Below are positions 1 to 61,137 of a stretch of 61,137 bases of DNA, piece after piece. Both the position numbers and the translations under genes were made by a program. Numbering within the stretch: the stretch's first letter is position 1; each line of letters begins with the position of its first letter. Origin of the DNA: a virus (taxonomy: Duplodnaviria; Caudoviricetes); the IMG/VR virus record IMGVR_UViG_3300020732_000001, positions 1 through 61,137 of that record. One strand, given 5' to 3'. Under the pieces are notes generated by a model, which worked only from the letters and a program-made list of their open reading frames with translations, made no database searches and was not told where the DNA came from.

Positions 1-99
1 CATCAGGCAATCTAGGACTTGGAGTTACTCCTAGTGCTTGGAGTGGAAAAGCATTTGAAACTCCTGCTGGTGGTATTTTAGGTTATTCAACAAGCTCTA
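1..99. repeat. Terminal direct repeat, left copy (contig circularisation overlap)
   Basis: 1-99 is identical to 61039-61137. The length fits a k=99 assembler overlap, and the reading frame runs through the join. Confidence 0.95.
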
Positions 100-848
100 T
101 GAATATGACGCAAAACGCATATTTTAATGGAACAAATTGGATTTATAAAAATACAGCAGCAGCTACATATTATGGACAAGGTGCATCAGGTGCAGGTCAG
201 CACGCTTGGTATACAGCACCATCAGGCACAGCAGGAAACGCTATAACATTTACCCAAGCCATGACTCTCACAAATAGTGGAACTTTATTTGTTGGTCAAA
301 CATCAGCAGTAGTTAATGAAAATGGTATGGGAGTTTCATCTTCTCAAACAAGTGGTGGTTCTGGTGTATTAAATGTAACAAATACTGCATCTTCCTCTGC
401 TGATAATTCTCCACCTGTGGTTATTTGCAAAGCAATGACAACTACATCATCATCTGCTAGATTTGTTCAATTTTACGCTAACACAACAGCAACTCCTATG
501 GGTGGCATTGTAGGAAATGGTGCTTCAAATGTACAATTTGCTTCAATATCTGATGCAAGAGAAAAAACTAATATTGCACCTATTAATGGTTCTTTAAATA
601 AAATTCTTGCATTAAAACCATCTTCTTTTGATTGGATTAAAGATGGTTCTCATGTAAATGCTGGTTTTATTGCTCAAGATGTTCAAACAGTATTTCCAGA
701 GTTTGTTGTTGAAAATATGGCAAATGAAGGTGAAGAACAAAGATATGGATTAACTGGTGGTATGAATGGTGGAATTATCGCTCATTTAGTAAGTGCTATC
801 CAAGAACTTAAAGCAGAATTTGACGCATATAAGGCTACTCATCCATGA
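1..848 (+). CDS. 3' part of the tail fibre that starts at 59274; C-terminal intramolecular chaperone (peptidase S74-like) domain
   Basis: In frame with the ORF from 59274 across the join. The pattern SDAREKTNI..LKPSSFDW..GFIAQDV..FPEFV..LVSAIQEL is typical of S74 chaperone domains. Confidence 0.85.
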   Translation, partial: SGNLGLGVTPSAWSGKAFETPAGGILGYSTSSMNMTQNAYFNGTNWIYKNTAAATYYGQGASGAGQHAWYTAPSGTAGNAITFTQAMTLTNSGTLFVGQTSAVVNENGMGVSSSQTSGGSGVLNVTNTASSSADNSPPVVICKAMTTTSSSARFVQFYANTTATPMGGIVGNGASNVQFASISDAREKTNIAPINGSLNKILALKPSSFDWIKDGSHVNAGFIAQDVQTVFPEFVVENMANEGEEQRYGLTGGMNGGIIAHLVSAIQELKAEFDAYKATHP

Positions 849-1336
849 TTACTCAAGAAATAGTTAAACATTATTTTGAACTTAAAGATGATTGTCTTTA
901 TTGGAAAAATGTTGTTCATTTAAATCAATCAAAATTAATAGGTCAAAAAGCTGGGTTTATTCATCTCACAGGTTATCGTCATATTACATTTATGGGCAAA
1001 CAACACAAATCTCATAGATTAATATGGTTATATGTTTACGGTTACTTGCCTAAAGAAATTGACCATATTAATGGTGACAGGCAAGATAATAGGTTAAAAA
1101 ACTTGCGTGAAGTTACTCGTAGTCAAAATCAATTAAATAAGTCTTTAGCAAAAAACAATACATCAAGAACAAAAGGTGTATCTTGGCATAAAAAAAGTAA
1201 GTCATGGACTGTTCGATTATCTGTTGATAAGCAATCTAAAAACATAGGTTATTTTAAAGATTTAGAATTAGCCGAGCTTGTTGCCATTGAAGCTCGTAAT
1301 AAATATCATGGTAATTATACAAAGATAGGAGTTTAA
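845..1336 (+). CDS. HNH homing endonuclease with AP2-like C-terminal domain
   Basis: HRLIW...IDHINGDRQDNRLKNLR HNH motif, then GVSWHKKSKSW...IGYF AP2-like region. Confidence 0.9.
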   Translation: MITQEIVKHYFELKDDCLYWKNVVHLNQSKLIGQKAGFIHLTGYRHITFMGKQHKSHRLIWLYVYGYLPKEIDHINGDRQDNRLKNLREVTRSQNQLNKSLAKNNTSRTKGVSWHKKSKSWTVRLSVDKQSKNIGYFKDLELAELVAIEARNKYHGNYTKIGV

Positions 1337-1337
1337 T

Positions 1338-1691
1338 ATGTCATCGCAAATTTTATGGAGCATAGACTGGATGGACGCTAGTACACAAACCATTAATGGT
1401 CATTCAGAAGTAGTATTAACAGCAGGCTGGAGATGCACAGGTACAGAATCAAATACAGCAACTCCCCCTGTAGAATTTACAAACAGCGTATATGGCACTT
1501 GTACATTCCCTGAGCCAGCAGAAGGTGGTTCATTTACACCTTACAGTTCGCTAACTCAATCACAAGTTGTTGGATGGTGTTGGAGTTCAGGTGTAGACCA
1601 AACTGCTACTGAAGCTGCTGTAAACACTAATTTAAACAATTTAATTAATCCAACAGTAACACAGCCACCGTTACCTTGGGCACAGTCTTAA
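1338..1691 (+). CDS. Tail-fibre-associated hypothetical protein
   Basis: RBS AGGAG. FTPYSSLTQSQVVGW and PPLPW end, a pattern common downstream of phage fibres. Confidence 0.6.
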   Translation: MSSQILWSIDWMDASTQTINGHSEVVLTAGWRCTGTESNTATPPVEFTNSVYGTCTFPEPAEGGSFTPYSSLTQSQVVGWCWSSGVDQTATEAAVNTNLNNLINPTVTQPPLPWAQS

Positions 1692-1695
1692 TTTT

Positions 1696-1724
1696 AGGGT
1701 AAGCCATCAGCCCTTTTTGGTGGC
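1696..1724 (+). promoter_or_regulatory. Predicted H-type RNA pseudoknot upstream of an RBS
   Basis: S1 AGGGT 1696-1700 pairs with GCCCT 1710-1714. S2 GCCATCA 1703-1709 pairs with TGGTGGC 1718-1724. The stems interlock and include G-U pairs. Confidence 0.5.
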
Positions 1725-1742
1725 AATTTATAGGAGAATGAA

Positions 1743-1964
1743 ATGAGTGAAAACACGAAAAAAACTCAAATCACGATAGACAATGTTGAATATAACTTTG
1801 AAGATTTAACTAACGAGCAGCAAGTGCTATTTCAGCATTGCATCGACTTAGACCGTAAAATAAGTTCCGCTCAGTTTAACCTTGATCAGTTGAACGTGGG
1901 TAAAAATGCTTTTATGGAAATGCTCAAAAAATCTTTAGAGACAAAACCTGAAGTAACAAACTAA
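1743..1964 (+). CDS. Small coiled-coil hypothetical protein
   Basis: RBS TAGGAG, ORF track. Confidence 0.7.
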   Translation: MSENTKKTQITIDNVEYNFEDLTNEQQVLFQHCIDLDRKISSAQFNLDQLNVGKNAFMEMLKKSLETKPEVTN

Positions 1965-1965
1965 T

Positions 1966-3471
1966 ATGTTTGGAATCACCCCTTTTGCTAAGGTTTCATT
2001 TGCTGCAATTGGGGTGGCATTTGTTGTAGCAACAACAGAAGATGTTGGAGTTGCCGATTCTCAAGTTTTCGCTGCTCAGTATGCGGAATCTATTACTGAA
2101 ACAATAACTCAGATATTTGATGTACAAAGTGAGCAGGATAACTTCTTTGAGGGTATAGTAGAAACCCTAACTTCTAATGACTCAAGTACGCAGGCTTCCG
2201 CATTTCTAGAATCACAAACCGAAAACATCACAAGTGCTGAGACAGAAACAATTACCGCTCAGTTTTCCGTAAGTGATACAGAAAACATAAACCTAGCAGA
2301 TACGCCAAGTATCAATGCTCAGTTTAGCGTAAGCGATACAGAAAACACAGGCATAGCCGATTCTAGTACACAGGCTTCATCTTTCTTAGAATCACAGACA
2401 GAAAATATTACTCTTGCAGATACAGAAGCGGCAAGTATTCAGTTCCAATTCACCGTTACTGAGCCAATTACTAGTGCAGAGTCAGAGTCTATATCCGTCC
2501 AGTTTAGTGCGACGATTGTAGAAGCATGGGGGCAAACACCGTATAGCGTTCCTCAACAGCCTAGTATTGCTTCATTTGCTATGGCAGGAAGTCCGTTTGC
2601 AGGTAGTTTTAATACTGTTGGATTCTTGGAAAACCCATCTTATGTGGTACAGGCTAACCTATTAGATTCAATTACTGAAAACGCCACAATAACTGAAACT
2701 GAAACAATAACAGCTCAGTTCCCACTAAGCATAGCCGAAAACACAACGGTACTAGATACGCCAACAATCACCGCTCAATTCTTAGAAAGTTTAAATGAAA
2801 ACTTTGGTATTGCTGACTTTAGTACACAGACATCATCTTTTATAGAAAGCTTAACTGAAGCAACGACAATCGCTGAAGTTGAAACAATTATTGCTGGGTT
2901 TGTGGAAAGTATAGTTGAGCCGACTACATTAAATAATTCACAAAGTATAACCGCCCAGTTTGTAGAAATAATTGCTGAAGCGATAACAGTAGTCGATTCT
3001 AGTACCCAGCAGTCTAATTTCCTTGATAGTATTGTTGAAGCCTTTACTATTTTAGACTCGCAAATTACATCAGGTTGGATTAGAATTGATGATAGTGAAA
3101 CAGCTAATTGGGGTTTTAGGAATCAAATAATTAATGAGATTGGCGGATTTGCAACAAGTACATTTGCTGGTACGCCATTTGCAGGGGATTTAAATTTTTC
3201 AAAAGTTGTACCAAATCCAATTATTGATGTCAACATTCCAAATTGGGCTACGATTAACAATACAGAAAATGCAAGTTGGAATTATAGAAATCAAATAATT
3301 AATGAAATAGGTGGGTTTGCTACTTGTACTTTTGGAGGTGCACCATTTGCAGGATATTTGAGTTTTTCAGGTATTGTGCCTAATCCAATACTAGATCAAA
3401 ATACACCAAGCTGGGCAGGAATAAGTAATAATCAAGCAACAAACTGGGTATTAATTAACAATACACAATAA
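1966..3471 (+). CDS. Acidic Thr/Ser/Glu-rich repetitive virion protein
   Basis: About 19-aa periodic TE/DS/AQF repeats and a duplicated NQIINEIGGFAT..PFAG module. Confidence 0.65.
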   Translation: MFGITPFAKVSFAAIGVAFVVATTEDVGVADSQVFAAQYAESITETITQIFDVQSEQDNFFEGIVETLTSNDSSTQASAFLESQTENITSAETETITAQFSVSDTENINLADTPSINAQFSVSDTENTGIADSSTQASSFLESQTENITLADTEAASIQFQFTVTEPITSAESESISVQFSATIVEAWGQTPYSVPQQPSIASFAMAGSPFAGSFNTVGFLENPSYVVQANLLDSITENATITETETITAQFPLSIAENTTVLDTPTITAQFLESLNENFGIADFSTQTSSFIESLTEATTIAEVETIIAGFVESIVEPTTLNNSQSITAQFVEIIAEAITVVDSSTQQSNFLDSIVEAFTILDSQITSGWIRIDDSETANWGFRNQIINEIGGFATSTFAGTPFAGDLNFSKVVPNPIIDVNIPNWATINNTENASWNYRNQIINEIGGFATCTFGGAPFAGYLSFSGIVPNPILDQNTPSWAGISNNQATNWVLINNTQ

Positions 3472-3480
3472 GGAAACATT

Positions 3481-4917
3481 ATGGCAGAATCGTATTCAAC
3501 CTCATTAAAACTCACCATCATTGGAGCTGGTGATTTAGCTGGCACATGGGGTAATGTAACCAATGCAAATCTTGGTACCCTGCTTGAGCAAGCCATTACT
3601 GGTGTACAGGCTATTAATATTTCAGGATTAACCACTTATACATTAACAAATATTAACGGTGCATTAGATGACGCTAGAAATGCAGTTCTTGTATTTCAAG
3701 GAGGAACTTCAGCTTGTACAATTACTTGCCCAGGTGGTTCAGCCAATAAAGTGTATGCAATAGTAAATCAAGGATCTTATCCAATTACTATGTCTGCATC
3801 TGGCGGATCTACAACATTAGTAATTCCAGGAGGAATGACAGCTCAAGTTTATTTAGATGGAACTAATCAAAGCGGTAGTGGAGTTGGCGTATATTCTCTT
3901 TTAAATGGTGTTCCTGGAGATTTTAAAGTAGTTGGTACATTAACGGCTTCTGGCGAAACGGATACAGGAAATATGTCAGTAGGTGGAACTTTAAGTGTTA
4001 CAGGAACCACAACATTAAGTGGAACATCAACAGCACCTACGCCATCCCCAGGAGACAATTCTACAAAAATAGCAACGACTGCTTTTGTTAATAACATAAC
4101 AGGTTCTTTAGGAACCATGTCTCAGCAAAACGCCAATAGTGTAGCGATTACAGGCGGAAATATTAACAGCACTATTATCGGTAATTCTACAGCTGCGGCA
4201 GGAACATTTACAACACTTGGTGGCACAACGATAACGGCATCAAGTCAATTTTCAGGACCAGGAACTGGACTTACAGGAACAGCGGCAAGTCTTTCCATTG
4301 GTGGAAATGCTGCAACAGCAACATCTGCAACATCTGCTACAACCGCTACAAACGCCACTAATGCAACTAATGTAGTATCAGGTGGAACAATAGCAAACAA
4401 TGTAACAGCAACTACGCAGTCATCAACTGATAATTCAACCAAAATAGCAACAACAGCTTTTGTTCAAGCTGCTATGCAAATACTATATCCTGTAGGTTCT
4501 ATATATACATCTACAGTTAGTACAAACCCTAATACCTTGTTTGGTTTTGGAACATGGGTAGCATTTGGTGCTGGTAGGGTAATGATTGGACAAGATGGTA
4601 GTTCATTTATTGCTGGTGCTACAGGTGGTAGTGCTGATGCTATTATTGTTTCACACACCCATACATTTTCTGGAACTACAAATACAGGAAATGCAAATAT
4701 ATCACAAAATGCAGGTGTATATGGTAATAACGGAACTGTTTATGGACCATTTAGTTCATATGCAGGATACGGTAGTATTGCTCCTGCACAGGCAACAATT
4801 TCAGATAGCGGTCATACACATACTTTTAGTGGAACAACTGCATCACAAGGGTCTAGTGGAACAAATGCAAACTTACAGCCATATATTGTAGTTTATATGT
4901 GGAACAGGACAGCGTAA
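3481..4917 (+). CDS. Tail fibre/baseplate-type structural protein
   Basis: GTWG..TNANL N-terminus, two DNSTKIATTAFV repeats, YPVGSIY..NPNTLFGFGTW and NLQPYIVVYMWNRTA C-terminus. Confidence 0.75.
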   Translation: MAESYSTSLKLTIIGAGDLAGTWGNVTNANLGTLLEQAITGVQAINISGLTTYTLTNINGALDDARNAVLVFQGGTSACTITCPGGSANKVYAIVNQGSYPITMSASGGSTTLVIPGGMTAQVYLDGTNQSGSGVGVYSLLNGVPGDFKVVGTLTASGETDTGNMSVGGTLSVTGTTTLSGTSTAPTPSPGDNSTKIATTAFVNNITGSLGTMSQQNANSVAITGGNINSTIIGNSTAAAGTFTTLGGTTITASSQFSGPGTGLTGTAASLSIGGNAATATSATSATTATNATNATNVVSGGTIANNVTATTQSSTDNSTKIATTAFVQAAMQILYPVGSIYTSTVSTNPNTLFGFGTWVAFGAGRVMIGQDGSSFIAGATGGSADAIIVSHTHTFSGTTNTGNANISQNAGVYGNNGTVYGPFSSYAGYGSIAPAQATISDSGHTHTFSGTTASQGSSGTNANLQPYIVVYMWNRTA

Positions 4918-4926
4918 AAATAGTGA

Positions 4927-5379
4927 ATGCCAGACATAAACCCTATTGCCGAAGGAGCAAAGTCTTTAGCTGAGAGCCTTGAACAAAGTAGAGAGGCTGG
5001 AAAGAAGCTCACTAAAAGCATTGAAAATATTCAACGTGATGGAACAGAGGTCGCTTTACAGGAATTAGAAGCACGAAAGAAGCACAAGATTCACGAAGAA
5101 GCAATGGAGAACTCGATGATATATCGAGCAATCCAAGAGTATCAAAATCAAAGTGCAATTATAGAAGCAGAAAATCAAGCCGAACGAGAGTTTAAAGCCA
5201 AGTATGGTGCTAAAGAATGGAGTAAGGTATTAGAGTTAAAAGCAGTAGTAGAGAAGGAACATCAAGAAAGTAAAAAGTATTACGGACATAAGTTGGAAGA
5301 CGTAAGGCGAATTCAGTTTTATTGTTGGTTTGCTGCGTTTATTATTACTTGTTTGTTGTTTTATTTTAATCTTGTATGA
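4927..5379 (+). CDS. Hypothetical protein with C-terminal transmembrane helix
   Basis: ORF track; hydrophobic C-terminus. Confidence 0.7.
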   Translation: MPDINPIAEGAKSLAESLEQSREAGKKLTKSIENIQRDGTEVALQELEARKKHKIHEEAMENSMIYRAIQEYQNQSAIIEAENQAEREFKAKYGAKEWSKVLELKAVVEKEHQESKKYYGHKLEDVRRIQFYCWFAAFIITCLLFYFNLV

Positions 5380-5543
5380 CATGGGCAACCATTTGGTTCA
5401 TTGTTTATTTAATTGAGTTGTTCATCTGGGCAAATGTATGTTATTTGCATTTTGAAGAAAAGTTATATAAGAAACCAAAACCAAAATTTGATAAAGAACA
5501 TAAGGTGTTAGTACGAACCAAGAAAGATATAGTCCGTGGATGA
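5376..5543 (+). CDS. Small membrane protein (55 aa, not in ORF track)
   Basis: ATGA-coupled to the upstream stop; MTWATIWFIVYLIELFIW... Confidence 0.55.
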   Translation: MTWATIWFIVYLIELFIWANVCYLHFEEKLYKKPKPKFDKEHKVLVRTKKDIVRG

Positions 5544-5614
5544 TGAACTGTTTAAATGGTGGACAATGATGGCATTAATTTGTATGATGTTAATTATTCT
5601 TTTAAAGGATTGAT

Positions 5615-6109
5615 ATGGAGTGGCTTGCACAAATAGCACCAGGCATTGCAACAGCATTAGGTGGACCACTAGCAGGACTAGCGGTTACTGCTATCTCAAA
5701 AGCATTGGGAGTTGATGAAAAAGACGTACAGTCTACGATTGACTCTGGTAAGTTAACTGCTGACCAATTAGCCAGTCTAAAACAAGCTGAAATAGATTTA
5801 CAAGCAAAGGCACAGGAGTTAGGACTTAACTTTGAAAAGTTAGCCGTAGATGACCGTAAATCAGCTAGGGATATGCAATCTGCAACTCATTCATGGATTC
5901 CACCATTACTGTCTCTTTTAATTACTGCTGGATTCTTTGGAATCTTATTTGCATTAATGATGGGTTATGCCACCAAGTCGGATGAATTGATGATTATGTT
6001 AGGTTCATTATCAACGGCTTGGGTTGGTATCATTTCTTTTTACTTTGGTTCATCAGCAGGTAGTCAAAAGAAAGATGAACTATTACATCAGAGTACACCA
6101 ACAACATGA
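5615..6109 (+). CDS. Putative holin
   Basis: Multiple TM segments and IISFYFGSS motif; directly upstream of the endolysin. Confidence 0.7.
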   Translation: MEWLAQIAPGIATALGGPLAGLAVTAISKALGVDEKDVQSTIDSGKLTADQLASLKQAEIDLQAKAQELGLNFEKLAVDDRKSARDMQSATHSWIPPLLSLLITAGFFGILFALMMGYATKSDELMIMLGSLSTAWVGIISFYFGSSAGSQKKDELLHQSTPTT

Positions 6110-6621
6110 AAGAAAATTACGAATCTGCATTAGCACACGTTCTGAAGAGTGAGGGATTATGGAGTGATAACCCAGCCGATCCAGGTGGTGCTACGATGAA
6201 AGGTATAACCCTTAGTGTTTATCGTGAATGGAGGCGAAATACGCACATTACCAAAGAAGAACTTAGGGTAATTCCTGATGAAGAAGTGTATAATTTATAC
6301 AAAGAACTTTATTGGAATAAGGTACAAGGTGATAATCTCCCTGCTGGTGTTGACTACGCCGTATTTGATGCTGCTGTTAATATGGGCGTGGGTAGGGCTG
6401 CCAAACTCATACAAGAGGCGGCTGGAGTTACTGCGGATGGCGTGTTGGGACCTGCGAGCGTATCGGCTATTCAAAAGACTGAAGCTAAAGAATTAATTGA
6501 AAAGTTCAGTCAACTAAAAGAAGAATTTTATAGATCGTTAGGTACTTTCCCTACGTTTGGCGTAGGTTGGTTACGTAGAGTTGCTGAAGTAAAAACATTT
6601 TCTGAATCCATGTTAGGGTAA
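6106..6621 (+). CDS. Endolysin, glycoside hydrolase family 108 with peptidoglycan-binding domain
   Basis: EGLWSDNPADPGGATMKGIT, FDAAVNMG, GWLRRV. Confidence 0.9.
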   Translation: MKENYESALAHVLKSEGLWSDNPADPGGATMKGITLSVYREWRRNTHITKEELRVIPDEEVYNLYKELYWNKVQGDNLPAGVDYAVFDAAVNMGVGRAAKLIQEAAGVTADGVLGPASVSAIQKTEAKELIEKFSQLKEEFYRSLGTFPTFGVGWLRRVAEVKTFSESMLG

Positions 6622-6626
6622 ACCCT

Positions 6627-9071
6627 ATGCCTTTACGCAAATTAACTTTAAAGCCTGGTTTGTATCGAGAAGGCACAAATTATTCCAACTCTGGTGGTTG
6701 GTATGATGGTGACAAAGTTCGATTTCGTGCTGGGCTACCTGAAAAAATTGGTGGCTGGACACAAGTTAATTCAAACACATTCAATGGAATAGCAAGATCA
6801 TTATGGGTGTGGTCAAGTGCAACAACAGGTATTAGTAATAACTATATTGGTGTAGGAACCAGCACAAGTTATTATTTGTATTTTGGCGGTATCTACAATG
6901 ATATTACACCGATTATTCAAACAGATACATCGGTTACTATAACAACCAATGGAACAACTACTGTTACTTTAACAGACAATTCATATAGTCCGAATGTAGG
7001 GGATTACATTAATTTTTCTACTTCTTATACGGTAGGTGGATACACTTTCTTTGGTAATTACCTTGTTACATCAACGCCTACTTCTACAACTTATACAATT
7101 ACTGCAACAAGTGCACCATCGTCTGCAAGTGCAACCGTTACTGTTAATTATTTATATCCAAGTGGATTAAGTACTTATACAACAGGTACTGGATGGGGAG
7201 CAGGATCTTGGAGTGGAACTACAGGTTTTTCTACAGTTAATTTAACCAATCCTTTTACTACAACTGCAAGTAGTTATGTTGTTTCAGTTACGCAAACAGC
7301 ACATGGCTTAACAACAGGTAATTCAGTATCTTTTTTAAGTGTAGCTTCCTCTGTTGGTGGAATACCTAAAGGTATCTTACAGCAGTCATATGCAGTAACA
7401 GTAACAGGAGCAAATACATATACTATAAATGTAACGGCTGCTTGGTCTCCTAATGCGGTAACTTCAGCAACAGGTGGTGGAGCAGTTACAGTATTTATTC
7501 CAGCCACATCTTCTACATCAACACCATCTGCCATAGGATGGGGACAAGCATCTTCATCAGGTAGTGCATCATCAGGAACACAATTAAGGTTATGGTCAAA
7601 CGATAACTTTGGAGCGGATCTTGTTTTTTCTCCTCGTGGTGGTCCTATTTATTATTGGCAAAATTCCAATGGGGTATCAAGCCGTGGTGTATCTTTACAG
7701 TCATTGGCTAATCAAACAACTCTATTACTTGATTCAGTAACATTTAGTTCTGGATCGACTAGCATTACGGTAACATCAGCAAATGCACCTTATATATATC
7801 CATATATGTATATTTCTGGAACAGGTATTCCAGCAAACACTTATATCGTAGCCATGAATAATGTAACTGGTATTGGAACAATTAGTAACACAACAACGGC
7901 TCCTTCGAGTGGTAGTTATACAATTACTTATGCTGGTGCATTTGTACCCAATTCAACTTATCAGGTTCTTTCTTCTGAGGTGCAAGAGTTTTTAATTTGT
8001 TTTGGTGCTAATCCTTATAGTCCTGGATCACCTAATACTTCATTTAATCCTTTATTGGTAAGATGGTCAGATCAAGGAAATGTATATCAATGGATTCCAG
8101 AAATAACCAATCAATCTGGTGAATACGCATTAGGAAATGGATCTTATATTGTTGGAGCAAGGTCAACTCGTCAAGAGATTTTAGTTTGGACTGATTCAGC
8201 TTTATATTCAATGCAATATATTGGCACTCCTTATGTATGGGGATTCCAGCTCTTAATGGATAATATATCGATTATGAGTCCTAACTGTATGATTACGATT
8301 AATAATGTAACGTATTGGATGGGTCGTGATCGTTTTTACATGTATAACGGTACTGTTCAAACCTTGCCTTGTGATTTAAAACAATACATATTTGATAATA
8401 TTAATCAAAACCAAAACTTTCAAGTTTTTGTAGGATCTAATGAAGGATTTAATGAAGTATGGTGGTTCTATGTTTCTATTGATGGAAACAATGGTTCTAA
8501 TACTCAACCCAATTCTGTTATTGATAAATATGTTATTTACAATTATGTAGAAAATACTTGGGCATATGGAACAATGGCACGTTCTGCATGGTTTCAAACT
8601 GGTATTAATCAATTCCCTATTGCTGCTGACTATAACGGCAGATTGCTTTACCATGAAAATGGCTGTGATGATGTTTCTACAGGAACTCCGCAACCTATAA
8701 CATCATATATTCAATCTTCTGATTTTGAAGTAAGTCCAGATGATGCAGGACAACATTTTGGATTTGTTTGGAGAATGTTCCCAGATGTGAACTTTAACGG
8801 TTCTACAACCAATAATCCATCTTTAACTATTCAAATTTTGCCAAGAAATAGTTCTGGATCAGCTTATGGAGTAGCGGCTAATCCTGCTGTAACCAGTTTA
8901 CAAAACTATACCAATATTCCTGAATATACAATTCAGCAATTTACAGCTGAAGTATTTACTCGATTAAGAGGTAGGCAGATGTCATTCATTATTAAATCAA
9001 CAGGTCAAAATGGAGTTGCATGGCAATTAGGAACACCTCGTTTTGATATTAGACCAGACGGCAGACGCTAG
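6627..9071 (+). CDS. Tail nozzle/tubular protein B-like with Thr-rich inserted beta domains
   Basis: KVRFRAGLPEKIGGW N-terminus, VRWSDQ, and RPDGRR C-terminus; lies before the ejection genes. Confidence 0.65.
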   Translation: MPLRKLTLKPGLYREGTNYSNSGGWYDGDKVRFRAGLPEKIGGWTQVNSNTFNGIARSLWVWSSATTGISNNYIGVGTSTSYYLYFGGIYNDITPIIQTDTSVTITTNGTTTVTLTDNSYSPNVGDYINFSTSYTVGGYTFFGNYLVTSTPTSTTYTITATSAPSSASATVTVNYLYPSGLSTYTTGTGWGAGSWSGTTGFSTVNLTNPFTTTASSYVVSVTQTAHGLTTGNSVSFLSVASSVGGIPKGILQQSYAVTVTGANTYTINVTAAWSPNAVTSATGGGAVTVFIPATSSTSTPSAIGWGQASSSGSASSGTQLRLWSNDNFGADLVFSPRGGPIYYWQNSNGVSSRGVSLQSLANQTTLLLDSVTFSSGSTSITVTSANAPYIYPYMYISGTGIPANTYIVAMNNVTGIGTISNTTTAPSSGSYTITYAGAFVPNSTYQVLSSEVQEFLICFGANPYSPGSPNTSFNPLLVRWSDQGNVYQWIPEITNQSGEYALGNGSYIVGARSTRQEILVWTDSALYSMQYIGTPYVWGFQLLMDNISIMSPNCMITINNVTYWMGRDRFYMYNGTVQTLPCDLKQYIFDNINQNQNFQVFVGSNEGFNEVWWFYVSIDGNNGSNTQPNSVIDKYVIYNYVENTWAYGTMARSAWFQTGINQFPIAADYNGRLLYHENGCDDVSTGTPQPITSYIQSSDFEVSPDDAGQHFGFVWRMFPDVNFNGSTTNNPSLTIQILPRNSSGSAYGVAANPAVTSLQNYTNIPEYTIQQFTAEVFTRLRGRQMSFIIKSTGQNGVAWQLGTPRFDIRPDGRR

Positions 9072-9072
9072 G

Positions 9073-9101
9073 TTTACAATCTGTTCAAATGGTGATATTA
9101 T
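9073..9101 (+). promoter_or_regulatory. Sigma70-like promoter
   Basis: TTTACA-17 nt-TATTAT with extended TG. Confidence 0.5.
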
Positions 9102-9116
9102 AAGGAGTATAAGATA

Positions 9117-9413
9117 ATGGTAAATATTCAAAAATATAATGGCACTCCTTTAGCACCAACACCTCCCAACTTACCTGTTGCTCCAGCGACTTATGATGCT
9201 GGACATGACAATCAAGTATTAAGCCAATTGCGTTTATATTTTAATCAGTTAAATAATTACACTCAGGCAACTGCAACGCCAGATTATGGATTAAAAGGAC
9301 AGCGACCTTTGGCTAATTTGCAAATAGGTCAACAGTATTTTGATCAAACTCTTGGATATCCTATTTATTGGAATGGTCAAAAATGGGTAAATTATGCTGG
9401 CACAGCGGTTTAA
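9117..9413 (+). CDS. Hypothetical virion protein
   Basis: RBS AAGGAG; LRLYFNQL motif. Confidence 0.7.
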   Translation: MVNIQKYNGTPLAPTPPNLPVAPATYDAGHDNQVLSQLRLYFNQLNNYTQATATPDYGLKGQRPLANLQIGQQYFDQTLGYPIYWNGQKWVNYAGTAV

Positions 9414-9452
9414 TTATGATAAAATTATTCCAAATAACTCAATAGGTCGTGT

Positions 9453-11045
9453 ATGAGTCTACCGTTAATTGCCAAACACTTAGAGCAGCATGGTCGTGGA
9501 GACGATACCCACTTAGTCCATATGACTACTGGGGAGCTTCAAGCCCTACAAAAATTGGCACAACAGCACGGTGGATCATTAACCATCAATCCAAAAACAG
9601 GTCTTCCTGAAGCTGGTTTTCTAAGTTCTATTCTTCCTATGGTGGCTGGTGCTGCAATGGTAGCTTTAGCTCCTGAAACTGGTGGATTATCTATGTTAGC
9701 TGATCCAATGGTCGCAGCTGGTGTAGTTGGAGCGACTGATTATGCCATGACAGGTTCATTAAAAGATGGATTAATGGCTGGTCTTGGAGCTTGGGGCGGT
9801 GCTAGTTTAGCTGGTGGATTAGGTGCTGCTGGTATGCAAGCTGGAGTTCAACAAGGTGCAGATGTAGCAAATACAGCTTTTCAACAAGCACAAAATCAAA
9901 TATTAAATACTGTTCCTGAAGTTACTCAAGAAGAAGCTGTAAAGGCAGCGGCACAACAAACTATTCAACAGATGCCTAATTTAACTGCTGATCAAATATC
10001 TAATATGACTGCCAATTTAACGCCTGATAATGCAAATAGCATTGTTAAATCAGCAGGTATGGCAAATGCTGGCATGGGTGGATTACCACCAGCTGGATAT
10101 GGTGCTCAAGTTAATCAAAATTTATCTAATATAGGTGCTGGTTTTAATCAAGCAACAAGTTCATTAAGCAATGCTGGACAATTTTTAAAAGCTAATCCAG
10201 GTTCTGTTGCCATGTTAGGTGGAACAGCTTTAAGTGCTTTAGGTGCATTTAATCAGCCAAGTTTACCAGTTCAAACATCTGGCCAGACTAATCCATTTAA
10301 CATTAAACCAATATCACCAAATTTTCAAGGACAGTTCCCAGCACAGCCACAACCCTATTATCAAGCTCAATATGATAACTATGTAAAAAATCCTTACAGC
10401 ATGGCTACAGCCAAGCGTGGTGGTGTTATGAAATATTCTGGAGCTGATGGTAGCGATGTTCAACAGGGTTTAGCAATGATTTCTAAACGCCCTGTATTAC
10501 AAGCAACACCTGAACGAGATAGTACTTATGTGGATGTAGATCCTGATACAAAGAATCTTGATGCTTATAATGCAGCAATGACCAATTTATTAAAGCTTCA
10601 AAAATTAGCTCATTTAGCACCAACCAAATCAGGTCTTGGAGCTGTTTCTCCTCTCGGTTCTAATATTCAAACATTATCGCAAGATCAGTTGGCGGCTGAA
10701 GCAGCACAAAAAGATATTCAAAAAAATAGTCCAGTAGTCAATACTGCCAAAGAAGGTGGATTACAAAGCCATTTAGGAGATTACTCTGATGGTGGAAGAT
10801 TGCTCAAAGGTCCTGGTGATGGAGTGAGTGATGGTATTCCTGCGGTCATTGGTGGTAAACAACCAGCTCGTTTGGCTGATGGTGAGTTTGTGATTCCAGC
10901 AAGGATTGTTTCTGAGTTGGGTAATGGCAGTACAGATGCTGGAGCTAAAAGATTGTATGCCATGATGGATAGAATTAAAGAAGCAAGAAGGAAAGCAAAA
11001 GATATTGCAGCAGATACAAAGGCGTATAAACATTTACCAGCATGA
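9453..11045 (+). CDS. Putative internal virion (ejection) protein
   Basis: GRGDDTHLVH..INPKTGLPE N-terminus; GPGDGVSDGIPA..LADGEFVIPA C-terminus; Gly/Ala-rich. Confidence 0.65.
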   Translation: MSLPLIAKHLEQHGRGDDTHLVHMTTGELQALQKLAQQHGGSLTINPKTGLPEAGFLSSILPMVAGAAMVALAPETGGLSMLADPMVAAGVVGATDYAMTGSLKDGLMAGLGAWGGASLAGGLGAAGMQAGVQQGADVANTAFQQAQNQILNTVPEVTQEEAVKAAAQQTIQQMPNLTADQISNMTANLTPDNANSIVKSAGMANAGMGGLPPAGYGAQVNQNLSNIGAGFNQATSSLSNAGQFLKANPGSVAMLGGTALSALGAFNQPSLPVQTSGQTNPFNIKPISPNFQGQFPAQPQPYYQAQYDNYVKNPYSMATAKRGGVMKYSGADGSDVQQGLAMISKRPVLQATPERDSTYVDVDPDTKNLDAYNAAMTNLLKLQKLAHLAPTKSGLGAVSPLGSNIQTLSQDQLAAEAAQKDIQKNSPVVNTAKEGGLQSHLGDYSDGGRLLKGPGDGVSDGIPAVIGGKQPARLADGEFVIPARIVSELGNGSTDAGAKRLYAMMDRIKEARRKAKDIAADTKAYKHLPA

Positions 11046-11494
11046 TAGTTTATGCAGATTGCGATCCTATAAAATTAGTAGAAGAGCTTGAACAGCTTCT
11101 TCCAGAGCATTATGATGAGTTGTGTGTAACAAAAGACTTTGATTGGGATCCTGATTATGATGCCTATCGAAAGTATGCAGAATTAGGCATGTTGCGTTGT
11201 GTTTCTTGTAGGAATGATGGTGAGTTGATTGGTTATATTATTTTTATGATTAGTCCGCATTTACACTATAAGTCATGTATTACAGCGATAGAAGATGTGT
11301 ATTTTGTTAAAAAAGAGTTTCGTAAAGGTCGTGTTGGGATTAAACTATTTCAATATGCCGAACAGGTGTTAAAGCATTGCAAAGTAGATCGAGTGATTGT
11401 TCATACCAAGATTCATTTGGATAATTCAAGATTGTTGGAATATTTAGGTTATAAGCAAACAGATAAAGTGTTTACGAAAATGTTAAAGGATTAG
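11042..11494 (+). CDS. GNAT-family acetyltransferase
   Basis: YFVKKEFRKGRVGIKL acetyl-CoA motif; LEYLGYKQ. Confidence 0.75.
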   Translation: MIVYADCDPIKLVEELEQLLPEHYDELCVTKDFDWDPDYDAYRKYAELGMLRCVSCRNDGELIGYIIFMISPHLHYKSCITAIEDVYFVKKEFRKGRVGIKLFQYAEQVLKHCKVDRVIVHTKIHLDNSRLLEYLGYKQTDKVFTKMLKD

Positions 11495-11495
11495 T

Positions 11496-14171
11496 ATGGG
11501 TGGTAGTTCTTCTCCAGCTCCAGTTCAGCAAAATGTAAATAATACTCAGATTCCTGATTATCTGGCTCCTTACGCCTCGAATATGCTCAATGCTACACAG
11601 GCACAGATATTTAATCCTGATATGACTACATTTAAGGCATATCAACCATATAGTACTAATCCATCTGATTATTTTGCTGCATTTAGTCCAATGCAACAAC
11701 AGGCACAATCTACTGTTGCCAATTTACAAACACCAGACCAATTTAATCAAGCAAGTAATTTAGCTGGCACAGCTGGGCAAGGTGCATTAAATACAGTTGG
11801 TCAAGCTGGTATGTATGGTGGCATGGCTAACAGGGCAGGTCAGCAAGGTGCCAACTTATCTAATATGTACGGTGGTTTAGGTTCACAGGCTGGACAACAA
11901 GCTGCCAATTTATCCAATATGTATGGTGGTCAAGGTGCTCAGACAGGTCAACAATATGCTGGACTATCTGCTGGTGCTGGACAACAAGGTGCAAATCTAG
12001 GCAATCAATTTGCTGGTCAATCATCTATGTATGGCGGTATGGGTGCTATGCAAGGTCAGCAAGGTGCCAATATTGGACAACAATTAGGGCAGATGTCTAC
12101 TAATCCTAATGCGGTTCAGTCTTACATGAACCCATATATTCAGGCTAGTTTAAATCCTCAGCTCCAATTATTGGGACAACAAACAGGAATACAAAGTGCT
12201 GGCGAACAAGCTGCCGCAACTAGTTCTGGAGCTTTTGGTGGTTCTCGTGAAGCATTACAAAATGCTTTAGTGCAACAGGGTGGTAATTTAGCTGCCCAAC
12301 AAGCAATTGGTCAAGGATATAACACAGCATTTAATAATGCACAGCAACAAATGAATGCAGCTAATACTGCTGCTTTAGCTGGTAATCAACAAGCCTTATC
12401 TGGTTATGGAATGGGATTACAAGGTGCTAATCAAGCTGGCAATATGGCATTACAAGGTAATCAACAAGCATTGTCTGGATATGGTCAAGCAGCGTCTCAA
12501 GCACTTCAAGGTCTTGGTATGGGACTACAAGGAGCTGGACAAGCTGGTTCTCAAGCAATGCAAGGTTATGGCATGGGCTTGCAGGGTGCAGGTCAAGCAG
12601 CTAATTTAGGTATGCAAGGTGCTCAAGCAGGTCTTGCTGGCGTTGGTGCTCAACAAGCAGGATACGGACAAGCTGGTGCAGCTGGAACAAACTTAGCTAA
12701 TATTGGTAATATGCAATTGGGTGCAACAGAAAACATTGCTAACTTGCAGAATCAATTAGGTGCTCAACAAACTCAAGCACAGCAGAATATCATTAATCAA
12801 GCTGTTCAAAATTATGCGACTGCCCAGCAATATCCATTTATGCAGTTAGGTGTGATGAATGCGATGTTGCGTGGATTGCCTACACAGCAGACATCAACTA
12901 CCATGTATCAAGCTCCTCCAAGTACCGTATCCCAGTTAGGTGGATTAGGATTAGCTGGTCTTGGTGGTTTAGGTATGTATAACGCAGCAACAGGATCTAA
13001 GCGTGGTGGTAAGATCACATCAATGGCTACTGGTGGTGCTGTGCCAATGAATATGATGAGCGATCAACAGTTACAACAAGTTCAACAAAGTCCAGCATCA
13101 AGCCCAATGGCGAAAATGTATGCTCAAGACTTAAATCAAATGCATGGTTATATTCACAATAACCCAGAAGCTAGTAAAGTCATGTCACAACCATTACCTA
13201 GTGGTGGTATGCCTCCTCCAGATCAAATGTCTACAGCTCCGCAAACTCGAACAGGAGTAGCTGCTATTGGTACAGGTGATATGACTAAAATGGCTAGTGG
13301 TGGAATATTAGCATTTGCTGCTGGTAAAGAGGTTCCTCCAGCAGATGATCAATGGATGTCGGATTTATTAAAATCACAGTTAACAGATGCTTTTTCTGGA
13401 AAAAATACTGTAGCAGAAGCATATAAACCATTAGCAGAAGAACAGAAAGCTGATCTTGCACAACAACGAGCAATGGTTCTTCCTGAGTTTGCATTCCGTA
13501 CAGGTATTGGCATGATGAGTGGTGCTGGTGATCGTACTGGCGGAACATTTGGAAATTTATTAAGTAGTGTAGGAACATCGGCTCTAGGTGCTGAATCTGG
13601 TATGCAAAAGAGTCTTGCTGATATTAATGCTGCGAAAAAACTCATGCAACAAGGAACAATTTCAGCTGCAACGGCAGATCAAGCTCGCAGAGATACATTA
13701 CTTGGACAATTAAATCAAGCATATACAGGTACACAAAATGTTAAAGCACAATTAGCAAATGCTCGTGCAACTAAAGAAGCAGGATATGCAAGTGCAAATG
13801 CATATAAAGAAGCTGCTTTAACGGAAAAAGGACAAAATGCATTTTCAGGATTGGTTGAAAAATATACAAAAGATTTATTAAGTGATGAAATTAAACGATA
13901 TAAATATGAGGCAAATCCAATGTTATTACAGGCAGATGCATATAATCGTGCATATGTAGGTTTAGCTCCAACATATCGTGATAAGTTAGGCTTACCTAGC
14001 CCAGCAGATTATGCTAAGAGTTTGGGTGTAACTTTGTCAGGAACAACTCCTGTAACACCAACTCAAACATCGCCTATAATTAATCCACCAAAAGTTAATT
14101 CAGCATTGCCAACAGTACCACAAGCCCAATATCATTGGGATCCTGTAAAAATGACAATGGTTCCAAATTAA
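11496..14171 (+). CDS. Gly/Gln/Ala-rich internal virion (DNA transfer/ejection) protein
   Basis: YMNPY and GAFGGSR motifs; long GQAG/QQAL/MGLQG repeats. Confidence 0.65.
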   Translation: MGGSSSPAPVQQNVNNTQIPDYLAPYASNMLNATQAQIFNPDMTTFKAYQPYSTNPSDYFAAFSPMQQQAQSTVANLQTPDQFNQASNLAGTAGQGALNTVGQAGMYGGMANRAGQQGANLSNMYGGLGSQAGQQAANLSNMYGGQGAQTGQQYAGLSAGAGQQGANLGNQFAGQSSMYGGMGAMQGQQGANIGQQLGQMSTNPNAVQSYMNPYIQASLNPQLQLLGQQTGIQSAGEQAAATSSGAFGGSREALQNALVQQGGNLAAQQAIGQGYNTAFNNAQQQMNAANTAALAGNQQALSGYGMGLQGANQAGNMALQGNQQALSGYGQAASQALQGLGMGLQGAGQAGSQAMQGYGMGLQGAGQAANLGMQGAQAGLAGVGAQQAGYGQAGAAGTNLANIGNMQLGATENIANLQNQLGAQQTQAQQNIINQAVQNYATAQQYPFMQLGVMNAMLRGLPTQQTSTTMYQAPPSTVSQLGGLGLAGLGGLGMYNAATGSKRGGKITSMATGGAVPMNMMSDQQLQQVQQSPASSPMAKMYAQDLNQMHGYIHNNPEASKVMSQPLPSGGMPPPDQMSTAPQTRTGVAAIGTGDMTKMASGGILAFAAGKEVPPADDQWMSDLLKSQLTDAFSGKNTVAEAYKPLAEEQKADLAQQRAMVLPEFAFRTGIGMMSGAGDRTGGTFGNLLSSVGTSALGAESGMQKSLADINAAKKLMQQGTISAATADQARRDTLLGQLNQAYTGTQNVKAQLANARATKEAGYASANAYKEAALTEKGQNAFSGLVEKYTKDLLSDEIKRYKYEANPMLLQADAYNRAYVGLAPTYRDKLGLPSPADYAKSLGVTLSGTTPVTPTQTSPIINPPKVNSALPTVPQAQYHWDPVKMTMVPN

Positions 14172-14181
14172 GGGATAAAGT

Positions 14182-17100
14182 ATGCCATCAGTAAGCATTC
14201 CTTATGTTGGGGTAGTAAATTTCCCTGACGATATGTCTCATGAAGACATTTCAAATGCAATTCAAAATCATATTCTTCCAAATGCACCACATCCTGCCGC
14301 TACTCAGCCTGGCTCAACTAGCCTAGCAGATACATTACAACAATCTATATTTGCTCCTGTGCAAGCATTATTTCCAAGTGTGGGAACTGAGCCAAGCACA
14401 ATGGTAGGATCACTTGCAAAGGGTGTTCAATCATTAAAAGATATTGGAGCACAGGCAAAGTTAAGTGATTTAATTCCATTACAAGAATTAGATAAAGAAA
14501 ATTATGGCCCAAATTTTGAAAGAGCACCAACGACTGGACCTCAATCAAGAGAAAATTTGTTGGCTACCAGAGAAAAAGTTAATCAATATTTAGGTCAATT
14601 AGAACAATCTAAAGCTAATGCTCAAGCGATTGATGCAAAGTATGGCGTTGATCCTTTATCTAAAAAGATTACTGCATTAGAGCAGACTAAAGATTTTAAA
14701 GATGCCAGCACATGGGAACAAACTAAAAAGATTGGTTCAGAGCTATTAAGTAATTTTACGGATATACCAGAATATATTGCTAACGTAGGTTTAAGTAGTT
14801 TGCCACAATCTATTGCTATGGCTGTAGCATCTAAAGTAGGTGCATCAGCAGGAATAACTGGTGCAATGGTAGCTGGTGGTGCTTCATCTGCGTTCATGGA
14901 ATATGGTAATGAGTATGTTGATTTAAGAGAACAAGGATTTACTCACGAACAAGCTAATGACAAAGCTGCCGTTAAATCAGGAATTATTGGATTGCTTGAT
15001 GCTGTTTCTTTAAATTCAGCTGGTAAAGTTGCTGAAAAAATATTTGGTGGCACAAGACAGGCATTAAAAGAAACTGCCAAAGACATTGGCAAGGAAATAC
15101 CTAAACAAGCTGCTTTAGGTGCGGCTGGAGAAGGCTTTGGTTCTTATTTAAGTAATCAACCAGTTAATCCTAGAGCAGTAATGGAAGAAGCTCTTGGTGA
15201 GGTATTTGGTGCTCCTGGTGAGGCAATGTCTACTTATCAAGGTAAAAGAGCACAGCAAATTCAAAATCAAGAAGCTCCAGTTGTTAAGCCAGAGCCAAAA
15301 GGCACGGTTACTATTGGGCCTTCAACTCCTCCAGTTCCTTTAATTACTGAGGCAGATTTAGAAGAAGAACCATCAGGTCGACCACCAGTTCTACCAACTT
15401 TGCCTCATACTCTTGAAGAAATTATGGATAAAGGCGAGCCTGTTGAAACAAAACAGGAAGCTGAAAAAGCTCACAGCGATGGTGATACCGTTTATGGATT
15501 TCATGAGCAAGATGAAGAACATCCTGTATTAATTAAAGACATTGACCAGTTAAAAGGATATACACCTGATCAACTGATGGTTGTTCCTAAAGAAGAAAAA
15601 CCAAAAGAACAAAGAAAAAAAGAATCTCCAATAGCATCATCTACTACATATAACGTAAAAACCGAAGATGCTGGCACATTTTTAACTCAAGTCTTTAGAA
15701 ATAAAGATGGCTCTATTGATATAATGGATGAAGATGGACAGGTTATAAAAAATAATAAAGAATTTGCAAAAGGAAAATCTGATGCTGAATTATTGGCTTA
15801 CCATTTTGAACCATTAGGATATGAATCTCATGAAGTTGTTCCTAAAGAAGAAACGCCAGCTGAAGTTAAAAAAGAAGAAGAACAAAAAGAAGAAGAATCT
15901 ACCAGTAACATTGTTACAGGTGTAGGGGTAAACCCTGAGACAATCAATAAAGTTATTGATGCTCGTAGTGCTGGAAAAGCAAAAGATTATATTAAAAAAC
16001 ATGGTCAAGAATTTTTTGATCAAGCCTTAAAAGATGGTTTGATTAGAACTTTTACCGTTGGTAAAAATACATTTGTTACTACTACAGATGAGGGTGATGA
16101 TCTTTACTATACAAATACTAAAACAGATGATGGTAAGTATTCTTTAAAAGAAGTGCAAGATGCTGTGGATAGCGTTAAAGGTGAATGGGAACAATTTGCT
16201 GATGCTGACAAGTTTATTAAAAAATATCCAGACATGCTTACCTCGGCATGGAAAAGTGGATTTTTAAGAACAAGTGCATCTGGAACCAATCTTTTTGCTG
16301 TTTACAATGAAGAAGATCTTGAAAGAGCAAAACAGAATCAAGCGGATGAAGAAAATCCAATTGAAATGTTTAAACAAAATATAGCCGAAAGAGCGGCAGA
16401 AGAAAAGGCTAGAGAAGAAGAAAAAGCAAAAGCACCAAAGACAAAGGCTGAACTTAACAGAGAACGTCAACAGGCTAAGAAAGAGGCTGCTGAAAAGAAG
16501 AAGCAAGAAGAAGAGGTTAAGAAAAAACAGCTAGATGAAGAAGCTGAAATGAAAATGCCTGAAGAAATTGAGGCGGAAGAGCTTAAAGATAAAATAGCAC
16601 CAAATGAAACAAAAAAAATTAATGCAACAAATTATATTTCTAAGTCTACTAATGCAGAAAAACTTAATGGCTGGTCAAAAATAGATACATATAGTTCAAT
16701 TATTTTGGTTGGACAGGAAGATCCTAATGTTAAAGAATTTACTCAGCATACTTGGACATTTAATCCAAAGTCTGGAACTGATGCTATGCGAGCACAAAAT
16801 CTTGTGCAAGTATGGACACAAGAAAATCCTTTAAAAAAAGAAGAGCCTAAAGGCAAAATTAAAATAGAGCCTGTTGTTAAAAAAACACAGGCAGAAATTA
16901 ATAAAGAACGACAAGAGGCTAAAAAAAATGCCACTAAAAAACCACAAGATTTTACAAATGATGAATTAGATTTAGCGGCAAAGATTGTTTATAACGGTAA
17001 TGGTATTGAATATGAAAAATCAGTACTACCAATCCTTAAAAAATTACAGGATGCAGGGTTAATAAAATTACAAGGAACAAAAGTATTTTTAACTCAAGAA

Positions 17101-20100
17101 TCCAAAGATGCTGGTATTCCAGAGGGCAGTTCTTTTAGTCAATTTTCTGATTCAGAAGACGTTAAAAACTTGCGTAATTTTTTAACTAAAGGACCCAAAA
17201 AAGAAGAAGTCAAAGTAGAAAAAAAGCCAGCTGAAGAACATATTGAGCCAAACAAAGTTGAGCCAGTTACTCCAAAGACTATAGAAAAGTCTATTGAAAA
17301 AGCTCAATCTAGAGTAGATTACAAAAAAATCAAACAGGCAATTTCTAATCAATTTGATCAGGCCATCAAAAGGGCTACGATTCAAACTGAAAAAGAATGG
17401 GATGCATCAACTAAAGAACGAGATAGTTTTGTAAAGATTGACATTCCTGGTGATGGTAAGTTCAAGGTGGCAAACAATGTAGAACGTCTTGAAGATCTTA
17501 AGAAAAAACTTATTAACGCTGCCGCTCCAAAGACTGGTGGCATTCCAAGAGCACCAAGTGCTGCAAGTGTATCGTCTGCTGAGACTGCATTTAAGAACTT
17601 TGTTGAAGAGCAAGATTTTGAGAATGCAATTAAATACGCTGAACTCAAAGGCTTGGATATGAAAGAAGTCAAGTTGACTCCAGATCAGCGGAAACAGTTA
17701 GACAATTACATCAAAAATCCAAAGGCATTTGAAGAAGAGAAAGCTGAAGTTGAAAAACAATCAGAAGATTATGTAGAAGCTCAAAAAGAAAATGCTGTTG
17801 AAAAATTAAATCTTAAAGAAGAAAAACCAAAGGCTGGTCAAGTATTCCCAGCACCAGCAGTTAATAAAAAATTGTTTGAGGGCACAGATAAGCCCATTAC
17901 AAAAAAACCAAATTGGATGGATGAAGGAGTATGGAATCAATATGAACGATTCCAGGCTGGTAATTTCTCTATGCCAACTGCATCATTTCAAGGTGCTGAA
18001 CGGATTAAAAAAGGAAATGAGTTTAAAAAAGAAGCAGAGAAAAATTACAAAGAAGCGGCTAGGATATTCCTTAGATTTGCATCAACGGCTAAATTCCCAA
18101 CGGCTCGTGCTGATAAATTGATATTGGAAAAAGGTTCTTACATCCCAGCCAGACCAATTGAAAAGAAAATTATTGGGGCATTTACTGAGCCAAATATTAA
18201 GAAGGCTGTATATGCATTGGTAGATCCAAAAGAAGTTAGAGAGGCTTTGCGTGGTGCTGTATTAGAACCAGATAAAACAGTCTCGACTGATGGCAAACGA
18301 TTATTGATTGTTAATACCAAGAACGATGTTACTAAACCAACGATTGTTGATAAAGATGGCAAAGTAATTGAGGCTCAGATTGCTCCCTACGAGAAGGTAT
18401 TAGAAAAGTATAAAGACTTAAAACCAAGTCATGGCGTTAATGCTGAAGCGTTGGGGGACTATGCTCGTGGAGTTATCAAAGGACACAAGTATGCTGGTAA
18501 TACTTTTTATCCAATTACTTTGGTTGTGGGTAAAGAGAATTACACATTTAATGCAGAGTTTATTGAAGACCTAACAAACGCTTTTAGACAGTTGGGATAT
18601 CCAGAGTTCAATATAGGAATTCAAGATAAGATGTTGAAAGCGGTATCGCCAGATGGAAAAGTAACACAGTTACTCATGGGTATGACAGAGCGTGATACCA
18701 ACTTCATGCCATTTAATATTAATAACGGATATCCAAGTTTTACGAGCGATGAAAAATTGGGTGAAGAGTATTTTATTGAAGGTGAAGCTACGGATATCTC
18801 TAACCGTAAGTTGCTTGCTGGCCCTGTAGATGAGTTATCTGAACAAGAACAAGTCAAGTTAGAAGAGCATTACGGTGCAAAACGCAACACCAGAGAGTTT
18901 TTTACTCAATTAAAAGATGATGTTATTCGTGCTACAAACGAAGGTATTGGCATTATTGATAGTGCAATTCGAGATATCATTGCCAAGATTCAAGCTGGGG
19001 TTTTAGCCGTAGCAATTATCTTTAATCCTGCCTACATGAGTGAAGGCAACTATTTCATGATGCCTACCAAAGAAAGGTCGGTCAGGATTGAACAGGTCAG
19101 AGCTGAAGTTCCTGCCGAAGCAGAAGGTATGTCAGAGGCTGGTAAACATGCTTACTCGATGATTGCACCTGCACAAAGTGGCACTAAGTACTTTACGATT
19201 GTTGACAAACCTACTGCAACAGCGTATGTCTTTAACCCAGATGGTAGTTTAAAGATCTCAAGAAAAGTATTGTTAGGTAAAGCGTTTGGCGATTCTTATG
19301 TTGGTCAAGTTCAATTTGAACAAAATAGACAGACTCCAGCAGGAATGTTTACCATTAATGCTGAAAAAGGTAATCTGCGTGACTACGATGGCAAGACTAT
19401 CTACACATTAAGTGGTGATAAAGGTGCGTTCCATGTGGCTGTCATGCATACGGTCTATACTAAAGAGTCAGATGGTAAAGCTAGATTAAATGCATTGACT
19501 ACTCCTGGTGCTGCCGACTCTCGTTATTCGCATGGCTGTATCAACGGCACTCCTGAGTTTATGCAGTCCATCAACGATGAGAAGATGGATCAATCTCATA
19601 TGTTTGTTGTGCCTGATAATCAGGCTAAAGTTGATGATTTCTTGGCAAACAATGTTCCTAAAGATGACTTGGATCGCATGGAAGTCAAGCCAGTTGAAAG
19701 ACAGGTTGTAGAAGAGCGTGAACAGCAAAAAGTGGTTAGTGGTGCACAGCAAGATTTATTAGCGACTAGAGAAGAAGAAATCAAAGCCCCAAAGACGCAA
19801 GCAGAAATTAATCGTGAACGCCAACAGGCTAAAAAAGCAAGCCAAGAAACGCCTGAAGAAGATTATCGTGGAACATTTACAGATAACCTTGATGAACGCA
19901 GATTTTTCAAAGAAGAAAGTTTATCCAATAAACAACATGCTTCTGAACAGGCTCGCAAAGTAAAAACTTCTATTACCAAAATTTTAAGACAAATGGTAAA
20001 GGGTAACTTTGGTATTGATACCCAAAGAGCACTTACAGAACTTTTATCTGAAAGAACCATTACCAATATAGAAAAGAAATATGCTAGGGTAAGAATTGAT

Positions 20101-23100
20101 TCTGCCGATGCATTCTTGGCTAATGCTATTCGTGATGCTGAATTGCATAGAGCTTATCCAAAAGATGAACGTTATGGTCTAAAGCCAGAGGTATTGGCTG
20201 TAATTAAAGAAGTTAATCGTAGATTTCCAAATGTTTTAGATGGCTTAAGGTTAAGCATTAAGAAACCCAATGAACGTGGATCAACAGGTAACTTTGCACC
20301 ATTATCAAGAATAGTGACGTTATATAAAGACACATCAGGCACATCAGAGCCTAAAACATTTAGACATGAAATTATGCACTCACTTGAGCAGATGATGCCA
20401 GATGATGTGTACATGAAAGTTATTAATAACTGGGCTAAGTCTTTAGCGAAAGCAATTGAAAACTATACAGATAAAAAACATCAAAAATATTTTGATGCTG
20501 TTTTAGATTATGTCAATAATCCAAATGAGCAAACATATCAAAAAGCAAAAGATGCTTTGCCTAATTACAACATGTATCAATACATTAATCCTTCTGAGTT
20601 CTGGGCGGTTAATGCTGAGAAACTGTTTGGGCAGAAGCTAGGCGGTCGTTGGGAAAACTTTAAACGAGCCGTACAAAAACTATTTGAAGGATTAAAGAGT
20701 GTCTTTGGTTTTGATAATCGTTATGGTGTGCATGTGGCGTTTGATCGTTTATTCAAGGGAGATCTTGAGCGTGGCGAGAGTAGACGTATGCTGGTGGATT
20801 ATCTGTATCGTAACAATATAACCAAAGAAACCATATTAGAGAATGTAGATTCAGATGAAATTAATGAATTGTCTGAGAAGCATGGCATCAATGAGCCACC
20901 AGAAAAATTATCGCCATCTGTTGTAGATTGGATTACAGGTGGTAAACAATATGTAAAAAATCTAAAAAATAATTTAAAAGAATCACCAAGAGGCGTAGCT
21001 GTTCAGATGACTGGTAATCTGGATAATGCATTGCTTGGCTTTAGAATCAAAACAACTGACTTTACGGCAGGTCTTGCAGCTGCCGATGCTGAAAAGTATG
21101 GTCGTAAGTTAGAAAACGGCATGAACCAAGCGATTGCTGCAGTAGCAAGCAATCAAGCATTAAGAGCAATTCGTATAGCTTCTAGGGTTGTGGCCAGAGG
21201 AAAATTGGTATTTGATCCTCAATGGCAAATGTTTAGAGCTCAAGAAGACAAGCATTCAATGGCAAACATTTTCCGATTAAGAAAAGAATTTGCTAAACGA
21301 GTTGGTAAATCAGAGGCTAAAAAAGCAATTCAGGGTTTCTTTGAGGCATTACGTTCTAAGAGTATTATTCAAGAGTATGTAGATAGACAAGCCGATTTAG
21401 AAAAATACTTAGCAGAACAAGCTGATCCAACAACTAATGCTAAACGCCAAGCTAAATTAATTAAATTAATTAATGAAGCTCAAGATGATTTGAAAAACGT
21501 AAGTATTGCATTAGAAAAAGTTAGATTGAGTGATGATGCTATTTATGACTTAATTAAGATGGGTGAAAAACATCCAGAGTTAGTGGAGATTCGTAAGAAT
21601 TGGAATGCTATTAATCAAAATATGATTAATATGATGGAGTTTGCCAGCATTATTAGTGAAGAACGTGCCAATACTTTGCGTAATATCAAGGACTATGTTC
21701 CTTGGAATCGTATTATGGATGAGCAAAAAGATGCTCGCAATCCTGTTTGGCTATATACCTCTAAAGGCGTACGAAACGTCAATAGAGAACCAATTTTTAG
21801 ACGAGGAGCAACGAACAGGGATATTGATGACATCATTGATAACATGACGCACAACGTCATGATGATTACTCGCAATGTCATTAAAAACTATGCTGCTAAT
21901 CGTATTGCTCAGGAGTATGCGGAGCGTGATGAAAATGGCAAAATTAAAACTTACCCAGCTGAAGATTTTAGTAAAGGTATTGTTAAAATTTTAGTCAACG
22001 GACAAAAAGTTAATGTCAAGATTCTTGATATGTATGTGGCTCAATCCGTTATTGGTGCTGAGAATGTTCAAATTCCACTTAATGGTATTATGTCGTTCTT
22101 TGCAAACCTTGCAAGAAGAGCGATTACTTTAAGCCCTAAATTCCAAGTTAAACAAGCATTCCAAGATGCGTTTACTGCGGCTATGGTTACTGGTGTTAAA
22201 AACCCTGCTGCTTTGTTAGGGAATGTCTTTGTATCGTTTGCCAAAGGGTTAAATCCCAACGATGAAGTCATTAATACATTAAAAGATTTTGGTGTGGGCG
22301 GTTTTTCTGGCATATCTAGAACACAACAAGGGCGTTACTCTCAAGAAGTTGGCATGTTAAATGATAATCGTCTTTCTCAATTAACTGGACTACTTGACCA
22401 TATTGCTGATGCTTCTGACTATTCACAGCGTATGGCCGCTTACAATCGAGTAATGGCTGAGACTAATGGTGATGTGCGAGCTGCGATTCTTGCTGCGACC
22501 AATGTGATTGACTTTGAAAAACATGGTGCTGGCATAACAATGCAATTTTTAAATCGTACCATTATGTTTATGAATGCTTATGCCCAACAGATCGATGTAT
22601 TAACTCAAGCGTTAATGCTCAATCCTAACGGTGGTCTGCGTGGCATTGATCGTCAGCAAGCTTTAATTCGATTAGGAACAGCTGTAGCAATGATGGCTGG
22701 TATGACATTGCTTTATACATCTTGGGCTGGTGATGACGATGAGTATCAAAAGACAGATGACCGTACTCGTATGCGTAACATTATTCTTCCTAAAGGCAAA
22801 ACTGGCTTTGATCAAACTTATTACATTCCAATTAATACTTCAGCCTCATTCCTGGTCAAAGGCATGATTGAGATGTTACATAACAAATATATTAATGAAT
22901 CATTTAAAGATAAGATTGATGGCACAAGATTTCGTTCAGCCATGTTAAAAGGATTTGTTGATTCTATGTTAGGACCTTTGACTTCTGGACCAGTACCAAC
23001 AGCGTTCAGAGCACCTACTGAAATTATATTGAACCATAACTTTTATACTGGTGGTAAGGTAACTCCAGACAGTATGAAGAACTTAGCAGCATTTCGACAA

Positions 23101-23658
23101 TTCAATGCCAATACATCTGAACTGGGTAAATACATTAGCAGAGCTACTCAGAATCCATTAGATCCAGAACAAAGAATGTTAAACCCAATGGAAGCAGATC
23201 ATGTCATGCGTGGCTTAGGAGGTTCTGTATCAGCTGTTGCCATGTATTTATCTAATATGTTATCTGGCAATCATCCTACGCAAGATGACCGTAAGAATCC
23301 ATTGTATGGAGACTTTATTGCACCTGAGATTCCAAAAGGTAACGAAGAGTTATTCTATGACCTTAAATCTAGGGCTGAAGTAGCTCATGACACAATGACA
23401 GATATGTATCGAAATCAGCATACAGAAGAGGCTCAGAACTGGCAAAAAGCTCATGAAGGATTAATTAAAGCTTATGGATTTACAGAAAGTGCTGGTAAGT
23501 CTTTAGCAGCATTAAATAAAGAAATTCAAAGAACGGCTGACCTTCCAGAGGCTCAGATGACTAAAGAACAGAAAAAAGCCAGAATGATTGAACTGCAAAA
23601 AACAAAACAGATTATTCTTGATAAGACAATCGAGTTTAGAAAGTTAGCTGGACTGTAA
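14182..23658 (+). CDS. Giant polyvalent virion protein with clamp-like, L,D-transpeptidase-like and zincin-like domains and an LPD38-like C-terminus
   Basis: 3158 aa. TDGKRL..FNAEFIEDL..LLMGM; TPAG..SHGCIN; RHEIMH..SEFWA. Occupies the last ejection-gene position. Confidence 0.7.
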   Translation: MPSVSIPYVGVVNFPDDMSHEDISNAIQNHILPNAPHPAATQPGSTSLADTLQQSIFAPVQALFPSVGTEPSTMVGSLAKGVQSLKDIGAQAKLSDLIPLQELDKENYGPNFERAPTTGPQSRENLLATREKVNQYLGQLEQSKANAQAIDAKYGVDPLSKKITALEQTKDFKDASTWEQTKKIGSELLSNFTDIPEYIANVGLSSLPQSIAMAVASKVGASAGITGAMVAGGASSAFMEYGNEYVDLREQGFTHEQANDKAAVKSGIIGLLDAVSLNSAGKVAEKIFGGTRQALKETAKDIGKEIPKQAALGAAGEGFGSYLSNQPVNPRAVMEEALGEVFGAPGEAMSTYQGKRAQQIQNQEAPVVKPEPKGTVTIGPSTPPVPLITEADLEEEPSGRPPVLPTLPHTLEEIMDKGEPVETKQEAEKAHSDGDTVYGFHEQDEEHPVLIKDIDQLKGYTPDQLMVVPKEEKPKEQRKKESPIASSTTYNVKTEDAGTFLTQVFRNKDGSIDIMDEDGQVIKNNKEFAKGKSDAELLAYHFEPLGYESHEVVPKEETPAEVKKEEEQKEEESTSNIVTGVGVNPETINKVIDARSAGKAKDYIKKHGQEFFDQALKDGLIRTFTVGKNTFVTTTDEGDDLYYTNTKTDDGKYSLKEVQDAVDSVKGEWEQFADADKFIKKYPDMLTSAWKSGFLRTSASGTNLFAVYNEEDLERAKQNQADEENPIEMFKQNIAERAAEEKAREEEKAKAPKTKAELNRERQQAKKEAAEKKKQEEEVKKKQLDEEAEMKMPEEIEAEELKDKIAPNETKKINATNYISKSTNAEKLNGWSKIDTYSSIILVGQEDPNVKEFTQHTWTFNPKSGTDAMRAQNLVQVWTQENPLKKEEPKGKIKIEPVVKKTQAEINKERQEAKKNATKKPQDFTNDELDLAAKIVYNGNGIEYEKSVLPILKKLQDAGLIKLQGTKVFLTQESKDAGIPEGSSFSQFSDSEDVKNLRNFLTKGPKKEEVKVEKKPAEEHIEPNKVEPVTPKTIEKSIEKAQSRVDYKKIKQAISNQFDQAIKRATIQTEKEWDASTKERDSFVKIDIPGDGKFKVANNVERLEDLKKKLINAAAPKTGGIPRAPSAASVSSAETAFKNFVEEQDFENAIKYAELKGLDMKEVKLTPDQRKQLDNYIKNPKAFEEEKAEVEKQSEDYVEAQKENAVEKLNLKEEKPKAGQVFPAPAVNKKLFEGTDKPITKKPNWMDEGVWNQYERFQAGNFSMPTASFQGAERIKKGNEFKKEAEKNYKEAARIFLRFASTAKFPTARADKLILEKGSYIPARPIEKKIIGAFTEPNIKKAVYALVDPKEVREALRGAVLEPDKTVSTDGKRLLIVNTKNDVTKPTIVDKDGKVIEAQIAPYEKVLEKYKDLKPSHGVNAEALGDYARGVIKGHKYAGNTFYPITLVVGKENYTFNAEFIEDLTNAFRQLGYPEFNIGIQDKMLKAVSPDGKVTQLLMGMTERDTNFMPFNINNGYPSFTSDEKLGEEYFIEGEATDISNRKLLAGPVDELSEQEQVKLEEHYGAKRNTREFFTQLKDDVIRATNEGIGIIDSAIRDIIAKIQAGVLAVAIIFNPAYMSEGNYFMMPTKERSVRIEQVRAEVPAEAEGMSEAGKHAYSMIAPAQSGTKYFTIVDKPTATAYVFNPDGSLKISRKVLLGKAFGDSYVGQVQFEQNRQTPAGMFTINAEKGNLRDYDGKTIYTLSGDKGAFHVAVMHTVYTKESDGKARLNALTTPGAADSRYSHGCINGTPEFMQSINDEKMDQSHMFVVPDNQAKVDDFLANNVPKDDLDRMEVKPVERQVVEEREQQKVVSGAQQDLLATREEEIKAPKTQAEINRERQQAKKASQETPEEDYRGTFTDNLDERRFFKEESLSNKQHASEQARKVKTSITKILRQMVKGNFGIDTQRALTELLSERTITNIEKKYARVRIDSADAFLANAIRDAELHRAYPKDERYGLKPEVLAVIKEVNRRFPNVLDGLRLSIKKPNERGSTGNFAPLSRIVTLYKDTSGTSEPKTFRHEIMHSLEQMMPDDVYMKVINNWAKSLAKAIENYTDKKHQKYFDAVLDYVNNPNEQTYQKAKDALPNYNMYQYINPSEFWAVNAEKLFGQKLGGRWENFKRAVQKLFEGLKSVFGFDNRYGVHVAFDRLFKGDLERGESRRMLVDYLYRNNITKETILENVDSDEINELSEKHGINEPPEKLSPSVVDWITGGKQYVKNLKNNLKESPRGVAVQMTGNLDNALLGFRIKTTDFTAGLAAADAEKYGRKLENGMNQAIAAVASNQALRAIRIASRVVARGKLVFDPQWQMFRAQEDKHSMANIFRLRKEFAKRVGKSEAKKAIQGFFEALRSKSIIQEYVDRQADLEKYLAEQADPTTNAKRQAKLIKLINEAQDDLKNVSIALEKVRLSDDAIYDLIKMGEKHPELVEIRKNWNAINQNMINMMEFASIISEERANTLRNIKDYVPWNRIMDEQKDARNPVWLYTSKGVRNVNREPIFRRGATNRDIDDIIDNMTHNVMMITRNVIKNYAANRIAQEYAERDENGKIKTYPAEDFSKGIVKILVNGQKVNVKILDMYVAQSVIGAENVQIPLNGIMSFFANLARRAITLSPKFQVKQAFQDAFTAAMVTGVKNPAALLGNVFVSFAKGLNPNDEVINTLKDFGVGGFSGISRTQQGRYSQEVGMLNDNRLSQLTGLLDHIADASDYSQRMAAYNRVMAETNGDVRAAILAATNVIDFEKHGAGITMQFLNRTIMFMNAYAQQIDVLTQALMLNPNGGLRGIDRQQALIRLGTAVAMMAGMTLLYTSWAGDDDEYQKTDDRTRMRNIILPKGKTGFDQTYYIPINTSASFLVKGMIEMLHNKYINESFKDKIDGTRFRSAMLKGFVDSMLGPLTSGPVPTAFRAPTEIILNHNFYTGGKVTPDSMKNLAAFRQFNANTSELGKYISRATQNPLDPEQRMLNPMEADHVMRGLGGSVSAVAMYLSNMLSGNHPTQDDRKNPLYGDFIAPEIPKGNEELFYDLKSRAEVAHDTMTDMYRNQHTEEAQNWQKAHEGLIKAYGFTESAGKSLAALNKEIQRTADLPEAQMTKEQKKARMIELQKTKQIILDKTIEFRKLAGL

Positions 23659-23977
23659 CCATACCTTTGACCTCATCGGTAAACTGAAAGGTAGGCAAGA
23701 ACTGTCTATCGTTAATCTTAAGGGCATCAGCAACACCATCGAGTCCAGCTTTAATGCTGGCTACCATATTATCTGCATCCCTATGGCGTTTATCAGGTGG
23801 ATAGAACGTCACCGTAATAGGGATTTTCCCATCGGTTGATACTTTGACCTTGGATTCCAGCGTTAACACCCAGCAAGTATGCCTATACGCTTTCTTATGT
23901 TTTGCTTTCTTAGCCCAATGAAGGTTAGCGTTGGGGGATAATTCTTTTGGTGGCCAGGGCAGATAAATTATTTTCAT
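23636..23977 (-). CDS. rusA: RusA-like Holliday junction resolvase
   Basis: LPWPP..SPN, YPPDKRHRDADN..KAGLD..INDRQ. Likely start ATG at 23977. Confidence 0.8.
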   Translation of the reverse strand: MKIIYLPWPPKELSPNANLHWAKKAKHKKAYRHTCWVLTLESKVKVSTDGKIPITVTFYPPDKRHRDADNMVASIKAGLDGVADALKINDRQFLPTFQFTDEVKGMVTVQLTF

Positions 23978-24006
23978 AGTAGATGTAATTAAATGGGTAC
24001 AATCTA

Positions 24007-24057
24007 TTGACATGATTCATTATATCATGCAAACTATAGTCTGATTAACTGCTAGGA
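24007..24057 (+). promoter_or_regulatory. Sigma70-like promoter followed by AACTGCTAGGA leader motif
   Basis: TTGACA 24007-24012; -10 candidates CAAACT or TATAGT; motif at 24047-24057. Confidence 0.6.
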
Positions 24058-24065
24058 AAATCAAA

Positions 24066-24284
24066 ATGAATGTCCCTTACACCACGAAGACTGGTTTAAA
24101 GATTGGCTTACGTTACCAAGAAGAAGGTATCAGAATGCCTATCGATGATCCAGATATGTTGTTTTTACAAACCATGCTCATTTGCCCTAAAGCAAGAAGA
24201 CAAGAGAAGCTTGATGATTTAGTTTACAAGTTTGCTGTTGTTATTTTGCTTGGCATTATGTTTTTTAAATTTATCTTTCGCTAG
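24066..24284 (+). CDS. Hypothetical membrane protein
   Basis: VPYTTKTGLKIG N-terminus; TM C-terminus. Confidence 0.7.
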   Translation: MNVPYTTKTGLKIGLRYQEEGIRMPIDDPDMLFLQTMLICPKARRQEKLDDLVYKFAVVILLGIMFFKFIFR

Positions 24285-24292
24285 GAGAAGAT

Positions 24293-24439
24293 ATGGAATT
24301 TACACCAGTACAAAATGAAATACTCAGGGCTGTCTTTAAATCAATGGATGAAGAGTTAGGTATCAAGCCATTGACTGAAGAACAGATGAAGATATTTAAC
24401 TTAAAGCTTGATGAGGTTATCCATGAAGATCACGAATAA
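24293..24439 (+). CDS. Small hypothetical protein (48 aa, not in ORF track)
   Basis: RBS GCTAGGAG; MEFTPVQNEIL... Confidence 0.6.
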   Translation: MEFTPVQNEILRAVFKSMDEELGIKPLTEEQMKIFNLKLDEVIHEDHE

Positions 24440-25307
24440 ATTTAATCTTCCTGAGACCTTTGTTAATGTTCTCAAGCGTGATCCTTACACCAAAGGTAAG
24501 GCTCATCTGTCAGTAACACAGTTAATTAATAGTCCAAAGGTTGTTGCATTAACGAAGAAGTACGATAGTTTGCTTGAGCAGGATGTATCTGAGATGATTT
24601 GGCCACTCTTTGGTAAGGCGATGCATTCGATTCTTGAGGATGGCAAGGCTGAGAATCACATTATCGAGCAGCGTATCCATTCAGAAATTGAAGGATGGAA
24701 TATCTCAGGAGCGATTGATTTGCAGATTATTAGCAATCAAGGCATCAGCATTCGTGACTATAAGACTACAGGAGTTTGGTCGGTCATGAATGAAAAAGCT
24801 GAATGGGAATATCAATTGAACTGTTATGCCTGGCTAGTAGAGAAGGTTAAAAAGATTCCTGTGGTTGATCTTGGTATTACGGCTATTCTGCGTGACTGGA
24901 AAGCAAGAGAGGCTGAACAGAAGGCTGGTTATCCTGAAGCACCTGTTAAAGATATTCCTGTGGTTCTATGGTCAATGGAAGAGCGTGAAGAGTTTATTAG
25001 GGCACGGATTGGATTACATAGTGCTTGTGACTTTGCAATGGAAACAGAAACAGAATTACCTGACTGCACACCTGAAGAGATGTGGGAGAAATCAGCAGTC
25101 TGGGCAGTCACAAAGATTGGTGGTAAACGTGCTCATTCCCTATATGAAACGGCAGAACAAGCGATTGCTGCCTGTACTGAGTTGGGGGATAAGTATGAAA
25201 TCGTAGAGCGTAAAGGCGAAAGAACTCGCTGTGAATCATATTGTGCTGTTAACCAATGGTGCAATCAATATCAATCTTATAAGGAGAAATTAAATGAGTC
25301 TATTTAA
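24423..25307 (+). CDS. PD-(D/E)XK exonuclease (Cas4/RecB-like)
   Basis: G..H..L, SGAID..DYKTT, QLNCY, RCESYC..C. Confidence 0.8.
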   Translation: MKITNKFNLPETFVNVLKRDPYTKGKAHLSVTQLINSPKVVALTKKYDSLLEQDVSEMIWPLFGKAMHSILEDGKAENHIIEQRIHSEIEGWNISGAIDLQIISNQGISIRDYKTTGVWSVMNEKAEWEYQLNCYAWLVEKVKKIPVVDLGITAILRDWKAREAEQKAGYPEAPVKDIPVVLWSMEEREEFIRARIGLHSACDFAMETETELPDCTPEEMWEKSAVWAVTKIGGKRAHSLYETAEQAIAACTELGDKYEIVERKGERTRCESYCAVNQWCNQYQSYKEKLNESI

Positions 25308-25455
25308 AGGTGTTTGGGATAAAAATTTGGAAGAAGCAAAAATTATTTTTAGTGATGATTTTTTATCGGCACATAGAGTTTTTCAGTTGGATGCGTTGCA
25401 AGATGCCATTTTTGAACTTAAAAATAAATACATCGAAATTTTAGAGGAGAAGTAA
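25294..25455 (+). CDS. Small hypothetical protein (53 aa, not in ORF track)
   Basis: RBS AAGGAG; MSLFKGVWD... Confidence 0.6.
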   Translation: MSLFKGVWDKNLEEAKIIFSDDFLSAHRVFQLDALQDAIFELKNKYIEILEEK

Positions 25456-26214
25456 ATGGTTTATCAAAAACTAATTAAAGCAAGGAATATGCTCCGTAAG
25501 TTAGAGCTGAAGAAGTCAGGGCATAACAAGTTTGCAGGTTATAACTACTTTGAGCTTGGCGATTTCTTGCCTTATGTTCAGGCAATATTCGAAGAAATAG
25601 GGCTTTGTGATGTTATTTACTTTGACAAAGATATGGCTTATATGAATATCTTTGATACAGAAGATGGATCGTTTGCATTGTTTACTTCACCGATGGGTTC
25701 TGCCCAGTTAAAGGGTTGCCATGAAGTGCAGAATATTGGAGCAGTAGAAACATATCAAAGACGTTATTTGTATGTAACTGCAATGGCTATTTCTGAGCAT
25801 GATCCAATTGATGCCACGATGAATCCCAATGATTCTCACCTTAACAATGCAAAGGTGACAGAAAAACCTACTGAAAACAAACATTTACAGTTCCAAGTTG
25901 GCGAAGAAAAAGTAACTTTGAAAGCTGTTCCTAGAACAGAACCTAAGATGGTCAGCAAGATTACAGGCGATAAGGGTGAGTTTCAAATCATTATTGATCC
26001 ACCACCAGAGGGAGATATTAAAGACTGGTTAGGGTTGGTTCAACAAGCTTCTCATATGTTATTGGATTTATGTGAGAAGGAGGCAGATGTGATGGCCATA
26101 TTTAGAAAAAACAAAGTTCTATTTGATACGGTCAAAGCTAAGGATCCTGAATTCTTTGCAGGAATGATGGGTAAATTTACGTTAATGAGAGAAAAGCTGA
26201 AGGAGAAGAAGTAA
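25456..26214 (+). CDS. ERF-like single-strand annealing protein
   Basis: KKSGHNKFAGYNYFELGDF..QNIGAVETYQRRYL; next to the exonuclease. Confidence 0.75.
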   Translation: MVYQKLIKARNMLRKLELKKSGHNKFAGYNYFELGDFLPYVQAIFEEIGLCDVIYFDKDMAYMNIFDTEDGSFALFTSPMGSAQLKGCHEVQNIGAVETYQRRYLYVTAMAISEHDPIDATMNPNDSHLNNAKVTEKPTENKHLQFQVGEEKVTLKAVPRTEPKMVSKITGDKGEFQIIIDPPPEGDIKDWLGLVQQASHMLLDLCEKEADVMAIFRKNKVLFDTVKAKDPEFFAGMMGKFTLMREKLKEKK

Positions 26215-26468
26215 TGGCATATGAAAATAAACCACAGACAGGGAGTCTGTTTCCTAATCAAAAAAAATCAGAAAGTCATCCTGATATGAAGGGTGATGTG
26301 TATTTAGATAAAACATTTCTAATTGAGATGATGGATAAGTCAAAAGGAAATTTAGTGAAGATTTCTTTGGCGGCATGGAAAAAAGAATCTTCAAAAGGGC
26401 TTAAGTATTTGTCAATGACATTATCTGAGCCATATGAAAAACCTGCTAACAATAACCCATGGGAGTAA
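26214..26468 (+). CDS. Putative ssDNA-binding (DUF736-like) protein
   Basis: GSLFPN..HPDMKG..AAWKK..KYLSM and PW tail; follows the SSAP gene. Confidence 0.55.
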   Translation: MAYENKPQTGSLFPNQKKSESHPDMKGDVYLDKTFLIEMMDKSKGNLVKISLAAWKKESSKGLKYLSMTLSEPYEKPANNNPWE

Positions 26469-26470
26469 TC

Positions 26471-26797
26471 ATGACTGAAAAACGCAGAGGTAGACCAAGA
26501 AAGATTAAAAATAATAAAGCAAATATGGCTATTGATCTTTTAAAACAAATGGCTATACATGTTCCAATCAATCAAGAAACATTTAATGAAGCCGTAGAAA
26601 AAATGGTTGCCGAAGATAAAAAAGTGGATTGGGAAGAACTGGCGAAGAAACAAGAGAATCAAATGCAAGTGTTGCGTAATGAAAATGAAGATCTTGCCAA
26701 GATTTGTGTGGATCGTTGGGAAAAGATTCAAGACAAAGAAAAGATTATTAAATACTTGGAGGGCAGAATTGAAAACCTTGCAATTCGAAGCCGTTAA
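26471..26797 (+). CDS. Coiled-coil protein with N-terminal AT-hook
   Basis: KRRGRPRK after RBS GGGAG. Confidence 0.6.
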   Translation: MTEKRRGRPRKIKNNKANMAIDLLKQMAIHVPINQETFNEAVEKMVAEDKKVDWEELAKKQENQMQVLRNENEDLAKICVDRWEKIQDKEKIIKYLEGRIENLAIRSR

Positions 26798-27191
26798 GGT
26801 TGCTCTCAAGCAAGATAAGACTGGCTACGTTTTAACATTGTCTATGCATCCTGACGAGATTCCTGAAGACCTGATGCGTGACTATGTTGGGGCAAGATAT
26901 CAATGTGTCCTAGTCAGGCTAGATGGCAATGAGCAGCCAATGGATAAAGAGCAAGAGTTTGCTGGTGATCGTGCTGTTCGTATTGCTGGCTTGCTTGGGC
27001 GAGATCCTATTTTTTGGAAGTATCTGTATGACCAGGAACAGATTTTTGATGAGAGTGGCGAAGAAGCAGTTGAGTATATTCGCAACTATTTGAATCTTGA
27101 ATCAAGGTCAGAGTTAAAGACTAACCGAGAAGCACAGATACTATTAGATAAACTTTATAGAGAGTACCAAGCATGGATACAAAAAAACTAG
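26769..27191 (+). CDS. Hypothetical protein
   Basis: ORF track; probable TTG start at 26769. Confidence 0.65.
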   Translation: MKTLQFEAVKVALKQDKTGYVLTLSMHPDEIPEDLMRDYVGARYQCVLVRLDGNEQPMDKEQEFAGDRAVRIAGLLGRDPIFWKYLYDQEQIFDESGEEAVEYIRNYLNLESRSELKTNREAQILLDKLYREYQAWIQKN

Positions 27192-27454
27192 TACCGTATT
27201 CTGTTTACCTGCCAATTGAACATCATACTAAGTTAAAAGAGTTTGCAAAAGATCGTCAAGCTTCTGCATTAATTCGTGATGCAATTGGTATGTTGGTAGA
27301 TGGAACGGATGTATTTAGGACAGGCTATAACAAAGGCATTAGAGATGCAGCCAAAGTTATTTATGACTGTGAGGAAGCCCAGATGATTGCCATCAAAGGT
27401 AAAGACTTGGGCGTTGTTTTATCAGATCGCATTAAAGAGTTGGAGGTCAAATGA
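27173..27454 (+). CDS. Putative ribbon-helix-helix DNA-binding protein
   Basis: YSVYLP..H.KLK..A..SALIRDAI pattern. Confidence 0.5.
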   Translation: MDTKKLVPYSVYLPIEHHTKLKEFAKDRQASALIRDAIGMLVDGTDVFRTGYNKGIRDAAKVIYDCEEAQMIAIKGKDLGVVLSDRIKELEVK

Positions 27455-27870
27455 ATATTAAGCCACACCCAATGAGCAAGATTAAGAAAGAAGAATGGAT
27501 TATTTTGCGTTTATTGTATTTGATTGTGTCGCTTGATCCTACGATGGTGCGTGTCAAAGATGTTGAACGATCTATTAAGTATATAGATAAGAAATACAGA
27601 AACATTGAAGGTTTTTCTATTGTCCAGGCGTTTAATCTCCTGAAGAAAGAACATGGCAAAGAGGATACCTTTAACGATATTGGTATTACTTTGATTAGTA
27701 ATTTGCAAAAACAAGTAAATGTTCATCGTGAGTATATTGATGAAGAACAGAAAGAATTTATGCAGCGTAGAGTATTTGGTGTGCAATACCATCCACAATC
27801 TACGAAGAGTGCCATAGTGCAAGACATCATTGATGCAGAAAATATGAGATTAGGAACTCAAAATGGATAA
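27451..27870 (+). CDS. Hypothetical protein
   Basis: ATGA coupling, ORF track. Confidence 0.65.
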   Translation: MNIKPHPMSKIKKEEWIILRLLYLIVSLDPTMVRVKDVERSIKYIDKKYRNIEGFSIVQAFNLLKKEHGKEDTFNDIGITLISNLQKQVNVHREYIDEEQKEFMQRRVFGVQYHPQSTKSAIVQDIIDAENMRLGTQNG

Positions 27871-28132
27871 TAAAGAATTTATTAATAAGGTATTAGAAGA
27901 AGATCGTAAGAAAGAAACTGATCCATCAAGGATTATTGCATTAGAGATCTTCAACTTACTAGCACCCAAAGCCGAGCAAGAAGCCAGCGTGATTCTAGCT
28001 GGTGTATCAATGGTTTTGGCTACGATGGCAGTTGAGATGGGAATCGAAGAAGAGAAAGCCGTTTATGCGTTTAGAAGGTCTTATGCGAATGCTCATAGGC
28101 GTTTAAAACAATTAATCAAACAGGTGCACTAA
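27863..28132 (+). CDS. Hypothetical protein
   Basis: ORF track, RBS. Confidence 0.65.
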   Translation: MDNKEFINKVLEEDRKKETDPSRIIALEIFNLLAPKAEQEASVILAGVSMVLATMAVEMGIEEEKAVYAFRRSYANAHRRLKQLIKQVH

Positions 28133-28461
28133 TGTATATTGCTAATGCAACAATTGAAAGTACAATGCTTGGCATAGAAGACCATGGAATTATGTCATTT
28201 AGTTTAACGCTTATATATGGTGGTGGTTATGGACAAGGCTTTGGTGGATATGCTTTAGATGGCAAAGGCGGAGAACAAGGACATGCTAAGAGCATTCTAT
28301 GTATTCGAAAGATTATTGAAACAGTTGGTGTTGAAAAATGGGAAGATTTGCGAGGTAAATATATTCGAATAAAAAAATCATCCGAACATACAGGCACTAT
28401 TGATGAGATAGGAAACATTATGGATGAAAAATGGTTCAACATTAAGGAGTTTTGGCAATGA
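28132..28461 (+). CDS. Conserved phage hypothetical protein
   Basis: NATIESTMLGIEDHGI..QGFGGY..GVEKWEDL. Confidence 0.7.
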   Translation: MYIANATIESTMLGIEDHGIMSFSLTLIYGGGYGQGFGGYALDGKGGEQGHAKSILCIRKIIETVGVEKWEDLRGKYIRIKKSSEHTGTIDEIGNIMDEKWFNIKEFWQ

Positions 28462-28658
28462 CAAAAAAAATGAAAGCATTTCCACAAAGAGTAAGTACCG
28501 AATATCAATATCAAGTTGAACATGGCATGGATTTAAGAGATTACTTTGCTGCTAAAGCTATGCAAAAAATGATATGGGAAAAAGGTCAAGACTTAGAAAA
28601 TGCAAAAGACTGTTATGTAATAGCAGATGCCATGATGAAAGCAAGACAAAATGACTGA
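28452..28658 (+). CDS. Hypothetical protein (GMDLRDYFAAKAM type)
   Basis: Widespread phage motif ending in ADAMM. Confidence 0.7.
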   Translation: MAMTKKMKAFPQRVSTEYQYQVEHGMDLRDYFAAKAMQKMIWEKGQDLENAKDCYVIADAMMKARQND

Positions 28659-28842
28659 ACAAGATCAAGAGCATACCAAGATACTCTTTGCCATAATGAT
28701 TACTAATGGCTTATTGTCCAGGCTAGATCCAAAAGAAATTGATCCTGTGGACATCTGGGAGCTGGCAGATGCATTAATGGAAGCAAAGAATCATGTATCT
28801 GCTGGTCTTCCTCCAATTAAGAGAAGGAGAAGGCATGAGTGA
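28651..28842 (+). CDS. Hypothetical protein, distantly similar to the preceding gene
   Basis: FA..GL..LADALM pattern. Confidence 0.6.
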   Translation: MTEQDQEHTKILFAIMITNGLLSRLDPKEIDPVDIWELADALMEAKNHVSAGLPPIKRRRRHE

Positions 28843-28993
28843 TAGAAGATATTGCTCTTCCTGTGTAACCTATCAGCCAGTAGAAGGTGGAATGTTAGTA
28901 GATACGGCAAACAAAAGTGTAAGAAGATGGAAGTGTGCAACATGTTTAAAAAAATTAAGTGAACGAAAATTGCAATCAAGAGGAAAAAAATGA
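28835..28993 (+). CDS. Small Zn-ribbon protein
   Basis: CSSC...CATC; RBS AAGGAG. Confidence 0.6.
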   Translation: MSDRRYCSSCVTYQPVEGGMLVDTANKSVRRWKCATCLKKLSERKLQSRGKK

Positions 28994-29169
28994 AAACATT
29001 TGCTTTATTGGTATCGGTTAGCCTTTGTGGTTGGATTATTTTCTTTACCGAACTTGCTCGTAAGGAAGCAGTGTATGACTGCCATATGGTTAGTTACCCT
29101 ATGGCGATTGATGTCCCTAAAGAAGTTATTGCACAATGCAGACAGAAAGGAATATGGGTGGTGAAATGA
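28990..29169 (+). CDS. Small membrane-anchored protein (59 aa, not in ORF track)
   Basis: ATGA coupling at both ends; MKTFALLVSVSLCGWIIFF... Confidence 0.6.
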   Translation: MKTFALLVSVSLCGWIIFFTELARKEAVYDCHMVSYPMAIDVPKEVIAQCRQKGIWVVK

Positions 29170-29525
29170 AAGAAAGGTTATGGGATTTTTTGGGTGATGC
29201 CGTAGATATTGTTGGAGGAATAATTTTATCTGTATTACTTGTGGTTTCATTGTTTTGTGTTGTTGGTGGACTTATTTATTGTGCTTGGCTTTTATTATTA
29301 AATCCTCAAGATAAAGAAGCACGTAGGCAGGCTGAAATAGCCGAAGCTACACCACATAAGTACGCAGAAGTTGATGGTTGTACTGTTTACACATGGTATG
29401 CAAATGGTAGGAATCATTACTTTACGAAATGCCCAACAAAAGTAACAACAGAAAGTAGGTACAGTGAATATTGTGGTAAGGCTTGCAGCAAAGAACGTAG
29501 TGAAATAATTGAAACGGAGAGATAA
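29166..29525 (+). CDS. Membrane-anchored hypothetical protein
   Basis: TM segment, then EVDGCTVY..HYFTKC. Confidence 0.65.
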   Translation: MKERLWDFLGDAVDIVGGIILSVLLVVSLFCVVGGLIYCAWLLLLNPQDKEARRQAEIAEATPHKYAEVDGCTVYTWYANGRNHYFTKCPTKVTTESRYSEYCGKACSKERSEIIETER

Positions 29526-29747
29526 ATGACAGACGAACAAATGAAAGAGTTGGCTGAACTGCGTGTAGCCATACAAGATTTAAAGTATCAGTTGATACAA
29601 AAGCATGACTTGCGTGAACTTACTGATGAGGAAATATGCAAACTGTGGGCAGAATCACATGAAGACAGTATTGCTATGCAACAAGGATTTACTACCCAAC
29701 AACATTATTTTGCACATTTAATACTAAAGAAAGCGAGTGAGAAATGA
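29526..29747 (+). CDS. Cassette gene (RELTDEEI..KKASEK family)
   Basis: Ends in the junction repeat. Confidence 0.7.
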   Translation: MTDEQMKELAELRVAIQDLKYQLIQKHDLRELTDEEICKLWAESHEDSIAMQQGFTTQQHYFAHLILKKASEK

Positions 29748-29932
29748 GAACAATTGCACCAACAAATAGATTGCGTTTTGTTGAAAGAGTAATTCCTAGC
29801 CATGATGTTGAGGCAGGTTACAAAGTAAAAATACTTCAACAGTGGTGGAATTATCAAATATTATCAGACAATTCTGGTTGGATTCCTATTGAGGGTGGTG
29901 AATGGCGTGACGTACCTTTAGAAAGCGAGTGA
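29744..29932 (+). CDS. Cassette gene (W.DVP..ESE family)
   Basis: Starts and ends within junction repeats. Confidence 0.7.
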   Translation: MRTIAPTNRLRFVERVIPSHDVEAGYKVKILQQWWNYQILSDNSGWIPIEGGEWRDVPLESE

Positions 29933-29935
29933 GAA

Positions 29936-30082
29936 ATGACAGAAGACCAAGAAGTTAGAGAATGGATGGGTTGGTATCTAGAAAAGCCAATAAATGTTTA
30001 TGAAGTTTATGGCGATGCACTTGAATTTACGGCAGAAGAAAAATCTATGACTGCAATACTAAAGAAAGCGAGTGAGAAATGA
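29936..30082 (+). CDS. Cassette gene, 48 aa (not in ORF track)
   Basis: MTEDQEVREW...AILKKASEK; bounded by repeats. Confidence 0.7.
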   Translation: MTEDQEVREWMGWYLEKPINVYEVYGDALEFTAEEKSMTAILKKASEK

Positions 30083-30753
30083 GTCATTACGGCAAATGTA
30101 AACATGGCATTTATTTAGGGGGTTGTCGTGAATGTTTTCCTTTGCCTAAATTAACAAAAGTTGGGGAAGAACTTATTCAAGAATTAGTAGAGTGTTTTAA
30201 TGAGGATAAAGAAATGACCGCAAATGAACTAGCAGATTTAAATGAATGGTCTTGTTGTGCTCAAAGTAAACAAGTTTCTGCCATGCTACGTCAACAAGCC
30301 AAAGAAATTGAAGAGTTAAAAGAACGCTTAGAAGAAACTCGTCAGTTGTATTTAAAGCAATTAGCCATCACCCATTCTGACACCCAATCACACCCAATTG
30401 AACCAGTGGCAATGCGTTATGACTTTGATGGATATGGATATATGTATATTGACTCAGGTTCAGGAAGTGATTGGCAAACAAGAAAGAAGGGTGAATTCCT
30501 TTACACCAAGCCATTCTTTAGTCAAAAACCTGTTGCCATGATGGTTAAAATGGATGGGTTTGATAAACCTGAGTTTACTACAATTTGTGGTTCTGCTGCG
30601 TTAAAACATCCTAACTATACTGCATTGTATGACCACCCAATGCGTGAACTAAGTGATGAGGAAATACAAGATTTATGGGCGGAGATGGATTGGAGTGGAC
30701 ATCCTGAACTTGAATTTGCGAGAGCAATACTAAAGAAAGCGAGTGAAAAATGA
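30079..30753 (+). CDS. Mosaic cassette gene
   Basis: Contains MTANEL..LRQQ, RELSDEEI and EFARAILKKASEK modules; internal RBS and ATG at 30214. Confidence 0.7.
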   Translation: MSHYGKCKHGIYLGGCRECFPLPKLTKVGEELIQELVECFNEDKEMTANELADLNEWSCCAQSKQVSAMLRQQAKEIEELKERLEETRQLYLKQLAITHSDTQSHPIEPVAMRYDFDGYGYMYIDSGSGSDWQTRKKGEFLYTKPFFSQKPVAMMVKMDGFDKPEFTTICGSAALKHPNYTALYDHPMRELSDEEIQDLWAEMDWSGHPELEFARAILKKASEK

Positions 30754-30899
30754 TATTAACTGGATTTTTATTTGCTATTGGTGCAACACTTGGAACATTA
30801 TTAACTTGGGTTACAATCAGCAAAATTGAACAAATGTATTCCGATTGGCAATACAAAAAGCGTTGGGATGCAATTAAAAAGAAAGAGAATGAGAAATGA
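30750..30899 (+). CDS. Cassette gene, 49-aa membrane peptide (not in ORF track)
   Basis: MILTGFLFAIG...KKKENEK; bounded by repeats. Confidence 0.7.
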   Translation: MILTGFLFAIGATLGTLLTWVTISKIEQMYSDWQYKKRWDAIKKKENEK

Positions 30900-31357
30900 C
30901 TTTAAATGACCTAATTAACAGGCTTGAGCAAATGAACCAAAACCATACATCAATTGGTTGGGAAACACTACAATTTGTAGCACCTTTGCTACGTCAACAA
31001 GCCCAAGAAATAGCAATGCTTAAACAAATCATTGATGCAAACAATTTACAGTTAAATATTGGACAGTTGAAAAAAGAACTAGCATTACAAAGACTATCTG
31101 ATTTTAGTCAAGAGATTGAGGATAGGGAATCTGCTATATACGCAACTGGCTATTGGAATGGTATTCAAAAAACCAAAGAAAAGAATGAAACATTAGATAC
31201 AAGGTCTTATTTGATTGGTAGATACGATAAGCTGCGTGAACTTACTGATGAGGAAATATTAGATTTATGTCCACCAAATCATTCTGAAATGATGAATGAA
31301 TCATACACAATTGAATTTGCAAGAGCAATTGAATCATATTTAAAAGGTGAAAAATGA
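30896..31357 (+). CDS. Mosaic cassette gene
   Basis: LRQQ, RELTDEEI and EFARAI modules. Confidence 0.7.
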   Translation: MTLNDLINRLEQMNQNHTSIGWETLQFVAPLLRQQAQEIAMLKQIIDANNLQLNIGQLKKELALQRLSDFSQEIEDRESAIYATGYWNGIQKTKEKNETLDTRSYLIGRYDKLRELTDEEILDLCPPNHSEMMNESYTIEFARAIESYLKGEK

Positions 31358-31533
31358 AAATGGAAATGCGTTGGTATAAATATTACATACCCTCAACAGG
31401 AAATACTGCTCTTACCTATTCTGAATCTAAAAAACTTCAATATAGGTATCAATATGACCCACCAGACTCACCTTATCCACAAAAATGGTGGACTGATTGG
31501 ATTGATGTGCCAACAATTGAAGAAAGCGAGTGA
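31354..31533 (+). CDS. Cassette gene, 59 aa (W.DVP..ESE family; not in ORF track)
   Basis: MKMEMRW..LQYR..WIDVPTIEESE. Confidence 0.7.
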   Translation: MKMEMRWYKYYIPSTGNTALTYSESKKLQYRYQYDPPDSPYPQKWWTDWIDVPTIEESE

Positions 31534-31536
31534 TAA

Positions 31537-31836
31537 ATGAGTAATATAGATGATTGGGCATGGAAAATCATTCGTGCTTGTGGTTTATCAACTGCCAATT
31601 CTGATATTAATGTTTTTAAATTACATGAATATATTTCAGAGATGATTTACACACCTCGATTTAAAGAATTTCCTGTTGGCAATTTTGTTATGCGGTTTTA
31701 CAAAACAGACCATGTATGGACTTGCACAGTTACAGAAGATATGTTGGATGAAGCAATTAAAATTGCAAAACCATTGTCAGAAGAATATATTCAATCAGAA
31801 TGGGAAAGACTTGGAAAGAAAGCGAGTGAGAAATGA
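31537..31836 (+). CDS. Cassette gene ending KKASEK
   Basis: Bounded by repeats. Confidence 0.7.
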   Translation: MSNIDDWAWKIIRACGLSTANSDINVFKLHEYISEMIYTPRFKEFPVGNFVMRFYKTDHVWTCTVTEDMLDEAIKIAKPLSEEYIQSEWERLGKKASEK

Positions 31837-32085
31837 TGGATTGGTATTTATCTGGAAGATGTTTAAAACACCCAATGGTTGTAGCAGTTATTTTTTATAC
31901 GTTGGGTTATTTTGTGGGTAAAGGATAAAAATGACAGAATATATTGAGTTTATGTGGTTAAGTTTGTTTTTAATTGGTATTGCCATTGGTGTTGTTTTAA
32001 GGAGAAAGAAATGAAATATAGTGATGAATGGTGGAAAGAAGTTGATTTATTAAACAGATCTTTTCCTTTTGGGTGGTGGAAATGA
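31833..32085 (+). CDS. Three coupled micro-ORFs: 31833-31928 (31 aa), 31931-32014 (27 aa), 32011-32085 (24 aa)
   Basis: Consecutive stop/start coupling; two are hydrophobic. Confidence 0.5.
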
Positions 32086-32327
32086 CTGAATTTGAAGACA
32101 AAGTAATTGAGCTTTTAAGTATTATTGCTAATCAAGATCGAAAACCTTTTGGTCCAGAATGGTGGAAAGGCGATCCGACTTTTGGTGGATTGAAAGTATC
32201 TACTCTTTCTTACGATGAGATTAATCAATTGGCTGGTCAATATTTACAGGTAGTTCCTCTTGGATCAAGCCATGCCGTATTAGGAGTTGTAGAGTTTGCT
32301 CGTGCCATTGAAAAAAAATTGAAATGA
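32082..32327 (+). CDS. Hypothetical protein (LSYDEI..EFARAIE)
   Basis: ATGA coupling; shares a C-terminal module with the cassette genes. Confidence 0.65.
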   Translation: MTEFEDKVIELLSIIANQDRKPFGPEWWKGDPTFGGLKVSTLSYDEINQLAGQYLQVVPLGSSHAVLGVVEFARAIEKKLK

Positions 32328-32812
32328 AAATAGAATTAAATCGTCATGAAATGTTAATGTGCGAATTATTTGGTTCTATTCGCAGAAAAAACGCTATGCA
32401 ATTTAATTATGATCGCCAGGTCAGCAAACAAGATCCATATGACATGGACATTGATGGTTTTATGGGAGAGTTTGTAGTAGCCAAATATTTAAATATTATG
32501 GTAGATACTTCAATCAATGAAAAAAAGAATCCAACAGATTTATATTTCAATGCTTATTCAGTAGATGTAAAGACTACTCGTAATCCAAAAGGTGGAGTTT
32601 ACGTCACAGAATATCATCGTAAATCGCCATGTGATTACTATATACAAGTTGTAATTAATGGTAATGTTGGTCATATAACTGGCTGGATTGATAAATATGA
32701 TTTATTTTCCAAAGCTGAATATATATCTGGATCTCATCCATCTTATAAATTAAATCAAGAAAATCTTTTACCTATAGAATTACTATATGTACCGAAACAA
32801 ACAACTTCTTGA
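32324..32812 (+). CDS. Putative PD-(D/E)XK nuclease-like protein
   Basis: GFMGEFVV..D..VDVKTT. Confidence 0.55.
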   Translation: MKIELNRHEMLMCELFGSIRRKNAMQFNYDRQVSKQDPYDMDIDGFMGEFVVAKYLNIMVDTSINEKKNPTDLYFNAYSVDVKTTRNPKGGVYVTEYHRKSPCDYYIQVVINGNVGHITGWIDKYDLFSKAEYISGSHPSYKLNQENLLPIELLYVPKQTTS

Positions 32813-33083
32813 ACTGGTTCGTGTTATTCCTTGTCAAAACTGTGGCCTACAGGATGGAACGGTGGTCGCTGCTCATTCTAATCAACTTCGAGATGGTAAA
32901 GGTCGTGGAATCAAAGCTCACGATTATAGGGTGGCAGCTTTATGTTACAAATGCCATAGTGAATTAGATCAAGGTAATAGACTTTCTAAAGAAGAACGAG
33001 TAGAAATGTGGGAAGAAGCCCACAGAAATACGATTGGTTGGTTATTTGAAAATGATTATGTTAAAATTTGTTTAGTTCCTTAA
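32787..33083 (+). CDS. DUF1364/HNH-like Zn-binding protein
   Basis: PCQNCG..VVAAHSN..GRGIK..LCYKCH..D. Confidence 0.7.
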   Translation: MYRNKQLLELVRVIPCQNCGLQDGTVVAAHSNQLRDGKGRGIKAHDYRVAALCYKCHSELDQGNRLSKEERVEMWEEAHRNTIGWLFENDYVKICLVP

Positions 33084-33110
33084 TTTGAGTTATGTCTTGT
33101 TCTGGAATTA

Positions 33111-33152
33111 GAGCTAGGTTTGGGTTACCGCCCTGTCTAGCTCGTTTTTTTT
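33111..33152 (+). terminator. Rho-independent terminator of the recombination/accessory operon
   Basis: GAGCTAG..CTAGCTC stem followed by a T8 run. Confidence 0.75.
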
Positions 33153-33191
33153 GAGGTTCGATTTTTAGTGCCACAGCCAAAAAACAATATG

Positions 33192-33221
33192 TTGACACTT
33201 TTTTAAAATTTCGTCTATACT
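33192..33221 (+). promoter_or_regulatory. Near-consensus sigma70 promoter driving sRNA-1
   Basis: TTGACA-18 nt-TATACT. Confidence 0.8.
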
Positions 33222-33227
33222 TAGTGG

Positions 33228-33354
33228 GTACACCCCATGTACTACCGTCACCGTGACGCATAAACTCCTAGCAGGGTTAATCAAAACTGACGGTAGGATC
33301 CTCCCTGATCCCTCCCCAGAACCCTAGACTAATCATCTGGGGTTCTTTCTTTTT
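33228..33354 (+). ncRNA. Putative trans-acting antisense sRNA (sRNA-1)
   Basis: Own promoter and terminator, no credible ORF. Stems GTACA/TGTAC, CTACCGTCA/TGACGGTAG and GGATC/GATCC. The loop carries the complement of the leader motif. Confidence 0.7.
33318..33354 (+). terminator. Rho-independent terminator of sRNA-1
   Basis: AGAACCCTAGA/TCTGGGGTTCT (1 G-U) followed by TTCTTTTT. Confidence 0.75.
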
Positions 33355-33358
33355 GTGC

Positions 33359-33392
33359 TTGCAAAATATTTTAAAATGGTTTAATCTATAAT
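33359..33392 (+). promoter_or_regulatory. Sigma70-like promoter driving RNA-2
   Basis: TTGCAA-17 nt-TAATCT, overlapping a TATAAT at 33387-33392. Confidence 0.65.
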
Positions 33393-33395
33393 CTC

Positions 33396-33865
33396 AACTG
33401 CTAGGAGTGCGTCACGGAATGAATCAACTCCGTGATAACAATTTGTGTATTTTGTATATACGTTAATTTAACGTGTATAGATTTATGCCATTTTGTTTAC
33501 GCACTCCTAGCACGATGATTTAGGTCTATCGGTCTGAGTATGTGTGAAAGTTGCCCTTGAAGTTGAGTAGAACGGCAAAAAGACATACGTTTACGTTCTT
33601 CCTAAATTAGCGTGATAGTGAGCAAAGAAGATTGTTTAGGCTCAAGGTGTGGAAGCGTGGTCTTTACTCTGTCTGAGAACGATTGAGAACAATAGAGATC
33701 ATTCGGTGACACTTAAACGAACTCGTAGTACAGAGTAGAAAGCACCGATGTGTGAACTAGACTACCAATGGTTCATTAACTTGATATGAAGTAAGCGACC
33801 GAAAGGATATCGAGTTGAGTTTTCCTTCAATCCCATGCTGTGGGGTTGGGGGAAACCTCACTTTC
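33396..33865 (+). ncRNA. Large multi-stem structured RNA or 5' leader (RNA-2)
   Basis: At least 8 helices with many plus-strand G-U wobbles; no long ORF. Confidence 0.65.
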
Positions 33866-33894
33866 AATTTCGTTTCGCTCCCTCAAGGATATAT

Positions 33895-34101
33895 ATGAAA
33901 GAAATCGTAGAACAGAGAATTAAAGAGTTGGAACGGTTGGTTGAGATCACACCGATAAATAAGAGTTTCAGTCTTCAGTCGAGACTGGTTGAGGCGAAAC
34001 ATATCTTAGATCTAATTAATCAAGAAGAGAAGTATGTATCAGAAAGTGTAATGAATGAAATACAAGATGCTTTATATGGAAAAATGAAAGGAAAGAAATG
34101 A
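33895..34101 (+). CDS. Hypothetical protein
   Basis: RBS AAGGA before ATG 33895. Confidence 0.65.
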   Translation: MKEIVEQRIKELERLVEITPINKSFSLQSRLVEAKHILDLINQEEKYVSESVMNEIQDALYGKMKGKK

Positions 34102-34415
34102 CAGTAAATGAACTTGTAGATAAGTTAAGAAGTGTAAGTATTAGATTATTGGGTAAAGAAACTGAGCAAGCAGGTAGAGCTATTATCCTCTACAGAGAAT
34201 CAGCGATTATGCTACGCCAACAAGAAGCAGAATTGACTGAAGCAGGACATATGATTGGTGTATTACGAGAAGAAATTAGTTTGTTGAAAGAAGAAATAGA
34301 AGTGTTGAAACCATATAAAGAAAAGATTGAAATGATGGAACAAGCCTATGATGCCCATATTAAAAAATCAATGGGTGAGGTTAAAGACCTTATAAAGAAA
34401 GCGAAGGGAAAATGA
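34098..34415 (+). CDS. Coiled-coil protein related to the cassette family (MTVNEL..LRQQ..KKAKGK)
   Basis: Shared modules and a degenerate junction repeat. Confidence 0.65.
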   Translation: MTVNELVDKLRSVSIRLLGKETEQAGRAIILYRESAIMLRQQEAELTEAGHMIGVLREEISLLKEEIEVLKPYKEKIEMMEQAYDAHIKKSMGEVKDLIKKAKGK

Positions 34416-34627
34416 AAGTATTAATTGATGAAGAAGAATGGTATCCAGTATTAACAATTGATGATGATAAAGAACAGATTAAATATTATGAGAACAGTAA
34501 TATATGTTCTGTTTGGGTTGTAGATGTGCCTGAGATCTTGGTATCTGAATACAAGTTTATATTGTCTCAATGGGAGAAGATGCAAGACAAGATAAAGAAA
34601 ATTGTAGATGCACAAGATGAAGTTTGA
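34412..34627 (+). CDS. Hypothetical protein
   Basis: ATGA coupling; EEWYPV motif. Confidence 0.65.
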   Translation: MKVLIDEEEWYPVLTIDDDKEQIKYYENSNICSVWVVDVPEILVSEYKFILSQWEKMQDKIKKIVDAQDEV

Positions 34628-34654
34628 TATACTGAAATTTCCAACTGCTAGGAG
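34625..34654 (+). promoter_or_regulatory. Extended -10 promoter followed by AACTGCTAGGAG leader motif
   Basis: TGaTATACT 34625-34633; motif at 34643-34654. Confidence 0.6.
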
Positions 34655-34659
34655 AATAA

Positions 34660-35514
34660 ATGAAGAAAGTAAATATACTCGCCATTCGTATTGATGGCGG
34701 CACTCAATCTCGTGATAAATTAAATGAAGATGTAGTAAAAGAATATGCTGATTGCATGAAAGATGGTGCAATATTTCCACCGATTACAGTCTTTTTCGAT
34801 GGCTCTGATTACTGGTTAGCCGATGGTTTTCACAGATACTTTGCTAATAAATCTTTAGGTAATGTAGCCCTTGACTGCGATGTCAAAGAAGGCACTTGTA
34901 GGGATGCAGTCTTACATTCCTTTGGTGCAAACGGCAAGAATGGTCTACCACCAACGGCCAAAGAAAAACGCAATATTGTGATTAAAATGATCCAAGATGA
35001 AGAATGGGGTAAATGGTCAAATAAACATATTGCAACCATTGTCCATGTATCCTCAATGACTGTGGGTAGAATCAGAAAAGAATTAGAAGAAGAGCCGAAA
35101 GAAAAAGTCACCTATCTTCGTCAAGGCGTAGAAGTAGAAGCAAAAAAACCAAAGAAGAAAAAAGCTGAAAAGAAAAAAGAAGAACCTATAGCAGAACCAG
35201 TAGATCCTGTAGTGGTAGATCCTGTAGCTCCAGATCAATCTTTAAATCCATTGGAAATCAAGATTGATGAACTTAGTCGAGACATTATTGATTACATTGA
35301 AGAGATCACAAAACTTAAGGATGTGATTGCAACTAAACGATACGATGCCACAGAGTTTGAGCAAGAGGATGCTTTGATGACGATCCAAGAACTTCGTGAG
35401 GAAATTAAACTTAAAGATAGAGAAATTAAATCATTGCGTGATAGTCGTGATATGTATCAAGAACGCAATGCTGAACTCATTAAACAACTCAAAGCTTATC
35501 AGAAGAAAAAATAA
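34660..35514 (+). CDS. ParB/Srx-like N-terminal domain protein with HTH and coiled coil
   Basis: GGTQSR..FPPITV..WLADGFHRY; WSNKHIA..VSSMTV HTH. Confidence 0.75.
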   Translation: MKKVNILAIRIDGGTQSRDKLNEDVVKEYADCMKDGAIFPPITVFFDGSDYWLADGFHRYFANKSLGNVALDCDVKEGTCRDAVLHSFGANGKNGLPPTAKEKRNIVIKMIQDEEWGKWSNKHIATIVHVSSMTVGRIRKELEEEPKEKVTYLRQGVEVEAKKPKKKKAEKKKEEPIAEPVDPVVVDPVAPDQSLNPLEIKIDELSRDIIDYIEEITKLKDVIATKRYDATEFEQEDALMTIQELREEIKLKDREIKSLRDSRDMYQERNAELIKQLKAYQKKK

Positions 35515-37001
35515 TGGAGTTAGTATTAAGAGAACACCAACTGGGGGTGGTCGATGCACTTCGCCAGGGCTTTAGAGATGGACATCGAACGCAGCTTTTA
35601 TACGCACCAACTGGCTTTGGTAAAACTGAAGTAGCCATTCATTTAATGAAAGCAACGGCTGAAAAATATAATCGTGCTGCCATGATTTTGGATCGTATTG
35701 TATTAATAGATCAAACCAGTTTAAGACTTACTAAATACAGGCTTGATCATGGTGTATTACAAGCTGATCATTACAAGCGTGACATTACTAAACGAATTCA
35801 AATCTGCTCTTCTCAAACAATAGAACGCAGAAACAAATTACCAGAGATGGATTTATTGATTGTGGATGAATGCCATATCACTCGTAAACAAATCTCTGAC
35901 ATCATTAAAAACAATCCCAAGCTGAAAGTCATAGGTTTAACTGCAACTCCGTTTACCAAAGGTTTGGGTGCTTTGTATTCCAATGTTGTTTGTGGGGCTA
36001 CAACGGAAGATCTGGTTAAAAAGAAATGGCTTGCACCACTCAAGGTATATATCGCCAAAGAAATTGATATGACTGGTGTTACAAAGGTGGCTGGAGAATG
36101 GAGTCCAGATCAAGTTACAGAACGAGGGATGCAGATTACTGGTGATATCGTTGTGGAGTGGGAAAAGAAAACCTATGAAGTATTTGGTAAGCCTCGCAAG
36201 ACGATTGTATTTTGTGCAGGAGTTAAGCATGGGCAGGACTTGGTAGAACAGTTTGCAAGAAAAGGATATAACTTTGTCAGCATAAGTTATTTAGATTCAA
36301 CTGAATATAAACAAGAGGTAATTGATGATTTTTCAAAACCAGATACTGAAATACATGGTCTCATTGCTACTGACATACTTACTCGTGGTTTCGATGTTCC
36401 TGACGTTATGATAGGAGTCTCGGCAAGACCATTTGCCAAATCTTTATCGAGCCACATTCAACAGCTTGGCAGAGTTATGCGTAGTTATGAAGGCAAAGAG
36501 TTTGCTTTATGGCTTGATCATTCAGGGAATTATCTTCGTTTTATAGAAGAATGGGATGATATCTATTCTAATGGTGTAGAAGTTCTGGATGATAAGTTAG
36601 ATAAAGCAAAGAAGGAAAAGACAGAGAAAACAAAAGCAGAACTAAAGTGTCCAAAATGCTCTGCTCTCTGGCCAAAGAACAGTCAATCATGTCCAGCTTG
36701 TGGTTATGTAAGAGCCAGGACACAAATCGCCACAGTCAAAGGTGAATTGTTTGAACTCAAAGGGCAGACACAGATCAATAACAAACAACAGCAACAGGAC
36801 TTTTATTCTGAGTTAATCTACATGGCAAATGAACGCAATTACAACATCAACTGGGCAAGTAATAAGTTTCGAGAGAAGTATGGGGTATGGCCTAATGGAT
36901 TTATCCAATATCCAAGAATACCATCTTTAGAAACAATTAAATTTGTAAAGCATCGCAATATTGTTTACGCAAAACGTCAAAATAAAATGAGGGGATTATG
37001 A
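35514..37001 (+). CDS. Superfamily II DEAD/DEAH-box helicase with C-terminal Zn finger
   Basis: APTGFGKT, DECH, TATP, QQLGRVMR, CPKC..CPAC. Confidence 0.9.
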   Translation: MELVLREHQLGVVDALRQGFRDGHRTQLLYAPTGFGKTEVAIHLMKATAEKYNRAAMILDRIVLIDQTSLRLTKYRLDHGVLQADHYKRDITKRIQICSSQTIERRNKLPEMDLLIVDECHITRKQISDIIKNNPKLKVIGLTATPFTKGLGALYSNVVCGATTEDLVKKKWLAPLKVYIAKEIDMTGVTKVAGEWSPDQVTERGMQITGDIVVEWEKKTYEVFGKPRKTIVFCAGVKHGQDLVEQFARKGYNFVSISYLDSTEYKQEVIDDFSKPDTEIHGLIATDILTRGFDVPDVMIGVSARPFAKSLSSHIQQLGRVMRSYEGKEFALWLDHSGNYLRFIEEWDDIYSNGVEVLDDKLDKAKKEKTEKTKAELKCPKCSALWPKNSQSCPACGYVRARTQIATVKGELFELKGQTQINNKQQQQDFYSELIYMANERNYNINWASNKFREKYGVWPNGFIQYPRIPSLETIKFVKHRNIVYAKRQNKMRGL

Positions 37002-37834
37002 TTGAATTTATTAACTTCGCAAGAGATTACGGCTTAATTCTTAACAATGTTATCTATGATAAATGGGTGGCAACTCCGACCGAAGATCATCCAAGATCCA
37101 GTAATGGTCGCTATAAACTTTTAGGTGATGTAGGATGGGTGCAAAACTGGGCAACGATGGAAAAGCCAGTTACTTGGTTTGCTGATGGAATCAATCAACA
37201 GGAAGTTAAGCAACGAATTAAAGAATCAAATGACAATCGGCAGAACAATGCAAAAAAAGCAGCAGATCGAGCTGCGTGGATACTCAGCCAGACGAGTCTG
37301 GACAGGCATCCATATCTAGAAAGAAAAGGATTCCCCAACGAATTGGGGAATGTTTGGATCAAAGACGATAGACAAATTTTAGTAGTTCCTATGAGGCATC
37401 AAGATAGAATAGTGGGCTTGCAACTCATCAATGACGAGGGGGAAAAAAAGTTCCTGTATGGTCAGACCTCTAAAGGGGCAACTTTCTCGATGAATGCAAA
37501 AGGAACTCCGATATTCTGCGAGGGTTTCGCTACTGGGCTTTCGATTCGAGACATTATGCAAAGCATGAATTTGCCGTATTGCATTCACATTTGCTTTAGT
37601 GCAAGTAATATGCAGTTCGTAGCAAGGAACATCAGGAGTGGGATCGTTATCGCTGATCACGACTCCAATGGTGTCGGAGAACGATTCGCCAAAGACACAG
37701 GCAAACCTTATTGGCTCTCTGAAGCAGTTGGGGAAGATTTTAATGACTATCATATGCGTGTCGGCAAGTTCAAGGCTTCACAGGCTTTAAAGAAGATGCT
37801 AATAGCCTTAAAAAACGAGCCTCAATCTGTCTAA
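36998..37834 (+). CDS. Toprim-domain primase
   Basis: HPYLERKG, LVVPM..GLQLI..KKF, CEGFATG, ADHD, DFND. Confidence 0.85.
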   Translation: MIEFINFARDYGLILNNVIYDKWVATPTEDHPRSSNGRYKLLGDVGWVQNWATMEKPVTWFADGINQQEVKQRIKESNDNRQNNAKKAADRAAWILSQTSLDRHPYLERKGFPNELGNVWIKDDRQILVVPMRHQDRIVGLQLINDEGEKKFLYGQTSKGATFSMNAKGTPIFCEGFATGLSIRDIMQSMNLPYCIHICFSASNMQFVARNIRSGIVIADHDSNGVGERFAKDTGKPYWLSEAVGEDFNDYHMRVGKFKASQALKKMLIALKNEPQSV

Positions 37835-38048
37835 CTCGTTCTCTGGTCACACCAAAGCGAGATCCTACCTCGTTTAAAGTGTGACCTTCAGCTCGCAATC
37901 GCATCATCTGCCAGTATTTTTCTTTAAGATCATCCCTGTTTTTATAAAGACTAAAAAAGACTTCCTTCGTAGGGAAGTCCACCAATTTGTAGGGATTGTT
38001 ACCACCAACAAAAATCGGCACTCTGCCACCACATTGACTAAAATTCAT
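37770..38048 (-). CDS. Sigma-70 region 4-like HTH protein
   Basis: TLNEVGSRFGVTRERVRQIEAR. Confidence 0.8.
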   Translation of the reverse strand: MNFSQCGGRVPIFVGGNNPYKLVDFPTKEVFFSLYKNRDDLKEKYWQMMRLRAEGHTLNEVGSRFGVTRERVRQIEARFLRLLASSLKPVKP

Positions 38049-38205
38049 GGGGATCAACCTCGCAGTAATCAAAATCAACAACTTCTTCGCCTTTGTTTAA
38101 TTCAAGTTCATCCCAAGCATACTCTTCAGGATCTTCGCCATTTGGCACATCCACAGTAATGGTAACTTCTCTTTTAAGGTAATAAGTTACATCATATCGT
38201 TTCAT
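38038..38205 (-). CDS. Small acidic protein, 55 aa (not in ORF track)
   Basis: RBS GGAGG; MKRYDVTYYLKREV... Confidence 0.65.
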   Translation of the reverse strand: MKRYDVTYYLKREVTITVDVPNGEDPEEYAWDELELNKGEEVVDFDYCEVDPHEF

Positions 38206-38384
38206 GCTTCCTCCACATTATCGCCAAGTGTTTCAGAATAATGCTCGATTAAATGATCAGGCTTTTTACATTCATAATACTTCGCCTGTCCCTTGTCAAA
38301 AGCATCCTCTCTGTTATTTGCTTTGACATAGAACCCAAGTGTCTGGGTGACTTCTTGGGTAAATTCAACTAAATAGGTTTTCAT
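38202..38384 (-). CDS. Hypothetical protein
   Basis: ATGA coupling. Confidence 0.65.
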   Translation of the reverse strand: MKTYLVEFTQEVTQTLGFYVKANNREDAFDKGQAKYYECKKPDHLIEHYSETLGDNVEEA

Positions 38385-38650
38385 GCCGCCTCCCTTTCTC
38401 TTAAAACTGCATCCACCAAATACTCAAATGTTTCCCAGTTCAACCCAATGTTGGCATCAAGATTTCTTTTTGCTCGTCTGAGGACTTCTCTGCGTTCATC
38501 ATCAGTTAAATCGTCACCATCACAGACCTCGCCCACATCATCAATGTGCCACCAGTCGCTAATCCAGTTTGGATCAGTCAAGCGTTTAATGTCATCCACA
38601 GTAGGAACGGCTTGACCATCTGGCAAATCGAATTCAATCATTACTCGCAT
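38381..38650 (-). CDS. Hypothetical acidic protein
   Basis: WHIDDV..LTDDE..EVL..IGLNWE. Confidence 0.7.
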   Translation of the reverse strand: MRVMIEFDLPDGQAVPTVDDIKRLTDPNWISDWWHIDDVGEVCDGDDLTDDERREVLRRAKRNLDANIGLNWETFEYLVDAVLREREAA

Positions 38651-38853
38651 ACAACCTCCACAATTCTAAATTCATCATAGGAATAAGGTTCTTCTAAATT
38701 CCCCTCTTGGTAATCGGCAATCGTGTCCTCAATAAAATCTTTGAGTTCAGCCTCTGCCTGTTCTTTCGTTTCATAAACAGTCGGCATACCTGTCTGGGCA
38801 TCATGCCAGACATTCTCCCAACCATAGACAAACTCTTGTTCAACAATAAACAT
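38641..38853 (-). CDS. Hypothetical acidic protein
   Basis: Start ATG 38853 follows AACTGCTAGGAG. Confidence 0.7.
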   Translation of the reverse strand: MFIVEQEFVYGWENVWHDAQTGMPTVYETKEQAEAELKDFIEDTIADYQEGNLEEPYSYDEFRIVEVVCE

Positions 38854-38860
38854 ATCATTT

Positions 38861-38929
38861 CTCCTAGCAGTTAAACGATTGCAAAATGGCAATCCCAATG
38901 CCCAATTAAGGGCATCAGGATTACAGCAC
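38861..38929 (-). promoter_or_regulatory. Intergenic hairpin element plus leader motif (copy 1)
   Basis: Long hairpin, then GATTGC/GCAATC hairpin, then AACTGCTAGGAG. Confidence 0.65.
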
Positions 38930-39118
38930 TTACCAATGCACTTGACTGTCTAAATCTTTGACATCTACATAGTCCTCTGCCCTTCTAAAAGAACCTATGT
39001 AAAAAGGATAACTATCTACTGTTCCCATATCACTATTCTTTAAACATTGAACAACATCAAGTAATGCAGTTTCTAATGATTCAATATCAGCAAAATACAT
39101 TTTGATTTCGAGTTTCAT
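38930..39118 (-). CDS. Hypothetical protein
   Basis: RBS GGAGG. Confidence 0.65.
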   Translation of the reverse strand: MKLEIKMYFADIESLETALLDVVQCLKNSDMGTVDSYPFYIGSFRRAEDYVDVKDLDSQVHW

Positions 39119-39810
39119 AAATCCTCCAATTCTGCATACTCTCGTTTAGATTCTTCCAACTCTTTTAACAATCTGGCTTTGTCTTTTTCTTCTGCCGTTT
39201 CGAGCTCTTTTTCAATCGCCTCAATTTCAGTTAAAAGATCATCCATTTTGTATTCTTTGATACTGTCGGAGATTCCGTATTGATCATCAATGTTTTTAGG
39301 TATGTTATTACGCACCCATTGAACATCATTTTGAATGTCATAACATTCTTCTAAATCGTTTTCCCAATAGCCACAGAACCCCATACCACCTTCATAATAG
39401 GTGGCTGAGACATCATAGCCTTGCTCAACAAGTTTTTGATAAATGCCACAGGGAGGACTCCAAGCCGTAGAACAATAAAAAGAAATGGTGTTTTCATTCG
39501 CCTCAAGATCGTAAGGTTTATTTTCGTAAACTGTTTCAATCTCCCATTTCGTGCCCCAATGCTGAACCCTCCAGTCCCACCAATTATCAGGCTTGATGGT
39601 CGGCTGATAGGCTAGAGCCTTTTCCTCTTCGGTCTTAGCATACTTCGCTACGATCTCTGGGTAGGTCTTTTTAACAGGAGTAACTGAGTAGTCTGGCTCT
39701 GGGTATATCGTGCCAAAGAACTTCCCTTCATTCCAAGCAGTTACTAATTTCTGAATCTTCTCTGGGTTATCGTGTGAGATAACTACATTGTTTTCGCACC
39801 AATTAGGCAT
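39115..39810 (-). CDS. DUF1281/YubB-like (MPNWC) protein
   Basis: MPNWCEN, WWDWRVQHWGTKW, TAWSPP, YYEGGMGFCG. Confidence 0.8.
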   Translation of the reverse strand: MPNWCENNVVISHDNPEKIQKLVTAWNEGKFFGTIYPEPDYSVTPVKKTYPEIVAKYAKTEEEKALAYQPTIKPDNWWDWRVQHWGTKWEIETVYENKPYDLEANENTISFYCSTAWSPPCGIYQKLVEQGYDVSATYYEGGMGFCGYWENDLEECYDIQNDVQWVRNNIPKNIDDQYGISDSIKEYKMDDLLTEIEAIEKELETAEEKDKARLLKELEESKREYAELEDL

Positions 39811-39991
39811 ATCTTTTTACCTCCTCTATTTCAGTTATTTGAAAATCATGTCCATCTGTTACATCACCATAATCGAAGTCGATTTCTCCGTCATAAATCA
39901 TTTTTTTGATTTGATCGACAGATTCACCTTCCACTTCTTTCATGTAATAAACTACCTCACTTGCGAAAGCATAAAATTTAGGCATTTGCAA
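39803..39991 (-). CDS. Hypothetical protein
   Basis: ORF track. Confidence 0.6.
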   Translation of the reverse strand: MQMPKFYAFASEVVYYMKEVEGESVDQIKKMIYDGEIDFDYGDVTDGHDFQITEIEEVKRYA

Positions 39992-40142
39992 TTTCCTTCC
40001 ATAATTCGTATGTTTGTTTTAATTTTGAATTGTCCATTTTCCAAAGTTTTTTTAAATATTCTTCAACGTCATTTAACTGTTCGATTGGATAAATTGATTT
40101 CATCATCCAAAATATTTCAAATTGATATTCATAATTACTCAT
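39978..40142 (-). CDS. Small hypothetical protein, 54 aa (not in ORF track)
   Basis: RBS GAGG; MSNYEYQFEIFW... Confidence 0.55.
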   Translation of the reverse strand: MSNYEYQFEIFWMMKSIYPIEQLNDVEEYLKKLWKMDNSKLKQTYELWKEIANA

Positions 40143-40350
40143 TTTGATATTCCTCAAAAAGTTTTGTTAAATGAATTTCAAGATAATGTAATTTACTAAT
40201 CTGTTCATCACAAAAATCTTGCATATCGTTAAATTCATTAAATCCATCTAATTTCATTCCTCTTAAATAAGTGTGTTTATCTAAGTTAATTAAATCAAAA
40301 TAGATTTCATTTACAGTTTCTAATAAAAGATTTTCAATCGACATTTTCAT
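40135..40350 (-). CDS. Hypothetical protein (AT-rich)
   Basis: RBS GAGGAG; start at 40350 or 40344. Confidence 0.6.
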   Translation of the reverse strand: MKMSIENLLLETVNEIYFDLINLDKHTYLRGMKLDGFNEFNDMQDFCDEQISKLHYLEIHLTKLFEEYQNE

Positions 40351-40621
40351 ACTCCTCTTCGTAATAAGCACAACTATAAAAAACAGGTTCAAAATCAATC
40401 GACAAAACTTTAGTTTCGTCATCTAAAAAATCGCCAATTTTAAGATCGGCAAATTCATCTTTCGTCATTGTCATATAAAGGCGATTGTCAATCCAAGAGT
40501 CCCAAAGAACTTCGTCAGGAACTCCCTTCTCTAAAATTCCGATCTGGACAGTTGTCGGATTGTTCCAATCGTCAGGTCGAATAAGCACATCATAGGCAGT
40601 TACCGTATAAACTCTTTTCAT
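40334..40621 (-). CDS. Hypothetical acidic protein
   Basis: ORF track. Confidence 0.65.
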   Translation of the reverse strand: MKRVYTVTAYDVLIRPDDWNNPTTVQIGILEKGVPDEVLWDSWIDNRLYMTMTKDEFADLKIGDFLDDETKVLSIDFEPVFYSCAYYEEEYENVD

Positions 40622-40877
40622 AGATCACCTGTAAGAACTTTAATTAGTTTAGGCTCGGTCTTGGTCTGGATACGCTTGAGGTTATTCCACCCCAAATAGT
40701 AATCAATCCATTCGCAAGCCTCCAAGAACGAGGGCAGAACATGGGAGGCGATCACCTCCCTTCGTTGGTTATAGATAATCGCTTGCATTAAAACCCCCCA
40801 GTCCTAAGAACCCAAATAAGGGCAAGCCCTGAACCCATCAAAGCACCAAATAAACACGCATAAAAAATATCTTTCAT
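40618..40877 (-). CDS. Two coupled small ORFs: 40877-40788 (29-aa hydrophobic) and 40788-40618 (56 aa)
   Basis: The first follows AACTGCTAGGAG; TAATG and ATGA coupling. Confidence 0.6.
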
Positions 40878-40885
40878 TTTTTAAA

Positions 40886-40960
40886 CTCCTAGCAGTTAAA
40901 GTTAATGATTGCCGAAAATGACAATCCCTAAACCCTCTAGAGAGGGCTTAGAGGTGGCAC
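40886..40960 (-). promoter_or_regulatory. Intergenic hairpin element plus leader motif (copy 2)
   Basis: Same layout as 38861-38929. Confidence 0.65.
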
Positions 40961-41368
40961 TTAGTGGCTCTCTTCTGTCTCTGGTGCTTGAGTAAACAAT
41001 TCAGGGAAAGCCGTAAAAAGTTTATAAGCGTTTGTTTGATCTGCTCTAGTGAAAGCCTGAGCAAGATAGAAAGCAAACGAGCCTTGATTCTGCATAATGT
41101 TGCATGACTCGAAGGCTTGAGCCTTTTGGATAGCGTTTAATTTCATAAGGTGATTCCTTTGTGAGTGAAAAAAATTGTCTGCTGAACTTTTGGAGAGAGA
41201 ATATAAAATTTGCTCTGGTGTAGGATCGTTGAGAGCCCACCACTCAAGACAGTTATATTTAGTGTTAAATCTGGCGATATCGTAAAGCGTAACATCAGCA
41301 TGAGGGGATTTAAAGGCGATTACTTGACCTTCAAATAGTGGTGTTGCTGTAAAGTTCGTTCCTCTCAT
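40961..41368 (-). CDS. Hypothetical protein, possibly a fusion of two genes
   Basis: Internal RBS and ATG at 41146, before a GSFA..LA.A..RAD..N..KL..AFPELF module. Confidence 0.65.
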   Translation of the reverse strand: MRGTNFTATPLFEGQVIAFKSPHADVTLYDIARFNTKYNCLEWWALNDPTPEQILYSLSKSSADNFFHSQRNHLMKLNAIQKAQAFESCNIMQNQGSFAFYLAQAFTRADQTNAYKLFTAFPELFTQAPETEESH

Positions 41369-41799
41369 GCTAGAGCCTCCTCTTTCTGGGTGATGTAATA
41401 GCCGATTGTGTGCCCTTTTTTATTGCCTTCCCATTGGACTTCTAAGCCGATCGCTTCGGCGATTCTACGCATGGACTCAATCCCACAACCTCCATTTAAG
41501 TAAACTGAGCCATCTGGCTTAATGAATAAGCCGTAATAGTTGGGGTGATAAGTGCCCTTCACTACCTTATCAGGAGTAGAGCCGTAATCCTCTAAGGGGA
41601 GATCTCTAACAAGGGCTTGAAGTGCCTCTTGGTGTTCACACTCTAGATAGTCTCCAAATACTGTGCCGATCATGTCATAGCCTCCACCATTACATTTATA
41701 AGAGTGCCCAGATCGTGAGGAAAGTTTGCAAATGTTATAGCCGTAAGTGTCTCGACCTCTGGAGACTGACCAAGTGATTTTAAGATGATTGATTTTCAT
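41365..41799 (-). CDS. Conserved phage hypothetical protein (GGGYDM..G / GGCG)
   Basis: First gene after the leader motif at 41809-41820. Confidence 0.75.
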   Translation of the reverse strand: MKINHLKITWSVSRGRDTYGYNICKLSSRSGHSYKCNGGGYDMIGTVFGDYLECEHQEALQALVRDLPLEDYGSTPDKVVKGTYHPNYYGLFIKPDGSVYLNGGCGIESMRRIAEAIGLEVQWEGNKKGHTIGYYITQKEEALA

Positions 41800-41808
41800 G
41801 TTTTTAAA

Positions 41809-41882
41809 CTCCTAGCAGTTGGTTAAAAATTGTGTCATGTATTGACCTCTTGATTTTCTTCTAGTGGTGTATTGACTGTCAA
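41809..41882 (-). promoter_or_regulatory. Divergent promoter region with direct repeats and leader motif
   Basis: Minus-strand TTGACA 41882-41877; TGTATTGAC at 41838 and 41868; CTCCTAGCAGTT 41809-41820. Confidence 0.55.
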
Positions 41883-42034
41883 GCGTTTTGATGTAAAAAA
41901 ACAAATTATTTTTGATCTGGGAAGTTAAGCCCAGGTGATAACTTTTGACCTGGTGAGTGAGGAGGTCGCAGATCGTTGCAATAAATAAAGAGAATGCCCT
42001 ATACTTGGGGTGTGAACATTCCGAGAATATACCT

Positions 42035-42955
42035 ATGAGAAAACTTACAAAAAAAGAAATTGCCGAAGGCATACAGGCTATGCCAATCGAAAGAATACTA
42101 ATGGGTGCTAATAGTCCTAAAGGAATCAAACTCACCAAGAGACAAAAGGAATTTGCAGAGCAAGTAGTAAAGACTGGTAATAAGACGGAGGCATACAGAA
42201 GGGCTTACACATCCAATGGGAAGAACACCACAGCATCACGCAATGCAAACACAGTTGCAAAAAATAGCAAAGTGCAGACATACATCACAGCCCTTGAAAC
42301 GGCTAAAGAAGTGGAGGAATATCTTCTACCCACTCAGTTGAGGACAATGGCAATTCAGAAACTCTCCTCAATGGCTCTCAATGACGAGTTACCACCAGCC
42401 CAGCAGTTGAAGGCTCTTGAGTTGGTCGGCAAGATGTCGGAGGTCTCTTTGTTCTCGCAGAGAGTCGAGCACATTCATTCAGTAGATAGCCAAACACTCA
42501 AGGCTCAGTTACTTACAGCCATCACAACGGCCATAACTAATAGCAAGAGCCTACAATCTAGAGTTAAAAGAACGGCTGAAAGTCTTTTGGCAGAGTTAAA
42601 CGGCTCTGATCTGGTAGAAATCGAAGGGGCAGGGACTGAAATTCTGACTCCAGAGCCTCCCACCACCCCCCACCACCCCAAAATTGAATTAGCATTGGCT
42701 GAGCCTTTGCATAGTATTCCCCACAATGAATCACCAACTATTGACAGTCAAGAAATAGTAACCAATAACGATACTAGGGTAAACCCTGACATGTCTAACA
42801 ATGTTACACATCTAGGGGAAAACCCTAATATGTCGAACAATGTTATACATGTAGGTATAAACCCTAATGGGGAGTGGGTAACAAAAATGGAGTGGGTTGA
42901 GAGTAACAATGTTATAGAAACACCCCCCATCACAAATTGGATTGAAAAAGGGTAG
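42035..42955 (+). CDS. terS: Terminase small subunit
   Basis: LTKRQKEFAEQVVKTGNKTEAYRRAY HTH; KALELVGK; lies upstream of TerL. Confidence 0.75.
   Translation: MRKLTKKEIAEGIQAMPIERILMGANSPKGIKLTKRQKEFAEQVVKTGNKTEAYRRAYTSNGKNTTASRNANTVAKNSKVQTYITALETAKEVEEYLLPTQLRTMAIQKLSSMALNDELPPAQQLKALELVGKMSEVSLFSQRVEHIHSVDSQTLKAQLLTAITTAITNSKSLQSRVKRTAESLLAELNGSDLVEIEGAGTEILTPEPPTTPHHPKIELALAEPLHSIPHNESPTIDSQEIVTNNDTRVNPDMSNNVTHLGENPNMSNNVIHVGINPNGEWVTKMEWVESNNVIETPPITNWIEKG
42775..42914. repeat. 39-bp-period tandem of two palindromes in the terS 3' end
   Basis: TAGGG..AAACCCT at 42775, 42813 and 42852; (T)AACAATGTTA at 42796, 42835 and 42904. Confidence 0.8.
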
Positions 42956-42966
42956 GGGGGTATATT

Positions 42967-43285
42967 TTGGAAAATTACGAAGAATGGAAGAAAAGAATTG
43001 ATATAGAGGTGGCTACCTTAGATCAAACAATTGCGATATTAAAAACATTAAGAGATGCAACGGCTTTAAGTTCTTTTCCATGTAGCAGTATAAATAGATT
43101 TAGGATTGCTAAGAAACAACCGAATGAGGATAAAAATGACTTTTGATGATGTTGAACAGTATCTACAGTATTTAGCTATTCATGATAGGAGAAGGTTAAT
43201 GGTACTGATGGATAGGTTAAAGCATACGCTGATGCATGACGCTGCTTGGGAGGCTGCACAAGAATTAATTAGGAGAGTAAAGTGA
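42967..43285 (+). CDS. Two small ORFs: 42967-43146 (59 aa, TTG start) and 43136-43285 (49 aa)
   Basis: They fill the gap with coupled frames; RBS GAGGA before 43136. Confidence 0.5.
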
Positions 43286-43509
43286 CGAAGGCACAAAAGG
43301 AAATATTTCATGTAATTGAAGCTTATTGGAATAACTTTGGCTTTGGTCCTACGGTGGATGATGTAATGTTTATGACTGGCGATAAAGGGCGTGGTAATAC
43401 GCATCGCAAAATGAAAATGTTAATAAAAATAGGGGTTTGTAAAGGAGACTTAAAGTATGCTCGTAGCATTCGCCCTGCGTATATTAAACTTAGGAATTTA
43501 AATGGATGA
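43282..43509 (+). CDS. LexA-like N-terminal DNA-binding domain protein (no peptidase domain)
   Basis: MTKAQKEIF..I..FGFGPTVDDV..ARSIR. Confidence 0.75.
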   Translation: MTKAQKEIFHVIEAYWNNFGFGPTVDDVMFMTGDKGRGNTHRKMKMLIKIGVCKGDLKYARSIRPAYIKLRNLNG

Positions 43510-45004
43510 AGAAATAAAAAGGCTGTTAGATATTCTTGAGCTTCTTCCAGATGAAGAGAAGGCTCCGATTGTTCCAATAGCAAATGCTTATTTAGCTTCG
43601 TTGACGAAGGAACAAGGTGAGATTGACTTTATGAGTTTTGTACAGACGATGTGGCCAGGGTTTATACATGGCGAACATCATGCTTTGATGGCAGCTAAAT
43701 TTGAGGAGATTGCTAGTGGAAAAATTAAACGACTTATTATCAATATGCCTCCTCGGCATACTAAGTCTGAATTTGCTTCTTACCTGTTACCTGCTTGGTA
43801 TTTGGGTAAATTCCCCAATAAGAAAATTATTCAATGCTCGAACACGGCAGAACTAGCCGTAGGATTTGGTAGGAAGGTGAGGAACTTAGTTGATGGAGAA
43901 AATTATGGAAAAGTATTTCCCAATGTATCTCTTCGGTCGGATAGTAAAGCTGCTGGTCGTTGGTCCACCAATGCTAATGGTGAGTATTTTGCTATTGGTG
44001 TTGGTGGTACTGTTACTGGTAAGGGAGCTGATTTACTCATTATCGATGATCCTCATTCAGAACAGGAAGCTGCGTTGGCAGCAGGAGATCCTTCGGTTTT
44101 TGATAAGGTTTACGAGTGGTATACGTCAGGTCCACGTCAGCGTTTACAACCTGGTGGTTCGATTGTTGTAGTGATGACTCGCTGGTCAAAAAGAGATTTG
44201 ACTGGCAAAATTTGTCAGGCGATGATTGACCGAGATGGTGATGAATGGGAAATTATCAGCCTTCCAGCAATTAAGCGAAATGAAAAACCATTATGGCCAG
44301 AGTTCTGGAGTTACGATGAACTGTGTAAGCTACGGATTGAATTACCTTTATCCAAGTGGCAAGCTCAGTATCAGCAGGATCCAACAAGTGAAGAAGGTGC
44401 GATTGTTAAAAGAGAGTGGTGGCAAGTGTGGGAAAAGGAGACACCACCTCCATGTCACTATATAATCCAGTCATGGGATACGGCATTTACGAAAAGTGAG
44501 CGAGCCGACTATTCAGCCTGTACAACTTGGGGAGTATTTTATTTAAATGAAAACGAGCAAGACCCACATATTATTTTATTGGATGCACTTAAAGAGCGTA
44601 TGGAGTTCCCCACTCTTAAAGAAAGAGCCTACGAAATGTACAAGGATTGGCAACCTGACAGCTTTATTGTTGAAGCGAAAGCGTCTGGTGCTCCCCTTAT
44701 ATTTGAGCTTAGACGAATGGGAATACCTGTTCAAGAGTTTACACCGACTAGGGGAAACGATAAAATATCTAGGGTTAATAGCGTATCAGATTTGTTTGCT
44801 AGTGGTAAGGTATGGGCACCAAGAAAAAGATGGGCTGAAGAAGTCGTAGAAGAGCTGGCAGCATTTCCAAACTCAGATCACGATGACTTGGTAGACTCAA
44901 CCACACAAGCTTTGTTAAGATTCAGAAGAGGTGGATTTATCACTTTACAAAGTGATGAGCCAGATGAGCCTAAAGAATTTAGGCGTAAACGTGCATATTA
45001 TTAA
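43502..45004 (+). CDS. terL: Terminase large subunit
   Basis: NMPPRHTKSE, IIDDP, QSWDTAF, HDDLVDS. Confidence 0.95.
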   Translation: MDEEIKRLLDILELLPDEEKAPIVPIANAYLASLTKEQGEIDFMSFVQTMWPGFIHGEHHALMAAKFEEIASGKIKRLIINMPPRHTKSEFASYLLPAWYLGKFPNKKIIQCSNTAELAVGFGRKVRNLVDGENYGKVFPNVSLRSDSKAAGRWSTNANGEYFAIGVGGTVTGKGADLLIIDDPHSEQEAALAAGDPSVFDKVYEWYTSGPRQRLQPGGSIVVVMTRWSKRDLTGKICQAMIDRDGDEWEIISLPAIKRNEKPLWPEFWSYDELCKLRIELPLSKWQAQYQQDPTSEEGAIVKREWWQVWEKETPPPCHYIIQSWDTAFTKSERADYSACTTWGVFYLNENEQDPHIILLDALKERMEFPTLKERAYEMYKDWQPDSFIVEAKASGAPLIFELRRMGIPVQEFTPTRGNDKISRVNSVSDLFASGKVWAPRKRWAEEVVEELAAFPNSDHDDLVDSTTQALLRFRRGGFITLQSDEPDEPKEFRRKRAYY

Positions 45005-45012
45005 GGATTCAT

Positions 45013-47529
45013 ATGTCAATAGATAAAGCCCTGTATCAAGCCCCACAAGGTTTAGCAGCCATCGATGGACCAGATGTTGAAATTGAGATTGTCGATCCAG
45101 AAGAAGTAGACATCAAAATGGATGGCGTAGAAGTCCAACTCGGTGGTGAGTCTATTGAAGACTTTGACGCTAATTTGGCGGAATATGTTCCTGAATCGGT
45201 CTTAACGCAAATCGCTGGTGATCTCATGGGAGATTTTCAGTCCGACATTGATTCTCGTAAAGACTGGATACAGACTTATGTGGATGGTTTAGAGTTACTT
45301 GGACTCAAGATTGAAGAACGCTCAGAGCCGTGGGAAGGTGCTTGTGGAGTTTACCATCCTGTTTTGGCAGAAGCGGTGATTAAGTTTCAGTCAGAGACCA
45401 TTATGGAAACTTTTCCAGCAAGTGGTCCTGTTAAGGGTGAGATAGTCGGTAAAGAAACCCAAGACAAAAAAGATGCAATGGGTAGAGTGGTAGAAGATAT
45501 GAACCATCAGCTAGTGGATGTGATGCAAGAATATCGCCCAGAACATGAACGTATGCTTTGGGGAGTAGGACTTTCAGGTAATGGATTTAAGAAAGTCTAT
45601 GTTGATCCAACGCTAGATCGTCAGGTTTCGATGTATATTCCAGCAGAAGACTTAGTTGTTCCGTATGGTGCGAGTAGTCTTGAGGCGGCTGAAAGAATTA
45701 CCCATGTGATGCGTAAGACTGAAAGTGAGATGAATCACTTGATTTATGCAGGATTTTACAGAGATATTAGTTTAGGAACACCAGATAACATTCTGGATGA
45801 AGTAGAAAAGAAGATAGCAGAAAAGTTAGGGTTTAGAGCAACAACGGATGACCGTTTTAAGATCTTAGAAATGCATGTGCATTTAGATTTACCTGGCTTT
45901 GAACATAAAGATAAGGCAGGAGCTGAAACTGGAATCGCTCTTCCGTATGTTGTAACGATTGAAAAAGCCAATGGAATGATATTGGCAATTCGTAGAAACT
46001 GGAGAGAAGATGACAAGACACACCAAAAAAGACAACATTTTGTTCATTATGGTTATATTCCTGGTTTTGGTTTTTACCACTTTGGGCTTATACACCTTAT
46101 TGGGGCTTTTGCCAAATCTGGAACTTCTATTTTAAGACAGTTAGTTGATGCAGGATCCTTGTCTAATCTTCCAGGAGGCTTTAAAACTCGTGGATTACGA
46201 GTCAAAGGCGATGATACACCGATAGCTCCAGGCGAATTTAGAGACGTAGATGTACCATCTGGCACGATGAAAGACAACATTATGCCGTTGCCGTACAAAG
46301 AACCAAGCCAAACATTGATGGCATTGCTCAATCAGATCGTGGAAGAGGGTAGAAGGTTTGCTTCTAGTGGCGATTTGAAGGCAAGTGACATGAGTAGCCA
46401 GTCACCAGTCGGTACAACGCTGGCAATTTTGGAAAGAACCTTGAAAGTCATGAGTGCGATACAAGCTCGTATCCACTATTCAATGAAACAAGAGTTCAAA
46501 TTACTTAAAGAGATTATTGCTGACTACGCTCCAGAGGATTATTCCTTTGAACCTGATACTGGAGACCGTAAAGCTCGTAGATCTGACTATGAAATGGTCA
46601 ATATTATCCCTGTAAGCGACCCTAATGCGGCTACTATGAGCCAAAAAGTGGTGCAATATCAGGCAGTTTTACAGCTTTCACAGACTGCACCCCAGCTTTA
46701 TAACTTACCTTATCTACATAGACAGATGTTAGAAGTGATTGGGATAAAAAATGCAGAAAAATTGGTGCCAATGCAAGAAGATATGAAGCCAACGGACCCT
46801 ATTACGGAGAATATGAACGCTTTAAAGAATAAACCACTCAAGGCTTTCATGTATCAAGACCATCAAGCTCATATTCAAATCCACATGGCTGCATTAAATG
46901 ATCCAAAAATCAAACAAGTCATTGGTCAAAACCCACAAGCACCACAAATTATGCAAGCTTTACAGTCACATATTACCGAGCATGTGGGAATGGAGTATAT
47001 GAGACAGATGCAAGAGCAAATGGGTATCCAAATTCCTTATTCTGATAATGAAGATGATGATATTAAGTTAACACCAGAACAAGAAATGCAGATTACTCGC
47101 ATGGCTGTACCAGCTGCACAGAATATTCTAGGTCAAAATAAAACTGCTCAAGCTGCACAACAAGCTCAACAAGCTGCACAAGATCCAATTATCCAGATGC
47201 AGATGAAAGAATTACAGTTAAAGGCACAAGAAATTGATATTAAGCAGAAGAAGATGCAAATTGATGCGGCTAAAGGTGCTGATCAGATTGAAATTGAAAA
47301 AATGCGTATTGCAGCCCAAAAAGAAATTGCTGGTATGCAGATTGGAGCTAAAACAAGATCTGATAGAGAGTCTTTAGAAGCCAAACAACAGTTAGAAGGT
47401 ATGAAGTTAGGTCATCAAATTGGTAATGCAAAAGCCCAAATGAATCAACAACGCCAAAGTCAAAAACTTCAGGTAACAGCTGATTTATATAAAAACGCTA
47501 AACAACTTAAAAAAAAGGAAATTAAATGA
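45013..47529 (+). CDS. Portal protein (P22-like)
   Basis: 838 aa directly after TerL; GFKKVY, PVGTTLAI and a Gln-rich barrel-like C-terminus. Confidence 0.85.
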   Translation: MSIDKALYQAPQGLAAIDGPDVEIEIVDPEEVDIKMDGVEVQLGGESIEDFDANLAEYVPESVLTQIAGDLMGDFQSDIDSRKDWIQTYVDGLELLGLKIEERSEPWEGACGVYHPVLAEAVIKFQSETIMETFPASGPVKGEIVGKETQDKKDAMGRVVEDMNHQLVDVMQEYRPEHERMLWGVGLSGNGFKKVYVDPTLDRQVSMYIPAEDLVVPYGASSLEAAERITHVMRKTESEMNHLIYAGFYRDISLGTPDNILDEVEKKIAEKLGFRATTDDRFKILEMHVHLDLPGFEHKDKAGAETGIALPYVVTIEKANGMILAIRRNWREDDKTHQKRQHFVHYGYIPGFGFYHFGLIHLIGAFAKSGTSILRQLVDAGSLSNLPGGFKTRGLRVKGDDTPIAPGEFRDVDVPSGTMKDNIMPLPYKEPSQTLMALLNQIVEEGRRFASSGDLKASDMSSQSPVGTTLAILERTLKVMSAIQARIHYSMKQEFKLLKEIIADYAPEDYSFEPDTGDRKARRSDYEMVNIIPVSDPNAATMSQKVVQYQAVLQLSQTAPQLYNLPYLHRQMLEVIGIKNAEKLVPMQEDMKPTDPITENMNALKNKPLKAFMYQDHQAHIQIHMAALNDPKIKQVIGQNPQAPQIMQALQSHITEHVGMEYMRQMQEQMGIQIPYSDNEDDDIKLTPEQEMQITRMAVPAAQNILGQNKTAQAAQQAQQAAQDPIIQMQMKELQLKAQEIDIKQKKMQIDAAKGADQIEIEKMRIAAQKEIAGMQIGAKTRSDRESLEAKQQLEGMKLGHQIGNAKAQMNQQRQSQKLQVTADLYKNAKQLKKKEIK

Positions 47530-47720
47530 AAGAAAAAATACTAGATCATCTTCTCAAACAGATTGATGACAAAGTAAAGATTCTTGAAGAGGCTCTGGGA
47601 ATCGGTGAAGCCAAAGACTATGCCGATTACCAAAGAATGTGTGGTGAGATACATGGTCTGCTCACGATGCGTAGAAATATCATAGACCTTAAATCAAGAC
47701 TGGAGAATTTCGATGAGTAA
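47526..47720 (+). CDS. Hypothetical protein
   Basis: Y..MCGEIHGL motif. Confidence 0.7.
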   Translation: MKEKILDHLLKQIDDKVKILEEALGIGEAKDYADYQRMCGEIHGLLTMRRNIIDLKSRLENFDE

Positions 47721-48123
47721 AATCCTAATCGGCTCAAACACCGATGATGTGAACGCAACAACAACCCTGCCTCAAACAGCAGAAGAAAAAGCAAAGCAGT
47801 TACCTGAACCAATGGGTTATCGCATGTTGGTAGCAATACCAGATGCAGAAAAAGAACATAGTGGTGGAATTCTAAAAGCAGACCAAACTCTGCACATGGA
47901 AGAAGTTTTATCTACTGTATTCTTTGTTTTAAAAATGGGACCTGATTGTTATCAAGATGAGAAGCGTTTCCCAAATGGTCCGTGGTGTAAAGTCGGTGAC
48001 TTTGTTCTAGCCAGACCCAATACTGGCACTCGCCTAAAGATTCATGGCAGAGAATTCCGATTAATCAATGATGATTCTGTCGAGGCAGTAGTGGATGATC
48101 CTCGTGGAATTACAAGAGCTTAA
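47713..48123 (+). CDS. GroES/Cpn10-like co-chaperonin
   Basis: PMGYRMLV..SGGIL..VLKMGP..KVGDFV..GREFRLINDDSVEAVV. Confidence 0.85.
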   Translation: MSKILIGSNTDDVNATTTLPQTAEEKAKQLPEPMGYRMLVAIPDAEKEHSGGILKADQTLHMEEVLSTVFFVLKMGPDCYQDEKRFPNGPWCKVGDFVLARPNTGTRLKIHGREFRLINDDSVEAVVDDPRGITRA

Positions 48124-48133
48124 GGAGAACACA

Positions 48134-49072
48134 ATGGCTGAATTTGAAAAACAAGATTTTTCGTTTTTAAGTGAAGATATTGAAGATGAAAAAGTTGAAA
48201 TCGAAGTTGTCGATGATACTCCAGAGGAAGATCGGATTAATGCTGCACCGATGCCAAAGGAAATTGTTGATGAGTTTGAAGCTGACGATTTAGAGTCTTA
48301 CTCTAAAGAAGCTAAACAACGCATTCTTCAAGCAAAAAAACTGTTAAATGACGAGCGTAGGGCTAAAGAAGCAGCTCTCAGAGAAAACGAAGAAGCTATT
48401 CGTCTTGCTAATACCATTATTAATGAGAATAAGATTTTAAAAAGTCGACTTTCTGATGGTGAAAAAGTCTATGTTAATACGGCTAAAGAGAAGTTAGCCT
48501 CTGACTTAGATAAGGCAAGAAGAGAATATAAAGAAGCGTATGACTCTGGTGATGCTGAAAGATTGGTCGAAGCTCAAGAGCGATTAACAGAAGTGCAGTT
48601 TAAAGCTCAAGAGATGGAAAGATATCGCCCACAATACGATGAAAATGCTTTACAATCATCTGTAAATGAGGTACAAATACCTCAAGAGCAGGACCAACCT
48701 GCACGACTGGACTCAAAAACCCAAGCGTGGCTTGACAAAAACAAGTGGTATGGTACTGACGATGATATGAGTTTTCTCGCTATGGGCATACATAAGCGAC
48801 TAGAAAGGGAAGGGGCCCCACTAGGCTCCGATTACTACTGGTCTACTATTGATGCAGAAATGAGAAAACGATTCCCTGAAAAGTTTGGGGAAGTAGAGAC
48901 CAAAACCTTTACAACAACTCGCAAAAGCACGGTAGTTGCACCAGCAACGAGATCTACCTCTTCAAAAAAGATTACTTTAAATACTCGACAACTGGATCTG
49001 TGTAAGAAATTAAAAATTTCACCAGAGCAATATTTTAATGCATATGTAAAATCGGAGTCCCAAAATGGCTGA
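48134..49072 (+). CDS. Putative scaffolding protein
   Basis: Acidic coiled coil between portal and capsid; RBS AAGGAG. Confidence 0.65.
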   Translation: MAEFEKQDFSFLSEDIEDEKVEIEVVDDTPEEDRINAAPMPKEIVDEFEADDLESYSKEAKQRILQAKKLLNDERRAKEAALRENEEAIRLANTIINENKILKSRLSDGEKVYVNTAKEKLASDLDKARREYKEAYDSGDAERLVEAQERLTEVQFKAQEMERYRPQYDENALQSSVNEVQIPQEQDQPARLDSKTQAWLDKNKWYGTDDDMSFLAMGIHKRLEREGAPLGSDYYWSTIDAEMRKRFPEKFGEVETKTFTTTRKSTVVAPATRSTSSKKITLNTRQLDLCKKLKISPEQYFNAYVKSESQNG

Positions 49073-49517
49073 ACAAAATCGTAATAACCGTGAAATAGAA
49101 ACTAGACAACAAACTGTGAGACCAATGGCTTGGAGACCTCCAGAGTTGTTACCTGAACCAGACAAGCAAGCAGGATTTGCTTATCGCTGGGTTAGGGTTT
49201 CGATGCTTAACAACGCTGACCCTCGTAATCTCTCTTCAAAACTGAGAGAAGGCTGGGAACCAGTCAGAGCGGAAGAGCAACCGAAATATGGCATGTTAAC
49301 TGATCCTGATAGTCGATACAAAGACAATATTGAGATTGGTGGTTTATTACTCTGCAAGATACCTGAAGAGTTTGTACAGGCGAGATTTGATTATGAGGCA
49401 AATCAAACCCAGGCGAATGCAGATGCAGTAGATAATAGTTTTTTAAGGCAAAGCGACTCTCGTATGCCTCTGTTCCAAGAACGGAAGTCTACGGTTAGTT
49501 TTGGAAATCGTTCATAA
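49065..49517 (+). CDS. Head-morphogenesis hypothetical protein
   Basis: YRWVR..REGWEPV..IGGLLLCK. Confidence 0.7.
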   Translation: MAEQNRNNREIETRQQTVRPMAWRPPELLPEPDKQAGFAYRWVRVSMLNNADPRNLSSKLREGWEPVRAEEQPKYGMLTDPDSRYKDNIEIGGLLLCKIPEEFVQARFDYEANQTQANADAVDNSFLRQSDSRMPLFQERKSTVSFGNRS

Positions 49518-49532
49518 TTTTAGGAGAATTAT

Positions 49533-50417
49533 ATGGCTTATCCTACAGTAGCAGGTCCATACGGACTAAAGCCAGTTAACTTGATTGGTGGTCGTGTATA
49601 TGCTGGTTCTACTCGCATGTTCCCTATCGTCAATGGCTATGCAACTAGTTTGTACAACGGTGACGTTGTAACAATTGGTTCAAGTGCAAGTAATACTGGT
49701 ACATTAATTGCAACAACTTTAGCTTACAACACAACTACTGCTGAAACTGGCACGATTGGTGTTTTTGTTGGTTGTGAATATTCAACAACTGGCGGTCCAA
49801 TTTATGGTAAGAATCGTTACCAATATTGGCAAGGTGCTACATCAGCTCCTGACGCTATTGGTTATGTTGTTGATGATCCACAAGCTGTGTTCCAAACTGT
49901 AGTGTTATCTAGCACAGGTAGCTCAACATCTGGTTCAACAACTATCCAGTACATTAACCCAGCTTTCGTTGGTTCTAATGCTTATTACATTGGTAACGCA
50001 CAAGGAAATACTGGTTCTACAACAACAGGTGATTCATATGCTGGTATCGCTGTAGCAACTGCTGCAACTAGTACTTCTGCTATTACTCCTGTAACTGCAA
50101 CTGCACCATTCAAGATCGTTCAAGTTGTAACTGCATCAGCTGTTACTGTGACACAAAATGCTACAACATCTAGCACAACTGTTACTTTATCTGCTGCAAA
50201 TACACAGATCCTTCCTGGTATGGTCATTTCAGGTCCTGGTATTAACCCAGGTAGCAATACCTATGTAACAACAGTAAACGGCACAACTGTGACGATCAAC
50301 AAAGCTGTAACAACAGCCCAGTCGACTGCAACACAGTATTCATTCACAGGCTATCCAGAAGCGTTGGTAACTTGGAACGCAGGTTTCCATAGTTATTTCA
50401 ATTCAACTGGTGTTTAA
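49533..50417 (+). CDS. Capsid decoration/cement-like protein
   Basis: PYGLKPV..GVFVGCEY..VVDDP; immediately before the major capsid gene. Confidence 0.6.
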   Translation: MAYPTVAGPYGLKPVNLIGGRVYAGSTRMFPIVNGYATSLYNGDVVTIGSSASNTGTLIATTLAYNTTTAETGTIGVFVGCEYSTTGGPIYGKNRYQYWQGATSAPDAIGYVVDDPQAVFQTVVLSSTGSSTSGSTTIQYINPAFVGSNAYYIGNAQGNTGSTTTGDSYAGIAVATAATSTSAITPVTATAPFKIVQVVTASAVTVTQNATTSSTTVTLSAANTQILPGMVISGPGINPGSNTYVTTVNGTTVTINKAVTTAQSTATQYSFTGYPEALVTWNAGFHSYFNSTGV

Positions 50418-50432
50418 TTAAGGAGCATTTAA

Positions 50433-51335
50433 ATGGCTATTTCTCGTGCACAACTATTAAAAGAGCTATTACCTGGATTAAACGCTTTGTTTGGTCTTGA
50501 ATATGCTCGTTACGGTGAAGAACATAAAGAAGTTTATGAAATCGAAACTTCTGAGCGTTCTTTTGAAGAAGAAACAAAACTGTCAGGCTTCTCAGCTGCT
50601 CCAGTCAAAAACGAAGGTCAAGCCATCGCTTATGACAACGGACAAGAAGCATGGACAGCTCGTTATAACCACGAAACTATCGCTCTTGGTTTCAGCTTAA
50701 CTGAAGAGGCAATCGAAGATAACTTGTACGATTCTCTCTCTGGTCGCTATACCAAAGCTTTGGCTCGTGCAATGGCTTACACCAAACAGGTTAAGGCTGC
50801 TGCTGTATTAAACAACGGTTTCAATAGCCAATTCACTTATGGTGACGGTCAGCCTTTGTTCTCTACTGCACACCCATTAATCTCTGGCGGTGTTAACGCC
50901 AACACTCCATCAACTCCTGCTGACTTGAACGAAACTGCATTGGAAAATGCTGTTATTCAAATCGCTGCATGGACTGATGAGCGTGGTTTATTAATTGCTG
51001 CAAAACCGAAGAAGTTGATTGTTCCACCTGCACTCCAGTTCGTAGCAACTCGTTTGTTAGATACTGAACTTCGTGTTGGTACAAACAACAACGACATCAA
51101 CGCAATTAAGAACAACGGTTCTGTTCCAGAAGGTTATGCAATTAACCACTTCTTGACAGCAACTAATGCATGGTTCTTGACTACTGATGTTCCTAACGGT
51201 CTTAAGATGTTCGTAAGAACACCTTTACAGAACTCAATGGATGGTGACTTCGATACAGGTAACGTACGTTACAAGTCTCGTGAGCGTTATTCTTTTGGTG
51301 TCTCTGATCCATTAGGTATCTACGGTTCTTACTAA
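50433..51335 (+). CDS. Major capsid protein (Mu gpT-like)
   Basis: MAISRAQLLKELLPGLNALFG..GDGQPLFSTAHPL..RYKSRERYSFG. Confidence 0.9.
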   Translation: MAISRAQLLKELLPGLNALFGLEYARYGEEHKEVYEIETSERSFEEETKLSGFSAAPVKNEGQAIAYDNGQEAWTARYNHETIALGFSLTEEAIEDNLYDSLSGRYTKALARAMAYTKQVKAAAVLNNGFNSQFTYGDGQPLFSTAHPLISGGVNANTPSTPADLNETALENAVIQIAAWTDERGLLIAAKPKKLIVPPALQFVATRLLDTELRVGTNNNDINAIKNNGSVPEGYAINHFLTATNAWFLTTDVPNGLKMFVRTPLQNSMDGDFDTGNVRYKSRERYSFGVSDPLGIYGSY

Positions 51336-51360
51336 GGTTATTTCCTTTGTGAGAGGACTT

Positions 51361-51390
51361 GTCCCCAGCCTAAAAACTGGGGATTTTTTT
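51361..51390 (+). terminator. Rho-independent terminator after the major capsid gene
   Basis: GTCCCCAG/CTGGGGAT stem followed by a T run. Confidence 0.8.
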
Positions 51391-51436
51391 ATAAAAAAGA
51401 TTGCACAAATTTATAGAAGTAGTAAACTAATGATTA

Positions 51437-51504
51437 CTGGGTGATCAACTATTCCACTACTGCCCCAGCAGACAATGCAATGATCGGAATAGTTACTTTT
51501 GCAT
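51437..51504 (+). ncRNA. Pseudoknotted RNA downstream of the gpT-like capsid gene (possible Mu-gpT-DE motif)
   Basis: Interlocking stems CTGGG/CCCAG, AACTATTCC/GGAATAGTT and ATGCAA/TTGCAT; position fits the described motif. Confidence 0.55.
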
Positions 51505-51516
51505 AAGGAGACCATT

Positions 51517-52227
51517 ATGGGTCGTAGTACATTTGAAGGACCAATTTTATCTGGTGACAATCGTTTTGGACCACAACGTGACGTTGGTCCAGCTTTGTTA
51601 GCACAACAAGCATTTTTAGATTTCTCTGTAACTTCACCTGGTGCAAGTTATGGTGGTGGATCTGGTGTATTTGTTAGTTCAAATAACATTCCTAACTCAG
51701 CTGCTGTTATTTATACTCCACAAAATGGTTCATATAGCACATCAGGACCAACAGTCGCTTCAGCTCCTACAGCCGATGCAACAACAACTGTTTATCGTGG
51801 CGTATCTTTTTTAATTCCACAAGGTTCAAACATTACTGATGTAATTTTGGATATTGGAACAATTCCTAAAGATTCAGCTGGAACACCTTTAGCTGTAACT
51901 GCAATTCAACCATATGTTTCTAATAACTTTGCAACTTCTACTGGCGTATACGCAACATTTGCTAATATTTCTAGCCCAGCTGCACAGCGTTATACGGCAA
52001 CATTTGTTGGAACGCAATTAGATTATGCTTATGGTACATTGCAAGACGTTCAAAATATTCAACCAGGTCAGCAACCTTCATGGTTTAGTCAAGTTGTAGT
52101 TACTTTAAAAATGACTACTTCCGTTGCTGGTTTGTCTTCTGGTCAAGTTGCTATTACATTAAAGTATGCACAACAAGACATGAATATTGGTAATGCTACA
52201 ACTTACCCATACGGTAACTTTGACTAA
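51517..52227 (+). CDS. Virion structural protein
   Basis: MGRSTFEGPI start after RBS AAGGAG. Confidence 0.7.
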   Translation: MGRSTFEGPILSGDNRFGPQRDVGPALLAQQAFLDFSVTSPGASYGGGSGVFVSSNNIPNSAAVIYTPQNGSYSTSGPTVASAPTADATTTVYRGVSFLIPQGSNITDVILDIGTIPKDSAGTPLAVTAIQPYVSNNFATSTGVYATFANISSPAAQRYTATFVGTQLDYAYGTLQDVQNIQPGQQPSWFSQVVVTLKMTTSVAGLSSGQVAITLKYAQQDMNIGNATTYPYGNFD

Positions 52228-52237
52228 TTAATCCGAT

Positions 52238-52259
52238 AGGGGGCTACGGTCCCCTTTTT
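52238..52259 (+). terminator. Hairpin/terminator with cUACGg tetraloop
   Basis: AGGGGGC-TACG-GTCCCCT-TTTT. Confidence 0.6.
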
Positions 52260-52278
52260 AAAATTTTAGGAGATTAAT

Positions 52279-53073
52279 ATGGCACAAAGCCCAAATGGAA
52301 TACCAAGTACCAATAATTCGGTAATGTCTATCACTCGTTCTGCGAGAACAGAGCCATTTGATTTACAAGTTTCTCGTGGTCAGATTGCTGGGCATCAAAC
52401 ATTAAGTCTATTTGGATATCAATCTGCAGTAGGTAATACACAAATTCCTGTTTGGGAAAATGCTACTACTTATACATATCCAGCTTCAGCTGCAACTGTA
52501 ACTGTGGCTAGTTCTTCAACATCCGATGTAGCTCCAGCAGCCGTACAAATTAACGGACTTGATGCAAACTTTAATCCAATATCTGAAATAATTGTTTTAA
52601 CTGGTCAAACAGGTGTTGTTAGTTCTAATAAATATTTGCGTGTAAACAGCATGCTTATGGTTGGAGTTGCTTCTGGTCAGACTTCAAATGCTGGAATAAT
52701 TACTGCTAAAAATGCTGGTGCAACTGCAACTTATGCACAGATAAATACTGGCATTGGTAAATCACAAAGCACAATCTATACTGTGCCAGCAGGATTTTCA
52801 TTCTATTTAGACTTTGCTGAAGTAAATACATCGAATAGTTATACATCATCAAACATTGTTACTTATTCTGTACAAGCAATTAATAACGTAACTGGCGTGA
52901 AATTAAATGTGTTACAACAGCCATTTGTTTCTATTTACACAGCCAATAGATCTTCTGATCCATTTATTTATACAGAAAAAACGGATATTCAATGGCAGTT
53001 AGTAACAAGTACAGCAACGACTATTGCAGCTGGCGTTATTATTGCTGGCAAACTAATTTCTAATGGTATCTAA
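52279..53073 (+). CDS. Beta-rich virion structural protein
   Basis: LQVSRGQI..GLDAN..YTVPAG..EKTDI. Confidence 0.65.
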   Translation: MAQSPNGIPSTNNSVMSITRSARTEPFDLQVSRGQIAGHQTLSLFGYQSAVGNTQIPVWENATTYTYPASAATVTVASSSTSDVAPAAVQINGLDANFNPISEIIVLTGQTGVVSSNKYLRVNSMLMVGVASGQTSNAGIITAKNAGATATYAQINTGIGKSQSTIYTVPAGFSFYLDFAEVNTSNSYTSSNIVTYSVQAINNVTGVKLNVLQQPFVSIYTANRSSDPFIYTEKTDIQWQLVTSTATTIAAGVIIAGKLISNGI

Positions 53074-53075
53074 TC

Positions 53076-53324
53076 ATGGCTACGACACCAGCTTGGCAAC
53101 GTAAAGAAGGTAAAAATCCTAGTGGTGGTTTGAATGCCAAAGGAAGAGCTTCTTATAACAAAGAGCATGGTGCACATTTAAAAGCTCCACAACCAGAAGG
53201 TGGCAGCCGTAAAAAGTCCTTCTGTGCTCGCATGGAAGGAATGAAGAAGCGTTTAACAAGTGCTGAAACTGCAAATGATCCTAATTCAAGAATCAACAAA
53301 AGTTTAAGGAAGTGGAAATGTTAA
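53076..53324 (+). CDS. Small basic virion protein (KSFCARM/DUF6321-like)
   Basis: GGLNAKGRA..RKKSFCARM..LRKWKC. Confidence 0.7.
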   Translation: MATTPAWQRKEGKNPSGGLNAKGRASYNKEHGAHLKAPQPEGGSRKKSFCARMEGMKKRLTSAETANDPNSRINKSLRKWKC

Positions 53325-53575
53325 ATGATGCAATAATGCCATTTTGGAATGCAGTATTAACTATACTTATTGCAATCGTTGGTTTTATAATGAAAGAAAA
53401 ATTTCACGAGTTAGATCGTTTGAATATTTTATTAAACAAGACTCGTGAAGAAGTTGCTCGTGATACAGTAACACAAGCTGAATTAAGTAAGATTATGGAC
53501 CACATCGATACGAGATTTAATCGTTTGGAAGATAAAATTAACGAATTAATACGAGGTAGTAATGCCAAGTCATAG
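53318..53575 (+). CDS. TM plus coiled-coil protein
   Basis: N-terminal TM; LLNKTREE..RLEDKI. Confidence 0.65.
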   Translation: MLNDAIMPFWNAVLTILIAIVGFIMKEKFHELDRLNILLNKTREEVARDTVTQAELSKIMDHIDTRFNRLEDKINELIRGSNAKS

Positions 53576-54374
53576 TAAAAAACAGCATGATTTTATGGAG
53601 GCAATAGCCCATTCCAAGGCGTTTGCTGATAAGGTTCACATTCCACAAAGGGTGGGGCGTGATTTTGTAGAAGCCGATAAAGGCAAACATTTTAAAAAAG
53701 GTGGAATCAATATGGCAACGATGAAAAAACGTAGTGTGAACCCAGCGATGGCAATGATGGCAGCAAGAGCAATGGGAAATCCCCCAGCTCCAATGGCTCC
53801 TCCAGCACCTCCAATGGGTGCTCCAATGGCTGGTGGAATGAAACATGGTGGCTTATCTAAAGCTCATCATAAGCATTTAGCTCATCACCATTTAGCAATG
53901 GCTGAACATCATATGGCTCAACATGAAGGTCATCATAAAATGAAAAAGATGGCTCACGGTGGTGCAACTCATCACGAAAGTGAAAAGATGCATGAAATGA
54001 ACCAGGCTAAAGAACTTAGACGTATTGCTAAAGAAGAAGAGCATGAAGCTAAAATGATGAAGCATGGTGGTAAGGCTCACATGAAGAAAATGGCTCATGG
54101 CGGTAAAGCTGAGTCAATGGGTCCTCGTACTATGAAAGAAGACGTTGAAAAAGGTTCTAATAAACATGGTCGTTTTGGTGAGTCTAAAGTTGAAAAACAT
54201 GGTCACACAGAAGATCGTCATCCTAAGATGAAAGGTAATACTATTGGAGATGGTCCATTAGTCAATACCAAAAAACATGGTGGTCATGTAAAGAAGATGG
54301 CTCATGGTGGATCTACATCACATCGTGCTGATGGTATCGCTATGCGTGGTCATACTAAGACTAAATATTGTTAA
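53562..54374 (+). CDS. His/Met/Lys-rich protein with MAHGG/MKHGG repeats
   Basis: About 34 His in 270 aa. Confidence 0.75.
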   Translation: MPSHSKKQHDFMEAIAHSKAFADKVHIPQRVGRDFVEADKGKHFKKGGINMATMKKRSVNPAMAMMAARAMGNPPAPMAPPAPPMGAPMAGGMKHGGLSKAHHKHLAHHHLAMAEHHMAQHEGHHKMKKMAHGGATHHESEKMHEMNQAKELRRIAKEEEHEAKMMKHGGKAHMKKMAHGGKAESMGPRTMKEDVEKGSNKHGRFGESKVEKHGHTEDRHPKMKGNTIGDGPLVNTKKHGGHVKKMAHGGSTSHRADGIAMRGHTKTKYC

Positions 54375-54384
54375 GGAGAAATTG

Positions 54385-54582
54385 ATGAAACCACATTTAA
54401 CCAAAGAACACATGGAGCCAGAATCAGGTCCAGATATGAAGCGTCATGATGAGTTCATTTCTGAACATGAGACTGAATCTCATAAACATCACAAGCATCA
54501 TTTTAAAAAGCATGCAGAACATCATCACCATCACATGGATCATGTTGAAAAAATGTGTTGGGGTGGTAAGGCTCACAAATGA
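54385..54582 (+). CDS. His-rich small protein (65 aa)
   Basis: RBS AAGGAG; 17 His. Confidence 0.7.
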   Translation: MKPHLTKEHMEPESGPDMKRHDEFISEHETESHKHHKHHFKKHAEHHHHHMDHVEKMCWGGKAHK

Positions 54583-54839
54583 GAGCCAGTCGTGGTATGG
54601 GAGCTATGAACCCATCCAAGATGCCAACTAAAAAGGTTATTCACAGAAAGGATAACCCTGATGCTGTTGCTATGTATGCAAAAGGTGGCGAGGTATGGGA
54701 TAAGCCAAGACCAAAAGGTTTGGGCAAACCTAAAAAGTTAAGTTCAGCAAAAAAGGAATCGGCAAAAGCTATGGCTAAAGCTGCTGGTAGACCTTATCCT
54801 AATTTAGTCGATAACATGAGAGCTGCGAGGAAAAAATGA
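54579..54839 (+). CDS. Small basic protein
   Basis: MRASRGMG..YAKGG..RPYPNLVDNM. Confidence 0.7.
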   Translation: MRASRGMGAMNPSKMPTKKVIHRKDNPDAVAMYAKGGEVWDKPRPKGLGKPKKLSSAKKESAKAMAKAAGRPYPNLVDNMRAARKK

Positions 54840-55135
54840 ATTTATTTGAAAAAGCAATTGCATTTGTAAGAAGTGTTGGACATCGTTCAGAAGAACACAA
54901 TTTAATTAATGATTTTGTTAATTATGTTGGCAAAGAAGTGTCTATTGTTGAAAACTTTTTAAAGTCAAAACAATTAGATGCGGATGATCAAGCTAGAGCT
55001 GTTGTGTCTAACTTTGTTGCAGAAATTGCACCAGTAGATCCAACACCAGTTTTAGTTGCTCCTCCTCCTGTTGTTCCAGAAGCTGCTCCAGAAATTGCTC
55101 CAGAGGCTACACCAACCCCACCAGCTGCGAGTTAA
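54836..55135 (+). CDS. Hypothetical protein with Pro-rich tail
   Basis: ATGA coupling. Confidence 0.65.
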   Translation: MNLFEKAIAFVRSVGHRSEEHNLINDFVNYVGKEVSIVENFLKSKQLDADDQARAVVSNFVAEIAPVDPTPVLVAPPPVVPEAAPEIAPEATPTPPAAS

Positions 55136-55137
55136 TC

Positions 55138-55314
55138 ATGGCTGAAAAATGGATACAGAACGCAATACACAGAGCTGGTGCGTTGCGTAAATCTTTGGGT
55201 GTTAAAGAAGGACATACCATTCCAGAGAAAAAGCTCGAAGCTGCTGCTAAAAAGCCTGGCAAGTTAGGACAACGTGCAAGGTTAGCAGAGACACTTAGAA
55301 AAATGCATAAATGA
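55138..55314 (+). CDS. Small basic protein, 58 aa (not in ORF track)
   Basis: MAEKWIQNAI..GALRKSLG..GQRARLAETL; ATGA-coupled to the next gene. Confidence 0.7.
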   Translation: MAEKWIQNAIHRAGALRKSLGVKEGHTIPEKKLEAAAKKPGKLGQRARLAETLRKMHK

Positions 55315-56276
55315 CTACTACAGGCACCTCCGTATTTGATTTAAACATGAACGAACTCATTGAAGAGGCGTTCGAACGGTGCGGTGCTGAGTTAAGAAGT
55401 GGTTATGATTTTAGAACTGCAAGACGTTCTTTAAACATATTAACTGTTGAATGGGCAAATAGAGGTATTAATTTATGGACTGTAGAAGAGGGACAAATTC
55501 CTATGAATACAGGTCAGATTACTTATCCTTTGCCAATTGATACGATTGATTTATTAAGCCAAGTGATTCGTACTGGTACTTTGCAAAATCAAATTGATAT
55601 TAATATTAGCCGTATATCGGAAGATACTTATTCAACATTGCCTAATAAACTGGCACAAGGTAGACCAATTCAAGTATGGATCAATCGCCAATCTGGGCAA
55701 GTTAATCCAACATCTTATACTTTGGTTGGAAATGGTTCTAATGGTAATGGTGGTATATCATCAACAGATACGACTATTCAGCTTACTCCATCTGATTTAA
55801 CAGGATTAGCTGCAACTGGATATATCAAGATAGATAATGAGATTATTTACTATCCAAACGTATCTACAACGGCTGCACAGCTTATAAATTGTTATCGTGG
55901 ACAAGCAGGTACAACTGCTTCTGCACATGCCTATAACGCCCCTATAAGCGTTACAAACCTACCTTGTATTAATGTCTGGCCTACACCAAATTCACCAGGC
56001 AGTCAGTATACATTTGTATATTGGAGATTGCGTAGAATGCAAGATGCTGGAACTGGTACGGCAACGAATGATATACCATTTCGATTTATATCTGCGATGG
56101 TTGCTGGACTAGCTTATTACTTATCTCAGAAAATTACTGGGGTAGATCCTGCTCGTATAGCGATGTTAAAAGCTGATTATATGGAACAATGGACATTGGC
56201 TTCTGATGAAGACAGAGAAAAAGCTGCTATTCGTTTTGTTCCAAGAATGGGATTCTATGGTGGAGCAGGTAGATAA
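55311..56276 (+). CDS. Head-tail adaptor-like protein with inserted domain
   Basis: IEEAFERCG..ARRSLN..WANRGINLW..GLAYYL..EDRE. Confidence 0.65.
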   Translation: MTTTGTSVFDLNMNELIEEAFERCGAELRSGYDFRTARRSLNILTVEWANRGINLWTVEEGQIPMNTGQITYPLPIDTIDLLSQVIRTGTLQNQIDINISRISEDTYSTLPNKLAQGRPIQVWINRQSGQVNPTSYTLVGNGSNGNGGISSTDTTIQLTPSDLTGLAATGYIKIDNEIIYYPNVSTTAAQLINCYRGQAGTTASAHAYNAPISVTNLPCINVWPTPNSPGSQYTFVYWRLRRMQDAGTGTATNDIPFRFISAMVAGLAYYLSQKITGVDPARIAMLKADYMEQWTLASDEDREKAAIRFVPRMGFYGGAGR

Positions 56277-56710
56277 TGCCAAACAAATATTCATCTGGCA
56301 AATGGGCAATTGCCGAATGTGACCGATGTGGTCAACGGTATATGTTGAAAGAGTTAAAAAAAGAAATTATTAAAACCAAGTTATTTAATATTAAAGTTTG
56401 TCCTGAGTGTTGGGATCCAGATCATCCACAGTTGAGTTTAGGTTTATATCCTGTAAATGATCCACAAGCTGTGCGTGAACCAAGACCTGATGTAAGTTAT
56501 CAAGCAAGTGGAACAACTGGACTATTTACGAATCCATATGATCCAAACGTAAATAATGTTGATAATCTTGGTTATGTAAATGATGGTAGTAGACAAACGC
56601 AATGGGGTTGGAATCCAGTTGGAGGGGCTAGTTATTTTACAGATGCATTTGTTCCCAATGACTTGAATTTAGTGATTACAATAGGTAAAGTAACAATATT
56701 AACAACTTAG
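56276..56710 (+). CDS. Zn-finger virion-associated protein
   Basis: CDRCG..VCPECWDPDHPQL. Confidence 0.7.
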   Translation: MPNKYSSGKWAIAECDRCGQRYMLKELKKEIIKTKLFNIKVCPECWDPDHPQLSLGLYPVNDPQAVREPRPDVSYQASGTTGLFTNPYDPNVNNVDNLGYVNDGSRQTQWGWNPVGGASYFTDAFVPNDLNLVITIGKVTILTT

Positions 56711-56718
56711 GAGTTAAC

Positions 56719-56907
56719 ATGGATAAGAAACAAGTAGTAAAGATTGCTGATAAAGAAGCTGCAAAAGAAGTTCATAAACATGAACATCATATGCATAAAG
56801 GCAAGCCAGTTACTAAAATGGCTAAAGGTGGAGTGACAAGCAAGGCGATGAAAGCAGTAGGTCGCAATTTAGCTCGTGCTCATAATCAAAAAGCAGGGAG
56901 CAAATAA
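56719..56907 (+). CDS. Small basic His-containing protein (MAKGG)
   Basis: RBS AGGAG. Confidence 0.7.
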   Translation: MDKKQVVKIADKEAAKEVHKHEHHMHKGKPVTKMAKGGVTSKAMKAVGRNLARAHNQKAGSK

Positions 56908-57212
56908 TGGCTACTCAAGTTAAACCGACTACTAAGAATAGTCCAAAGATTACGATTGGTAAAAATAAATTTGCTGAACCAGCTGAGGCATATGCCAATC
57001 CACATACCAATAAAGAAAAGCATATTACTGGTCAAGAAGTGATGGATCGTGGAACTTATGCTCGTGAAAAAGCTGCCAAAGATGTAAACATCAAAGATCC
57101 TATTAAGGGTGGAGTAAGTTACGGCATGGCAGTAGAAAAAAAAGATGGTATTGAAATGCGTGGAGCTGGTGCAGCAACTAAAGGAAAAATGAGTAGAGGG
57201 CCAATGGCGTGA
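56907..57212 (+). CDS. Small basic protein
   Basis: RGAGAATKG..RGPMA end. Confidence 0.7.
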   Translation: MATQVKPTTKNSPKITIGKNKFAEPAEAYANPHTNKEKHITGQEVMDRGTYAREKAAKDVNIKDPIKGGVSYGMAVEKKDGIEMRGAGAATKGKMSRGPMA

Positions 57213-58174
57213 ATTACGAGCAGCTCTTTAACACGATACAAGCGTATTCTCAAAATACGGAGTCTACGTTTGTTGCTTACATTCCTACATTTATTCAGGA
57301 ATGTGAAGAGCGTGTTTATAACTCAGTTCAGTTTCCATCATTACGGAAGAATGTAACAGGTAGTTTAACGGCAAGTAATCCTTATTTATCTTTACCAAAC
57401 GATTATTTGGCTACATTTTCTTTGGCAATTATTAATCCAACAACAGGTAATTATTCTTATCTTTTGAATAAAGATGTGAATTATATTCGTGAGGCTTATC
57501 CCAATCCTAATTCAACTGGAACTCCATTTCATTATGCTTTATTTGGTAATCAGTTTTCTAATCCTAATGAGTTGTCGTTGATTATTGGACCAACACCTGA
57601 TATGTCTTATGGTGCTGAATTGCATTATTTTTATTATCCAGCATCAATTGTTCAAGGAATTATTTTAAGCATAGCATTAACAAGTGCTGGAGCTAACTAC
57701 ATACCAGGATTTTATCCTAATGTTCCTTTTCAATATTATTCTACAAGTGGTAATCAGTCTGGCGTTGGTGGATATGGTGATGTATTGGTAGGAACAAATG
57801 GTTCAATTACTTCTGTTCAATTGCAAAATGGCGGTAGTTTTTACAATGCTAGTGATGTATTAACAGTCAATACTACTTATTTAGGTGGTAGTTCTACTGC
57901 ATCTGGATTTAGTTTTAATGTGGTAACAGTTAATAATTCTAATGGTCAAAGTTGGTTAGGTGATAACTTTGATCCAGTTCTTTTATATGGATCTATGCGA
58001 GAGGCTATGATCTTTATGAAAGGTGAACAAGATATGGTTAAATATTATGAAGACAAATATCAAGAAGCTCTTCAATTAGCCATTCGTCTTGGTAATGGTA
58101 TGGAGCGTGGCGATGCGTATAGGGATGGCCAGACTAAACTTAATACTAATCTTAAAGGTAATGTAATCTCATGA
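57209..58174 (+). CDS. Tail adaptor/tubular protein A-like with inserted beta domain
   Basis: FIQECEERVY..GPTPD..WL..LLYGS..D.YR.G. Confidence 0.65.
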   Translation: MNYEQLFNTIQAYSQNTESTFVAYIPTFIQECEERVYNSVQFPSLRKNVTGSLTASNPYLSLPNDYLATFSLAIINPTTGNYSYLLNKDVNYIREAYPNPNSTGTPFHYALFGNQFSNPNELSLIIGPTPDMSYGAELHYFYYPASIVQGIILSIALTSAGANYIPGFYPNVPFQYYSTSGNQSGVGGYGDVLVGTNGSITSVQLQNGGSFYNASDVLTVNTTYLGGSSTASGFSFNVVTVNNSNGQSWLGDNFDPVLLYGSMREAMIFMKGEQDMVKYYEDKYQEALQLAIRLGNGMERGDAYRDGQTKLNTNLKGNVIS

Positions 58175-58635
58175 TAGTTCAAACATCATGCACAGTTTTT
58201 CAACAAAACCTTTTAAGTGGTTTAGAGAACTTTTCTGCATCTACTCCATATACTTATAAGATTGCTTTATATAATGCCAATGCTAATTTAGGGCAGTCTA
58301 CAGCGGCATATACCACGGTTAATGAGGTAGTTGGAACTGGTTATACAGCAGGTGGAAATATTTTAGTTATTTCAACATTTCCGACACAAAATACACAATA
58401 TAATGTAAGTTATGTATCGTTTAATAATGCAGTTTGGAACCCAGCATCCTTTACTACAAGAGGAGCATTAATTTATAATGCAACTACAGGAGCAGCGTGT
58501 TTTGTATTAAATTTTGGATCAGATAAAACTTGCACTACTAGTTTTACAGTACAGTTTCCAACAGCTTCATACAATAGTGCAATATTAACGATTGGAACCA
58601 ATACAGGCAGTCTTAACTATAGCAGTCCAGATTAG
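58171..58635 (+). CDS. Tail structural protein
   Basis: YKIALY..NEV.GTGYTAGG..RGALIYN..LNFGSDKT. Confidence 0.7.
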   Translation: MIVQTSCTVFQQNLLSGLENFSASTPYTYKIALYNANANLGQSTAAYTTVNEVVGTGYTAGGNILVISTFPTQNTQYNVSYVSFNNAVWNPASFTTRGALIYNATTGAACFVLNFGSDKTCTTSFTVQFPTASYNSAILTIGTNTGSLNYSSPD

Positions 58636-58643
58636 GAGAAATT

Positions 58644-59246
58644 ATGACAAACGAATTAGCCAGCTGCGGTGATAACGCTGTAGCAACATTACAAGCAAAT
58701 GTAACTATTCCTGAAGGAATGGGCGTAGAAGGACATTACCACGTTGAGTGCCGTGATGCAAACGGTAACTTAAAGTGGACAGAAGAATTTCCTAATTTAG
58801 TTGTTGCTGTAGGTAAACAGTTAATGCTGGATACTTTATTAAGAACATCAGGAACATATACAACAGTTGGACCATTCTTGGGCTTGATTGGTAACAGTAC
58901 AACATTTGCAGCTACCGATACAATGGCTTCACATACATGGACAGAGTTTGTTAATTACACAGTTAGTGGTTCAGCAGTTCGTGGAACGGCAGTATTTGGT
59001 GCGTCTACATCTACAGGCTCAACACCATCTAACGTGACAACATCTTCAGCAACAGCGATTACTTATACAATTACTGGCGGTGGTGGAACAGTTTATGGAT
59101 GTTTCTTAGTAACAGGTTCAGGTGCTGTTAGTACACAAAGTTCAACGGCTGGTACACTATATTCAGAAGGTAATTTTGCAGTTGCTAAAGCAGTTACGGC
59201 AGGTGATACTGTAAGTGTTTCATTTTCAACCACTGCAACGTCTTGA
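58644..59246 (+). CDS. Tail structural protein
   Basis: KW..NLVV..G..GTLYS..GDT pattern. Confidence 0.7.
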   Translation: MTNELASCGDNAVATLQANVTIPEGMGVEGHYHVECRDANGNLKWTEEFPNLVVAVGKQLMLDTLLRTSGTYTTVGPFLGLIGNSTTFAATDTMASHTWTEFVNYTVSGSAVRGTAVFGASTSTGSTPSNVTTSSATAITYTITGGGGTVYGCFLVTGSGAVSTQSSTAGTLYSEGNFAVAKAVTAGDTVSVSFSTTATS

Positions 59247-59273
59247 TTTTAAACAGATTTTTAGGAGCGTCAT

Positions 59274-61137
59274 ATGGCGTTGACATTAAAAGACCGTGTT
59301 TTAGAGACAGCAGCAGCACCAGGCACAGGAGCGGTTACGCTACTCGGAGCAGTAACAGGCTATCAAACTTTTTCTGCTGCTGTTGGTAATGGCAATACTT
59401 GTTACTACACAATTGCTGACCAGTCTGGTGCAAACTGGGAAGTTGGTATTGGCACATATTCATCATCAGGAAATACGCTTGCTCGTACAACGATCTTATC
59501 GTCATCTAACGCTGGCTCTACTGTTAACTTTGCTTCAGGTACACAGAACGTATTTGTAACTTATCCTAGCGAGAAAGCAGTTTATTTAGATGCATCAGGA
59601 AACGTACAACCGTCTTTAGGAACAGCAACATTTAGTTCTATTACTGACTCAGGACTCACAAGTGGTCGAGTAACGTATGCAGGTACAAGTGGATTATTAC
59701 AAGATAGTGCTAATTTAACATTTAACGGCACAACATTAACGGCTAATACGCTTAATTTAACTAATGCTCTTGGTGTTGCTTATGGTGGCACAGGATTAAC
59801 AACATTAACATCAGGATATATTCCTTACGGAAATGGTACAAGTGCTTTTAGTTCTAGTAGTGGATTAAAATTTGATACAACAACATTAACTATAACTGGT
59901 TCTAGTAGTGCAGGTGAATTAGCAATAAGAACTGGTGATACTTCAACAAATGTAAGTTATTTAACTTTTGGAACTACAAGTTATAACAGAAGTCAAATTC
60001 AGGTTGGTGGTTCAGCATTAACTGATGGTTATATGGCTTTTTTAACCGAATCAGGTGGTTCTAATAATGAAAGGATGCGTATTACATCTACAGGTAATGT
60101 AGGAATAGGTTCAACTTCTCCAACCAACGGACAATTAGTAGTTTCAAATGGTTCATCTGTTAATCAAATATCGCTTGATACTGCTAGTACTGCTACTTAT
60201 GGATACTTCAACATTGGTTTCTTTAATAATGGTGCTTTTATTGGCACAACAGCAGGAAGTAACACAGCATCAAACATTTTAAGGTTTGGTAACAATGGCG
60301 AGCAAATGCGTCTTGATGCATCAGGCAATCTAGGACTTGGAGTTACTCCTAGTGCTTGGGGTGGAAACAACAAAGCCATTGAAGGTGTTGCCTATGGTAG
60401 CGGGCAATTTTATTTGGCATCAGGTGCATCAGGCGTTGTATCAAACGCATATAACAACGGCACAAACTGGATTTACAAAACAACTCAATACGCAACAAAT
60501 TACTGGCAATTTCAAGGTCAGCATCTCTGGTATAACGCACCATCAGGCACAGCAGGAAACGCTATAACATTTACCCAAGCAATGACTTTAAACAACTCAG
60601 GTCAATTGCTAGTAGGAACTACAACAGCTTATGGAAGTTCAAAATTAGTTGTTTGTCCTACAACAACTCCGACATCAGGAACAGATGGAAATACTCAAAT
60701 TCAAATTGGAGAGGCTACTTCAAATACTGGTTATCACCTTAATTTAGGCTATGGAAATTTTAGTGGAAGTTATTATGGTTATATTCAAGCTATAGCTGGA
60801 GGTTCAAATACACCGTTATTATTACAGCCTTCAGGTGGTAATGTAGGAATAGGTACAAGTAGTCCAGCATCATTATTAAATGTAGTTGGTGGTAGAACAT
60901 ATCTGTATGGAAATAGTGAAGCCTATGCATTAAAACTAACTTATAACAGTTCAACTGCAGGATTTTATTTAGGCTCTCCTTCTGCAAACACTTTATCTTT
61001 TTCTAATGATTCAGGAACTGAATTTGCAAGAATTGATTCATCAGGCAATCTAGGACTTGGAGTTACTCCTAGTGCTTGGAGTGGAAAAGCATTTGAAACT
61101 CCTGCTGGTGGTATTTTAGGTTATTCAACAAGCTCTA
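59274..61137 (+). CDS. Tail fibre/spike, 5' part (continues across the join to 848; about 870 aa in total; missing from ORF track)
   Basis: RBS AGGAG; MALTLKDRVLET..WEVGIGTY..VFVTYP; GNVGIG/GNLGLG repeats; open to the window end. Confidence 0.85.
   Translation, partial: MALTLKDRVLETAAAPGTGAVTLLGAVTGYQTFSAAVGNGNTCYYTIADQSGANWEVGIGTYSSSGNTLARTTILSSSNAGSTVNFASGTQNVFVTYPSEKAVYLDASGNVQPSLGTATFSSITDSGLTSGRVTYAGTSGLLQDSANLTFNGTTLTANTLNLTNALGVAYGGTGLTTLTSGYIPYGNGTSAFSSSSGLKFDTTTLTITGSSSAGELAIRTGDTSTNVSYLTFGTTSYNRSQIQVGGSALTDGYMAFLTESGGSNNERMRITSTGNVGIGSTSPTNGQLVVSNGSSVNQISLDTASTATYGYFNIGFFNNGAFIGTTAGSNTASNILRFGNNGEQMRLDASGNLGLGVTPSAWGGNNKAIEGVAYGSGQFYLASGASGVVSNAYNNGTNWIYKTTQYATNYWQFQGQHLWYNAPSGTAGNAITFTQAMTLNNSGQLLVGTTTAYGSSKLVVCPTTTPTSGTDGNTQIQIGEATSNTGYHLNLGYGNFSGSYYGYIQAIAGGSNTPLLLQPSGGNVGIGTSSPASLLNVVGGRTYLYGNSEAYALKLTYNSSTAGFYLGSPSANTLSFSNDSGTEFARIDSSGNLGLGVTPSAWSGKAFETPAGGILGYSTSS
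61039..61137. repeat. Terminal direct repeat, right copy
   Basis: Identical to 1-99. Confidence 0.95.

What the first reader, a model, noticed from the sequence alone, without database searches (positions are those of the whole stretch)
33192..33354. Phage sRNA whose loop is antisense to a shared leader/RBS motif: candidate RNA-only master repressor
Seen: a self-contained unit with promoter TTGACA-18-TATACT, about 125 nt of non-coding sequence and an intrinsic terminator, with another terminator just upstream. The 9-bp stem CTACCGTCA/TGACGGTAG presents a loop containing TAAACTCCTAGCAG (33261-33274). This is a perfect 14-nt complement of the leaders of the minus-strand genes at 41799 and 40877 (sites 41805-41818 and 40882-40895). 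It is a 9-11-nt complement of CTGCTAGGA(G) at 24049, 33398, 34645 and 38861. At five of these sites the pairing covers the Shine-Dalgarno of the first gene. The sixth is the 5' end of RNA-2. The other single-stranded parts (CCCCA, CTCCCT, CTCCCC) are also anti-SD-like. Known analogies are the P1 C4 and P4 CI antisense immunity RNAs, which act on few targets. Inference: one sRNA silences the recombination, replication and early operons together, as an early-to-late, immunity or carrier-state switch, in a phage with no CI repressor or integrase.
Basis: partly seen in the sequence, partly recalled or inferred. Interest (0 to 1): 0.9.

Follow-up and report, generated by a model that had tools for sequence, protein, structure and literature searches.

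The report
Phage antisense sRNA with swappable specificity
An uncultivated group of water phages carries a small structured RNA whose unchanging loop is complementary to a sequence at the start of all their early operons, and whose fast-changing arm matches a neighbouring RNA ahead of the replication genes, so it probably acts as an RNA-only switch.

Summary
Positions 33228-33354 encode a ~127-nt non-coding RNA (sRNA-1). It has a near-consensus sigma-70 promoter, four helices and an intrinsic terminator.

- **Family.** By eye it is in 30 of 37 related phage contigs; a covariance model finds it in 24 of 37. Covariation is strong: 98% of cells pair, and 23 of 27 pairs show compensatory changes.
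- **Loop.** The core CCTAGCA is invariant in 22 distinct sequences, against a mean column identity of 48%. It complements a clade-wide leader box, AACTGCTAGGAG.
- **Box.** It covers the Shine-Dalgarno of the first gene of five non-structural operons. It also forms the 5' end of the adjacent RNA-2.

The main new result concerns RNA-2, a Y-shaped ~116-nt RNA at the head of the ParB-like/helicase/primase module.
- The variable arm of sRNA-1 co-varies with the 5' end of RNA-2. Cognate duplexes average -32.2 kcal/mol and non-cognate -21.8; 0 of 100,000 permutations reach the observed sum.
- RNA-2 masks the same site with its own 3' anti-box.
- These segments are hypervariable (25-74% identity) inside 95-100% identical flanks.

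Best reading: a trans-antisense regulator similar in logic to P1 c4 and P4 CI but unrelated to them. It would act first on nascent RNA-2 and second on box-bearing ribosome sites. Expression and regulatory outcome are untested, and the "master repressor" role is only partly supported.

The parts
33110..33152 (+). Terminator-like inverted repeat plus T8, ending the upstream + strand operon (last gene is the HNH endonuclease at 32787-33083)
   Evidence: Read. HNH assignment. This ~110-nt stretch is absent in L004, L006, L009 and L037, where the HNH gene runs up to the sRNA promoter.
33192..33221 (+). sRNA-1 promoter: TTGACA, 18 nt, TATACT
   Evidence: 11 of 12 matches. The same near-consensus promoter scores 11/12 in 19 of 22 distinct relatives and >=9/12 in 20 of 22.
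33228..33354 (+). sRNA-1, about 127 nt. P1 is 33228-33242. P2 basal stem is 33242-33250 with 33288-33296. P3 is 33296-33311. The terminator is 33318-33346 plus a U tract.
   Evidence: Fold z = -4.66. Model R1 finds one copy per genome in the window and 24 of 37 loci at E<=0.013. On 19 sequences 98.0% of cells pair, 23 of 27 pairs carry double changes, and 0 of 500 shuffles reach this.
33261..33274 (+). Apical loop and seed TAAACTCCTAGCAG. The core CCTAGCA (33267-33273) is invariant, and CUAG fits a YUNR loop.
   Evidence: CCTAGCA is invariant in 22 distinct sequences at 48% mean column identity. Its probability of being unpaired is 0.50-1.00 in all 22.
33249..33260 (+). Variable specificity arm of sRNA-1, which pairs with 33408-33417 of RNA-2
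   Evidence: I9: 10 nt, 100% complementary. Covariation with RNA-2. Hairpin 2 is 35-63% identical among phages whose flanks are 95-100% identical.
33359..33387 (+). RNA-2 promoter: TTGCAA, 17 nt, TAATCT
   Evidence: Read. Conserved in the alignment. In 17 of 17 phages tested the box core lies 37-47 nt after the sRNA-1 terminator.
33395..33513 (+). RNA-2, a Y-shaped RNA (116 nt from the box, 33398-33513). The 5' box A is 33398-33407 with a variable part 33408-33417. Hairpin A is 33412-33435. The 3' anti-box B2 is 33499-33513 and closes the structure.
   Evidence: MFE -51.0 kcal/mol. Arms 33399-33412 and 33499-33512 are 100% complementary over 14 nt (I3). On an unfitted MAFFT alignment of 9 sequences 97.7% of cells pair and 12 of 20 pairs show compensatory changes. 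The start coordinate is approximate.
33514..33894 (+). ORF-free stretch between RNA-2 and the first small gene. It is probably leader RNA; its function is unknown.
   Evidence: No ORF >=40 aa up to 33834; the listed ORF from 33835 has no evident SD, and an in-frame ATG at 33895 follows AAGGA, so the gene probably starts there (my reading). 99-100% identical in L002, L004, L006 and L037. Fold z is only -1.76. No iterons.
24049..24058 (+). Leader box (CTGCTAGGAA) before the first gene of the recombination operon (exonuclease 24408, Erf 25456)
   Evidence: Cofold ddG -11.4; 7 of 400 random windows are as good.
34645..34654 (+). Leader box before the ParB-like gene (34660), helicase (35514) and primase (36998)
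   Evidence: ddG -12.5; 4 of 400 windows as good.
38861..38870 (-). Leader box before a minus-strand small-gene cluster
   Evidence: ddG -13.2; 4 of 400 windows as good.
40882..40895 (-). Leader box with a 14-nt match to the loop, before a short ORF starting at 40877
   Evidence: ddG -18.5; 0 of 400 windows as good.
41805..41818 (-). Leader box with a 14-nt match to the loop, before the gene 41365-41799
   Evidence: ddG -18.7; 0 of 400 windows as good.

Best explanation
sRNA-1 is a trans-acting antisense RNA made by host RNA polymerase from its own strong promoter and ended by its own terminator. The parts below are ordered from shown to inferred.

1. **Shown by comparison.** It is a real structured RNA family on the + strand. 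Its apical loop is invariant and complementary to the leader box AACUGCUAGGAG.

2. **Shown by covariation.** The arm just 5' of the loop co-evolves with the first ~20 nt of RNA-2, whose promoter starts a few bases after the sRNA-1 terminator. RNA-2 heads the ParB-like/helicase/primase module. It hides the same 5' segment in a closing stem with its own 3' anti-box (B2). sRNA-1 and B2 therefore compete for one site.

3. **Inferred.** sRNA-1 catches RNA-2 while it is being made, before B2 exists. This blocks the Y-fold and changes the fate of the transcript running into the replication genes, by decay, termination or loss of a 5' protective fold.

4. **Inferred, less certain.** The same loop covers the Shine-Dalgarno of the other box-bearing leaders and lowers their translation.

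5. **Inferred.** The hypervariable, horizontally exchanged arm/target pair sets a specificity. Only a cognate sRNA-1 shuts a given phage's replication module. This is the logic of heteroimmunity, or of plasmid incompatibility.

My odds: point 1, 0.93; point 2, 0.8; point 4, 0.5; point 5, 0.4.
For: **Family and structure**
- By eye, sRNA-1 is in 30 of 37 helicase-linked loci, as 22 distinct sequences. Model R1 recovers 24 of the 37 at E<=0.013. It also matches 18 of the 80 pattern-found loci that I searched, out of 120 returned.
- On 19 sequences 98.0% of cells pair, 23 of 27 pairs carry double changes, and 0 of 500 shuffles reach this. Slid controls pair at <=46%.
- G-U cells in P3 and P4 are valid only on the + strand.
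- The promoter scores 11/12 in 19 of 22.

**Loop and box**
- CCTAGCA is invariant at 48% mean column identity and mostly unpaired.
- TGCTAGG has 146 unique contexts in the window plus 37 loci. In 88 a start codon follows within 4-12 nt and opens an ORF of >=40 aa. The consensus is aaCTGCTAGGAgaa.
- In the window the box precedes only non-structural operons.

**RNA-2**
- The structure is supported on an unfitted alignment: 97.7% paired, 12 of 20 pairs compensatory.
- The window duplex is 33251-33274 with 33398-33417, 20 target nt with a small bulge (I6 and I9). Its energy is -38.4 kcal/mol.
- The adjacent RNA-2 5' end is the best own-locus target in 10 of 16 relatives and second best in 2 more.
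- Across 13 specificity types cognate duplexes average -32.2 and non-cognate -21.8 kcal/mol. The cognate is best in its row in 10 of 13 and in its column in 11 of 13. None of 100,000 permutations reaches the observed sum. With the invariant core removed the means are -15.5 and -8.1, again 0 of 100,000.

**Specificity islands**
- Hairpin 2 is 35-63% identical, the RNA-2 variable part 55-74% and the B2 variable part 25-62%. Flanks are 95-100% and the downstream non-coding stretch 99-100% identical.
- L037 and L011 carry identical hairpin 2 and identical RNA-2 5' parts on diverged backbones.

**Energetics with self-structure**
- Nascent RNA-2: ddG -17.6.
- Leaders: -18.7, -18.5, -13.2, -12.5 and -11.4.
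- 400 random windows: mean -3.7, sd 2.9.

**Context**
- No terminator-like site lies between RNA-2 and the ParB-like leader in L015.
Against: - There is no expression evidence at all. No RNA run was listed for this sequence.
- Fully folded RNA-2 gains nothing from binding sRNA-1 (ddG 0.0). Action on RNA-2 therefore requires a co-transcriptional window, which is assumed, not shown.
- Three of the six sites (24049, 34645, 38861) share only 9-10 nt with the loop and fell outside the top 20 of 15,276 windows in the plain duplex scan.
- Loop and box are both invariant, so the leader interaction has no covariation support.
- The leaders conserve AA just 5' of the box, and the window's sRNA-1 does not pair with it. 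Something else also constrains the box.
- In 4 of 16 relatives (L016, L025, L028, L029) no adjacent RNA-2 was among the top four targets.
- L035 carries a poorly matched pair (-22.9 kcal/mol).
- In L008 and L013 a non-cognate partner scored slightly better than the cognate one.
- Alignment A5 was fitted to the model, which favours pairing counts.
- The two partners are physically linked, so the permutation test shows maintained complementarity, not function.
- A strong constitutive promoter driving a repressor of the phage's own early genes needs a timing or dosage argument that I cannot test.
- The host is unknown. Its anti-SD sequence, Hfq and RNase III are therefore unknown too.
Confidence: 0.6

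Rival explanations
1. The five mRNA leaders are the main targets. sRNA-1 is a global translational repressor of all early operons, as an early-to-late or carrier-state switch, and RNA-2 is one target among six.
For: The box is at the ribosome site of the first gene of each non-structural operon and absent from structural operons. Two leaders have 14-nt perfect matches and the best cofold ddG values, -18.7 and -18.5. In L004 the 3' side of the loop matches leader flanks over 12-13 nt; this is my reading.
Against: This version does not explain the hypervariable arm or its covariation with RNA-2. It also does not explain RNA-2's own anti-box. Three leaders have only 9-10-nt matches.
Confidence: 0.15
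2. One long cis-acting leader. Transcripts from the sRNA-1 promoter read through the terminator. The arm and RNA-2's 5' end then pair within one molecule as an attenuator or riboswitch-like element. No trans action is involved.
For: The partners are only ~125 nt apart on the same strand. P4 CI RNA and its targets likewise come from one transcript (passage in PMC4825925).
Against: The terminator is strong (11 pairs plus U tract) and conserved with covariation. A separate conserved promoter sits 37-47 nt upstream of the RNA-2 box core in 17 of 17 phages.
Confidence: 0.1
3. A DNA-level element. The three box copies in 33265-33513 and those at promoters are oriented binding sites for a phage protein such as the ParB-like protein, or they are parts of a replication origin. 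Under this view the RNA folds are incidental.
For: Three copies cluster within 250 bp just upstream of the replication genes. The ParB-like gene lies next door. ParB-family global repressors are known (KorB, recalled from memory).
Against: The box is not a palindrome, and 88 of the 146 unique TGCTAGG contexts are in sense orientation just before an ORF start; most of the rest are the sRNA-1 and RNA-2 copies. Four helices outside the box covary, with G-U pairs valid on one strand only. Promoter and terminator are conserved. The copies differ by bulges. No iterons were found.
Confidence: 0.07
4. sRNA-1 has another job, such as a protein-binding or decoy RNA. Its complementarity to the leaders is then a side effect of sharing the box with RNA-2.
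For: The P1 loop (C-rich) and the P3 stem (GGATC/GATCC) are conserved for reasons that the antisense model does not explain.
Against: This gives no account of the covarying arm. The loop is the only invariant internal segment.
Confidence: 0.06
5. The site is the leader of a minus-strand gene. On the minus strand the box is followed by ATG and a 66-aa ORF (33261..33061).
For: GGAG-TTT-ATG on the minus strand, followed by a 66-aa ORF.
Against: The SD-ATG gap is only 3 nt, against 5-9 nt at real leaders. An ORF of >=30 aa after the box is present in only 7 of 22 distinct relatives, with different start codons and spacings, and is absent in 15. Most of the ORF lies in DNA that is missing from L004, L006, L009 and L037. 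Compensatory stem changes are not expected in coding sequence.
Confidence: 0.02

Closest known systems
c4 antisense RNA of phages P1 and P7
   Same: A small structured phage RNA whose loop sequences pair with a nearby, non-overlapping target around a ribosome site. Specificity variants with matched changes give heteroimmunity (passage in review PMC12197685).
   Different: No Rfam match. sRNA-1 has its own promoter and terminator and is not cut from the target's leader; c4 processing is recalled from memory. It has one apical loop plus an arm. The target masks itself with a 3' anti-box. The loop also matches five other operon leaders. The phage has no recognisable repressor or integrase among the ORFs scanned.
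CI immunity RNA of satellite phage P4 (seqA/seqB/seqC)
   Same: An RNA-only control of replication genes that uses three mutually complementary short segments in one non-coding region (passage in PMC4825925).
   Different: In P4 one antisense segment pairs with two sense sites and causes premature termination. Here one sense site (RNA-2 5' end) has two antisense partners (sRNA-1 and B2). No sequence or model similarity was found. The outcome here is unknown.
Plasmid copy-control antisense RNAs (ColE1 RNA I/RNA II, R1 CopA/CopT)
   Same: A loop-initiated attack on the nascent 5' part of a longer RNA that governs replication. Variable loops and arms define incompatibility groups. Both points are recalled from memory.
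   Different: Those RNAs are transcribed from the opposite strand of their target. sRNA-1 lies upstream on the same strand, so complementarity must be maintained by co-evolution.
T4 RegB and RegA
   Same: Phage-encoded shut-off of many early mRNAs by acting on their translation initiation regions. RegB cuts GGAG Shine-Dalgarno sequences and RegA occludes start sites (passages in PMC3014915).
   Different: Those are proteins. Here the proposed agent is an RNA that reads an extended 10-14-nt box.

Membership tests
Rfam-described RNA families (including the c4/CI-type antisense RNAs) | Match to a curated covariance model | tested here: not met
   0 matches at gathering score in the whole window. 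At E<=10 over 33100-33900 there were only three chance-level hits at E 1.2-1.5: two plant miRNA models and NsiR1 on the terminator.
P1/P7 c4-type immunity RNA | Antisense segments complementary to a nearby non-overlapping target in the same phage | tested here: met
   33251-33274 pairs with 33398-33417 (I6 and I9; -38.4 kcal/mol).
P1/P7 c4-type immunity RNA | Specificity variants with matched changes in RNA and target (heteroimmunity) | tested here: met
   13 types. The cognate partner is best in 10 of 13 rows, and 0 of 100,000 permutations reach the observed sum. Whether this gives immunity was not tested.
P1/P7 c4-type immunity RNA | Released by processing from the leader of the operon it controls (recalled from memory) | tested here: not met
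   Own promoter in 19-20 of 22 relatives and own covarying terminator. Processing itself is not testable here.
P4 CI RNA | One antisense element pairing with two flanking sense sites to cause transcription termination | tested here: not met
   The arrangement is inverted: one sense site and two antisense elements. The termination outcome cannot be tested here.
cis-encoded plasmid or phage antisense RNA | Transcribed from the strand opposite its target, so perfectly complementary | tested here: not met
   Both RNAs are on the + strand, ~44 nt apart.
trans-acting base-pairing sRNA (generic) | Own promoter, Rho-independent terminator, and a conserved accessible seed | tested here: met
trans-acting base-pairing sRNA (generic) | Detectable transcript and target regulation; chaperone dependence | not testable with these tools
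   No RNA run was listed. The host is unknown.
YUNR recognition loop of antisense RNAs (definition recalled from memory) | Y-U-N-R at the 5' side of a small apical loop | tested here: met
   The loop is CUAGCA in predicted 6-nt loops in most of the 22 folds. A U-turn geometry is not testable here.

The most novel reading that the evidence does not exclude
A protein-free, two-RNA control module specific to an uncultivated aquatic phage clade. A constitutive sRNA and a self-masking leader RNA form a co-evolving lock-and-key pair that gates the replication module. The same invariant loop reads a shared 5'-UTR box on every early operon. The lock-and-key pair is exchanged between phage backbones as a specificity cassette. 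This would set up RNA-based heteroimmunity or incompatibility groups among phages that have no repressor or integrase.
Probability: 0.3. Interest if true: 0.85.

Novelty: new variant of a known kind. Interest (0 to 1): 0.72.

Why it matters
RNA-only immunity is known from very few phage systems (P1/P7 c4 and P4 CI), all from enteric hosts. This would be an unrelated family found purely in metagenomic phages.

It has two layers. One is an invariant seed aimed at a clade-wide early-operon box. The other is a hypervariable, horizontally swapped specificity pair aimed at the replication leader.

It gives a testable case of how related phages could tell self from non-self at the RNA level. It also offers a ready set of natural orthogonal sRNA/target pairs: at least 13 types were seen here.

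Finally, it shows that some conserved 'RBS motifs' in phage genomes may be regulatory addresses and not just strong ribosome sites.

Tried and rejected
- **Rfam** at gathering and relaxed thresholds gave nothing meaningful.
- **Megablast** of 32800-34200 against isolated phages found no match. An exact 22-mer scan of viral contigs returned 0.
- **ARAGORN** found no tRNA or tmRNA.
- **RNA-seq:** no RNA holder was listed.
- **MAFFT alignments** of all 22 sRNA-1 sequences (A1) and of six (A2) misaligned the variable stems. RNAalifold on A1 recovered only the terminator. I therefore built model R1 from three well-aligned sequences.
- **Duplex scan with the whole 54-nt hairpin** was noisy, with long weak duplexes. 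It was replaced by the apical 31 nt and by cofold with self-structure.
- **Outgroup isolates** were MW202426, MW574966, OR003939 and MN698241. TGCTAGGA occurs 0, 1, 1 and 0 times in them, and R1 has no hit at E<=1. The system is not general to the wider group.
- **Host or prophage search.** One strict pattern scan of genome contigs gave 3 stretches, and none matched R1. The two that I read lie in what looks like protein-coding sequence of one MAG. L164 was not read. No second genome scan was allowed.
- **N4-like virion RNA polymerase with hairpin promoters.** This idea was recalled from memory. The 3158-aa ORF has no PHROG hit, so it was neither supported nor excluded, and I dropped it.
- **Minus-strand 66-aa ORF:** rejected.
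- **Small ORF inside RNA-2** (15 aa in the window): start and stop are not conserved in relatives, by my reading. Rejected.
- **Origin-like iterons or a strongly structured downstream RNA** in 33514-33894 were not found.
- **Box as an extended complement of the 16S 3' end:** only AGGAG fits the canonical anti-SD sequence, which I recalled from memory. The host rRNA is unknown.
- **Literature.**
  - The box or its complement appears in 87 papers. The 10 listed were unrelated eukaryotic work, seen as a listing only.
  - A term search for phage sRNA, early genes and leader motif listed nothing comparable; I saw listings and abstracts only.
  - For PMC12197685, PMC4825925 and PMC3014915 I read passages only.
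  - Supplements were not consulted.
Full report
**What the window is.** The window is a complete 61,137-bp virus record with direct terminal repeats and 38% G+C.

PHROG scans give this layout:

| Region | Strand | Content |
|---|---|---|
| 41957 round to 23658 | + | Structural and packaging genes: TerS, TerL, portal, head, tail, endolysin |
| 24066-33083 | + | Recombination/early operon: exonuclease, Erf, HNH |
| 33084-33894 | – | Non-coding region |
| From 33895 | + | Three small genes, then ParB-like protein, helicase, primase |
| 38038-41799 | − | Cluster of small unknown genes |

- No integrase or repressor family appeared among the 50 ORFs scanned against PHROGs.
- The nearest isolated phages by terminase are only ~57% identical. 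They are phage 023Pt_psg01, two Pelagibacter phages and DSL-LC04.
- The host is unknown.

- Promoter, stem, loop, terminator and all complementary sites are at the stated coordinates.
- The 10-mer box is enriched: 8 hits at <=1 mismatch against 2.1 expected, and 0 of 100 shuffles reached 8.
- The RNA folds better than all 200 shuffles (z = -4.66).

**It is a conserved, structured RNA family.**
- A helicase query brought 37 related contigs at 65-81% protein identity.
- By eye, 30 of the 37 carry the same unit just upstream of the ParB-like/helicase genes.
  - In 5 of the other 7 the contig ends before that place.
  - L031 and L033 hold the region but gave no convincing copy.
- The 22 distinct sequences share five elements:
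  - a promoter that is near-consensus (11/12 matches) in 19 of the 22;
  - a 5' hairpin;
  - a variable second hairpin;
  - a GGATC/GATCC hairpin;
  - a terminator.
- Model R1, built from three sequences, found exactly one + strand copy in the window and in 24 of 37 loci at E<=0.013. It also matched 18 of 80 further contigs recovered with a loop-plus-P3 pattern, some of them new. I searched 80 of the 120 stretches returned.
- On 19 sequences, 98.0% of cells form standard pairs and 23 of 27 pairs show changes on both sides. No shuffle in 500 reached this, and slid controls paired at 21-46%.
- That alignment is fitted to the model, which favours pairing. The size of the effect and the many pair types still make the structure secure.
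- G-U cells in P3 and P4 would be A-C mismatches on the other strand, so the + strand is the RNA.
- The minus-strand 66-aa ORF that starts just after the box exists only in the window and its 98% twin L002. Across 22 relatives an ORF of >=30 aa follows the box in 7, with differing start codons and spacings.

**The loop and the box.**
- In a 22-sequence alignment with 48% mean column identity, the only invariant internal columns are CCTAGCA. Its predicted unpaired probability is 0.50-1.00 in all 22 folds, usually as a 6-nt apical loop CUAGCA.
- The complementary TGCTAGG occurs in 146 unique contexts in the window plus 37 loci.
  - In 88 a start codon follows within 4-12 nt and opens an ORF of >=40 aa. 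The consensus is aaCTGCTAGGAgaa.
  - Most of the rest are the sRNA-1 and RNA-2 copies or leaders of shorter ORFs.
- In the window the box stands before the first gene of each non-structural transcription unit and nowhere in the structural region.
- Four outgroup phages have neither box enrichment nor an R1 hit.
- Loop and box are therefore co-conserved and clade-specific. Because neither varies, they give no covariation.

**RNA-2 and the covarying arm.**
- A second conserved promoter (TTGCAA, 17 nt, TAATCT) follows the sRNA-1 terminator directly. It places the box at the very 5' end of RNA-2.
- RNA-2 (33398-33513) folds into a Y at -51.0 kcal/mol. Its closing stem pairs the 5' box plus a variable extension with a 3' anti-box (I3).
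- On an unfitted MAFFT alignment of 9 sequences, 97.7% of cells pair. 12 of 20 pairs have compensatory changes, and the covariation score is 0.64 against 0.24 in shuffles (0 of 500).
- The upper 5' arm of sRNA-1 is complementary to the same RNA-2 segment. In the window, 33251-33274 pairs with 33398-33417 at -38.4 kcal/mol.
- In 17 of 17 phages examined a GCTAG[G/C] core lies 37-47 nt after the sRNA-1 terminator. It forms a 17-27-bp duplex with the cognate sRNA-1.
- Scanning each of 16 relatives' own loci, that adjacent site was the best target in 10 and second best in 2. It was not in the top four in L016, L025, L028 and L029.
- Across 13 specificity types:

| Measure | Cognate | Non-cognate |
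|---|---|---|
| Mean duplex energy, whole segment (kcal/mol) | -32.2 | -21.8 |
| Mean duplex energy, invariant core removed | -15.5 | -8.1 |

  - The cognate partner was best in 10 of 13 rows and 11 of 13 columns.
  - None of 100,000 permutations reached the observed sum, with or without the invariant core.
- Exceptions: L008 and L013 score marginally better with a foreign partner. L035 carries a poorly matched pair (-22.9 kcal/mol).

**Specificity islands.** I compared the window with L004, L006 and L037, and those three with each other.

| Segment | Identity |
|---|---|
| Promoter + P1 | 95-100% |
| 381-nt downstream non-coding stretch | 99-100% |
| Hairpin 2 of sRNA-1 | 35-63% |
| RNA-2 variable part | 55-74% |
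| Variable part of the anti-box (B2) | 25-62% |

- L037 and L011 have identical hairpin 2 and identical RNA-2 5' parts, while the DNA between and around them is clearly diverged.
- This pattern is expected of a matched specificity pair under diversifying selection and horizontal exchange.

**Energetics and mechanism.** Cofold counts each RNA's own structure.

| Target | ddG (kcal/mol) | Random windows at least as good (of 400) |
|---|---|---|
| Leader at 41818 | -18.7 | 0 |
| Leader at 40895 | -18.5 | 0 |
| 60-nt nascent RNA-2 | -17.6 | 0 |
| Leader at 38870 | -13.2 | 4 |
| Leader at 34645 | -12.5 | 4 |
| Leader at 24049 | -11.4 | 7 |
| Fully folded RNA-2 | 0.0 | 376 |

- Random windows had mean -3.7 and sd 2.9.
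- A plain duplex scan with the apical 31 nt ranked RNA-2 second, after the sRNA's own antisense strand. The 41818 leader ranked third and the 40895 leader fifth. The other three leaders were outside the top 20.
- I therefore propose that sRNA-1 competes with RNA-2's own anti-box for the nascent 5' end of RNA-2.
  - This would divert the transcript that continues towards the replication genes. No terminator-like site separates RNA-2 from the ParB-like leader in L015.
  - The same loop would, more weakly, cover the Shine-Dalgarno of the other early leaders.
- Which molecular outcome follows (decay, termination or loss of a protective 5' fold) is not determined.

**Comparison with known systems.**
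- The logic matches P1/P7 c4: loops pairing with a nearby non-overlapping target, and heteroimmune variants (review passage).
- It also matches P4 CI: RNA-only control of replication genes through three complementary segments (passage).
- There is no model match to any Rfam family.
- The RNA has its own promoter and terminator.
- The sense/antisense arrangement is the inverse of P4.
- It is not cis-encoded as plasmid copy-control RNAs are.
- As a possible shut-off of early translation it parallels the proteins RegB and RegA of T4 (passages).
- I file it as a new variant of phage antisense regulation.

**Limits.**
- Everything rests on sequence comparison.
- The host is unknown. One strict scan of 185,579 species genomes gave only hits that did not match the model; the two that I read look like coding sequence.

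Noticed in passing
window 14182-23658 (+): A 3158-aa ORF at the end of the structural block has no PHROG match at E<=0.001. The neighbouring 891-aa ORF (11496-14171) has none either.
   Followed up: partly
window 33514-33894: A 381-nt ORF-free stretch after RNA-2 is 99-100% identical in four relatives whose sRNA-1 arms differ widely. It is only weakly structured (z = -1.76). Relatives carry at least two other alternative conserved sequences at this place.
   Followed up: partly
window 38871-38900 and 40896-40953 (-); many sites in L003-L022: Minus-strand boxes are preceded by small conserved hairpins. One type is GATTGC-CATTTT-GCAATC. In relatives there are 4-bp stems with GAGA loops followed by TCTTTGA..AAC. 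They could be processing sites, terminators or promoter parts.
   Followed up: no
window 33507-33524 with 33601-33618: The 3' anti-box of RNA-2 can alternatively pair with a downstream segment (18 nt, 83% complementary, I1). This hints at a conformational switch when the 5' end is taken by sRNA-1.
   Followed up: no
L035:3485-3700: This contig combines one sRNA-1 arm type with the RNA-2 5' end of another type (L014/L015). The pair matches poorly (-22.9 kcal/mol). It is either a recombinant or an escape variant.
   Followed up: partly
window 33296-33311 and relatives: The P3 stem keeps GGATC/GATCC, that is two GATC sites, in most relatives, while its loop varies freely. The reason is unknown.
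   Followed up: no
window 33084-33190: The window and L002 have about 110 extra bases with a terminator between the HNH gene and the sRNA promoter. In L004, L006, L009 and L037 the HNH reading frame runs up to the promoter.
   Followed up: partly
window 845-1336, 32787-33083, 47713-48123: There are two HNH endonuclease genes, one beside the tail-fibre gene and one just upstream of sRNA-1. There is also a GroES-like co-chaperonin gene in the head module.
   Followed up: no

Follow-up and report, generated by a model that had tools for sequence, protein, structure and literature searches.

What function does a freshwater phage assign to 813 bp without coding sequence placed just ahead of its DNA-replication genes? 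The gap in question (nt. 33084-33896) houses two predicted RNAs, sRNA-1 and RNA-2, and belongs to a complete viral contig in IMG/VR of 61,137 bp with direct terminal repeats at its ends, the whole of which was analyzed and is referred to here as the window. On the 3′ side, the gap is followed by three small ORFs and then by genes for a ParB-like protein, a helicase, and a primase, with the terminase, portal, and structural genes located elsewhere in the genome. Within the subset of ORFs scanned, we identified ERF, a PD-(D/E)XK nuclease, RusA, and a small sigma-70 region-4 protein, and found no integrase, repressor, or other lysogeny genes. The nearest isolates by the large terminase (TerL) are the Pelagibacter phages HTVC027P and HTVC023P (~57% identity), and the listed public runs holding the stretch are all DNA metagenomes of freshwater or lake origin. 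On the 5′ side, the gap adjoins a 98 a.a HNH-like ORF (nt. 32787-33083, + strand; phrog_131, E 4e-25), given here as context only, and most of the listed relatives have an ORF of 95-98 a.a that terminates just 5′ of the core of sRNA-1. An RNA-guided HNH nuclease was considered and rejected, as this ORF is merely 98 a.a and the would-be guide matches the phage's own genome.

Searches against known families returned little. The tRNA scan of the whole window was empty, Rfam gave no families at gathering score across the window, just four sub-threshold matches at chance level in nt. 33000-34000 at E <= 10, and nothing relevant in nt. 38700-42000. The intergenic region had no blastn match among 50,697 phage records, and the full sRNA-1 plus RNA-2 pattern had no match in 185,579 species genomes.

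The first of the two RNAs, sRNA-1, is predicted to be ~127 nt long (nt. 33228-33354, + strand), with its start predicted and its end taken at the U-tract of the terminator. Its promoter (TTGACA-18 nt-TATACT, nt. 33192-33221, + strand) agrees with consensus at 11 of 12 positions; among 35 relatives, 22 have TTGACA as their -35 element and 28 have an 18-nt spacer, the -10 element and CCTAGCAG having been preset by the search pattern that gathered this larger set. A terminator scan located an intrinsic terminator with an 11-bp stem and T-tract (nt. 33318-33354, hairpin 33318-33346 plus tail, + strand), the stem of which carries compensatory changes at 6 of 10 pairs across the 37 aligned sequences of sRNA-1 homologues. 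The predicted fold of sRNA-1 has an energy of -38.8 kcal/mol (z -4.66 against 200 shuffles). Together with a conserved promoter before RNA-2, this sigma-70-type promoter and co-varying intrinsic terminator support the original prediction that the two RNAs are separate units encoded in tandem.

The antisense region of sRNA-1 (nt. 33251-33274, + strand) comprises a variable address (nt. 33251-33260), a bulge (nt. 33261-33264), and a conserved seed (nt. 33265-33274). The CCTAGCA core of the seed is invariant in all 19 helicase-derived sequences, and in folds of 31 sRNAs (4 further sRNAs left out) its probability of being unpaired is 0.5 or higher in 30, the core typically being displayed as a CUAGCA hexaloop. 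The CUAG of this core fits the YUNR U-turn motif of fast-pairing antisense loops.

RNA-2 appears to begin a short distance downstream. Its promoter (TTGCAA-17 nt-TAATCT, nt. 33359-33387, + strand) falls under the scan cut-off and was read by eye; in nearly all 35 relatives, likewise judged by eye and not by a script count, this position holds a TTGCA-type -35 element with a -10 element of TAATCT, TAACCT, TATTCT, or TATACT. The predicted start (~33394-33396) puts the sRNA-1 target (nt. 33398-33417, + strand), a mimic of the AACUGCUAGGAG ribosome-binding motif with a private extension, at the extreme 5′ end of the transcript. The address CCGTGACGCA (nt. 33251-33260) is the reverse complement of TGCGTCACGG (nt. 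33408-33417) over 10 bp, and the seed CTCCTAGCAG (nt. 33265-33274) is the reverse complement of CTGCTAGGAG (nt. 33398-33407) over a further 10 bp, giving a duplex of 20 bp with a 4-nt bulge, TAAA (nt. 33261-33264), on the sRNA side. The pairing had been predicted in this form, and its coordinates and letters proved exact.

By arithmetic, two RNAs of 127 and 475 nt would be expected to share ~1e-6 such 10+10 bipartite complements. When a 41-nt loop probe was compared with both strands of the window, the best partner besides its own antisense was the RNA-2 5′ end (-38.6 kcal/mol), followed by a site at nt. 21881 (-34.1 kcal/mol) and by minus-strand leaders (-32.1 and -30.3 kcal/mol). A shuffle test on the full-length duplex gave -58.6 observed against -61.0 for the shuffles, long sequences of this kind forming large loose duplexes. 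What decides against chance is the comparison with relatives, in which the complementarity is retained with other letters.

The same 5′ nucleotides of RNA-2 also have a partner in cis. In the window, they open a predicted three-helix domain, domain 1 (nt. 33396-33513, + strand), with the helices P1 (nt. 33399-33412/33499-33512) and P2 (nt. 33412-33418/33429-33435) and an A/U-rich hairpin, P3. The 3′ arm of P1 (nt. 33499-33512, + strand; ACGCACTCCTAGCA) is the reverse complement of nt. 33399-33412 and hence the cis competitor of sRNA-1, for which the 5′ strand of P2 is a partner as well as that of P1. Throughout the subfamily of the window, P1 is made of this 5′ arm and a 3′ arm ~100 nt downstream, and the loop of the P2 hairpin (ACUGAAACAAUU) is conserved. 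Compensatory double changes occur at 15 of the 26 predicted pairs of domain 1 (11 sequences), and among five window-type sequences all 11 compensatory pairs are located in P1 and P2. The remaining relatives have, as their 5′ domain, a single ~60-nt hairpin that leaves the GCUAGG core unpaired in a toehold-like manner. In minimum-energy folds of the first 150 nt of RNA-2, the target nucleotides are at least 70% paired in 31 of 35 modules. That cis and trans pairing exclude each other, as was originally proposed, is upheld by the overlap of the partners of the RNA-2 5′ arm and by the co-variation of both pairings across relatives. The additional claim, that release of the 3′ arm exposes a second anti-leader sequence, is sustained in the three-helix domain 1 subfamily only (10/19) and fails for the short-hairpin majority, where the core is unpaired.

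Cofolding of the window RNAs gave a ddG of -18.6 kcal/mol with RNA-2 at either 45 or 75 nt and of 0.0 with the complete domain 1, and the trans duplex would therefore be favoured only within a kinetic window. This preference for the trans duplex on nascent RNA-2 fits the picture of antisense control of a nascent RNA that had been drawn for the locus. In cofolds with full-length RNA-2, the freed 3′ arm gained only weak, unconvincing partners, and no specific downstream switch was found. A leader peptide was also considered and set aside, as the 15-codon ORF at nt. 33419 lacks conservation in relatives.

The behavior of the pairing among related phages carries most of the argument. A helicase search yielded 37 related viral loci (65-81% identity), 28 of which were matched by an sRNA-1/RNA-2 profile at E <= 0.01; three loci (L003, L005, and L007) are without upstream DNA, and the greatest distance is seen for L028-L033. 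With the window added, the 24 loci that reached 50 bits or more gave 19 distinct sequences that share a common layout. The sRNA half consists of a promoter, a 5′ hairpin, a variable stretch, the invariant CCTAGCA, one or two hairpins, and a terminator, and the RNA-2 half consists of a second promoter, 6-11 nt, GCTAGG, and a variable stretch. The two variable stretches are complementary inside each phage and different between phages, the 8-nt core CCUAGCAG staying fixed while the flanking matching letters vary. In L037, for example, the variable stretches are CCGATGCCCTA in the sRNA and TAGGACATTGG in RNA-2, in L004 they are TCTAGCCCTGT and ACAGGGTTAGA, and in L015 the sRNA and RNA-2 share a contiguous 18-nt match; the position of bulges and internal loops in the duplex varies between relatives. 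The complementarity is thus kept in close relatives with different letters, and the original prediction survives a comparison on which it could have failed. Within this set, the mean energy is -31.5 kcal/mol for cognate and -21.8 (sd 4.5) kcal/mol for non-cognate duplexes, and the cognate partner ranks first among the 15 distinct RNA-2 ends in 12 of 19 cases.

A larger sample was gathered from IMG/VR with a pattern of the conserved -10 region and core, which hit 71 stretches; pooled with the earlier loci, these made 57 distinct modules, from which 16 lacking a GCTAG 90-190 nt downstream (chance matches or truncated contigs) were dropped, the remaining 41 comprising 35 with distinct variable regions. 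Over these 35 pairs, cognate duplexes average -30.9 (sd 3.8) kcal/mol and non-cognate duplexes -22.0 (sd 4.3) kcal/mol, and with the common core removed the values are -15.1 and -8.9 kcal/mol, respectively. No partner permutation out of 100,000 reached the observed total in either the full or the core-removed test, with related sequences treated as independent. The cognate is at the top of its row in 19 of 35 cases and of its column in 25 of 35, with 30 of the 35 cognates at -27 or lower, and a crude 4 kcal/mol criterion separates the 35 pairs into ~31 mutually non-cross-reacting groups. Four pairs stand at the non-cognate level (L057 -22.9, L023 -23.3, L081 -23.8, and L083 -24.1) and a fifth is weak (L074 -26.9); in L057 (= L035), the sRNA address is mismatched to its own RNA-2.

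Within closely related genomes, the pairing partners stand out as an island of divergence. Compared with L004 and L006, the window shows ~94% identity in the upstream ORFs and 99.5% in the RNA-2 body, identity falling to 41-45% in the sRNA-1 antisense region, 54-72% in the RNA-2 5′ arm plus P2, and 72% in the RNA-2 3′ arm. The conserved portion (nt. 33513-33896, the body plus a short spacer before the first ORF) holds just 2 differences in 384 nt (99.5% identical) in L002, L004, and L006. Conversely, L037 and L011 have one address in common and different bodies, that of L037 being window-type and L011 aligning over only the first ~150 nt of RNA-2. From this island and from the sharing between L037 and L011, it appears that address, target, and cis arm move or diversify as a ~260-bp unit.

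The invariant core calls for a different explanation from that of the variable address. Throughout the phage group, an extended ribosome-binding motif, AACUGCUAGGAG, stands before the ParB-like/helicase/primase genes and before several genes on the minus strand, and the core CCUAGCAG is complementary to it. Allowing up to one mismatch, CTGCTAGGAG is observed eight times in the window against 2.1 expected, a number reached in none of 100 shuffles; three copies are inside the RNA module and those outside it lie 4-9 nt 5′ of start codons. They include a 10-nt match before the ParB-like gene (motif nt. 34645-34654, + strand; gene nt. 34660-35514), which is followed by the helicase and primase, a 10-nt match to sRNA-1 before a small minus-strand gene (nt. 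38861-38870, - strand), two sites at which the motif is joined to TTTA (CTGCTAGGAGTTTA; nt. 40886-40899 and 41809-41822, both - strand) for a 14-nt match to sRNA-1, and a one-mismatch copy at nt. 24049. The TAAA bulge had been credited with extending the pairing to the minus-strand leaders; this is correct at two of the three, the third matching over just 10 nt, and the extension is without conservation in relatives. In nearly all related loci, the AACTGCTAGGAG motif precedes one to four minus-strand genes as well as the gene located 5′ of the helicase. Over 18 loci, 50 copies of the motif preceding start codons have a contiguous match to the phage's own sRNA-1 that averages 10.0 nt (range 6-14), the two 14-nt matches of the window, not conserved elsewhere, being the maximum. 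In the window, the seed matches the ribosome-binding motifs of four to six genes; the extended target, by contrast, is the start of a leader that is non-coding and in which no ORF is conserved. Given conserved seed matches at so many sites, the invariant core is best explained as a seed for a ribosome-binding-site regulon, and the address is best explained as tuned to RNA-2 only, as far as the comparison of sequences goes.

What RNA-2 itself represents is suggested by its neighbors. Its body (nt. 33514-33878, + strand) is strongly structured and ends in a 16-bp hairpin (nt. 33812-33862) and a T-rich tail, and the 477-nt stretch covering domain 1 and body (nt. 33394-33870) has a fold z of -5.69. 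The sole terminator-like hairpin in RNA-2 (nt. 33840-33861) is 440 nt from the target, and cofolding of the window RNAs revealed no other fold resembling a terminator. In at least nine modules, RNA-2 (330-470 nt) is directly followed by the motif and a ParB-like ORF, and the majority of modules with enough downstream sequence (a figure not resolved to these nine) have no terminator-like site in 1,500 nt. The simplest reading of this adjacency is that, in those phages, RNA-2 serves as the replication-gene 5′ leader. In the window, three small ORFs and the hairpin at nt. 33840-33861 come before the ParB-like gene, so RNA-2 may here be a discrete RNA and not a leader.

Taken together, it is very likely that the module is a real RNA-on-RNA control device ahead of phage DNA-replication genes. 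As to its mode of action, the balance tips modestly, in our model, toward antisense regulation by a tandem unit on the same strand, which carries a private address and curbs the phage's own replication-gene leader, RNA-2. A separately transcribed and terminated small RNA of a freshwater phage, sRNA-1 (~33228-33354), would expose its invariant seed CUCCUAGCAG (core CCUAGCAG) and the adjoining hypervariable address, and both would pair with the first 20-25 nt of RNA-2, which would be transcribed from its own promoter just downstream as the structured 5′ leader of the ParB-like/helicase/primase block. With the same RNA-2 nucleotides needed to close its own 5′ domain, cis and trans pairing would compete; sRNA-1 would win on nascent RNA-2, and the two states would be about equal in energy after the 3′ arm has been made. 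Binding may then refold or destabilise the leader, for instance through a roughly two-turn duplex cleavable by RNase III, and the replication-gene transcript would be turned down. Given that the address is private to each phage lineage, such control would act on the phage's own kind only, amounting to an RNA-based specificity group comparable to those of plasmid incompatibility or P1/P7 heteroimmunity, and the seed alone probably damps translation of other motif-bearing genes too.

The regulon could also be read the other way around, with sRNA-1 repressing the AACUGCUAGGAG genes through its seed and the RNA-2 5′ end acting as a decoy or sponge that titrates sRNA-1 and so sets a threshold or timer. 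The RNA-2 5′ end does copy the motif exactly (AACTGCTAGGAG at nt. 33396-33407 against nt. 34643-34654, 12 nt), and its predicted duplex with sRNA-1 is far better than those of the mRNA sites (-38.4 against -16.8 to -26.4 kcal/mol), so that RNA-2, as a target mimic should, bears a copy of the mRNA site with predicted binding at least as good. In L027, a more distant relative, the seed is in a hairpin loop and the extended RNA-2 target was not seen, and the seed function may thus be the older one. Target mimics encoded by prophages are known as well, an example described in PMC12197685 being AgvB, which titrates a host sRNA. A sponge, however, draws on a common sRNA pool and would bring no private benefit, which leaves the co-diversification of address and target inside 94-99.5% identical DNA unexplained, and a pure decoy would not readily be expected to have its target hidden by cis pairing, as is predicted in 31 of 35 modules. 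Joint diversification of a trans inhibitor and its cis target would be expected from negative control, unlike from a sponge, and we therefore prefer negative control of RNA-2 and hold the sponge to be unlikely.

Less probable still is a single read-through transcript in which the 5′ arm (b) would pair in cis with either the loop (a) or the 3′ arm (c), in the manner of an attenuator and with no trans RNA. The three segments do lie on one strand within 260 nt and co-vary, and the ends of both transcripts are predictions, but a strong co-varying terminator and a conserved promoter stand between a and b, and we consider this arrangement improbable.

Read on opposite strands, the duplexes are equally stable (-30.9 against -30.9; 20 better and 15 worse, Wilcoxon p 0.78), and the cognate pairs comprise 754 Watson-Crick and 54 G-U pairs with no strand asymmetry; given this symmetry, the plus-strand, RNA-level reading draws on the promoters and terminators only. 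A DNA-level element, in which the inverted repeats are protein or recombination sites or an origin cruciform by the A/T-rich palindrome at ~33456-33480, would suit this nearly all Watson-Crick, strand-symmetric complementarity and the position just ahead of the replication genes, but is very improbable, since protein sites would conserve sequence whereas ~31 versions keep the pairing instead, and one repeat partner coincides with the exposed part of a unit bounded by promoter and terminator, the other with a predicted start of transcription.

The bodies that follow the targeted 5′ domain connect the negative-control reading to a known orphan motif. In 16 of 23 related loci, the RNA-2 position is occupied, directly after the targeted 5′ hairpin, by Betaproteobacteria-1 (RF02932), found by scan in 14 of 15 loci and in 2 of 8 loci at 86.8-100.5 bits (gathering score 49.4 bits). 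The window has no match to this covariance model at the gathering score, and its own RNA-2 body, which is nearly identical in L037, gives none even at E <= 10 and matches no Rfam family. RNA-2 bodies are thus modular, relatives without Betaproteobacteria-1 having other conserved elements. In bacterial genomes, the Betaproteobacteria-1 pattern gave 24 stretches, about half of them genuine-looking; these belong to Variovorax, Comamonas, Rubrivivax, other Burkholderiales, and phage-like MAG contigs, and the bacterial motif also adjoins primase or HNH genes, with no CCTAGCAG sRNA upstream. The motif is absent from the main text of Weinberg 2017 (PMC5737381), which we take to be its source paper and the supplements of which may say more. 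Betaproteobacteria-1 thereby gains a first regulatory context, that of a phage replication-gene leader with predicted gating by an upstream sRNA.

More tentatively, the observations could amount to an RNA-only specificity-group system of apparently virulent freshwater phages, a possibility that we would rate short of an even chance. A fixed seed would serve a set of genes and a co-evolving address would allow each lineage to shut off or time its own replication and that of identical superinfectors, sparing relatives, with at least ~31 orthogonal pairs, exchange of a ~260-bp cassette, and frequent gating of Betaproteobacteria-1. In any case, the ~31 pairs constitute a natural set of predicted orthogonal sRNA/toehold pairs that is directly testable.

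Among known systems, the logic is familiar from ColE1 RNA I/RNA II and pT181, where a small RNA engages the 5′ portion of a long, structured transcript required for replication while that transcript is still being made; the outcome hinges on timing relative to folding, and incompatibility groups are defined by loop sequences. The regulators of that type are opposite-strand transcripts and fully complementary to their targets, whereas sRNA-1 is encoded in tandem on the plus strand and its complementarity had to evolve and be maintained; with tandem encoding, every base pair had to be kept by selection, making the comparative signal unusually clean. ColE1 RNA II also primes the origin, whereas for RNA-2 the hint of a role in replication is its position ahead of the ParB-like, helicase, and primase genes only.

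Another parallel is c4, which is released by processing from the transcript that also contains its target, whereas sRNA-1 has its own predicted promoter and terminator. The C4 family (presumably RF01695 in Rfam) had no gathering-score match in the window and was not among the E <= 10 matches in nt. 33000-34000. In the portion of PMC12197685 that deals with immI of phages P1 and P7, c4 is a same-strand RNA upstream of its target, with complementary stretches thought to lie in loops, that acts at the ribosome-binding region, and sequence differences between c4 relatives lead to heteroimmunity. sRNA-1 (nt. 33228-33354) is similarly upstream of its target (nt. 33398-33417), both on the plus strand. 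Whereas c4 addresses the ribosome-binding site of an antirepressor operon, sRNA-1 is directed chiefly at the extreme 5′ end of a long, structured leader, and unlike in the c4 phages no lysogeny genes were found among the ORFs scanned.

In the P4 satellite phage, as set out in PMC4825925, the seqB of the CI RNA pairs with seqA and seqC up- and downstream in the leader of the replication genes and keeps these genes off, the CI RNA being processed from the leader and acting through premature transcription termination in the lysogenic state. The module described here would likewise be a same-strand antisense system directed at the leader of the element's own replication genes. It differs in that sRNA-1 is a separate unit without an Rfam match, in having one extended target plus short seed sites, and in that an sRNA-dependent terminator was not found. 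With AgvB, the likeness is that RNA-2 mimics the mRNA target site of an sRNA, and the difference is that sRNA-1 and RNA-2 are both phage-encoded neighbors that co-vary.

By analogy, the module is best read as working like P1/P7 c4, P4 CI RNA, and ColE1 RNA I while being a member of none of these families, given the lack of an Rfam match, its own predicted promoter and terminator, a target at a predicted 5′ terminus, and a regulator not encoded on the opposite strand. A few temperate coliphages, and plasmids, are known to use antisense control with heteroimmune specificity, and the same logic would now extend to a large uncultured group of freshwater phages related to the HTVC023P/027P-type pelagiphages.

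The non-coding stretch that holds the body of RNA-2, the predicted structured RNA downstream of the predicted small RNA sRNA-1, was nearly invariant among close relatives of the window. Across positions 33513–33896, only 2 of the 384 positions differed between the window and the related loci L002, L004 and L006, and the coding DNA adjoining this stretch differed by 1–18% in the same comparison. This near-invariance could stem from a recent sweep, from a role at the DNA level, or from every base being strongly constrained.

A natural mismatch between the two RNAs was noted in the related loci L035 and L057, where the RNA-2 5′ end is the same as in L015/L055 and the variable address of sRNA-1 is different. 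The predicted sRNA-1/RNA-2 duplex is −22.9 kcal/mol in L035/L057, versus −34.3 kcal/mol. One possibility is that the L035/L057 phage arose by recombination; another is that it is an escape variant.

The more distant relative L027 carries a non-coding region of >1 kb (1170–2265) at the position equivalent to the RNA module, with the conserved sRNA-1 seed sitting in a plain hairpin loop. This region contains two copies of the motif CGUACUCC...CAAG...GGAAG, of which the RNA-2 body of other relatives is also made. Rfam reported a tRNA-like element at 1667–1782 (tRNA, 33.7 bits); ARAGORN called no tRNA at this element. In phages, the leader of the replication genes was also observed to include Betaproteobacteria-1, an orphan Rfam motif (RF02932), immediately 3′ of the 5′ hairpin targeted by the sRNA (L022 5043–5162, L038 4662–4778, and 14 further loci by Rfam). 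In Burkholderiales genomes, this motif comes after primase or HNH genes.

Elsewhere in the window, the minus-strand gene block ends with the gene for a 103-aa protein (37770–38081) that matches the Pfam model PF04545 (sigma-70 region-4 domain, E = 2.8e-9) and may be a phage transcription factor. A plus-strand ORF of 3158 aa (14182–23658) showed no PHROG match; it presumably encodes a giant protein, either a virion or an internal one, as related podoviruses do.

The minus-strand leaders of the window share a conserved ~55-nt element (38871–38935 and 40896–40935), which lies at the position occupied by hammerhead motifs in relatives. Its G+C hairpin is followed by GGGAUUGCC...GCAAUC, and its UUUAAC end lies immediately before the AACUGCUAGGAG motif, the extended ribosome-binding motif complementary to the sRNA-1 seed. 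The element had no Rfam match in the window, and is also present in L003, L005, L007, L008, L017, L019 and L022. It is perhaps another processing or self-cleaving element. A third leader type, seen in some relatives, carries a repeated GAGNCCGCAAA.

Canonical type-I hammerhead ribozyme motifs occur in the related loci, with their 3′ end 8–12 nt upstream of the AACUGCUAGGAG motif, and none occurs in the window. Each comprises stem I (6–7 bp), CUGAUGA, stem II, GAAA, stem III and a U-H cleavage site. The AACUGCUAGGAG motif follows in 24 of the 27 distinct sequences, and the same pattern returned no matches in shuffled sequence (five shuffles of 1.27 Mb). By pattern match, the motifs lie in the minus-strand leaders of the genes at ~7119, 7902 and 8251 in L003, where Rfam gave no match over 5000–8500 (E ≤ 1); other example loci are L007, L008, L009, L054, L064, L065, L083, L084 and L108. 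In the relatives, processing by these hammerheads would create a 5′ end at the seed site for sRNA-1. Hammerheads have been described that flank phage genes and may cleave long transcripts into single-gene mRNAs (PMC3088659).

Follow-up and report, generated by a model that had tools for sequence, protein, structure and literature searches.

A locked copy of the early leader and an exchangeable structured RNA ahead of the replication genes of an uncultured freshwater phage

The locus and its genomic setting

The window, which is the whole 61,137 bp stretch of DNA analysed here, corresponds to a complete virus record with terminal repeats and represents an uncultured tailed phage from freshwater. 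Structural and packaging genes (terminase, portal, head and tail proteins) occupy positions 41957-61137 and 1-23658, and the early region, extending from about 24 to 42 kb, carries an exonuclease and an Erf-type annealing protein. Within the early region an HNH-like gene (32787-33083) is followed by the gap studied here, by three small ORFs and by a ParB-like gene (34660-35514). The ParB-like gene is accompanied by those for an SF2 helicase and a Toprim primase, and a minus-strand block of small orphan genes comes after them. No lysogeny genes were recognised in the window, no antirepressor was found among the genes scanned, and ARAGORN detected no tRNA or tmRNA genes in the window.

The gap proper extends from 33084 to 33894 and contains no credible coding frame. 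The stretch 33262-33834 is the longest in the genome without an ORF of at least 40 aa on either strand, in agreement with an earlier note on this DNA that had singled out the largest ORF-free region of the genome. The same note described 33396-33865 as one densely structured non-coding element of about 470 nt. Its structured and non-coding character is borne out, but the element ends at 33894 rather than at 33865 and is made of two units, not one. This two-part build, the shared leader motif, the upstream small RNA and the exchange of cassettes described below were overlooked at the time.

The plus strand of 33396-33865 folds at -152.7 kcal/mol (z -5.82, none of 100 shuffles being as good), which confirms the dense structure attributed to it; the minus strand folds at -114.7 kcal/mol (z -4.04) and shows the weaker signal of the two. 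Much of the signal is due to the first hairpin. For the body by itself (33513-33894), z is -2.07 on the plus strand and -0.69 on the minus strand, and separate shuffles of 33513-33865 give -3.0 and -0.2, respectively. A search of the whole window against the 4227 models of Rfam 15 returned no matches that reach the gathering score of a family, the region 32900-34100 yielding only six hits at chance level, all with E of at least 1.8.

The promoter that had been ascribed to the element is of the sigma-70 type. By eye, 11 of 12 related loci preserve the hexamers and spacing of this promoter (P2, TTGCAA-17-TAATCT), but their match to the consensus is weak, and P2 is absent from the consensus-scan list because its score is only 8/12. 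Transcription from P2 would start near 33394-33396. A second shared motif considered as a promoter element (GATTG..CATTTT..GCAATC or ATGCCATTTTG) does not exceed the frequency expected by chance.

The 22 runs listed as carrying the phage sequence include no RNA run, and all the DNA runs are freshwater or lake metagenomes. The closest cultured or deposited relative has a helicase identity of only 57%, and its equivalent locus is without such a gap; in the phage collection, blastn found nothing similar to the gap. A scan of the genome collection returned 11 loci, the three close ones being short MAG contigs labelled Terrimicrobiaceae, Bacteroidetes and Microbacteriaceae. The three labels contradict one another, and mis-binned phage DNA is probably the source. 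A helicase-anchored scan of IMG/VR provided 37 related loci, 12 of which show blastn similarity to the gap, four of them over its full length. Searches of the literature (Betaproteobacteria-1; phage-encoded structured anti-defence RNAs) found no published description of the locus, which does not show that none exists.

Table. Features of the early region in window coordinates
Feature	Position	Strand	Basis
Leader motif with one mismatch, heading the recombination operon (exonuclease, Erf)	24047..24058	+	motif scan
Sigma-70-type promoter of the small RNA (TTGACA, 18 nt, TATACT)	33192..33221	+	11/12 consensus matches; conserved in close relatives
Putative small RNA, ~125 nt, ends approximate	33227..33355	+	bracketed by promoter and intrinsic terminator
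Anti-leader core CCTAGCAG of the small RNA	33267..33274	+	complementary over 9-14 nt to six leader sites in the window
Promoter P2 of the long RNA (TTGCAA, 17 nt, TAATCT)	33359..33387	+	read from sequence; hexamers and spacing kept in related loci
Leader-lock domain: leader/SD AACUGCUAGGAG paired to 33499-33512, enclosing hairpins Ha (33412-33435) and Hb (33455-33479)	33396..33513	+	covariation
Type A payload RNA, 382-nt exchangeable cassette of about eight hairpins	33513..33894	+	near-invariance, contig break points, pairing in L186
15-bp terminal hairpin of the payload	33821..33853	+	six L186 substitutions, all in the 5' arm, all keep pairing
Leader/SD motif AACTGCTAGGAG before the ParB-like gene (start 34660), after the -10 box TGATATACT	34643..34654	+	exact 12-mer
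Leader motif before a small early gene	38861..38872	-	motif scan
Leader motif before a small early gene	40886..40897	-	motif scan
Leader motif before a 144-aa gene (41365-41799)	41809..41820	-	motif scan

The early leader, its complementary small RNA and its locked copy

The long RNA of the gap begins with the standard early leader of the phage, a 12-nt motif AACTGCTAGGAG that contains the Shine-Dalgarno sequence AGGAG. The window holds five exact copies of the motif and a sixth with one mismatch, all in the early region; with up to two mismatches allowed there are 13 matches against 3.9 expected. Apart from the copy at 33396, the leader copies stand 5-12 nt before a start codon and head early transcription units. 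Plus-strand leader sites are preceded by a -10-like box, and the core TGCTAGG recurs about 14 nt before the start of the ParB-like gene in 28 of the 37 related loci. Behind the copy at 33396 there is no conserved ORF, and this copy of the leader is always buried in a stem.

Upstream of P2 lies a putative small RNA gene with a promoter and a terminator of its own. The predicted RNA consists of a 5' hairpin, a long stem-loop tipped by CCUAGCAG, a GGAUC hairpin and an intrinsic terminator (33318-33346 and a T-run), and folds with a z of -2.5. An alignment of 20 distinct relatives leaves CCTAGCA as the only invariant internal block of the small RNA, the next position being G in at least 90% of them. 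This CCTAGCA(G), set in the invariant loop CCUAGCAG, is complementary to the leader core, and the complementarity extends into the Shine-Dalgarno sequence in some phages and into AAC in others. The stems, by contrast with this block, vary among the 20 relatives in a compensated manner; the 5' hairpin displays compensatory changes in all four of its predicted pairs, and 11 of 20 MFE folds place CUAGCA in an apical loop of 6 nt. The duplex energies of the small RNA with the leaders lie between -19.5 and -28.6 kcal/mol, the median over 213 start-codon windows being -10.3; with the trivial antisense self-hit excluded, leader-bearing genes rank 2, 3, 5 and 7 in duplex energy among these windows. 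The conserved complementarity suggests that the small RNA is probably a trans-acting anti-leader RNA. A DNA operator is the rival explanation of the motif, because the leader motif is nearly palindromic: the consensus CT(G/C)CTAG(G/C)AG is symmetrical at 8 of 10 positions. If the small RNA represses the whole early set through the shared leader, it would constitute a compact, RNA-only shut-off of early genes.

The copy of the leader at 33396 is held in the leader-lock, a domain of three helices in which the 12-nt motif with its Shine-Dalgarno sequence is paired to a complementary arm located 100 nt downstream. The 14-bp helix between 33399-33412 and 33499-33512, already seen in the earlier reading, is perfect when checked on the sequence, and the two helices that were said to be enclosed by it, TCACGGA/TCCGTGA and TATATACGTTA/TAACGTGTATA, are likewise present, the second with one G-U pair. 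All three helices of 33396-33513 are backed by covariation among homologues. In an alignment of nine sequences from related phages, with the structure written by hand from the fold of the window, 94.9% of the cells pair and 17 of the 33 pairs have changed on both sides. None of 500 shuffles reached these values, and partners slid by 1-3 columns were left at most 46% paired. The closing stem, by our own criterion, is present in 14 of 15 loci, and the fifteenth (L010) has a shifted stem. When the equivalent stretch is folded in the 15 loci, the plus strand is the more stable one in 12. The sequence of the loop of Ha, the first inner hairpin, is conserved too in most relatives, and the domain includes one conserved 10-nt loop. 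A five-way alignment shows 33505-33890 to be almost identical in all five sequences, and the preceding hairpin to vary by compensating changes.

The stretch 33396-33513 is a conserved RNA domain. The lock might keep both ribosomes and the upstream anti-leader RNA off the transcript and, by leaving few unpaired bases at the 5' end, might make for a long-lived RNA; RNase III cutting is a possible alternative role of the long stem. The leader of the early operons, the complementary small RNA and a non-coding RNA that bears the same leader in locked form together make up an RNA circuit that can be tested.

An exchangeable RNA behind the lock

The second unit of the element, which we call the type A payload, is almost invariant. 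Its 20 locus entries, several of them duplicates of the same contig, vary at only four positions. A scan with the 105-aa neighbour found type A in 10 of 53 metagenome loci at 99.2-99.7% identity, and four DNA runs from different years contain no variant letter between 33503 and 33983. Searches with a 24-mer and a 17-mer recovered only seven identical copies; four further matches to an 18-mer proved to be chance hits in GC-rich coding DNA. The near-invariance of these copies could reflect recent spread instead of selection.

The sole diverged copy of type A, L186, was found through the pattern of the lock domain and differs from the window by 39 substitutions and two indels in 382 nt; two 20-mers taken from the blocks conserved in L186 detected no further diverged type A. 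Of the 24 substitutions at paired sites, 17 keep a standard pair (71%, against 46 +/- 8% in a null that scatters the same types of substitution randomly, P about 0.002). The structure for this test was predicted from the window sequence alone, and centroid and MEA structures give a similar result. When the test is mirrored on the minus strand, 10 of the 24 substitutions keep pairing. A joint fold with L186 contains double compensatory changes at 33668-33686, 33703-33748 and 33705-33746. The collected homologues of the element display covariation in the leader-lock of nine phages and, in the body, pairing kept in L186. The comparative support for type A comes from this single diverged copy and is real but thin.

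The individual helices read in the body by the earlier note fare unequally in L186. The helix 33511-33524/33601-33614 is consistent with the comparison, with two changes, both to G-U, and the 15-bp terminal hairpin is kept through six toggles between wobble and Watson-Crick pairs, its G-rich 3' arm (33839-33853) being unchanged. The terminal hairpin is overlapped by a weaker, terminator-like hairpin (33840-33861) with a U-rich but poor tail, and both are conserved in L186. The helix AACTTGATAT/ATATCGAGTT undergoes one change of G-U to A-U and loses one pair at its end. Four short helices, GTATGT/ACATAC, TTGCC/GGCAA, TGAGC/GCTCA and TGAAC/GTTCA, are invariant and hence uninformative. The helix TTTACTCTGT/ACAGAGTAGA, between 33663-33672 and 33730-33739, is contradicted by three uncompensated changes (33668, 33731 and 33732), and a predicted helix of 33657-33669 with 33685-33702 is favoured in its place. 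We dropped the idea of a GNRA loop kept through variation at the CC-GAAA-GG tip, since its common variant, GACA, departs from the GNRA pattern. The payload shares no complementarity of 12 nt or longer with the rest of the phage genome, and type A has no match in Rfam.

The site of the payload behaves as a slot with varying content. Among the 37 helicase-anchored loci, with types assigned by diagnostic motifs, the slot holds type A in four, type B or a B-like RNA in 13, type C in nine and type D in two; the payload was unrecognised in nine, three of which fail to reach the slot. Contigs have break points at precisely 33511 and 33894, and beyond the first of these the loose end continues as type C. 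The payload types share no sequence similarity beyond chance words of 7-12 nt. Type B shows compensatory changes in 17 of 47 predicted pairs across eight sequences, and type C, which varies little, in none of 62. Type D is the Rfam motif Betaproteobacteria-1 (RF02932; 92.5 bits in L022 and 89.1 bits in L038), and types B and C have no Rfam match. As a yardstick for the folding scores, z is only about -0.8 for type B, whose pairing is backed by covariation, and exceeds 0 for type D; the plus-strand value of type A is -3.0.

The replication genes stay the same when payloads are swapped, and type A itself is found in three downstream contexts: before a 68-aa ORF (the window and L037), before an unrelated 54-aa ORF (the L002 type) and, in L186, directly ahead of the next operon's promoter and leader, without an intervening ORF. 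With the same 382-nt body in three different contexts, the payload is not the leader of a particular gene, and the earlier suggestion of an attenuating leader of the genes behind it is not supported as a main role. Since relatives carry unrelated structured RNAs at the same junctions, the payload would act as an RNA in its own right, untied to one gene.

Type B extends beyond the relatives of this phage. A degenerate pattern matched 71 stretches of IMG/VR, 48 of them with a second type B motif nearby. Of the 46 stretches with enough upstream sequence, only 15 contain the anti-leader motif, and the other 31 belong to other phage lineages. Type B follows a Cro-like gene in 27 loci (P22_Cro, E 4.9e-6, which is below the cut-off of Pfam). 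In seven loci read by eye, its start lies 8-15 nt beyond a unit of about 130 nt that ends in a terminator, and a promoter comes next. In the other lineages type B stands directly behind a terminator, without a promoter of its own, an arrangement no less compatible with read-through or a role in cis than with a free-standing RNA. The payload RNAs thus appear to be portable RNA genes, inserted just ahead of the replication or early-right genes. Their exchange suggests that RNA genes are traded among phages as cassettes, like protein 'accessory' genes, and solving the role of one payload would probably explain the others.

Candidate roles and related systems

The RNA of the gap is structured on the plus strand, conserved, exchanged as a cassette and independent of downstream ORFs. 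Three roles had been offered for it earlier, a large non-coding RNA, an attenuating leader and a replication primer. The first agrees with plus-strand structure, covariation, a conserved promoter, the structured RNAs in the same slot of relatives and an interval free of ORFs; the second is not supported as the main role. On balance we lean towards a stand-alone accessory non-coding RNA with an exchangeable payload, acting beyond its own transcript. Such a gene would be read from P2, presumably early in infection, and the 382-nt type A payload would act in trans, with the terminal hairpin stabilising or defining the 3' end. Read-through might also supply the mRNA of the three small genes behind the payload in this phage. 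As the body is exchangeable, the target of the payload would seem to be host-directed or accessory, not essential.

The payload lacks a clear intrinsic terminator behind it, and the RNA may therefore represent no more than the 5' portion of a longer mRNA. A rival role is that of a cis-acting RNA of the early or replication unit, which would not work as a free RNA but on the polymerase or transcript that produces it, through processive antitermination, attenuation or a platform for processing, and would let transcription from the upstream promoters reach the ParB-like, helicase and primase genes. We regard this as possible but unlikely. The absence of a strong terminator behind the payload would agree with a cis role. 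The mutually exclusive hairpins 33821-33853 and 33840-33861, the second with a U-rich tail, form a 36-nt block unchanged in L186 and may point the same way, as does the placement of payloads, which always lie upstream of replication genes. The type B RNAs of other lineages, located between a Cro-like gene with its terminator and the next genes, occupy the position at which antitermination sites sit in lambda-type phages. However, the replication operon is served by a promoter and leader of its own immediately behind the payload, and no terminator that polymerase would have to overcome was detected in the window on the way from the payload to the ParB-like gene. A cis role would moreover require four unrelated RNAs (120-380 nt) to have the same polymerase as their target, and the downstream ORFs vary or are absent.

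The settling of payload RNAs before replication or early-right genes keeps alive both the cis role and a role in replication, the latter being improbable in our judgement. The transcript would prime or open an origin by an R-loop, in the manner of ColE1 or T4, or the AT-rich, palindrome-bearing DNA segment 33438-33498 would itself be the origin, and the small RNA would exert copy control. The locus adjoins the ParB-like, helicase and primase genes on their upstream side, payload RNAs precede replication or early-right genes in two lineages, and no initiator protein was recognised among the window genes scanned. An initiator-independent, transcript-primed origin would be freely exchangeable, and the G-rich arm 33839-33853, conserved while its partner drifts, might suit an RNA-DNA hybrid. 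Against an origin, a search for iterons in 33084-33900 found no direct-repeat families, the sole tandem repeat being 10 nt in 2.5 copies; its GC content of 0.40 against about 0.36-0.38 for the genome does not make it AT-richer; and the cumulative GC skew takes no turn there. Selection acts on RNA pairing of the plus strand, G-U pairs included. The small RNA is encoded ahead of the long RNA and on the same strand, and the two are not antisense to each other. Because its target motif is common to five mRNA leaders, translation control is the preferred role of the small RNA over copy control. It is similarly doubtful that payloads A-D are portable, initiator-independent replication starters, which fold, hybridise persistently through a G-rich 3' end and prime or open the DNA just ahead of the replication genes. 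Such starters would explain why unrelated RNAs swap at one junction and why type B precedes replication or early-right genes in at least two unrelated lineages, and the lock and the anti-leader RNA would then set the frequency or integrity of the transcript.

A purely DNA-level or non-functional account, with the motif as an operator for a phage regulator and the 382 nt as a recently spread hitch-hiker, would suit the palindromic symmetry of the motif, its location at or just after promoters and the confinement of type A to about 20 nearly identical contigs and one diverged copy, but it is highly improbable, given that the six leader copies share their orientation relative to the gene and supply its Shine-Dalgarno sequence, that covariation between the two arms of the lock extends well past the motif, that the substitutions of L186 preserve pairing on one strand only, and that the slot holds other RNAs with independent support.

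The accessory non-coding RNA that we prefer, and the small RNA upstream of it, share traits with several known systems. In the CI RNA system of P4, the target and its complementary copies (seqA/B/C) stand in a row on one strand, and the present locus also has target and complement copies in a row on one strand. The likeness to c4/immI of P1/P7 (RF01695) consists in the complementarity of the loop of the upstream small RNA to phage ribosome-binding sites, c4 being described as a phage small RNA whose loops complement the ribosome-binding region of phage mRNAs (PMC12197685). The RF01695 model matches neither the upstream small RNA nor the long RNA in the window. In contrast to c4, which RNase P cuts out of the transcript of its target operon and which controls an antirepressor, the small RNA appears to have its own promoter and terminator and not to be processed from the target operon, and its target is a 12-nt leader common to six transcripts, not one antirepressor gene. 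The long RNA of about 500 nt that carries a locked copy of the target is absent from both the c4 and the CI systems.

RNA II of ColE1 is a long structured primer transcript with a G-rich segment near its 3' end, and RNA I pairs with its 5' part. The present locus likewise has a long structured transcript that starts upstream of replication functions and has a G-rich segment towards its 3' end, and a small stem-loop RNA able to pair with the 5' end. In ColE1 the control RNA is transcribed antisense to the 5' part of the primer, but here the small RNA is encoded ahead of the long RNA on the same strand and comes with a promoter and terminator of its own; its motif is common to mRNA leaders, and the sequence that it could pair with in the long RNA is already taken up by the lock stem. 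The 5' hairpin of ompA and the RNase III sites of T7 are examples of 5' stem-loop stabilisers or hairpins that sequester the Shine-Dalgarno sequence. The stable stem of the leader-lock similarly begins only a few bases in from the 5' end, and the Shine-Dalgarno sequence is hidden in it. It differs in that the buried sequence is a copy of the early-mRNA leader of the phage itself, with no conserved ORF, and in that the domain has two further conserved hairpins, one of them with a conserved 10-nt loop.

Structured phage RNAs of unknown function are few and mostly known as isolated motifs. GOLLD and ROOL, as presented by Weinberg et al. 2017 (PMC5737381), are orphan large structured phage RNAs whose function is unknown. 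The long RNA resembles them only in kind, being structured, non-coding, phage-borne and placed where gene content varies. It differs in having no match to their Rfam models, in its smaller size of 382 nt, in being a string of hairpins and in not standing beside tRNAs; type A is furthermore joined to the 5' leader-lock and swapped with three other types of RNA. The locus yields a new RNA, type A, and a second, widespread new family, type B. Type A shows no sequence similarity to Betaproteobacteria-1, and the RF02932 model has no match in the window. Betaproteobacteria-1 goes unmentioned in the main text of PMC5737381. In L022 and L038 the same slot is filled by this RNA, again behind a lock hairpin of this kind, which gives the orphan Rfam motif a phage home.

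Payload RNAs of the slot

The slot behind the lock hairpin, where related phages carry unrelated payload RNAs, accommodates several modules besides the type A payload of the window (Table). One of these is type B, about 230 nt long, a structured and uncatalogued RNA in which covariation is strong. A search of IMG/VR with the type B pattern returned 71 matches, the majority of them from other phage lineages. In these lineages a Cro-like gene and a unit of about 130 nt ending in a terminator precede type B, and a promoter follows it. The ~130-nt unit directly upstream of type B differs among the six loci L240, L258, L253, L216, L262 and L218, and in each of them a box resembling a -10 element is accompanied by a strong intrinsic terminator. 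The unit of L240 holds, as seen by eye and without statistics, both a copy and the complement of one conserved type B segment. A tRNA gene (L218:8872-8944) lies directly 5' of this small unit and its type B neighbour, and the same stretch is found in L269.

In other loci the slot holds type C, a third RNA-like module that is uncatalogued. Its sequence is highly conserved, and an additional hairpin is inserted in the copy of L011. Compensating changes were noted by eye in one stem; the automatic fold of type C yielded no compensatory pairs. Two further loci, L022 and L038, bear the Betaproteobacteria-1 motif in the slot. This placement hints at a phage-borne motif and at Betaproteobacteria as possible hosts.

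A low-depth contig of sequencing run X9, aligned to window positions 33591-33743, represents a form of type A with 20 differences over 153 nt, in which position 33743 is fused to 33814, so that 70 nt with two hairpins are absent. Therefore, another diverged and shorter form of the payload exists.

Features of the window and of related or pattern-matched loci (L-numbers)
Feature	Position	Description
12-nt leader AACTGCTAGGAG	window 24047, 33396, 34643 (+); 38872, 40897, 41820 (-)	heads of early transcription units
Small RNA, ~125 nt	window 33192-33355	unit bounded by promoter and terminator
Inverted repeat	window 33112-33150	7 bp, 21-nt loop, then eight T; 3' of HNH-like gene
Single ORF, 3158 aa	window 14182-23658	inside virion/tail gene block
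Type B RNA	L013:1752-1975, L009:2117-2350, 67 more loci (L215-L281)	
Type C RNA-like module, 200-265 nt	L017:2036-2300, L011:4736-4960, L026:1483-1750	in slot
Betaproteobacteria-1 (RF02932), orphan Rfam motif	L022:5043-5162, L038:4662-4778	same phage slot, behind lock hairpin

The early leader and the upstream small RNA

The leader AACTGCTAGGAG is conserved, five of its copies in the window being exact and one differing by a single mismatch. Its sequence is nearly palindromic, and a role as a DNA operator is therefore possible. The only invariant internal block of the small RNA, CCTAGCAG, is complementary to this leader and its Shine-Dalgarno sequence, common to six early transcripts. The small RNA is a candidate anti-leader RNA of global reach; comparison with Rfam matched it to no family.

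Flanking sequence and binned relatives

The inverted repeat next to the HNH-like gene was found in the window and L002 only. In the remaining close relatives its position is taken by HNH coding sequence, and the 3' end of the gene thus varies among close relatives. Three short contigs with a close relative of the helicase (L046, L047 and L048) were binned into MAGs labelled Terrimicrobiaceae, Bacteroidetes and Microbacteriaceae, and are probably phage contigs mis-binned into these MAGs.
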